From contig NC_135766.1 of assembly GCF_052425735.1 (NCBI RefSeq), forward strand, positions 25,234,001 through 25,298,000: DNA of 64,000 bases, given 5' to 3'. The notes under the pieces are model-generated. The model was not told the origin of the DNA. It saw only the letters and a program-made list of their open reading frames with translations, and searched no databases. Shown one piece after another: positions 1-64,000 of this stretch (the first letter of the stretch is position 1; every line of letters starts with the position of its first letter). This stretch comes from Oculina patagonica (lineage: Eukaryota). The position numbers were made by a program, and so were the translations under genes.

Positions 1-23
1 TCAAGTTTGCCGGCAAGTTGGGT

Positions 24-29
24 TATAAA
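24..29 (+). promoter_or_regulatory. TATA box upstream of the Maverick four-ORF cassette
   Basis: TATAAA ~85 nt upstream of the ATG at 113. Confidence 0.45.
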
Positions 30-112
30 TTGGGAAAGGACAAGCGCTATAAGAGGATGGGGGCAAAGGGCGTCACCGGTAGTTACAACAGACGTCCAGC
101 CCCGTGGGAAGT

Positions 113-448
113 ATGAATCGATTACGTCGACAGCGTCCGTTCTTGGAGAGCATTCTGAGAGAAGCCAATCGGTTCAAGCGAGAAGAGATGTTACAGCACG
201 CCAACGCCGATCAGATCAACGCCGTGAGTGAGATGGTATTGAATTTGCTCAAGAACCGCATTCCGCTCAGTCCACCGATCACCGCCAAGCTGCGACGATA
301 TAAGAAGGTCTTGCGCGAACTGGGTAAGCGCAGAAACTCGTTGAAGAGAAGGCGAGAAGGTCTCCTGTCACAGAAGGGTAGCGGGTTTTGGAAAGGACTG
401 CAACAGATCTACCAAGCATGTCTCTGCAAAACACCCTCCAGACAATGA
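113..448 (+). CDS. Small basic Maverick/adintovirus protein (putative virion core-type protein)
   Basis: MNRLRRQRPF...NLLKNRIPL...LRRYKKVLREL...LLSQKGSGFWKGL resembles the basic Polinton ORFs ending in a Q-x-G-x-G-F amphipathic motif (recognised by pattern, no search run). ATG at 113; the track start at 104 is GTG. Confidence 0.7.
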   Translation: MNRLRRQRPFLESILREANRFKREEMLQHANADQINAVSEMVLNLLKNRIPLSPPITAKLRRYKKVLRELGKRRNSLKRRREGLLSQKGSGFWKGLQQIYQACLCKTPSRQ

Positions 449-780
449 TGAAAATGTTACGCGAATCGGCGGACAGAGAAGCAGAGTGGGAAAAAAGAGC
501 AGACCATTGGCACAAAGCCTACGCCCGCGTCAATCATGACTATTTGGCTTTAAAATACGACGCAGAGTGCGAAGATTGCATTCGAGAGAGGCAAGAGACT
601 CCGGAAGGAAAGACCCTAGTACTGTGCAAGGAGTGTAGCGACAAGTGTACATCGAGAAGCGACTTGAAAAGGCGCATAGACAAGTTAGAAGAGGAAGTTC
701 GTTACTGGCAAGGGTGTTACGAAAGCTTGTTGGAAGAATACTTCAAAGATGACCGAGGAAGTCGTGATGGTTCCCGCTAA
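445..780 (+). CDS. Maverick ORF, coiled-coil protein with CxxC...CxxC putative Zn site
   Basis: ATG 445 overlaps the upstream TGA (ATGA). Contains CEDC-x15-CKEC and a heptad-like DLKRRIDKLEEEV segment. Confidence 0.65.
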   Translation: MMKMLRESADREAEWEKRADHWHKAYARVNHDYLALKYDAECEDCIRERQETPEGKTLVLCKECSDKCTSRSDLKRRIDKLEEEVRYWQGCYESLLEEYFKDDRGSRDGSR

Positions 781-1348
781 AGACTTGAATCGTTTGGTGC
801 AATATTACAAAGGCGAAATCACGGACAATGCATTGTTGAACAAAGCGGCTCGCATAGCAGCCGAAAGTCACTTGCTGTTAAAAGATAAATCCGTTCCCGA
901 TGGTATCGCCGTGGCACGAGTGAAACCTCTCGCTCGCGAACGGGCTCGTTTGACCAAACGGATACGTCAATTTCCCATGGGAGGAGTAACAGCCAGACGG
1001 CCGGGCGAAGAAGCGGAGGAGGAGGAGGAGGAGTTGGAGAATGTAGGTTTGGTGACGGGACCCGTGGAGACCATGTTGAAACAACTCATAAAAGGGAGTG
1101 CCAAGAAATCACCTCCCACAGTCACCCCGAAGGCGACAAAGAAAGCAAAAACGGCACCTGCGGGCAAACCGACATTGGCAGAGAGATTCAAGAGTTTAGA
1201 AGAGAAACTAAAGACGAGGAAAAAGCCAGCTGTGCGAAAAACGGAAGCCGAGAAACTGAAACCATTACCCGGTTGGGAAGATTGGGCCAAAGGCAAAAAG
1301 TTGAGACGAAAATTGGAGTATGACGAAGACCAAGAAGAAGAGGACTGA
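749..1348 (+). CDS. Maverick ORF, 199-aa Lys-rich protein with an acidic patch, function unknown
   Basis: Intact ORF overlapping both neighbours; histone-H1-like K/A/P/T-rich segment and a poly-Glu tract. Confidence 0.7.
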   Translation: MTEEVVMVPAKDLNRLVQYYKGEITDNALLNKAARIAAESHLLLKDKSVPDGIAVARVKPLARERARLTKRIRQFPMGGVTARRPGEEAEEEEEELENVGLVTGPVETMLKQLIKGSAKKSPPTVTPKATKKAKTAPAGKPTLAERFKSLEEKLKTRKKPAVRKTEAEKLKPLPGWEDWAKGKKLRRKLEYDEDQEEED

Positions 1349-1685
1349 AAAAAAGACGACACGGCGACGACAACGCGGACGTGGGATCGACATTCAGAAG
1401 TGGCTCGGGAAGACTGGAATCGAATTTCACTGGCCCGGTTATCAGTACATGGGTCCCGGAACCAAATTGGCAAAGCGATTGAAACGCGGGGACCCGGGCA
1501 TCAATCGATTAGACAAGATCGCCAAACAGCACGACATCGATTACAGTCACGCCAAGAATCTAAGGGACAAGTGGAAAGCCGACGAGAAAATGATTAAAGC
1601 CATCAACAAATTACCTGGAAGTAAAACCATGACGGAACGCATTGTCAAACGAATCATGCAAGCCAAGAAAAAGTTGAAACTTTAA
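1320..1685 (+). CDS. Parvovirus VP1u-type phospholipase A2 (adintovirus PLA2X-like)
   Basis: HWPGYQYMGPGT (Ca-binding loop, YxGPG), LDKIAKQHDIDY (catalytic HDxxY) and a downstream AD; basic N-terminal tail. Confidence 0.9.
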   Translation: MTKTKKKRTEKKTTRRRQRGRGIDIQKWLGKTGIEFHWPGYQYMGPGTKLAKRLKRGDPGINRLDKIAKQHDIDYSHAKNLRDKWKADEKMIKAINKLPGSKTMTERIVKRIMQAKKKLKL

Positions 1686-1698
1686 TGTTGTTGAACAC

Positions 1699-1704
1699 AA
1701 TAAA
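1699..1704 (+). terminator. Polyadenylation signal of the Maverick ORF cassette
   Basis: AATAAA just after the PLA2 stop, followed by GT-rich sequence. Confidence 0.6.
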
Positions 1705-2075
1705 GACGTGGTTAAACGTTTACATGTTGTCGTATGTGCATTCGATCACCGACTTGAGCAAACAAACAAAACTCTCGTACTCGTTCCCAGTACACCCGAG
1801 AAAGGGGGATACCCCCATCCCCCCTCTCTCACGTGATTTTTTAAAAAATAGCTTCACAAGCGTGCGTTTTCTCAGAATCGCCGACCTAGAAAAAGCAATT
1901 TTGGTGGGTAGACTCATCTGCGCATGCGTTTAGTGCAAAGTATTGAGTTCCAGATACCACAAGGACAGTATGGCACTTTGTGAACCATATCTATAGGATG
2001 GTGGTCTTGCTAACTTTGTACACGTTCATTCCCAGGGTGCGCGGCCACTAGGGCTTAGTGAACATTGACACAAGG

Positions 2076-2084
2076 AAAAAAAAA
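2076..2084 (-). terminator. RNA polymerase III terminator (T9) of the tRNA-like gene
   Basis: Nine A on the + strand = T9 on the - strand, separated from the discriminator base by a single nucleotide. Confidence 0.7.
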
Positions 2085-2085
2085 T

Positions 2086-2157
2086 ATCCCCAGCGAGGAC
2101 TCGAACCTCGATTGCCTACCTCAGCGGCAGGAGTGATACCCGTTACACTACCGGGGC
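2086..2157 (-). tRNA. tRNA-like (Gln-CTG-like, non-canonical) Pol III gene inside the Maverick
   Basis: Minus strand GCCCCGG TA GTGT AACGGGTA TCAC T CCTGC CGCTGAG GTAGG CAAT CGAGG TTCGAGT CCTCG CTGGGGA T is a 72-nt cloverleaf with an A box, a consensus B box (GGTTCGAGTCC), anticodon CTG and discriminator T. Deviations are G33 and a G1:A72 mismatch. Confidence 0.75.
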
Positions 2158-2229
2158 TTTAGGACCACTTGTTACCGTTTTTTAGTGTCTTGTACCTTAA
2201 CAGAAAAAACCTGTTATTAAAAAAAAACC

Positions 2230-2782
2230 TGTTTTTACACCTATTTTCTTGTCTTGTCGTTTTTTTCCGCGCGAGGACTGGGCCCGAGTTCATTCTAACC
2301 GTTCGGAGACTGGAACCGACACTCCAAACACCCTGGGACCGACTCCTATGACGTCATCACACCCCTAAGTCACGTGGTTTTCCCTTTTACGCGCCTATTT
2401 TCTTGTCTTGTCGTTTTTTTTTTCGCGCGGGGACTGGGACCGAGTTCATTTCCACCGTCCGGGGCCTGGACCCGACACTCCAAACACCCTGGGACCGACT
2501 CCTATGACGTCATCACACCCCTAAGTCACGTGGTTTTTCCCTTTTACGCCTATTTACACCTAGTTTCGGTTTTTTTCCGCGGGGGACTGGGCCGAGCTTC
2601 TTTCTACCGTCCGGGGACTGGGACCGACACTCCGAGCGGGGCCTGGGACCGACACTCGGACACCCTGGGGCCGACTCCTATGACGTCATCAACTCCCAAG
2701 TCACGTGGTTTTCCCTTCTACGCATGCGCAGAAATGCTGCTCTCTGATTGGCTGCTGCCGAATTTAAGCGGACCTTACTACT
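2230..2782. repeat. Maverick terminal (probable TIR) region with three ~155-175 bp tandem units
   Basis: The core CCGACACTC...CACCCTGGG(A/G)CCGACTCCTATGACGTCATCA...AAGTCACGTGGTTTT recurs at ~2317, ~2472 and ~2648. Confidence 0.8.
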
Positions 2783-3701
2783 AGGAGAAATTAGATGTTG
2801 ATCTCTGCTAGGAATTTAATCGAGTCAATCATTTCAATTCATCGATTATTTTATCTACTCCCGAGAATAATCCTTCAAAGTATATATAATTTTAATATGA
2901 AGAGTTGACAATTACGACCCTATAGCAAGTTTAATTTGTAAATTCTTTTCTTTAGTACGTCTGAAGGAGTACGAATCATTCATCCCCCCATCTGTGATTC
3001 GCAGAAACCAAGACAATATTAATTGTATTGTTCTTAAAAAATGACTCAGGGCACACCCAGTTTTTAGCTTATTCAAAGTCCCCGCTTCTACCTTCGGGAA
3101 TGAGGGCTTCATTTGGACCCTGTTATTCCACAGCTCTAAATAGCTTTTTTTTGTTTTTTGATTGTATGCAATATTCTTGTTTTAATGTGTACATTGGTTT
3201 TGAGAAGTTGATATTATTGTTATTTGCCTGTTTGGCAGTGTATGGATACAGATAAGAAGAAATAATATTTTGTTATCACAACTGAGAACGGGCGAGGGGG
3301 TGTGACTGTGAACAGTCATTGGGCATATCCGAACAAATAAAGCGTTAATTTGTTTGGCGCAAAAGGCGAAATAAATGAACACAAACAAATAAGGCAGATG
3401 AGACAATTGTCTTGTGCAATGAGAGTTGTTGCGGACGTTTCAGAAAGGAAATGAAAGCTAGTTAAATTTCAATATATTAAAGCACATAGATAATTAAGGT
3501 TCATTTCAAATGAGTTTATTTGTCTTTTACAACAAACTTACATCACTAACTAAGAGAGAACAAACAACTATCAAAAGCTTAAAACAACCAACACTGAAAA
3601 AAAAAAAATCTTATAAAAAGCAAGAAAACCAAAGCTCTTGTTTACGTGTTCAATTACATCACTTTATACTGATGAGTAATGTCCCGAACTTGTTGTACGG
3701 A

Positions 3702-4517
3702 TTACTTTGAGGGTTTTGCGGGTTTATAAGGGAGTTCCCCGAAAGATTTCTTGTCAATGCAATCACACATACACTTGTACGCCGCGCGCATACAGAACCC
3801 ATAGCTGTTCCCAGGCTGTCTTAGGCAAATGTAAAAGGCTTGGTTACATCTTCGGCAACAGTCGAACATTTCTTTGCAGACATACTTGTTCTGTGGTTTG
3901 TTCTCACTTCTAGGTGGCAGCATAATGGCTGATGCATCGCGACACAGCACCGGGAAGTTCTCGTAGCTGAGATAGTTGTCAATTTTCTGCCAGAAAAGAA
4001 AAAAAAGAAGATACGTTATTTAAGTCACACTATACTCCATGATCCCTACATGAAGTTCTTACTACTCAAAAGTGTGTGAGGATATTATAAAAAAATATTG
4101 TTGTTTGCTTTTCTCGGCTTGTATTCTCTCATTTGCATGGTATAAAACAAACGAACCATTAATAGTTAAATTTACTAGTTTGAAATTCTCTGTAAGGCGT
4201 TTAGCATTGTCTATTTTTTTTTTTATTGCCATTTTGAATTCCCGCGCAGTCGGACTTACCCGAACATCCTGTGGCAGCCTGGTAAGATGAAGTTTGTCAC
4301 ATTCTGCAGGGCAGTTACAAGTATCATTGTTGCCGCCCTCTTGCCCCCGGGGAGCAACAATGAGTCTCTCTTTAAAATCCGGCGATGGTTCATCTCGCGT
4401 CCCCTCCAGGGCTTCTAACGCCTCGTCGTTGTACAAATCTTCAAGAGTTTGTCTTCTGTAACCATGTGCGGCCATTATGACCGAAGCGAGAAGGCAAACA
4501 ACCAAGAACGCTTTCAT
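3702..4517 (-). CDS. Secreted 13-Cys protein, type A copy 1 (180 aa; exons 4517-4260, 3986-3702)
   Basis: Signal peptide MKAFLVVCLLASVIMAAHG and an acidic pro-like region. A phase-0 GT-AG intron joins ...PQDVR to KIDNYLSYENFPVLC..., followed by FDCCRRCNQAFYIC...FCMRAAYKCMCDC. TATAAAAGCT lies upstream. Confidence 0.88.
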
Positions 4518-6031
4518 GTTGGTACTGAGAGAAGCACCGATTGGGAACGATTTTTGGACAAGCCCTTCTGCACTGAATGAGATTGGGTGTGTTAAAAGCT
4601 TTTATATCACGCCAGTTGCAAGGAAAATACTCGAAGTGTTTGTGGCTTGTTTTTGATTCGTTGTTGAGAATGGCAATCATGCATGTATGTATAAGTTAAT
4701 ATCAATGTGGTGCCACTATACCAAAAATATTCTCTCGTATGTTGGCTCCGATTGAATGCTTTGATAAGCTTAAAAAAGTAGTGTGTTTTTTTTTACATAT
4801 TTTGAAGAAGAAACAAGTTACAATTTTGCTATTGCAATCCTTGAAAAATTCAGACTAGTAAACAATAATACCAAAGCGTTAACACAAAACTTTTCTCCAC
4901 CAGAGATTTTCCTGTTTGTCCATTTACGTGACTTTGCTATGTATTTTTTCCGTTTTATCTCAAGTACAAAGTTATATTTGACCCCAAAATAGGCGGTATG
5001 ATCAATTAAGGACCGTTCCACAACGTTTTCAGACAGATACATCATAGTGTCATGCAGTATTGGATAGGACGGAAATAAACCTCTTCGCTCAAGGGCAACA
5101 TTTTAGTTCAAGGGCTTGTACAGGAATGTTATCCGGGCATCAGTGAGCCTATACACACCACAAAACAAACATAACTGAAGCGCACTTAGCATAACTTCGC
5201 GTTTGTTGTCAATATTTATCTTTTATTTGCGGGATGAAAGGAATCGATCCTTTTGAAATATGTCAATAATATCGGCACCACAAAGATCTGCTCAACTAAA
5301 GCTTACTTGGACAGAAATATAGTAAACTGTGACACTGATATTATGCAATCGGGAAAAGTTTATTTGGTATACAATAATAAAATTTGTGTGGCATTTTACG
5401 ACCTCAACAACACTGTAGCAAATATGGGCTTCCACTGTAAATTATACATTGTACTCACAATTTGTTCTGAGTGGTTTTCGAAGCTTTATAACTGAATACT
5501 TTAGAGTGCAATTCTCAAATAATCTTGTTAACTGCCTGTTTTTATTTGCTAAGTATTATTGTTATAGTGGATAACAATGAACTCGAGTATACATAAAATC
5601 GGAAAGGGGCAAATATTTTCAGGAAAATGGGTGTACTGATATATTTATTGTTGATACTGTTCTCGTACTGAGCAAAAATCGCAAGGCCTCAGTGAGCTCA
5701 AGAGAGTTTGAGGGATCTCTTTATTCATTTCAGTTTATGTTCATATTTTCAGTTTTTCTTTCATAAGAACAACCAGAAATGACTGAAAACATCTTCAATT
5801 TTTTTCCACACATTTATTGAATAATTCACATCAGTTTACAATTAATATCACAAAAACGCAAGCCGTAAAACGCTTTGTAAGATACAACTAAACAGCAGTT
5901 AGAAATACAAAAACAATATACTGCATGGAAACAAACAGCAAAAGTCAGGAAAACACCGCAGTCATTCCCAGTCTGCTTGCGTCAGTAGCATACAGTGTTC
6001 AGTAAAGATTTCATTGTTGCTGTTGGTTTAT

Positions 6032-6914
6032 CTAGGACGGAAGAGAGGTAGGACCAGTGGTAGGAACAGTGGTAGGACCAGAGGTAGGACCAGGAGTCGG
6101 ACCAGGGCCCGGACTAGGGAACGGTGGAATTTCAGGTGGGGTGTGCTTTTCCATGCATTTACACATGCACTTGTATGACTGGCGATAGCAGAATTCTGGG
6201 CCCCCGTTAAGACTTCCCATTTGGATCATGCATTTGTCGTACACAGCATTGCAAGCTCTGCAGCAGTCAAACAGGTAGAGTTGCAGGAACTGACATCTGT
6301 ACAGCGGATTTCTGTTGAAGACGATCGTCGAGGCCAACACGCAGTTGATAGGCCTCGCTTCAAATTTGTGGAAGCTCTCGTTTTTCTGTTGAATGAAAAA
6401 GGGAGTAAAATTAAAATTAGAGATGATGTCTTTGAATGAATGAATGAGTGAAAGAATCATTTCACTTTCGTGCCTATAGTGAGTTTCTGATAGTAGCTAA
6501 GAGATTGTGTGTGTTGATAGTTCGTAGAAAAGGCGTGGCGCAGCTGAGATCTAGAACTTATAAAGCGTACACAACGACATGCATTCCCCTTACAATTCAA
6601 AGTATAGCAATGTCGGTCTTCAACTGTGTTGTAAAAGTAGAAATCAAACACTAAAGAGTGGTGTTTACCTCTAGAAAATCAGGCACTTCCAGCTTGTTGC
6701 ATGTTGGTTCACAGGGAGCTAGGCACTTGGTCGACTCGTCATTTTGTGGAGCCGGCGCTCGGATGGATTCGTCTTCGAGCTGCAAGCTGGTTATTGCGGG
6801 AAGAAGAGCTCTATGCTCGGGTCGAAAAAAGCGTTTAACATGTTCTTCAGTGCTGAAGGCATTCACCAACACAATGGCGAGCGAAAAAGTTACAAGAAAG
6901 CTACACGTCTTCAT
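6032..6914 (-). CDS. Secreted 13-Cys protein, type B copy 1 (199 aa; exons 6914-6669, 6385-6032)
   Basis: Signal peptide MKTCSFLVTFSLAIVLVNA; phase-0 intron ...PDFLE|KNESF...; FDCCRACNAVYDKC...FCYRQSYKCMCKC; Pro/Thr/Gly tail; TATAAAAGCT upstream. Confidence 0.88.
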
Positions 6915-7586
6915 ACTGTGGTATTGTATGCTTGTTTGAATGAAGTATTGCCTCTCTGCAAGCTTTCCTCGACTGAGAATACAACTCTGTTTAACCGAGC
7001 TTTTATACCGCAGTACAAGATGACCAGTGTTTTGTGTATTGTTTAGTCTGCATATTCGACCGCATTCTATCTTGAGTGGGTTTCCGTTGATACGTGACAT
7101 GACGCTGTCATGTCAAACAAACAAACCCAGCCAGGAAACATCGCTGAACAATAGCAACGCAGGCCCGAAAACCAAGATTGGACTCCGCGTAATCAATGAG
7201 ATAAGATCGTTCATCATCAAACCTGTGAAAAATTTACTTTTTGAAATTATTTAATTTCAAATTTGAACTCGTCCTACAACCATTAACTCCTGTTTTATTG
7301 TGTACATCTTCGTTGGCTGTATTTCATTTTCGCTAGTTATAGTTTCACATCAAAAATATCATATTTGGTCATGGTTCAGTGAAGCATAAAAAAAGTAGAA
7401 TTTCCTTAAATGAAATTTTTAAGGTCACTTGTGGTTAAACAGGAAAATTTTCTTTAAAACGATATTTAAAAGAACAACTATATACTATTAAATGAAAGAG
7501 CTCATAACGACTCTTATTGCCTCAATTTGTTATATTTTTGTTAACTTGCCAACAGATCTTGCGAGACCTCTCAATATTCGAGTATG

Positions 7587-8126
7587 TGATCTTAGCCAAC
7601 TCATTTTAGTGCCATGCCCAGAAATGGGAAAAGTACTTATACTGATTTGAATCTGTAGCAGGCGGGCCGTGTTAAGTTAATTATCAGATGACAATTTTGT
7701 ACTGGGTCTTTTTATGCATCAACGAATCTCAATTGCTTGTTTCCTGCAAGTTTTGCACGTAACTGCAGAGAACACGAAACAGCTATCAAACTACAGCACT
7801 GTCATGTTCAGCTAAGACAGAGCCACAGATAAACGGTAGCAGTAACATCAATTGATCTTAGCCAACTCATTTTAGTGCCATGCCCAGAAATGGGAAAAGT
7901 ACTTATACTGATTTGAATCTGTAGCAGGCGGGCCGTGTTAAGTTAATTATCAGATGACAATTTTGTACTGGGTCTTTTTATGCATCAACGAATCTCAATT
8001 GCTTGTTTCCTGCAAGTTTTTGCACGTAACTGCAGAGAACACGAAACAGCTATCAAACTACAGCACTGTCATGTTCAGCTAAGACAGAGCCACAGATAAA
8101 CGGTTTCTAAATGCAGTAACATCAAT
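7587..8126. repeat. Near-identical ~266-bp tandem duplication
   Basis: TGATCTTAGCCAACTCATTTTAGTGCC... starts at both 7587 and 7853; only one copy is present in the mirror arm (~15955-16222). Confidence 0.9.
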
Positions 8127-8864
8127 TTTATCTGCAGAAGGTGTAGTGTCTACAGCAACTTCTCGATAAACATGGCTTAAAATTAAACACGTACTGTCAT
8201 ATTGTTCGACAAATGTTGCAGAAAATTAAAGGTTCAATATATTATTGAGCACCCTCTCAGACTTGGAAGTGGTGTCGGTAGCTGTCGAAAAAAAAAACCA
8301 GGCAAACGCTACACGCTACATCGGTGTTTAAGCGATGTTTTCGATCATGTATCACAACAATGTAAATAATACGAAGAGCCTTTCTTTCAAAATACCGCGG
8401 CATGTCTTTATGAGTATTGTTAACTCGTTTCAACATATTTTTTTTCTCATGTATTGCTTTTGATCTCACGCGCATGAATTAAATTTTTGAAAACATTCAA
8501 GGGCCCAAAGCCTTTTCTACGCATTTTCAAAAACTTTCGTCGGCAATTTTACTCTAAGGGACTTTAAAAGTGAAATATTTCTGTTCAATAGACCCACTCA
8601 AATAAATTGGGACAAAAGAAGGTTAACCTGCATCAATTCATTTAAAATATTTTGTTGTCAGAAGCTGCAGTGGTCATATCAAGTGGCAAAATCAAATTTA
8701 TCCAAATAAGCGCCTTCTTTCAGATATCATATCTTAAAAACGAATTCGGTGACCCCTATTTTTTTACATTTCTGACATAGTCCGACATAAGTAGTGTAAA
8801 CTAGCTGTGGTGAAAGTTTAAGAAAAGTTGCAATGTTGGAAGATTTTCGCGCGAACGTTCTTAA

Positions 8865-9424
8865 GGTGATTCCACTGAATTGCATTGTGCATCCTTGCTG
8901 CGCATACGAACACTACGAGATTCCCTTCTGGCTAAGGTCCGTAGGGAAATAAATGGTCGTTTTCTCTTAAACGAGCACGGTGACCCCCATTTGTTAATGC
9001 ATTAATTTAAAGTTCATACGGCTGTCTACAATATATCGAAAAGTTTAAAATTCTACATTGAGATATTTTAATTTTAATGCCGTAAAAAGCACGTTTTCAG
9101 GTATTGCCGTTGACATGCGCACGAAGCAAAATCTTTAATTTCTTTCATTATCTTAATTCCTGTACATTAAAAATAGTTTTTAATATAAGAACAATGTCTA
9201 TGTTGTTGAGCTAGACCAATACTGTAATGTAATAATGACTTTTTTCTAGAAACATTAGTTCCTCATTCGGATTACTGGGATTCCTAATATATACCTCGTG
9301 GGTCGTATATTTACTATAATGCCCATCCATTTTACACAAAAACTAGCGTGGTGACCCCCATTTTTTATTTCATTTTTTTTTAATGCTCATATCATAATTG
9401 TAACCTCTATTCAGTGGAATCACC
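8865..9424. mobile_element. Non-autonomous DNA transposon with TTAA TSD (Kolobok/piggyBac-type)
   Basis: TTAA|GGTGATTCCACTGAAT ... ATTCAGTGGAATCACC|TTAA. Confidence 0.8.
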
Positions 9425-9429
9425 TTAAA

Positions 9430-22476: not shown

Positions 22477-23035
22477 ATGTGTCTGAGGAGACACTTTTCA
22501 TCTGTATGTTTTTGGATCTTCTTTGCATTTCTTCTCTACAAGAATCGTGTTACATGCAGAAGCACGCAGCAACTTTCAAGACCGCCTGAACAAAATGCTG
22601 AAGCAAGAAGCTTGAAGATGAAAGGTGAAACAGGACAATGGATGCTAGATCAGACAAAACGCGATCCAGAAAAAGCTATTTCATGTAACTGTAGTAATTT
22701 CTGCCCTAGTCCCAACAGCTCAGAACTTCAGGTACGTTGGTAGCATTTCGTGTTGAGATTATTTATTACTAATAAAATTTGGGCGTGAATTACAATGATT
22801 CCTGTGAAAATATTGGTCCATTATTACGAAGCGTTTCTGTATGCTTACCGTAATGATGAGACTTTTCGGGTTTTGTTTAGCGGTCTTTTGTTTACCATTT
22901 CCCTTGCAGAAACTAGTCTGGATTGAAAATAACCCTATTTTCTGCAAAGAAACTGGAAGACTGGATATCGAGATTATATATGGTCAAAATGTTAACGATA
23001 TCTGTCATCCGTACATAACAGATATCCTGCGATAA
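22477..23035 (+). pseudogene. Fifth, truncated paralog (type C) of the Cys-rich secreted family (exons 22477-22731, 22910-)
   Basis: Hydrophobic N-terminus, SCNCSNFC motif and a phase-0 intron. Exon 2 starts KLVWIENNPIFCKE (compare YENFPVLCRD), then runs into a repeat at ~22975 and stops at 23035. The FDCC core is missing. Confidence 0.7.
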
Positions 23036-23222
23036 TCGTAGGTTGCAAAGATTCGTCCGAAATCTTGTACAGTTTTTCTATGTGCAAAATGTGTTTCGTT
23101 GACAATTTGTTGAATAATAAAACAATTATCCTGCTCAATCTTGCGGAATATCGTCTGATTTTAGCCAACTCGGCCTAAGTATCAGGCGATATTCCACGCG
23201 ATTTCGCAGGATAATTGTTAAT
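22975..23222. mobile_element. Hairpin-ended dispersed repeat, copy 2
   Basis: Reverse complement of ~12385-12670. Confidence 0.65.
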
Positions 23223-23572
23223 TATAAGAAGAAGTGAAGGGCTGTCGATAGGCTGTCGAAGGGTAAAAGATACCGTTTTTATTTTATTTATTTTATTTTT
23301 TTAGCCAAGTGGGATTCTAATAATATCACTTATATCTAATCTTATGTTCGGAGACCTTGAACTGATCTAAGTCTTCTGAGGTCCAGCGCAGATTCACTAT
23401 GATTGTTACACAACGTATCTACTGGTGGTGCATGACATGTCGCTGAACAATAAAACCGAAGGCTCTGGATTTGTCATGCTGGTTACCAGAGCCTCTCGGA
23501 GCTATCCAAGATGGCGGATTGACTTTCGTAAGAAATGCCCAGGGAAGATACAGGAGTGTAGAAATTGCGAAA

Positions 23573-25898
23573 ATGAGGATTGTAGCGAGAGCTTGGGCAA
23601 AATATCAACAGCTTCTCATAACTCACCCCTGGAAAACTCAAACTATAGGAACAGGTAAGAACGATTGAGGCGAAACGACAAGAAACTTGAAAACGCAAGG
23701 CGAGCTTCTCTCGTTGCATTGCATGCGAAATTATATAAAGTGGGCCGCTCGCAGCCACAGTTTAGCTTTTTATATGCTTCAACTAAGACGGAACTTAGTG
23801 AAACGGTAAAAAGTAAAACCAGTTCAGAGGTTTTTCTTATATAAAATTTATGCTTTTGTAGTGATTTAAAAATATGCACAAAATGGTAATGCACGTACCC
23901 TATCAATGTTAAGCCCGAGAGGGGGGAGCTAGGGATTGGTCGGGCATGGAGTGGGGATTTTGACAATTTCTTAAAGAAAGCAAATTATCCACCTGTGGGA
24001 CAAAATAATTGCTCAAAATCCCCACCAAGGGGCAAGGAAAGGTGGTCAAATGTCCTTCAAACCTTGTCGCAGGGGATCACATACAACCAGGCATAACTAA
24101 TCGATGACATCAATGACATCAATGAAATCAATGAGTAATCAATGAGTAATCGATGGGTAATCAGTTGATTAGTCATTGATTATTGCCAATGATCAATGAG
24201 TAATCGATGACTAATCGATAGGCCACAAATTTTTTTGTCATCGATTAGTCATTGATTGCATTGATTACTCATCGACATAGTCTCGTGGTTGAAAACCAGA
24301 ACTTGTAAAAGTATAACACGCTATAACAATCTAACAATATCATGGTAACACGTGAAAAAAGTACAGAAAGTAAAAGTGCTTGCAGCTGTTCCGGTGCGTA
24401 ATGTAAGTGCTTATGATGGCTGTCTCCCTAAGCTGAAGCAGTTTTACTTTGCTGACAAACATCCACCGACCAAAATCTACCAGTATAACCACATAGTCGA
24501 TTCTTATCTTCGTACTTGTTAGTTTCATTTCCAGACTGGTTGGTTTTCCTGTTCAATTGTTTTGTTATTAAGTAAAGAGTTGGGTAAAGTGAAATATTGA
24601 AATATTATCTGTATTTGTGCTTAGGCCTTCACGTCTTGATATGCCGGAAGGTTATTTGACCTTTTGTGAGGGCGTAATTTCTTTAACAAGAATGTCAGTT
24701 TTAAAGCAAAAATATGACTAACATAGAGAAAGCAAGAAAGCAAGGAATGTGTCTTTTGTGTGCAGTATGATAGTTGATGAGTAATCGATGGGTCATCGAT
24801 GAGTAATCAATAACATCAATAGGTAATCAATTACATCAATGAGTAATCGCTGTCATCGATGAGTAATCGATAGGCCACAAAATTTTTGGGCTTCGATTAC
24901 TCATCGATTACTCATTGATCATCGCCAATAATCAATGACTAATCAACTGATTACCCATTGATTACTCTTTGATTACCAATTGATGTCATTGATCATCGAT
25001 TAGTTATGCCTGGATACAATCAAAACCCCTGCCCTGGGACAGGCCTCATGATCAAATTCCTGTGGTTAGCCAAACCCCTCATCCCTCGGGCTTAACACTG
25101 TTAGGTGCATAACACAAAAGTTGTACATCAACAATTTTCAACAATCAGCTACTGAGAAAGAAAACAAAGATACCAAAAGTCATTCTAACTTCTTTCTATA
25201 AGCTATAAATACGGTTAATTTAATATTACACATAGTCTACTTTAGATTCCTTCATGGCCATTGTTTGGGCTTGTCACACGTATGCTCAGGAGGGAGAGTG
25301 TTGTGTGACAAGCTTAAACAATGACTGAAAAGAAGATTAAGTCTACAGTACCTGGTACAAAAATGATGACTCTAATATTGTCTTCTGTTTCTCTTGTTTT
25401 TGAGGTGTTCTTGTTGCTGCTGGTGATGTTGTTACTCAACAGTTTGTTGAGCGGAAAGGCTTTAATCATGATTGTATCAGAACAGCTCGCATGGGGGTCG
25501 TGGGTTTAATTATCGGCCCTGTACTAAGAACATGGTACCTAACACTTGACAGAATTGTGCCCGGAGCAGCAAAGACTGCCGGCTTCAAGAAGATGCTTCT
25601 AGATCAAAGCCTCTTTGCTCCTGTTATGATTTGTTTCTTCTTTGGAGTAACAGAGACTTTAGCTGGGAAAAGGCTCAGTGACATTAAACAAATGCTCCAG
25701 GAACGCTACACAGATGCACTGATTACCAATTATAAAATATGGCCTCTCGCACAAACAATTAATTTTACATTTGTTCCAATTCAGCATCGTGTGGGATTTG
25801 TCCAGATAGTGGCGATATTTTGGAATGCATATATGTCTTGGATGACTAACAAGCCATTGGCCGAGCCTACCTTAGAGAGTGTAAACTCAATCCACTAA
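23573..25898 (+). CDS. MPV17: Mpv17/PMP22-family mitochondrial inner-membrane protein, paralog 1 (exons 23573-23654, 25405-25898)
   Basis: YQQLLITHPWKTQ...GDVVTQQFVE...KKMLLDQSLFAP...NYKIWPLAQTINFTFVPIQHRVGFVQIVAIFWNAYMSW; the phase-1 intron closes the frame. Confidence 0.92.
23890..25108. mobile_element. PIF/Harbinger-like MITE in the MPV17 intron (probable TAA TSD)
   Basis: Termini TGCAC...CTATCAATGTTAAGCCCGAG / CTCGGGCTTAACACTGTTAGGTGCA; the empty site is visible in the duplicate at ~9990. Confidence 0.7.
24088..25012. mobile_element. hAT-like non-autonomous element with long ATC(G/A)ATGA-repeat inverted arms, nested in the previous MITE
   Basis: CAGGCATAACTAATCGATGA ... TCATCGATTAGTTATGCCTG; flanks CATACAAC / GATACAAT (degenerate 8-bp TSD). 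Confidence 0.75.
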
Positions 25899-26792
25899 AA
25901 CAGGTTTAAGCTCTCTCCTCTTGTCTCTCCTCCTTCTCCTTGCCTTATTCAGCAGCTCGTAAGGAAACTAACATTTTCTGTGTAAATGGCTTGCCCGCAG
26001 TGCTACAAATGTCTTCTTTTTCAAAAACATTCATTCTGTACTGTGTAATCATGTGTTTAAATAGTAAAGAATTCAATGATTTGTGTTACTCAAGAAATAA
26101 AATTTGTATTCTTTCATAATCTTTTTTTATATTGAACTCATGATGTCACAAGAATAAATTTTGTGAAATTGTAGATCAATTTAATTAGTTGTGAAGATCT
26201 GCAAGAATGTTTTGGAAATATTCACAATAGCCAGCTTTTTATGGCATTTCTCTGCTGAGATATGGACAATATAAACTAATAAATCTATTTTACTATGTAT
26301 CTGTACTTTCCCTTTTGAACCAGTAGAAAAATAATAGAGTTTTGTTTGAAACTATACAATTCCCTGGACCTCTATAAAAATGTCCCATTCTTTCAATTAC
26401 ACTAAGTAAACTTGTCTTGTCTAATAATTTGAAATTTTGTATCTGATCTTAAAAGCAGCAATCTCAAGCTCTACATGTAATGCAGAAGGGGGTTTTGAGG
26501 CTGGAAAATATTGTTTGGAAAACCATTACATCACTCTTACTATTGCCCACAGACTTCTTGTTATCGGGTTAGTACACAGGCAAGAGTAACAGGCAAGTCA
26601 GTTAATATACGGTAGTAAACAAGACTAGACATTCCCATCAACTCCAGACATAAAGTTATAAATTATAAATATTAAATTATCTGCACAACTTTTTATTTAG
26701 AAATGCGATGTTATTATAATTACAGCTTTTGAAGACAAAGAGGAACCTGTCAAATGTCTTGAATTATATCGATTTTTGAATTATATTATTGA

Positions 26793-29700
26793 TCAGCTAG
26801 CTTTGTCTCCAGGGAGCAGTTTCCTCTGGTTCATCCATTCATTGAATGTCCCAGGCGAGCAACTTAGTATCTTTACCAGAAGAAACTAAAAAGAAAACCA
26901 AAGGAAGAAATATTAATGAATTTAATTGGTCCACTTTATAACATATTCCTCACACGATAAACCTTTCTGTGAACAAACCCCTCCTTCTGCCCCAACAGCT
27001 TGCCAGAAGGCAGTTGATAGCATATCCGCTCATTTATATAATTCCATAGCAAAAATTATTCGGAGTACATTGCTTCTTAGAGAGGTAGTTTCTCTGTATG
27101 AATTGCAGACCTATAATTCCCCGTGATAACTCTCTGCACGCGATGCAGGCCTGTGATTCTAAATTTTTCCATCATCCCCACCCATCTCCCCCACCGAAAT
27201 CCATCGCCACTAGCCCCTTGCCCTTAAAAAAGAAATCAATTTGTCGTGCTTGGGGCGTGAAGAGGGGGGTGCTGCCTGTGTAATAGCTAATAATGAAGAC
27301 TATCTTGTCCAAGAACATTACAAAACGACAACAATAATGCAGGCTTGGGGTTTACAAGACTAGTTTTCCTAACTTCGTACATCAAAAAAGTTAAGTTCCA
27401 CTTACCTTTAGCGCGTCCATCGTTGTCAGAGAACACAGTTCATAGACCGGGAGGGACTGGACGACAAGACAAAGTTTAGCCTAGAATGATGTAAGAAGGT
27501 GGATATACTTAAATCGAGTTTGAAAACGTTAACTGAAAATGTACTAGATGCCTTTGGTTTGAGTTTAATCAGAATAGGGCAAGAGAAGTAAATTCGACCC
27601 TTAGTTTATTACATTGCAACGTACAATTATTTGCGATCAAGTAACGTTTCAGAATTCTTGTTTAATGAAAGGAAGCCTAAAGTCATGTTTTGATAGCCAA
27701 AAAAAAATATAAAAATTGGAATGCAGCAAAAACCCAGTAGGACAGTAGTCTTTAAGGCAGGCGATTCAGCGAGATTCTGTATGAAGAGTAAGACGAGAAT
27801 TCCAAGCACCCCCCCCCCCCCCTCACCTCCGCCCACCCCACTCCTCCCGAAGCGCATGACCATGAATCCAGTACGGACAACCTTTTCTGCTTTTAATTTT
27901 GTAATGTACTCTGTGATGAGGCGCACCTGAACATAAGGCAGTGTTGTGATGTCATCAATAGCAAACGGGTACAACTTGTTTAACAGGTTTATAACTTCTG
28001 GCTCCTTATCCACTCCAAGATCTTGAGCCTCTTTTTCTAATTCCCCATACCTGCCGAGTAGAAATGTATACCAGAGGGATATGCGGGCATTATCAAAAAC
28101 AATTCGTTAGGACCTTGATCCAACTAAACTTGTGCAAAGTCATAATACTGCGAAAATTGAGCTTAATTTTAAGAGACTTAAATGTTTTGAATGCTATTTT
28201 CGAGTACCTTGAACTCGAATTTACTCCCTCTCGGCCTGCAGTGTAGCAACTAACTCTTTAGCTTATAATTATTCTGGTCCTCAGTGTAGCAGTTACTATT
28301 GTTTTTGGGGACTGGGAGCATTGCTCTTGTTGCTTTTTCTAATTATGTTCTCCCGAAAGGTAGCGAGCCATTCGCGTGTGACTTCACTCGACCTTCATTC
28401 ACCTTAGATATTGCTTCTCCCCTCTTAATTAAAGAAGCTGTATCACGGATCTTCAGCCAAATTTAGGCACGGGAAATGGCCATGAAATTTGGTGAAATAT
28501 AAAAACTAACCGCTTGGTTTTGTCATTTAGATTCATAGAAGGAATTTCTTTGCAAACATTAAATTTCATTGCGAGTTTTGACAGAAAGTGATGACCGAGG
28601 CAGCAGGAGAGGAGGGCCGGACCGAAGCCGCGGGCGGACCGTGTCCCCACCGCAGTAGTTATACATTAATTATTTGACAAAACTTAACAAAATAAACTTA
28701 ACTGTGACACAGTCCCTTTCAACAATGTTAGATTTTTTATCTCTAAGACTCGCTTCGTTCCTCTACAACACAGTAAATAGTGAGTGTTCTTTACAAACAA
28801 TTGCAAGTTATTTTTGTGATAGTTAATTTAGGCCATCCCAATAAAATGTTGTGTTTCCCATCGCCCCATCTCTTGTGATGGTGGGTCGGTCGGTCGGGCA
28901 AAAAATAAAAAATAAAAAATATTGAACACTTGAAGGGTTCGTGGTTCCAGAAAAGGCCAGGCTGCTTAGTAAGAAAGCCTGATTACAAAGTCAGCTCGAA
29001 AACGTGGTCTTTTTCTTTCGTTATTCCTTAACAGTCTTTAAGGTCGCGGGGGATACCTACAGCATGAATAAATTCATGAAGCGAAATTTTGCTTGACCTT
29101 CTTCTTTTAAAACGCTTATTTCTCGGCTGTTATGGGTGCGATTAAGCTCAAATTTTGCACAGACATAAAGAAATGATAAAGTATTATGTGTGTCGTCTTT
29201 TATTTGGTAGATTATACTTAACGCCGATGTTATAGCCACGTTAGTGCCAAATTGGGAAGAACGTGACTTTATGGCAGAGTTTACGGAACGAGCAGGAGAC
29301 AGCACACTGTGATCTTGTCAAAAACTAATCAGTCAATATCTGTAGAGTGTCATAACAGAAGCGGATTTTTTAATTTAGAATTTGCCAGCAAGTTATGTCG
29401 GTTTAAATGCGCAAATTTTAATTTAATGCCTTCTACCTCTTTCTTAAAGCGCTCTTTTAAAATTCCGCCTCTGTTATGACACACTACAATGTCCATAGTT
29501 TACCTATCTGCAGTGGCAAGTCCCCGGGGGGGGGGGGGTACTCCCTATAATAGCCTATACGGGGAGGCTCCGCCCGAAAGGGGTACCTTTTTCAGGCTTC
29601 AGGTATATAAAAGGGTAGGGATTTCACGAGTTTAAGTATATGAAAGGGTACGGAAATCTGTCATTTGGCTATTTAAAAGGGCCTTTAATTAAAATATTTC

Positions 29701-32700
29701 GAACAGACGCAATTTATGGCTGTATTATTTTCATTTGTTAAGCGCTACATAAAAATGACAAGAAAACGTCCTATTTTAAGTCCACGCCATGTCTCTTAGG
29801 TATATGAAAGGGGTACCTTTTTTCAGTTAAAGGTATACGAAAGGGGTACAATTTCTGTCAAAAATGGTATATAAAAGGGTAAGGGGTTAGAACTTGGGGC
29901 GGAGCCTCCCCGTATAAAACTTTTTTGAGTACCCCCCCGGGGGCAAGTCATGAAGGTTTGTATCTGCGCTGTATTCTCTGCCACAAAATTGTCGGTAAAG
30001 TCCAAACTTTGAGTTTTCCGAAGGTGTCCCGACCAAAACACGATCAGTTTCCAAAGGAGAGATGTAATTATGGTAATTGTATTCCACGCTTTTATAATGA
30101 GAACAATGCGTTTTTTTAAAGGACATGATTAGCTATGATTGTTTATGCCGAATATTATTGTGATTACTCTGAGTTGCAGAAACAAAAACAAATTGTTTAA
30201 AAATTAGCTACAATCTATATAAACGTATATCGCCAGTGTTGTTTTAAATTGGTTAAAATAACAAAGAAACAGGAATTTATTTTTTCAAAAAAATCACGCG
30301 CACGCACCCGCATATTTTTATCCAGTCATGAATATCTCGTAAAGTTGTCGATGTCACTTTGTCAGTCGTTGCACTTCGTGCATACGCTTTAAATAAATGC
30401 ATAATGATGAGCCTAAGGTGTCCCCCGCGACCTTAAATAACATAGTATCGATGTTTATTAAAGACAAAGACATCATACCAATTGTTGTAAATAAAACAAG
30501 ATCGTGTGCTTGTAAATTGAAGTACTTGCTGAAGTACCTGAAGTACCTGGATTTTTTTTTTTACTTTTCGAAAAAAATGGGTCGGTCGGGCGATGGGAAA
30601 CGAAACATTTTATTGGGATGGCCTCACTTACCAAGGAGCTGTTTTCTCGCCTTTTATGTCGTATTCTTCACTGACCTCACGACCAGCTTGTCTGACTCTT
30701 TGTAAATCTACTTTATACAAAAAGGACGGTTGAAATGCCTGGACTTTCTGAACAAAAGACTCTTTCTCCTTCCTGTGAAATGAATTCAACATAGTCGACA
30801 CGTTTAGATAATCGTGATAATCCATCAACCGGGCGGATCCAGCAGAATCAAGAAACAGGGAACCGACAACTTGAAGGGTGGGATCGTGATAATCCCCCCA
30901 CCCCCCCGGAAAATTTACAAATCTACTTTCTCTGGGAATGCATTCTGAGACTCTAGGAATGCATCTACATCAACACATCAACACTAAAGTCAATAAAAAT
31001 CGCGAGATTTCACAGCAACCGTAAACATCTAAATAAAAACTAGGATAGTAAAAAAAAAATGTTCCAGAAAAAAAAAATATGTTCTCCCCCCTTACATTAT
31101 TCATTTGCCCGAAAAGTTTGACGTTACCTTCAGCATATTTTCGATTAGACAAAAAGCATCGAAAATTACTTGAGTAAAATTTAGAACAGCATACAGTAGT
31201 TTCTCACTAACTGGCGTTGTTTGTATTTATATGAAGTATAAAATGCATGGGTGCAGGAAGTTACTAAAGTCCAATTTGTTTGTTAAACGTTAACGTGATA
31301 CCGTAAAATTCCGGTTATAAGCCCTGGGCTTATACAACTTTGTAAGGGGTTTCGGGTGGGCTTATAAGCGTTTTGGGGTTTATATCCGGGACGGCTTATA
31401 AGCGGAATGAAAAAAAAAAAAACGTTTTGAAACGAGCCACAGGAGTTTTGATCGAAATACGTTTTTAGGTTAAAAACATATAATAAAGCAACATTTAGCC
31501 CTGTTCAGTACCGTCATTCAGCAAAGGGGGGCTTATATCCGGGAGGGCTTATAACCGGATGTATTTTTTTGTTTCCAGGTAGATGGGCCTATAAGCGGGG
31601 GGGCTTATAAGCGGGGGGACTTATAACCGGAATTCTACGGTATCCCACGAGTGAGCGCAGCAAAAGAGGGAGATTTCGAGTTGAACACGTCAAGAGAAAT
31701 TTTATAACTCCAAGTAGCCATATGCATGTGTTATTTTGATTAAAAACGGTTTGTATATGATCTTAAAATTGGCTCAAAAAAGCTGTTAAAAAAACGTATA
31801 AAACTGAATTTTCGGTAACTCTTTGTTACCTTCATCAGAGTTAAATTGGTTCAGTTCATTTTTTGCATAATAAGTTTTTATACGTCGTCGGTCTCTAGGG
31901 ATTTTCCCAATGCTAAATAAACTTGCGGAAAATGTATATGTTCGTTCACGCAGTTATTTTATTAACTACATAAACAACACTAAATTAAAAGATTTTGGTG
32001 TTTTTCCGAAGAGTTCCGAAGACTAGCTAGTACCGCCAAAGCTTTCTGAGAGAGATCCAAAGACGTTTCTTGACTATAAATGTATATATATTTTTAAACA
32101 GTGTCCCGAGATGTTTAGACTACTTAATCCCTATAGAAAACAGTTTAAATAATAACGCAATGCTAAACGTACCTGTTAAACTTCTTTATTTTTTCTCTAA
32201 CTCGTTTAGAAGACTCGGCCTGAATCTTCGTAAAGCCTCCGCCGATCATCTCGGACAAGGAACTTTCAGTTTTTGGGGATGACTTCTTTATTCTGCGAAA
32301 AAAACAGGTTTGTAATTAAAAATACTGACAAGTAAGGTAGGTTGGTAAAGTCTGCGTTTGAGCCTAGTGGCCCATCAGACCGGAGTTTATCCCACTTTAT
32401 TATATGGCTACAATAGTACGCGCGCTCTGATTGGCTGCTGAGCGGGCATTATTTTCTTGTAATGACCGGGCATTATGAAAATTTTTCTCGGCTCGACGAT
32501 TTTTCGAGTTGTGAGTTAAAGCTTCTAGCGAGGGGGCAAAAAAAAAAAAAAGCCGACAAAATATAACTATCTTTTCAATAACTTAAAGAAAAATATAATC
32601 ATACCGATACTTCTTTAGTATGAGCGACGAAGATAGCCACAGAGAGCGAGTTTTACCTTCAGTGTTTTTTCCCTTGATTATACTCTTCTTTTGAATAGTG

Positions 32701-35700
32701 CTTAAAGGCCATAAAATAAATAACTTATTAACCTCGTTCGTTCGGTCATTACAGGGGAATCTCAGACCTCGAACTTGATGTATTGACCTCGCTATCGCTC
32801 GGTCAATACATCAAGGCCTCGGTCTGAGATTCCCCTGTAATGACCTCACTCTCGGTTAATAAGTAGTATTTCAGTAGCATGAAGCGACCAGGAGTATTTC
32901 TACTCCCCCTTGGATAGGATGTTAGTCCATCGAATGGTTACCCCCAGCATTATGTCGCTGCAGGTGCCCATTTTACACCTGGGTGAAGAGAGGCACTGTG
33001 AGAGTCAAGTTTCTTGCCCAAGAACACAACACAGTGACCCCAGCCAAGTCTCGAACTCGGACCGCTCCTCGATCCGGAGTCCAGCGCGCTTACCGTTAGG
33101 CCACCGCGCTCTAAGTCTTCGGTTTCAGTGTACTGACCTTGTGGCTCGTTTGGCTCGGCAGTACGTAGTGGATGTAAGAACGAGTGGTTATTGCATAGTG
33201 TGCGTTATTGCATTGTGCGCTAAGTCTTCGGTGTAGATTTAGTGGCTTGTTTGACTCGGCAGTGGAAGTATTTGGTGTAAAGATTAAGCCGGGCTCGTTT
33301 AGCTGACTACCGAACCAAACGAGCCACCAGATATATCCGTCTTCAAAAGTGGCCCTGTATTCTGTAGTTTAATTATGCTCAGCAAACGTTCTTTTTGATT
33401 GACAAATGATTATAAGCCAAAAGTTAGGTAGACACGCCATGATCACCGTTGCAAATAAAAACTAACGTTTCAAGGGTAAACCCTTCGTCGGAGCACGAAA
33501 TTGTCTTGTCGTAAGAGAGAAAGCTTACCTTCTTGGAAGTGTGCCATTAGCGGCGTTCTCTGAACATCGATTTGTTTAAACACAAAATTCATGAAAAGAA
33601 AAACAAAATTAGTTTAAGAGGAAATTTACAATATAGGAAGTGGCGAGCAAGCCTAAATAGATAACATTAGGATACGACTTAAAACACTGACATCTTCGTT
33701 ACGATAATTTAATAAAATACAAGACATTTTTTCGATGAGCTTTGTCAGAATGCAGTCGATGTTTAAAATGGGCATTTGTGTGGAAAGATCTATCCAATCT
33801 GTATCAGTTGCGTATCCCAAATGCAAATTGATGAACTGACACACTCCTCCAAATCCCGGAATAATACGGATTAATACTTCAAGGGTTAAGTTTAAGTTTA
33901 TATAAGTTTCTGTTGTGAGTTTTTGTATGTGTACTGCAAAAAGAGGCAAGAGAGATCGAGTAAACGATACTCATCTAATTAGAGTTAAATACTTTGATAC
34001 TTTATAGCTTACGGAAAAGTGTCCAATATTTGCTGTGCGACGAGCATTTTTCGTATTGTAGGTAAAATTTGAATTGTCAAGGAAAATTAGCACCATGAAC
34101 GATTATAACATTGGCCTAACATTGGGAAAACATTGATTTAATTTTGGTAAGGCCGCTCTAGTACATACTTTTCTCAGCTGCGGCAACCTGGTGCCAGAGA
34201 GGAAGCGGTTCTGTAACGTGACTAGCGGCGGCTACGTTCTGAATCTGTTGTAGAATACCATATCGTCTGGGAAAAAAAAAAAACATGTCTATCTTTATTG
34301 TGAACTGTATCTCTGTATTAAGTCTATACGCGGTTTTTTTTATTATCAAACGTCAGACCTATACAGCCAATCTAGTGGCTGGAAAGCCATATTTACATTC
34401 TAGGTATACGGTATTTGCAGGAGACAGTTTTTCCCCCCATAATGTTCCCTACCGGCAAGCTGGCACTAGTTTCCCGCCAAAAAAGCCGCGTGGGTTAAAA
34501 ACAACTCGCTGGTGGCTTGATATTCTTTGCACACGCGCCTATATAGAGTTTTTAAGTGAAAAAGGGGTTGTGAAATGAGCAAGAGGACGAGTGAGCGAGC
34601 AAGCTAGCATGGAAATACGTAGCCTCCCACGCAGTCGTTCTTAGGGGCGATCGTGTTTCACTCCTCGAGGAGTGAAACACGATCGCCCCTAAGAACGACT
34701 GCGTGTGAGCTAGGGAGTACGGGACACGCAGTAAAAGACATAATTTCCATCCAGCAAATAACTCGTGTTCCAAATTAATTCACTTTCTGGGGGGAATATT
34801 TCGTTTGGATTATTTTTTCTCACCTAAAACAGATACAACGAGTTCTAGCTTTATGTTACAAACCTCGATCTTATCCCACCGTACAACATCTTGACTGAGT
34901 GCAGAAAGCTTGCTCTGGTTGTACCGCCCCTGGCGCCCGGTTCTCCTGCTTGGCCGCCCCTCGCCCAAGGAGCCTGGGATTGAGGCGGTGGCTTGTCTCC
35001 AGCCTCCAGCAGATCTTCCCACGTTTCAATTTTGTCAGATGTGTCTTTTGGTCTAACATGACAAATGAAATGGTTAAGATCAGACACTACACAAGACATA
35101 ATACAAGTTGTTTTAAACATTCCTTTTTGCAACGACTTCAAGATCGGCTTCCCCGGGAACTTGTCAATTTAAATAAGTCTGGTTCCACTCAAGGGTTATG
35201 GAAACTCTCAAGAAATGCAAAAGAACAAATGATAACCACAGTCAACTATGCGAAGTTTTATTGTCTAGGTTTAAATCCAGGGTCACTGTATATAGGTAAC
35301 CAACTCTGTCATTCCTGTGTTCACCAGGGCCGAGTTGTTCAAAGGACGATTACACTAATCCAGGATTAGCACGAATCAGTTGATTTCAGCTTTTCAACTT
35401 TTCAGTGAGAGTTTTTGTTTATATTATCCGCCATTTAGTTTTGCCGTCTAATTATCCCAAAATCCACAAAACGTAAGCATCAAAAACACTTTTATATAAG
35501 AGAAAAGGAACCCTCGATTTACTTTTAATCCTGGGTAAGTGTTAATCGGCTTTCGAACAACCCGGCCCAGGGTACTAAGGTCTTCTTGAAATATGACGAT
35601 GCATGATGTAGCACCAGAAAGGGAAATATCTTGCGCACTTGGCACTTAAAGATTTTTTTCCATTGACTTTTTTACTTGATCCTCGATCGTGGATCCTTGA

Positions 35701-38700
35701 TCCTGGTTTTCCAGGAAACCATCGGCAAACGGCAAAAATGAAACTTTTGCCGTCTCTCTTCAGTTGGGTGTACAGTAGAGTGAAATTTTGCCCCCCAAAA
35801 TCCAAAACGCTAAGCAGTTTCATGCCATTCCACTGTAACAGAAGTATTTAAATAACATTTTAGGGCAAAAACTTTTTTGAATTACAAGGATTTCTTTCAC
35901 TGAGAAAAATCGTGAAGATATTGATGACGTCATGTTTGCTGACTAATTTCGTAAGGTTTTAATGAGTCGAAAGTCGAAACGTCTCTGGATGTTCCACGAA
36001 AATCTTCGGCAAACTTCGTTAATCTTCGGAAATGTTCGTATGGCCTTTGGATAACACTCGGACAATCTTCGGAGATCTTCGGTCTAGAAATTGCTCGAAA
36101 GGAAAAAAGTTGCTAAAAGGGGAAAAATTTGCTCGAAATATGAAAAGTTGCCAAAAAGTTGCCGAGCAACTTGTGGAAAGCCCATATATTATAAGAAACG
36201 ATCGCGAGTTACTGGAAAAAGCTACTTTAAAGTACCTTAATTTACGACTGAAAAAAGATGCCCTGGACTCGATCGCACCCGTTCCAGTAATCCCGGTGCG
36301 GAATAAAGAAGATGGTGAATCGCTGACAAAGCTTGACCGTGTGTTCATGTGAGGGGAGAGGTGATGATCATGCTCCATACGGGATATTGTTGCATCAGTG
36401 GAGGACCTTTGATTAGCCCCACGAGACTGAGGATGAAAGTGGGCCATATTCCGTGTATGTCGCAGGGGCCTTCCGTTTTGATCCGTAAGAACCTCTGTTT
36501 TGAGTGCCTTGAGAAAGTCCCTTGACAAGGGAGTCTAGAAAGCAAAGTACAAATGTGGTCGTGATCATCAAGATGTGGATGCACCTGATTGGTTACGAGG
36601 ATAGCATCGATTCTAATGCACGTGTTTTACGAACCAATCAAATGCAAAGGTAAGCCAACATTTAAATGGGTTTACAGACCTCGATAAGTACCTTATTACA
36701 TGAAATTTTCGCGAAACGTTAATTCTGCGAATTTCGCGATTCTTAGCCTGTGTACAGGTTTAGTGTCACTGACAGAAGAAATTTATAAATGGATTTTGTT
36801 GTCAATTCGCTCAAGAACAGTTTTTCGTGCACGTAGACATTGTTAGAACCTCTGTTGTTGCTATTGCCGAGATTTAGGCCCCGTACATACTGACCCGGGT
36901 AAATTTGAAAACGCATCTTTTTTTCTCCGGTTAGGCCAACCGTCCACACTGAAACGGCGTTTTCGGTCACCGAAAACGGAGCTTTTCAAAAACGCTCACC
37001 AATGAGCGTTTGGACTTGGAGCGTGAAATAGTGTATTTTTATATTTTATTGAAAATAATTTTAGAGGGCCACTGGTTTGTTAGTATTTTTTATGTTATTT
37101 TAGTGCTACCCTCGTTAAATAAAGACTTTACTTTTACTTTTACTTACTAATGAAGCGTATCGTTTTCAAATTTACCCGGGTTAATTTTACGCGGCGTTTT
37201 CAAATTTCTCCGTTTTCAAATTTACCCGGGTCAGTGTGGACGTACGGAGCCTTAGTCCCGCTTTTGGCGTACTCGTTCCTTTGATGAAGTCGTTTTAATT
37301 CAAAGGCATGTTGTTAAATAATGTGCACCTCAAAATCGCGAAATTAACGTGTCGCGAAAATTTCATGTAATAAGGTAGCCATTTCTTACCCTGGTCCGTA
37401 AATCTCTTGTCCTGAGATGATAAATGTAGCACAGTAAAGTATACAAACTGCCAAGTTTACTACCAAAATTACGAACACAACGTTCGTGTGCGTCCCTGAA
37501 AAAAATTGCATTGCGAATACACAACTCATTAATTGTTATTGTGCATATTCCAGTGGGTGGAATAATTATTACTCAACAAATGCGTGCGTTGCACATACAG
37601 CTATTTCGAGAAAGGTTGTCTAAAAAAAAAACCATCAAAGTGCACGCGACAAGACCGAAAGGTGGTCTGGGTATTCACTGGAATTTTGCATATTGGCCTA
37701 GAGGAAATTTACAAGTTTGTATTTTTGCACGTGGAGAATTTGTTTTTCTTCTCAGGAGGCCTATATCTGTAGCTTTACTTTTACTGTCGCGTGTCTTTGA
37801 GTGAGGAAAAATTCTTCTGAACTTCAGAGGGTCTAAACGTACCTTGTTTCTACATGTCTGAAAAGAAAGAAAACCTGAAAATTGCGCTTATTTTGTTGTT
37901 ATAGCCATTAGTATTCAACACGTGCAGTAGCTCAATACGTCTACTCATACTACCTTTAGGGATTGACTTGTGCAGTTTTGTGCTTTTTTCCGACGACGTT
38001 TCTCGAAATAGCTGTATATGGTCAGAATGTCATTGGCATTCGTCATCCTTATATAACAGATATCGTGCGATGTGCGTACGTTGCCAAGAATTAGCAGCAA
38101 GATGTGCGGGTTTGTTGATAGTTTGTTTAATGATAAAACAATCATACTGTTCATGCAATATTGCAGAATACCGTCTGTGGGATATCTGTTATTATTAAAA
38201 ACTAGCAATGGTATGTTGCAATTCCTGAGTTTTGATTGGTTAACAGACAATGGTATATGAGCTCATATACCATTGACAACAATCTGGCAGCCGATACGCG
38301 TCAAACGTAAACAGCTGGGGAGCTCAAACAATTATTCCACTCGCGCATGTTGGATATGAGATCGTTAGGGACGGACCTTATTTTTTTGGAGGGGGGGGGG
38401 GGGGGGGAATGAAAAATATTAAAAAAAATTGTTTGCAGGGCCTGGAAAGACAAAATAAATTGTTTGCAAAAACGATATGTATAATAAAAAATAGTAAGAA
38501 TTTCGAAAAAAAATGTTTGCAGAGATGCATAAACTAAAAAAAAAGTTTGCAGACGAAAATTTTTTCATCCCCCCCTCCCAAGAAAATAATGGTCCGTCCC
38601 TTATAGCCAACTCAGCGCTACGCGCCTCGTTGGCTATCTACCATCTTATATTTATATCCAACAAGCGCGAGTGGAATAATTGTTAATGAACAGATGACGG

Positions 38701-41700
38701 ACAACAGTGACTTTCTGACCATATACGGACAACGTGAAAATTTGATGAATAATGAAATGAAATAAATGGAGGTGTTTAGACCGAGATAAAATATCCACAA
38801 TCTAAGAGCAATCAAAAAATATTACTGTTGCAAACAGTATATGCCAGGTTTGAGGCAAATTGATTGCGTAAATAACCTTTGAATTTAAACTTGCCGAAAT
38901 CTTACTCAGTGAGAAGGCAGTAAGTACGGTAAATCTCCTATCTACTGTGACAGAAGCGCGGTTGAAGGGAGACTAGTAACTAACCTACCTCTGATCGATG
39001 TTTTCTTCCTCGTGATCTGATTTTATCTCGCTGGGGAAGGCAGGAATCAGTTCATCTCCAATGCTAGAAACGTCTACAGATGGTTTAAATTTGTTGAACA
39101 TTTTCTGTAGTTTACTTGGTGTGATACTTGAAGGTTTACTGCGGTGCTCCTTCCAGGTGTCCACTACCTGAATTCATGAAAATGTGCATGTACGATTTAA
39201 ACAGGGCCGTTTAAGGGGTTCCTTTTCCCGCATTCCTGCTCCTTTTTATGTGAATCCCGCATCCCGCACTTTTTTTCATCGCTTTCCCGAATCCCGTTTT
39301 TTCTTTTTTCAAAATGCCTTAAAAAGAATAATTTCTGCAAAATTAAGGCTGATACATGTAAATGCAAGCTGTAGATATTGCTGCGCATCTTGTGTCCTCA
39401 GGGAAAAATTCTCAACGCCACTGCCTTAGCCTGCTATACAGCCGCCTCTCGCGGGAGCAATGAGTAATGTAAAAATGCATGTAAATGCTGTTTATGGTAG
39501 TCATGCACTACGCTTTGAGATACCTAACTTCCATGCATGTCACTGGAACAGAGTAAACAAACTATTTTACGTGAACATAACATAGATAAAAATCCCAATA
39601 AAAGCGTGACCGAGGATTTGAACTCAGGACGAACGAGAACAATCCAGCCAATGTCAGGGTGGAGAGCTTAAACCTGATTACAACACTGGCATCCTGACCA
39701 CTTCAGTTCGGATAAGGTGCCTCGAAGATGATTAGATGTGTAATTCACAGACAGCTTTCTTTGAAAATAACAAGGCATTTTGTAAATATAAAACGTGAAA
39801 AGGATTTTATCGAAGATAACGGTTTTGCTCACTTTCAGGGCACGCGCGAGCTAAGAGCAAAGTGGCTCACACTGAAATGACGATTATCAAAGCTGTATTT
39901 GAGTCGTGAATAAATGTTTTCCAGTACATTCTAAACAGACTCATAAATGGGACCATGCACATGTTTATAAAATGACAGTTTCATTTCCATTTTTTGACTC
40001 ATGAATTTTTCGACATTTCCACGGTCATCAAAATTGAGAAGATCCCTAAATTCTTGATCATCTAGTGCTTAGATTCCACGGTTGGGTAGCAGGTCGCGAA
40101 AGGCTCGCTACCCTTCGAGGGAAAACAATCATACTGTTCATGCAATATTGCAGAATACCGTCTGTGGGATATCTGTTATTATTAAAAACTAGCAATGGTA
40201 TGTTGCAATTCCTGAGTTTTGATTGGTTAACACTCAGACAATGGTATATGAGCTCATATACCATTGACAACAATCTGGCAGCCGATACGCGTCAAACGTA
40301 AACAGCCGGACATTATTACAAAATGACAGTTTCATTTCCATTTTTTGACTCTCGAATTTTTCGACATTTCCACGGTCATCAAAATTGAGAAGATCCCTAA
40401 ATTCTTGATCATCTAGTGCCCAGATTCCACGGTTGGGTAGCAGGTCGCGAAAGGCTCGCTACCCTTCGAGGGAGCAACAGAACAAACTGAATAGAAACAC
40501 TGCCCCTAGCCCCCCGGCAAAAACACAGTAACTGCTACACTAGAGGACCGGTAGAATTCCAAGCTTACGAGAGTTGCTGCATTACTGGACTGATTCCACT
40601 AGAGAATAACAACCAGGAATACAGTTTTTCGTTATAGCGGACACGCTAGGGACCCCGTTTAGTGTCCGTAATAGCGAGAGTCCGTAATAGCGGAGTGTGA
40701 GAAATAAAATTCGTTAACATGCGCTAAATAATATAGACTATCACCTGCTTACCAGCAGTGGTGAAACTGCTAAGCAGTCGTTGGGAAGGCCTTTCATATA
40801 CTTAAACTCGTGAAATCCCTACCCTTTTATATACCTGAAGCCAGAAAAAGGTACCCCTTTCGGGCGGAGCCTCCCCGTATAGGCCATTATAGGGAGTACC
40901 CCCCGGGGTCCTTAATAGCGGGCGTCCACAAGGCGAGAGTTGACTGTAACAAGTCTTACCATTGTGACGAGGTCCTCCTTTCGAACACAATCTTCAAATG
41001 TTTGGCCGGCTCGCACGGCTGGCAGTCTATCCCTGAACTGTAACAACTTGCTCTTGATATCACTCAGACCTCCTTCGTTCTTATAAGAGATAGAAACTCT
41101 CGGCTTTTGAGATCTTTGAGATTTCTGTTTTGTTCAGAACAGAGCAATAAAAGTAAGCGTTAAATTAACCTAAAATGAACTGCAACCTAAAGTTAAGACC
41201 GCCGGGTCATTGGAAGAGGGTCTAAATGGGGACGGGGGATAGGGGGATGGGGGGGGGGGGCAATGTCGGGAGTCAGTTAAAATGTTATTACGTAGTCGGT
41301 TGTCAGTTATATTTTTCGCCCTTTTTCGCTAGTTGTCGGTTAGCCCCATTCAGACCCTCTTAGAAACAGGGTCAAACAGGTTTAGAAGTAAGAATTATCG
41401 CAAAGCAAACAGCCACTTTTGTCGAATTGCTGTTTTTTTTTCTGTTTTCTCACCTTTTTAGCAGTAGTCTTTTTTTTCTTCTTCTTTCTTTTTCTCTTTT
41501 TCGTTGGTATCAGCAACGACGTTGTCGTTACACTAAAGAATCAAGTAGTACATGGTTTATAAGTAATTAATTTACGCCCTGTACATAATGTAAGTAGAGT
41601 AGTTTTAAATATGTACGTATACATACTAGTTATGCAACGCTTTCGAGTGGTATACTATGGAATATCCCACGAGTCACTTGTATTTTCTCGGTATACACAC

Positions 41701-43298
41701 GAGCCTTTAGGCGAGTGTGTATGCCAACAAGTGGGATATTCCATAGTATACCACGAGAAAGTGTTGTGTAACTATTTTATACCATGCCATAGAAAATACG
41801 CTTACTAAATTTCGTCGAGAATACAGTCGCAGCGCACGATGGGAAGGTTGGGTTGAATACCGTCGAATATACAACGGCGTTCCTGTATTCTGATTGGCTG
41901 TATTTTCTATGGCATGGTATAAAAAGATAATATATTCTCTTGATATGTAAGTGTATTAAGATTTGTAGTAAATAATAAATTTGGTAAATTTTTGTATTAA
42001 GATTTTTTTTAAGTGTAACGCGATTGTATTTTATGGTAAGTCGTTGCGCGCATCGAAAAACAAGTGCGCCGTGAAACCCCGCGCCTGCCCTCGCCCAAAC
42101 TCCCTCTCGTGTCTATATCTTGACTGCCGTCAAACGTCTCAGGCAGCTTTTTCTTTTATTTCGGGGGATTTCATTCACCAAAAAGGGTATACATGAGTCA
42201 AGGATATAGGAATAAAATAGATGTTATTTCTCTCGATGGACCGAGTTCCGTTCTTTACTTTTTAAATGTAAGCCAATGTTCCGTCCGTACTCGAACAAAA
42301 TTGCTCGGAAAATTGCGCTTACAAGTCCGCATTTCACCGTTTTCAAAGAACATTTTAAGGGACACCTTAGGCAAAAAAAAAAAAAATTAGCAAATCAGCA
42401 TAATTCTGGTAAAGTAAGGTTATCGAACTTTGAACAGCGAAAATAATCTTATCTTTGAAGTGCTTTTCTTTTTTATTTAAAATTCTGTCTTTTGACCGCG
42501 TTTGCGTGTCTGCATCAGGCCATGTCGGGCGCCATTTTCTATTTCTTCTGTTTCAAAAAAATTGTCTGTCTCGCGCAACTCGATTTAGAGAAATAGCTAA
42601 ATTTGCAAACTTTGCACGAGCTGTTTTCAAAATAACGAATTTTATCAACAGCGCGCGCAATCATTGAAAGGAATTTTGCTCAAGAAAAACTGAACTAGTC
42701 ATTTCAGGATACAGCAATGTACTACTAAGGCCAAAAGGATTTAACAAGTTTATGAAACAACAAACAGACAAATAAACAAAGTGAAAGAACATGTACAGCT
42801 ATCGGTACTTTTGTTAACGTTGTAGCCAGGCAACAAGAAAGAGCGCGCAAAATTTTTAAACGGCTTAGCAACACGTACTAGAATTAGTTTTTGAAAAGCA
42901 TTGAATTTAAACAATTGCACGTTGATATTAATACGAAAAAAATGGGAGCTGAGCGCATTACACTAGAAAGATTTGTGTTTTACCTTCTCTGAGCTCTGTT
43001 CAAAGCCGACAGTATTGACAACAAGATCTCGTACATCCAAACACAGATCACCCACTGAGGCATAAGGCACATGAGCCGGAGTGTAAAATCCGCAAACACT
43101 CTGTTTGGCACGCCGGTTATACTTGTCTTTCCAGTGATCGTCTGTTAGTTCTGATCTGTAATGACGGTTTGTGCGGATTCGTACTTTTCTCTCGCTTTGA
43201 GCCTGTTGAGGTGGTTGGGGTTCAGATCGAAAATTTTGCTTCAGACTACGAACGATATCCGTGTAAACTTGATTCTCGGATTTCTGTAACACGACCAT
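26793..43298 (-). CDS. Uncharacterised 607-aa protein, 13 coding exons (43298-42984, 41124-40960, 39167-38989, 37857-37843, 37411-37390, 36534-36236, 35052-34864, 34266-34188, 33559-33529, 30869-30632, 28050-27927, 27480-27406, 26885-26793)
   Basis: Manually assembled. All introns are GT-AG, all phases match, and the 1824-nt frame is open from MVVLQKSENQ to ...EWMNQRKLLPGDKAS*. Family not recognised. Confidence 0.8.
29042..30432. mobile_element. TTAA-TSD non-autonomous element (Kolobok-type), nested
   Basis: TTAA|GGTCGCGGGGGATACC ... GGTGTCCCCCGCGACC|TTAA. Confidence 0.8.
29523..29941. mobile_element. CCCGGG-ended MITE with 8-bp TSD, nested
   Basis: GGCAAGTC|CCCGGG...CCCGGG|GGCAAGTC; related fragments at ~40790-40908 and ~63885-64000. 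Confidence 0.85.
31301..31640. mobile_element. Tc1/mariner(pogo)-type MITE
   Basis: TA|CCGTAAAATTCCGGTTATAAG ... CTTATAACCGGAATTCTACGG|TA. Confidence 0.8.
32345..33110 (-). mobile_element. tRNA-derived SINE interrupted by a hairpin-ended element (~32397-32868)
   Basis: Minus-strand head GCGCGGTGGCCTAACGGTAAG...GAGTTCGAGAC (A/B boxes) is followed by a SINE body rather than a terminator. Confidence 0.7.
34620..34712. repeat. Near-perfect 93-bp palindrome (TAGC...GCTA miniature element)
   Basis: CACGCAGTCGTTCTTAGGGGCGATCGTGTTTCACTCCTC|GAGGAGTGAAACACGATCGCCCCTAAGAACGACTGCGTG; a relative lies at ~52513-52570. Confidence 0.85.
36691..37375. mobile_element. TA-flanked MITE with a second MITE nested (~36877-37252)
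   Basis: TA|CCTTATTACATGAAATTTTCGCG ... CGCGAAAATTTCATGTAATAAGG|TA. Confidence 0.8.
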
Positions 43299-44987
43299 TT
43301 TTGTGTCCAAATAACTTTCCAAAGAACAACAAAAATTAAAATAAATAAAAATTTCTACCCTTTCTGTTATTCTCTGGTACTGAGAAATGCTCGAAACGGT
43401 TCCTGAAAAATAGTTTCAAACTTACAGTTGTCATAGGGACGTTTAGTGACGAGTTGCATGACGACAAGTTTTAAAAGCGAACTAAAATGGTCTGCGCCCG
43501 CAGTCTGACTTCGCTTTGAGTCTGAAAGCCTACCAACGCTGACCGTTATATCGTTAAGTTGTTTATTTTTAGAACTAATAATAATCAGAGATTAGGGGAG
43601 TGCGTTCGACCCAAGATAGGTACCCAAGATAAGGCTAGCAAGCGTAATCAGAAAATTTAAAACGACCGCGCGTGCAACATCAGTGAAGCGCGCATCCAAC
43701 ATCACTTGAAACTATCAGAAAAACAATCTCAACCCAACAGTTCACGAGGCAGCACAACAGGGCAAACTCGAAAACGGAAACCTAAGAAGTATCGTGGAAA
43801 CAGAATCCAGTTCCAGATCGGTATCGTGTAAACAGAAGACCGACTCGGTCTGGTTTTCGGAACTTCCCCTCCCACACCCAATAAGAGCGCGCGCTTTTGA
43901 ACCTTTTTCAAGTGGTTCATAGCCTGTATAAGTAGCAAGCGTTCCTGTATTTTGGCCGAGAGAAAATCGAGGGAGGGAAAAGAAGATTAAAAGGGGTGGT
44001 GGTAAAATGCGGAACACTTTTTATTTGTAAAGAACGCTTGTAACTCAGACTAACCTGGTTAACATATTGAGTATTTTGTAATATAGGTACCTCTATTTTT
44101 GTATATAAATAATTTGATACAAATTCACTTAAATGGGGATCAGTATTAAACTTTCTTAAAAACCATTGTTCAATATTAATTGTAGCTAGCTAAACTGTCA
44201 CATTTTATTGACATAACAATCAAGTTAATATACGACTGTACCTTATTGCCAACATAAATTAATTCCCAATTCCTGCTATGAGTCATGCCTGCAGGGAATT
44301 GCAGTACTAAGTTGTAATCAACAAACCAAGTCCCAGACTTGGCCGACATTGAATACAACTACCATGATTCCCTGCAGGCAAATTAATTTTCATAGAGGAA
44401 ATTGGGCATTGGTGATTTTGACTTCATTATTAATCTATACACTATACACTACTATATGCACTACTACTATACACTGCAGTTAATCACTATTTAAAACCCC
44501 TTATCCACAATTAATGTAATCTTAATAATAACAAAAAAATGCAAAATTCAAACCCTATAATGAATATTTCTTCAAACCCATCTTGTCAAACCACACATTG
44601 ATTAATATATATGTAATGGTAATACAGTCAAACCTCTCCTTATGGATACCTCATGTGAGTTCTTTTGACATAAATTTGGCCAATCTTCCCAAAGTGAGCT
44701 CAAGAACATTAAAAATGTTAAGGGCAGTTCACCTGGTCCCAGAGAAACTAGAGTTTAGTCTATGAGAATTTTTACCTCTTAGCCTACAATACGGACACCT
44801 CCATAATGCAGACAATTAGCACTGGCCCATTGGTGTCAATATAACTCAGCCAATAGCATATTGTAAAAAATATACCTATAAATCAATTGTAAAAATAATC
44901 TATTTACTATTAAAGTGATTTGTGTGGTAATAAACCACAGGATGCATGTAAACTAAATTGTAAGTAAATGATATATTATTATTATGG

Positions 44988-45156
44988 CAGTGGCGGATCC
45001 AGGGAAGGGGCCCAGGGGGGCGGGCCCCCACCTTGTTTTTTCGGAAATAGCACATTTTCTTTAAAGTGCAGGAATTATCTTTGCAGAATTCAACATTTAT
45101 AGTCAAGCTTTTAAAAGCGGGCCCCCTCCTTAGCTGAAGGTCTGGATCCGCCACTG
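44988..45156. mobile_element. hAT-like MITE
   Basis: CAGTGGCGGATCCAG ... CTGGATCCGCCACTG. Confidence 0.75.
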
Positions 45157-45823
45157 TATAAGTACTTACTGCAATCAGTGAGTGTTAAAGCCACAAGCTT
45201 AAAAGAGTGTGGGCTCAGCAATAGGACTTGACCCAGTACCAGATCCAGACCTTCAACTAAGTGGGGGGCCCAATCATCCAAACCCTGGAAAAAGGAGGGC
45301 TCAAAAAAATTTTAGGGCCCTACAGGCCTAAAAATAAGGTGGGGGCCCAGGCCCCCTAGATGTGCCACTGTAACCTACAATGAGCCCATAACACCGTCCA
45401 CTCATAACATGCCCTATATAGTGTGTATGAAACAAACAAAAAAAAAGATATTAAGTATTCATGGTCTGTTGATGTATGAGTACATGAAAATTGAAAATTA
45501 CAAAACTTTGTCTACCGATATATAAATTATGTCCAGTGTGTTAGTAGTGGTGTTAGAGGGGGGGGGGGGGGGGGAGGTCAGGAATGTTTTTGCTTCCTTT
45601 TTTGTTCCAGTTCCCGCCCTTCCATAGCAGATCCTGCCTCTTTGTGCTATACATTTCTTTTGCAAAATAATTATCTTACAAAGATTTTCTCGATTTTTTC
45701 TCCAGTTCTGGCCACCTTGGGAATCCTGCTACCCGTCCTCTTTTCTCCTACCTTCCACACCCCTCCCACCCACTCTTATTCCAGGCTCCCCCCTGTCCCC
45801 TCCACTTACTATACAGCCACACA

Positions 45824-47755
45824 TTATTTTATGGCTGTAGGTACATCCTGCTTTTTAAGGTCTGAAGATAAACTTGTGGTCATTTCCCCTGGCTCGTAGA
45901 CTGTAGTTGTGCTTGTAACAGGTTTGTTTGCCATCCAAGAGAGATACATGTTCCAGCAGAGAGCCACCGCCTGAACAAAATTAGCACGGTGTTGAAGAGG
46001 GACAAATGTAAAGTTGACGGCCTGTACAAATGGCCAGACTTTGTAAGCTGTGAATATAGTCTTCAGATATCTTTCCTGAAGTAGTAGCTTTAATTCATTA
46101 AGATCTTTTCCAGCCAATGTGGTTGATAGACTATAGAAGAAGAATATTATAAAAGGCCCATAAATAGTCTGATCTACTATCAATTTCTTTACAATCTGTA
46201 TCTTGGATGTGGGCGGTATAAAACGTTCCAGGGTTAGAAACCATGTCCTTTGAATAGGTCCGACAATTACTCCCATTACAAACATTCGTAGTGTTCTTCT
46301 ACCACTGTGATGTGATCCTTTCTTTTCAACAAATTGCTGGGTAAGGATGTCACTTGTTGTAAACATCATAGCTGAAGAAAGAAGAAATTATTGAATAGTT
46401 TTAATGCTGGCCTTTGCAGGCCAAGGCAGGCACGGGCTAAAACCCAAAACATATCAAAACCAAACCACCTGAAACGAAAAGATTGAAACAAAGGAAACCA
46501 CTGAATGACCAAACTGGATGAAATAAGCAAAACAAAACATTAACAAGATCACCAATCAGGGACGGCGGAGCCGGGGGGGGGGGGCTGGAGGGGCTTTAAC
46601 CCCACCCCCGCCCCTCGTTTTCCGAAAAAAAAATAAAGACTTTCTAAGAGAAGAGTCTATTAAGCCCCCCACTTCAAGTCACTAGTCAGCCCCCCCCCCC
46701 CCCCCAACCTGGAAAAATGTTCCACCGTCCCTGCCAATAGTATAAAAGGTCACATTAGCTTGATCAATGTGCAGTGTCATTATAAACAGGATGCAAGTTT
46801 TCTTAAACAGTCACTGTGTGTCTACGGAAGCTTTATCCTCCACAAATCGTCATGACTGTAGTTAAGATAAGATAAGATAAGATAACTTTATTTATACAGG
46901 GTTTTTCCATCAGTCAATTAAGTTACTGGACTATCTACCTATCTAACTAACTACAAAAATTTAATAACCATTGCATTGATAAACTTCTGACAGAATTGGT
47001 CATGATGCTTCAGGCCTAATAAAGAACTGCTTCGGCATGTGATTTTTGAACAGCTTTTTTATAATATATGCTGAAATGATTTTGGCTAGGATATCTTCAA
47101 CGAAAACTAAATATGTACTGCCTTCTATGTTCTGCACGAACACATTTTATGGGGTTGTCATGGCAAAAAATCCATATTCTAATTCTTCGTTTCTTTGGTA
47201 AAGAAGTATCTGTGCGATCTGAAATTAAACATCCAATTTTGGATTCTCCCAAAGACACACACCCTAACTTGAATGCCCTGTGTAACATAGTAACCGTTTT
47301 GAAATAAAATTCTGACTCTCAAATGATTATTATTATTTCAATCTGTTGACAGATTAAAATAACTGTTTACAGAAACCGGCGTGTACAGAAACCGGTCTTG
47401 GCAAAAGTCACGCAAGCATAAACGTATATAAATCTACAAATCCTTTGTAAAAGAAGGCGAAATAATTGAACCAGAATATAACCGTTTGCTGATATATCAA
47501 GTATAAAGACCATACATATTTCAGAAATTTCATTTTGCGAACATCGGATTCTTATAATGATAAACAAACTTCAGCTTGTTTCCAAAATGGCGGGACGTGT
47601 GTTGAACCGTGAAAAGGAACACGTGAACAATTTTCATTCTGGGAAACTAGAACACATCTATTAATTATCATACCTGTGGTCATCGTTTGAGTTCTCCAAG
47701 GATGGGTGAGGAGATATCTTTGATATGTTGCCCATAATTTCGAGAAGAACCTCAT
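45824..47755 (-). CDS. MPV17: Mpv17/PMP22-family protein, paralog 2 (exons 47755-47674, 46371-45824)
   Basis: YQRYLLTHPWRTQ...SDILTQQFVE...KKLIVDQTIYGP...YKVWPFVQAVNFTFVPLQHRANFVQAVALCWNMYLSW; same 82-nt first coding exon as paralog 1. Confidence 0.9.
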
Positions 47756-49130
47756 GGTATTTCTACTTCTCACGGCTTTGTTGTTGCTAGCAGGCGTTCG
47801 ATTTTCTGCTTTAGCTAGGAGATTGGGGCCAAGTCTTATTTGTTTCGTTCCCAGGCTTGCGCGAACGGAAAAATATATTTTCTTTGTTTCTTTCCGGATC
47901 CTTCCCCTCTTTTGCTTCGATTTGCTGATTTGAGCTCATCGGTGAAACAGTGTGAATGTTTTCTGTGTTTTATATGTAAAAATAGAACTGTATTGTCTGT
48001 ATATATTACTTTTATTCTGCTGCAGATCAGAATTTTTCGCACAGATCGGATAGAATAAATAGGAACCTCGAATTTTGTCAACTGACCGGTCCGTATTGGA
48101 TAAGTAATACCTCAAGGTATTTTATCAAATCTAAAGACATGACATAAAATCCAAAAATCTGAAAGTGAGTCTAATCATAAATACAGGTTATAAGACAGAT
48201 GTATCTCCGAGTCTAAGTGGGGAGGGGTGGGGATATAAACCACTCACTGTATGTAACAACAGGTTGTGTTTACGATATTTTGAAAATACAAGAGTTTATA
48301 AGATCTTCCATCATCACCATTCTTGTCTGGAGGGAATATAAAAAGGTATGGTTTTTATTAACTTTTGTTTAATACTTATAATTTTGGAATTATTTATTTT
48401 GAAACTATGTTTTCTGGCGATTTGTAAGAATTTATTGATAGCGCTTTGATGATCTCGACGCAACAGACCATGATTACGAACTTGTATTTTATTTTTCAAT
48501 CAAAAGCCTGCAAGGAGATGGATCCGGAGTTAACGGCGTCAGAAATATAAAACCAAACTAGCATTTTAAGAGAAAGTCAGTAGTCAAGTCTCCGTTGTAG
48601 AGCAGTTAAGCAAAAAAATAGTAGTTATATGTCTGAGCATTTCAGCAACACGCCGGTTTTCTTCTGGTGACCTGTCGCGCGGTTGGTTCGAGATTGACCT
48701 CCATAGTACTGTCACCAGAAGTTTGCAAAAACAAAAAGTTTTAAAAGGATCGTTCCCGTAACTTACTAGCGGCCAAGTACTGATACAAAATCACGAGAAA
48801 TTATAAAGGAATAAAAAATAATCGTTTTATCGTAGCGAATATTGTCTTAATTACCGAAGTTACTCTGCGTCGCCAGAGGCTCAATAGCGTCACACCCCCG
48901 AGCAGCATTGGTCGCGACTTGCGCTTAGAAATAGCAACCAAAAGTGTGAGGCAAAACTGCCATAGATAGACTAGAAATGCGCAGAAAATGACGTCAATCA
49001 AGTGGACGAACACGGAGAAAGAGGATCTCGCATTGCAGTGGTAACAAAGTGGGAGCTGAAAGCAACTAGTGAATTTAATACCCCTCGAATCTTTTTATAA
49101 CAATTAAAAATTAATTTTGAGTGGCTAATA

Positions 49131-49158
49131 AATGATGATGATGATGATGATAATGATA

Positions 49159-49190
<32 letters not shown>
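49131..49190. repeat. (GAT)n microsatellite
   Basis: Direct reading. Confidence 0.95.
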
Positions 49191-49357
49191 ATTGTAGACA
49201 AGCTGTATTTTAATAAACGATTTATCTATCCCGATGATGACGATGATGATGATTTACTTTCAGGATGACCAGTCAAGACTGCCGAACTGAACGAAGAAAA
49301 CCGAACCGAGAATACCAATGAGAGCAAAGTAGTCAACACCCCAACTGTATCTCTACC

Positions 49358-62789: not shown

Positions 62790-63161
62790 ATAGGGAGCTT
62801 TAGCAATGACGACGGCGACGCCGAGAACAACGCCTGGTGCAAAATGAATTTGTATTTTACTCGAGAATCTCGCGATTATCCAGAGTTATTCAGTGTGTCT
62901 ATTGGTTTAGGAACAAGTCCAAGCTGAATGTGTAAAGAAAGCGTCCATCCCCAAATAGAAATACGGAAATTTAGCTGTCATTGTTCACGTTCTCCAATAT
63001 ACGCAATACTTGGTCATTTCACGTGGTTGTTTCGCAAAGAACGGCCAAGAAATGTACCAGGATTGAAAACGCACGTGCAGAGTTATTATTTTGCTAATTA
63101 AACCTTTTGTTTGGTGACGTTCTCGTTCACGTTGCCGTCGTGGTTTGCTAAAACTCCCTAT
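62790..63161. mobile_element. MITE (AGGGAG...CTCCCT termini)
   Basis: ATAGGGAGCTTTAGCAATGACGACGGC ... GCCGTCGTGGTTTGCTAAAACTCCCTAT. Confidence 0.75.
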
Positions 63162-63297
63162 AATATAATATAACGAACGACGAACAGTTATTTTTATTCT
63201 ATTGCCTTAGATCAAAATTAATTATATTTAATTTTTACAAAAGTGTCATCAATGGATTGCAGTCTTTAGCGACCGATTCTTATAGCAAAGTCCTGGC

Positions 63298-63803
63298 TCA
63301 TGCTTCAGCGTCTTTTAACAATGAATAAGTCTTTTCTGAACTCTTTTTCTCTGCGCTTTTGTCAGGCTGTGGAGGCTTGAGATGTTTTATCAACCTTTCT
63401 TCCCAGGTTTTACGCTCAGTGAAGTCATAATGATCCAGGAAGGTTCTGTTGCGCAGAGCTTTAGGCAGCTTGCTCCGATCAACTCCGTCGATTCGCATCA
63501 CAATAACCGACGAGTCACCCATCTCTGTGCTGCGGTACAAAGCCATCTCCAGTTCCCCCCGGCAAAACTTGCTTGACATGTAGTTGTGTGACATGACAGC
63601 CAGGACTTTGCGACTTGTGTACACGCTTTCTGCCATGTTGTCGACCACAGGCTTCCCAATCTCAAAGTCTCTATCGTGAATGCAGTAATTTAGCTTATGC
63701 TTTTCCAAGAGAGGTAAGAGTTCTTTGTTGACCCAGTTCAGATCCTGGCTGCTAAAGGTCACAAAAACATCATATCTAAACTGGCGTCCGTTCACTGGAG
63801 TTT
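63298..63803 (-). CDS. Terminal exon of a TIR-domain protein (TLR/IL-1R-like); upstream exons outside the window
   Basis: YDVFVTFS (box 1), CIHDRDFEIG (box 2), SRKVLAVMS...SKFCRGEL, LPKALRNRTFL; acceptor AG at 63805-63804. Confidence 0.9.
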
Positions 63804-64000
63804 CTAGTTTGTGGAAGAAACAACAACAAAAACAATAACTCTCTGCTTAATAGCCACTAAACATAACATAAAGTTGGTACGTACACCAGGGGGGTGGGGC
63901 TACTCTCTATAGTGGACTAAACGGGGAGGCTCCCACCTCCCCGAAAGGTGTAACTTTTTTAGACTATAGGTCTATGAAAGTGTAGGTATTTCACAAGTAA

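What the first reader, a model, noticed from the sequence alone, without database searches (positions are those of the whole stretch)
2076..2157. A Maverick/adintovirus-encoded tRNA mimic: complete Pol III cloverleaf gene with non-canonical G33 and G1:A72
Seen: a 72-nt minus-strand cloverleaf with all four stems, A and B boxes and the tertiary-contact residues (T8-A14, A15-T48, G18/G19, T54-T55-C56, A58). It has a CTG anticodon, a 4-nt variable loop and a T discriminator (Gln-like), followed by T9. It lies inside the element, between the PLA2 polyA signal and the terminal repeats. The near-universal U33 is G and pair 1:72 is mismatched, and its stem sequences differ from the standard animal tRNA-Gln as I recall it, yet pairing is retained. 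Known: adenoviruses, which are related to Polintons, make Pol III VA RNAs, and murine gammaherpesvirus 68 makes tRNA-like TMERs. I know of no described tRNA-like gene in Mavericks. Inference: a selected, probably non-decoding viral RNA (decoy against RNAi or innate sensors, tRF precursor) or a TFIIIC-bound boundary shielding the element's end from silencing.
Basis: partly seen in the sequence, partly recalled or inferred. Interest (0 to 1): 0.88.

Follow-up and report, generated by a model that had tools for sequence, protein, structure and literature searches.

The report
tRNA-like gene in Maverick terminal repeats
A coral virus-like transposon (Maverick) carries a well-kept but apparently non-decoding tRNA-shaped gene inside the long inverted repeat at its ends, so a full sister copy has one at each end; tRNA genes had not been reported in animal Mavericks in the papers I could search, and what this one does is still unknown.

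Summary
Window 2086-2157 (-) is a 72-nt cloverleaf (ARAGORN; Rfam tRNA 36 bits, threshold 29) with G33, a G1:A72 mismatch, a perfect B box and T9 directly after it.

The window is Oculina patagonica (stony coral). Its first 2782 bases are the right end of a Maverick. Five independent insertions share the same last base and have unrelated flanks, so the gene is internal. It is neither a host flank nor a SINE.

New here: the gene sits in a ~1-kb terminal inverted repeat. A complete 20,951-bp sister element with a 6-bp target duplication has one copy at each end, both pointing inward. A second version (anticodon CTA, A33, C1:G72) lies next to a diverged PLA2 gene. It differs at 11 of 72 bases, against 43% at third codon positions, and its flanks do not align. 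All stem changes keep pairing. Position 33 is never U.

The gene is missing from other terminal-repeat types in the same genome and from relatives in three other assemblies.

Best reading: a captured tRNA(Gln)-like Pol III unit, constrained but not decoding. It may act as a boundary or roadblock, or as a small RNA. Function is untested. tRNA genes are already known in polinton-like viruses and virophages, so novelty is moderate.

The parts
104..448 (+). Maverick late-region ORF (114 aa from GTG; called as 111 aa in sister contigs)
   Evidence: no convincing Pfam family
388..780 (+). Maverick ORF, 130 aa, coiled-coil-like
   Evidence: same 130-aa gene called in L031
749..1348 (+). Maverick ORF, 199 aa. 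Its 90% cluster holds 19 members; the 15 listed are this ORF's own Logan entry and 14 Oculina patagonica proteins
1320..1685 (+). PLA2-like virion protein gene (121 aa), the last Pol II gene at this end
   Evidence: PF08398 E 6e-12; 1689 homologues, those looked up sit in Mavericks
1699..1704 (+). AATAAA polyadenylation signal after the PLA2 stop
   Evidence: direct reading
1775..2782 (.). Right terminal inverted repeat, about 1 kb. The inner border is taken from where the left end of a sister element (L033 14736-15531) starts to match
2086..2157 (-). tRNA(Gln, CUG)-like gene, 72 nt, with G33 and G1:A72; transcribed away from the terminus, towards the PLA2 3' end
2076..2084 (-). T9 run, Pol III terminator-like, one base after the discriminator. 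A T7-T9 run sits at the same place in the diverged version
2233..2720 (.). About three tandem units of 156 bp, each with a TGACGTCA and a CACGTG palindrome
2721..2782 (.). Terminal segment: ATTGG at 2747, ending ...TACTACT at 2782, which is the element's last base. Host DNA starts at 2783
   Evidence: Five insertions end at this base with unrelated flanks; ATTGG position; blast ends at 2782/2783 in L022, L025, L026

Best explanation
The 72-mer is a tRNA(Gln)-type gene, presumably captured from the host. It has become a fixed part of the ~1-kb terminal inverted repeat of one Maverick lineage of the coral Oculina patagonica. The one sister element whose two ends were both fetched carries one copy at each end. 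Each copy is transcribed inward and faces the 3' end of the outermost Pol II gene: PolB on the left, PLA2 on the right.

Shown:
- It is internal and sits in the TIR.
- It keeps the cloverleaf, the same A-box stretch, a perfect B box and a T-run terminator in two diverged versions.
- It changes far more slowly than neighbouring synonymous sites.
- Its anticodon loop is the least conserved part and never has U33.

Inferred:
- Host TFIIIC/TFIIIB/Pol III load on it.
- What selection keeps is the Pol III unit, not decoding.

My favoured mechanism (about 0.3) is that the occupied tDNA at each end acts as a boundary and roadblock. It would stop transcription that enters from host flanks, or from the promoter-like terminal repeats, from running antisense into the end genes. 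It would also delimit chromatin state.

Nearly as likely (about 0.2) is that the tRNA-shaped RNA is itself the effector. The stem-preserving changes lean that way.
For: Internal, not flank:
- L028 (the window itself), L025, L026, L022 and L027 all end at the same base and then have unrelated flanks.
- The L022 element is 20,951 bp with a 6-bp TSD (CATTTT).

In the TIR:
- L033, the left end of that element, matches window 1775-2782 in inverted orientation. It carries a 72/72 identical copy 425 nt from the terminus.

Constraint:
- The CTG and CTA versions differ at 11 of 72 bases.
- The adjacent PLA2 genes differ at 43% of third codon positions and at 15 of 26 fourfold sites. Binomial P is about 5e-7.
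- The flanks on both sides do not align.
- Within the lineage there are 0/72 differences inside the gene, against 29/366 substitutions plus 32 gap columns outside it. Fisher P is 0.008.

Structure kept:
- 3:70 is C:G or U:G, 30:40 is G:U or A:U, 51:63 is A:U or G:U, and 1:72 is G:A or C:G.

Pol III unit kept:
- Identical A-box stretch, B box GGTTCGAnTCC, and a T7-T9 run right after the 3' end in both versions.
- Rfam tRNA scores are 36 and 40.8 bits.

Non-decoding:
- Position 33 is G or A.
- Three of the 7 anticodon-loop bases differ, including the anticodon.
- The discriminator differs.

General knowledge:
- tDNAs and TFIIIC sites act as chromatin boundaries (PMC3395662, PMC12409998, PMC6950938; I read only their titles and abstracts as listed).
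Against: - There are only two sequence versions, so no true double-sided covariation is seen. Three wobble-compatible changes are weak statistics.
- Sitting at both ends follows automatically from being in a TIR, so it is not independent support for a boundary role.
- The TIRs are modular and recombine (types A, B, C and L034). The PLA2 genes may therefore not date the tRNA modules, which would inflate the constraint test.
- The gene is dispensable. The L023/L030 element lacks it at both ends, the L034 end lacks it, and relatives in three other assemblies lack it.
- G33 and G1:A72 are also what a decaying pseudogene looks like.
- There are no expression, Pol III occupancy or chromatin data.
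- The host's own tRNA-Gln genes could not be compared.
Confidence: 0.5

Rival explanations
1. Neutral passenger. A host tRNA pseudogene was caught in one TIR, copied to the other end by TIR homogenisation, and spread with a recently active lineage. It has no function of its own.
For: - It is restricted to some TIR variants of one genome.
- One complete element and other lineages lack it.
- G33 and G1:A72 are pseudogene-like defects.
- All five CTG copies are identical, as expected after a recent burst.
- TIR modules are shuffled by recombination, which could make the flanks look older than they are.
Against: - 15% divergence against 43-58% at neighbouring synonymous sites.
- 0/72 differences against 7.9% in the surrounding TIR.
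- Every stem change keeps pairing.
- The T-run and both boxes are kept while the flanks do not align.
Confidence: 0.3
2. A working viral tRNA: a Gln decoder (CUG), or in the second version an amber suppressor (CUA). It would adjust translation of the element's genes, as proposed for tRNAs of polinton-like viruses and phages.
For: - It passes the Rfam tRNA threshold in both versions and has a complete cloverleaf with tertiary-contact residues.
- PMC12220804 reports 558 tRNA genes in its collection of 8300 PLV and virophage genomes and reads them as codon compensation.
Against: - Position 33 is a purine in both versions, whereas U33 is near-universal (general tRNA knowledge).
- The anticodon, position 38, pair 1:72 and the discriminator are not conserved.
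- There are no in-frame stops in the 99 aligned codons of the PLA2 next to the CUA version, so nothing calls for suppression.
Confidence: 0.08
3. A host tRNA gene or tRNA-derived SINE head that merely lies next to, or was inserted into, this one copy.
For: - A related Maverick in another assembly has a tRNA-His 35 nt outside its end (L012).
- The window holds other tRNA-like scraps.
Against: - The gene lies 625 nt inside a terminus shared by five insertions with unrelated flanks.
- It is present at both ends of an element bounded by a TSD.
- No SINE body or tail is present; T9 follows at once.
- In about 520 kb searched at once, all strong model hits lie inside Maverick TIRs; the L033 copy was found later.
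Confidence: 0.02
4. A mascRNA-like processing signal. A Pol II transcript starting in the promoter-like terminal repeats runs inward and is cut by RNase P at the tRNA-like fold.
For: - TGACGTCA, CACGTG and ATTGG motifs lie upstream of the gene in its own direction.
- The fold is in the sense orientation for such a transcript.
Against: - The T-run right after the fold is kept in both versions, which points to Pol III termination.
- Rfam mascRNA-menRNA scores 15.6 bits against a threshold of 42.5.
Confidence: 0.05

Closest known systems
tRNA genes of polinton-like viruses, virophages and MELD viruses (PMC12220804; PMC8502044, Fig. 6 legend)
   Same: A tRNA-type gene carried by an element of the Polinton/Maverick-related virus world. 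It was presumably taken from the host.
   Different: Those are reported as ordinary predicted tRNAs and read as codon compensation. The PLVs and virophages of PMC12220804 are largely from protists, and no TIR placement was mentioned in the passages I read. Here the host is an animal, the gene is part of the TIR, position 33 is a purine and the anticodon is not conserved.
Murine gammaherpesvirus 68 TMERs (tRNA-miRNA-encoded RNAs; PMC4337559, PMC8223928)
   Same: Virus-borne tRNA-like genes driven by an internal Pol III promoter, and not thought to decode.
   Different: TMERs carry pre-miRNA hairpins after the tRNA-like part. Here a T-run follows within two bases, so there is no room for hairpins. 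There is no sequence relation.
Adenovirus VA RNAs
   Same: Pol III type-2 (A/B box) small RNA genes in a virus family related to Polintons (my own knowledge).
   Different: VA RNAs are about 160 nt, are not cloverleaves and are not in the ITR. No Rfam family other than tRNA reached threshold here.
tDNA/TFIIIC chromatin boundaries and ETC sites (PMC3395662, PMC12409998, PMC6950938)
   Same: An intact B box and tRNA gene placed at the edge of a domain. This is the mechanism I favour.
   Different: Those are host elements with measured occupancy and boundary activity. Nothing of the kind was measured here.
mascRNA / MEN-beta tRNA-like 3'-end elements (Rfam RF01684)
   Same: A tRNA-shaped, non-decoding fold.
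   Different: It scores 15.6 bits against a threshold of 42.5. It also has its own Pol III terminator.

Membership tests
tRNA (Rfam RF00005) | Cloverleaf that reaches the family's gathering score | tested here: met
   36 bits (window) and 40.8 bits (L022 version), against 29. ARAGORN calls both.
tRNA (Rfam RF00005) | U33 and a conserved anticodon loop, as in decoding tRNAs | tested here: not met
   G33 in the CTG version and A33 in the CTA version. Three of the 7 loop bases differ.
tRNA (Rfam RF00005) | Fully paired acceptor stem | tested here: inconclusive
   G1:A72 is mismatched in the window version and C1:G72 is paired in the other.
tRNA (Rfam RF00005) | CCA addition, aminoacylation, use in translation | not testable with these tools
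   This needs tRNA sequencing and charging assays.
Type-2 Pol III gene | Internal B box GGTTCGAnTCC, plus an A-box region | tested here: met
   The B box is perfect in both versions. The A-box stretch is identical in both but fits my recalled consensus only in part (direct reading).
Type-2 Pol III gene | Run of at least 4 T right after the gene | tested here: met
   T9 (window), T8 (L033), T7-T9 (L022, L027).
Type-2 Pol III gene | Transcription by Pol III | not testable with these tools
   No expression or occupancy data were available.
Maverick/Polinton | Protein-primed family-B DNA polymerase and rve integrase | tested here: met
   PF03175 and PF00665 appear in sister copies about 98% identical to the window's element (L022/L033) and in L030. 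Both genes lie outside the window.
Maverick/Polinton | Terminal inverted repeats and a 6-bp target-site duplication | tested here: met
   L033 against L022: inverted ends and TSD CATTTT, 20,951 bp. For the window's own copy only the right end was seen.
tRNA-derived SINE | tRNA head followed by a body and tail, dispersed with its own target duplications | tested here: not met
   The terminator follows the gene at once. Every copy found is at the same place in a Maverick TIR. The whole genome was not scanned.
MHV68 TMER | tRNA-like part followed by pre-miRNA hairpins before the terminator | tested here: not met
   The T-run starts two bases after position 72.
mascRNA-menRNA (RF01684) | Reaches the family's gathering score | tested here: not met
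   15.6 bits against 42.5.

The most novel reading that the evidence does not exclude
A virus-like transposon of an animal has built a Pol III/TFIIIC-bound tDNA into its terminal inverted repeats as a self-carried pair of boundary elements. These 'bookends' would insulate the integrated element from host read-through transcription and silencing. The decoding parts of the tRNA have been let go.
Probability: 0.25. Interest if true: 0.8.

Novelty: new variant of a known kind. Interest (0 to 1): 0.55.

Why it matters
Mavericks (polintoviruses) are very abundant in stony corals, yet the coral survey I checked does not mention tRNA at all (PMC11131425).

A constrained, non-decoding Pol III unit placed in the inverted repeats would be a new kind of accessory module for these elements. 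It would also be a natural test case for how integrated DNA viruses manage host transcription and chromatin at their edges.

The same genome holds sister copies with and without the gene at otherwise near-identical ends. Existing or easily made descriptive data (methylation from long reads, small-RNA and strand-specific RNA sequencing) could therefore compare the two states directly.

If it turns out to be only a passenger, it still documents how TIR modules are captured and swapped between Maverick lineages.

Tried and rejected
- Rfam at gathering threshold on the whole window listed nothing. The local search found the tRNA above threshold, so the first result was a filter miss.
- Exact-pattern scans for the anticodon arm and for the D-arm region found nothing in IMG/VR or JGI metagenomes.
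- The search for related loci in IMG/VR with PLA2, with PolB and with a PolB alignment gave no confirmed relative.
- I tried to reach other element ends through spurious ORFs in the 3' region and the terminal repeats. This failed: no exact record and no homologue.
- JGI contig L031 (PLA2 97.5% identical) has the end type without the tRNA over the stretch it covers (matches window 1-1886, then 1967-2015), but it stops 377 nt after the PLA2 stop and does not reach the terminus.
- The host-flank and SINE explanations were considered and rejected.
- VA-RNA-like, TMER-like and mascRNA-like membership were rejected.
- The window's other ARAGORN call (tRNA-Arg, 33034-33111) and a tRNA-3'-half-like string near 21240-21300 got no Rfam support. 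They gave no host comparator.
- I could not compare with the host's true tRNA-Gln genes, because no tool scans the coral genome by DNA.
- I did not assess how intact the genes of the window's own element are upstream of the window.

Full report
**1. The observation**

ARAGORN finds two tRNA-like genes in the window. One is tRNA-Gln(ctg) at 2085-2158 on the minus strand. A local Rfam search gives RF00005 (tRNA) at 2086-2157 (-): 36 bits against a gathering score of 29, E 7.7e-6 for 701 bases. The whole-window run at gathering threshold had listed nothing, which I take as a filter miss.

- G1:A72 is mismatched and pairs 2-7 are formed.
- The D stem has U13:U22.
- The anticodon stem has five pairs and the loop has G at position 33 and CUG as anticodon.
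- The variable loop is four bases.
- The T arm is fully paired with a perfect B box.
- The discriminator is T, followed by one A and then T9 (2076-2084).

The ORF at 1320-1685 is a parvovirus-type PLA2 domain (PF08398). AATAAA follows at 1699-1704. A 156-bp tandem repeat fills 2233 to about 2720.

**2. Where the window comes from and what the element is**

- The PLA2 protein has 1689 homologues. Those looked up lie in elements with protein-primed PolB (PF03175) and rve integrase.
- The neighbouring 199-aa ORF clusters at 90% identity or more with many Oculina patagonica proteins.
- Locus L028 from assembly GCA_052425735.1, chromosome CM126643.1, is 100% identical to window 1-3000. The window is therefore from this stony coral, and it starts inside a Maverick. 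Only the element's last 2782 bases are in the window.

**3. Is the gene inside the element?**

Eight copies were fetched (L022-L029). They are about 98% alike up to window position 1886 and then show three kinds of right end:
- Type A (L028 = the window, L025, L026, and Logan contig L002) has the tRNA-like gene and the 156-bp repeats.
- Type B (L022, L027) has 113-bp repeats, then a second, diverged PLA2 piece, then a tRNA-like gene with anticodon CTA (ARAGORN labels it 'Pyl' under the bacterial code), then terminal repeats.
- Type C (L023, L024, L029; Logan L004; JGI L031 over the stretch it covers) has 113-bp repeats only.

L028, L025, L026, L022 and L027 all end at the same base (...TACTACT, window 2782) and then continue into unrelated sequence. 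The gene is therefore 625 nt inside the right terminus. The host-flank reading is refuted.

**4. The gene is part of the terminal inverted repeat**

The left end of the L022 element was reached through its PolB gene (L033).
- After the PolB stop, L033 14736-15531 matches window 1775-2782 in inverted orientation.
- It carries a copy identical at 72 of 72 bases, 425 nt from the terminus.
- The six bases outside the two termini are the same (CATTTT), and the element measures 20,951 bp.

So this is a bona fide Maverick with a roughly 1-kb TIR and a 6-bp target duplication, and it has one tRNA-like gene at each end. Both genes are transcribed inward, convergent with PolB on the left and PLA2 on the right. 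In this particular element the left copy is the CTG version and the right copy is the CTA version.

**5. Distribution**

A covariance model built from the two natural versions was run in four searches over the loci as they came in. The largest covered 519,223 bases.
- It scores above 100 bits only on these TIR copies.
- The next hit is an unrelated tRNA-His at 37 bits.
- The gene is absent from the TIRs of the L023/L030 element (113-bp type).
- It is absent from the PolB-side TIR of a third lineage, L034. That TIR shares the pieces matching window 1805-2019 and 2726-2782 but lacks the block in between.
- It is absent from relatives in three other assemblies: ERZ25067872, ERZ25067546 and ERZ25878340.

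The gene is therefore a lineage-specific TIR module, not a general Maverick feature, and elements without it exist.

**6. Is it constrained?**

Between versions:
- 11 of 72 positions differ.
- The sequence on both sides does not align.
- The adjacent PLA2 genes differ at 43% of third codon positions and at 15 of 26 fourfold sites, but only at 11-16% of first and second positions.
- At the third-position rate, eleven or fewer differences in 72 has a binomial probability of about 5e-7.

Within the lineage:
- The window's right TIR and L033's left TIR show 0/72 differences in the gene.
- Outside it they show 29/366 substitutions plus 32 gap columns (Fisher P 0.008).

Stem changes:
- The three one-sided stem changes keep pairing (3:70, 30:40, 51:63).
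- Pair 1:72 goes from G:A to C:G.

Caveats:
- There are only two versions.
- No pair shows a standard-to-standard double change.
- TIR modules recombine, so the PLA2 clock may not apply to the tRNA module.

**7. What is kept and what is not**

Kept in both versions:
- the A-box stretch (identical);
- the B box;
- all four stems;
- G18 and G19, T54-T55-C56 and A58;
- a T7-T9 run directly after the 3' end.

Not kept:
- position 33 (G or A, never U);
- anticodon base 36;
- position 38;
- pair 1:72;
- the discriminator.

The anticodon loop is the most variable part (3 of 7 bases, against 8 of 65 elsewhere). That is the reverse of what a decoding tRNA shows. I conclude, as inference, that the Pol III transcription unit and the fold are what is maintained, not decoding.

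**8. Mechanism**

The inferred steps are these. TFIIIC binds the B and A boxes, TFIIIB and Pol III follow, and a short tRNA-shaped RNA ending at the T-run is made. This would happen at both ends of the integrated element.

I favour slightly (about 0.3) a DNA-level role. The occupied tDNA would be a boundary and roadblock against transcription entering from the flanks or from the terminal repeats. Those repeats carry TGACGTCA, CACGTG and ATTGG motifs, and such transcription would otherwise run antisense into PolB and PLA2. tDNA and TFIIIC boundaries are established in other eukaryotes (PMC3395662, PMC12409998, PMC6950938; I read only their listed titles and abstracts).

An RNA-level role is nearly as likely (about 0.2) and fits the preserved stems.

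The other readings, with my estimates:
- a functionless passenger, about 0.3;
- a real decoder or suppressor, about 0.08;
- a mascRNA-like processing signal, about 0.05.

Sitting at both ends is a by-product of TIR location and is not counted as evidence.

**9. Comparison with what is known**

- tRNA genes are known in polinton-like viruses and virophages: 558 in a collection of 8300 genomes (PMC12220804).
- They are flagged in some MELD viruses (PMC8502044).
- The survey of polintoviruses in stony corals does not mention tRNA (PMC11131425).
- TMER, VA RNA, mascRNA and SINE membership each fail a defining feature (see the membership table).

I file this as a new variant of a known kind: a virus- or element-borne tRNA-type gene that is new in its host group, its TIR placement and its non-decoding loop.

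**10. Housekeeping**

- No repaired, consensus or ancestral sequence of the element was built.
- The covariance model is a search profile made by the tool from two natural 72-mers. Consensus lines printed by the tools were not used.
- The N runs (11185-11485 and 11493-11691) were left alone.
- Gene integrity upstream of the window was not assessed.
- Within the window the four ORFs match the gene calls of sister contigs, with no break seen.
- The second PLA2 piece of L022 has no internal stop in its 99 aligned codons.

Noticed in passing
window 2816-8423 and 15663-21242: Large inverted duplication of host DNA (arms 87-98% alike). It carries paralogous small cysteine-rich, signal-peptide-like ORFs, for example 3702-3950, 4062-4517, 6032-6460 and 6651-7100, all on the minus strand. 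The Maverick end at 2782 lies about 30-50 bases from where arm homology starts.
   Followed up: partly
window 33034-33111 (-): ARAGORN calls a 78-nt tRNA-Arg(ccg). Rfam gives no tRNA hit even at E up to 1, and my model scores it at 20.7 bits. It is probably a tRNA-derived repeat or a false call.
   Followed up: partly
window about 21240-21300: The second arm of the duplication holds a string that reads like the reverse complement of a tRNA T arm plus acceptor 3' half (GGAATCGAACCC...). Rfam gives no hit.
   Followed up: partly
L012 13703-13776 (-): In a related Maverick family (assembly ERZ25067872), one of ten copies sits with its terminus 35 nt from a tRNA-His(gtg) gene that lies outside the element. 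The other copies have no tRNA nearby.
   Followed up: partly
L032 6783-6841 (+) and L021 6821-6876 (+): Two related Mavericks from other assemblies have a weak, anticodon-arm-less tRNA-like remnant at the same intergenic place, just after an AATAAA-like signal. It scores 23 bits in L032, where TTTTT follows, and 10.6 bits in L021. The 3' half is not conserved between the two, and Rfam gives no hit.
   Followed up: partly
L022 11643-13554, L027 likewise: Composite right end: 113-bp repeats of another TIR type cut short at the tip, then the tail of a diverged Maverick (second PLA2, the CTA tRNA-like gene, terminal repeats). The composite sits at two chromosomal sites with different flanks. TIR pieces look modular and are exchanged between lineages.
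   Followed up: partly
window 2741-2782; last 60 nt of L022, L024-L027, L029, L030, L034: All TIR types, with or without the tRNA-like gene, share a TGATTGG (CCAAT-box-like) motif about 30-40 nt from the terminus and the last bases TACTACT. This recalls host-factor sites in adenovirus ITRs (my own knowledge).
   Followed up: no
window 2233-2784: The 156-bp repeat period is a multiple of three, and an ORF (2374-2784, 136 aa) runs through the repeats. It has no homologue in the protein collection, so it is most likely not a gene.
   Followed up: yes
window 11185-11485 and 11493-11691: Two runs of N (500 bases in all). They were left as they are.
   Followed up: no
window 24118-24275 / 24836-24993 and 29533-29647 / 40790-40904: Further inverted-repeat pairs, 82% and 98% complementary. 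They may be small transposon ends.
   Followed up: no
whole window: The Rfam search at gathering threshold missed a tRNA hit that scores 7 bits above the threshold in a local search. 'No match' from the fast mode should not be taken as absence.
   Followed up: yes
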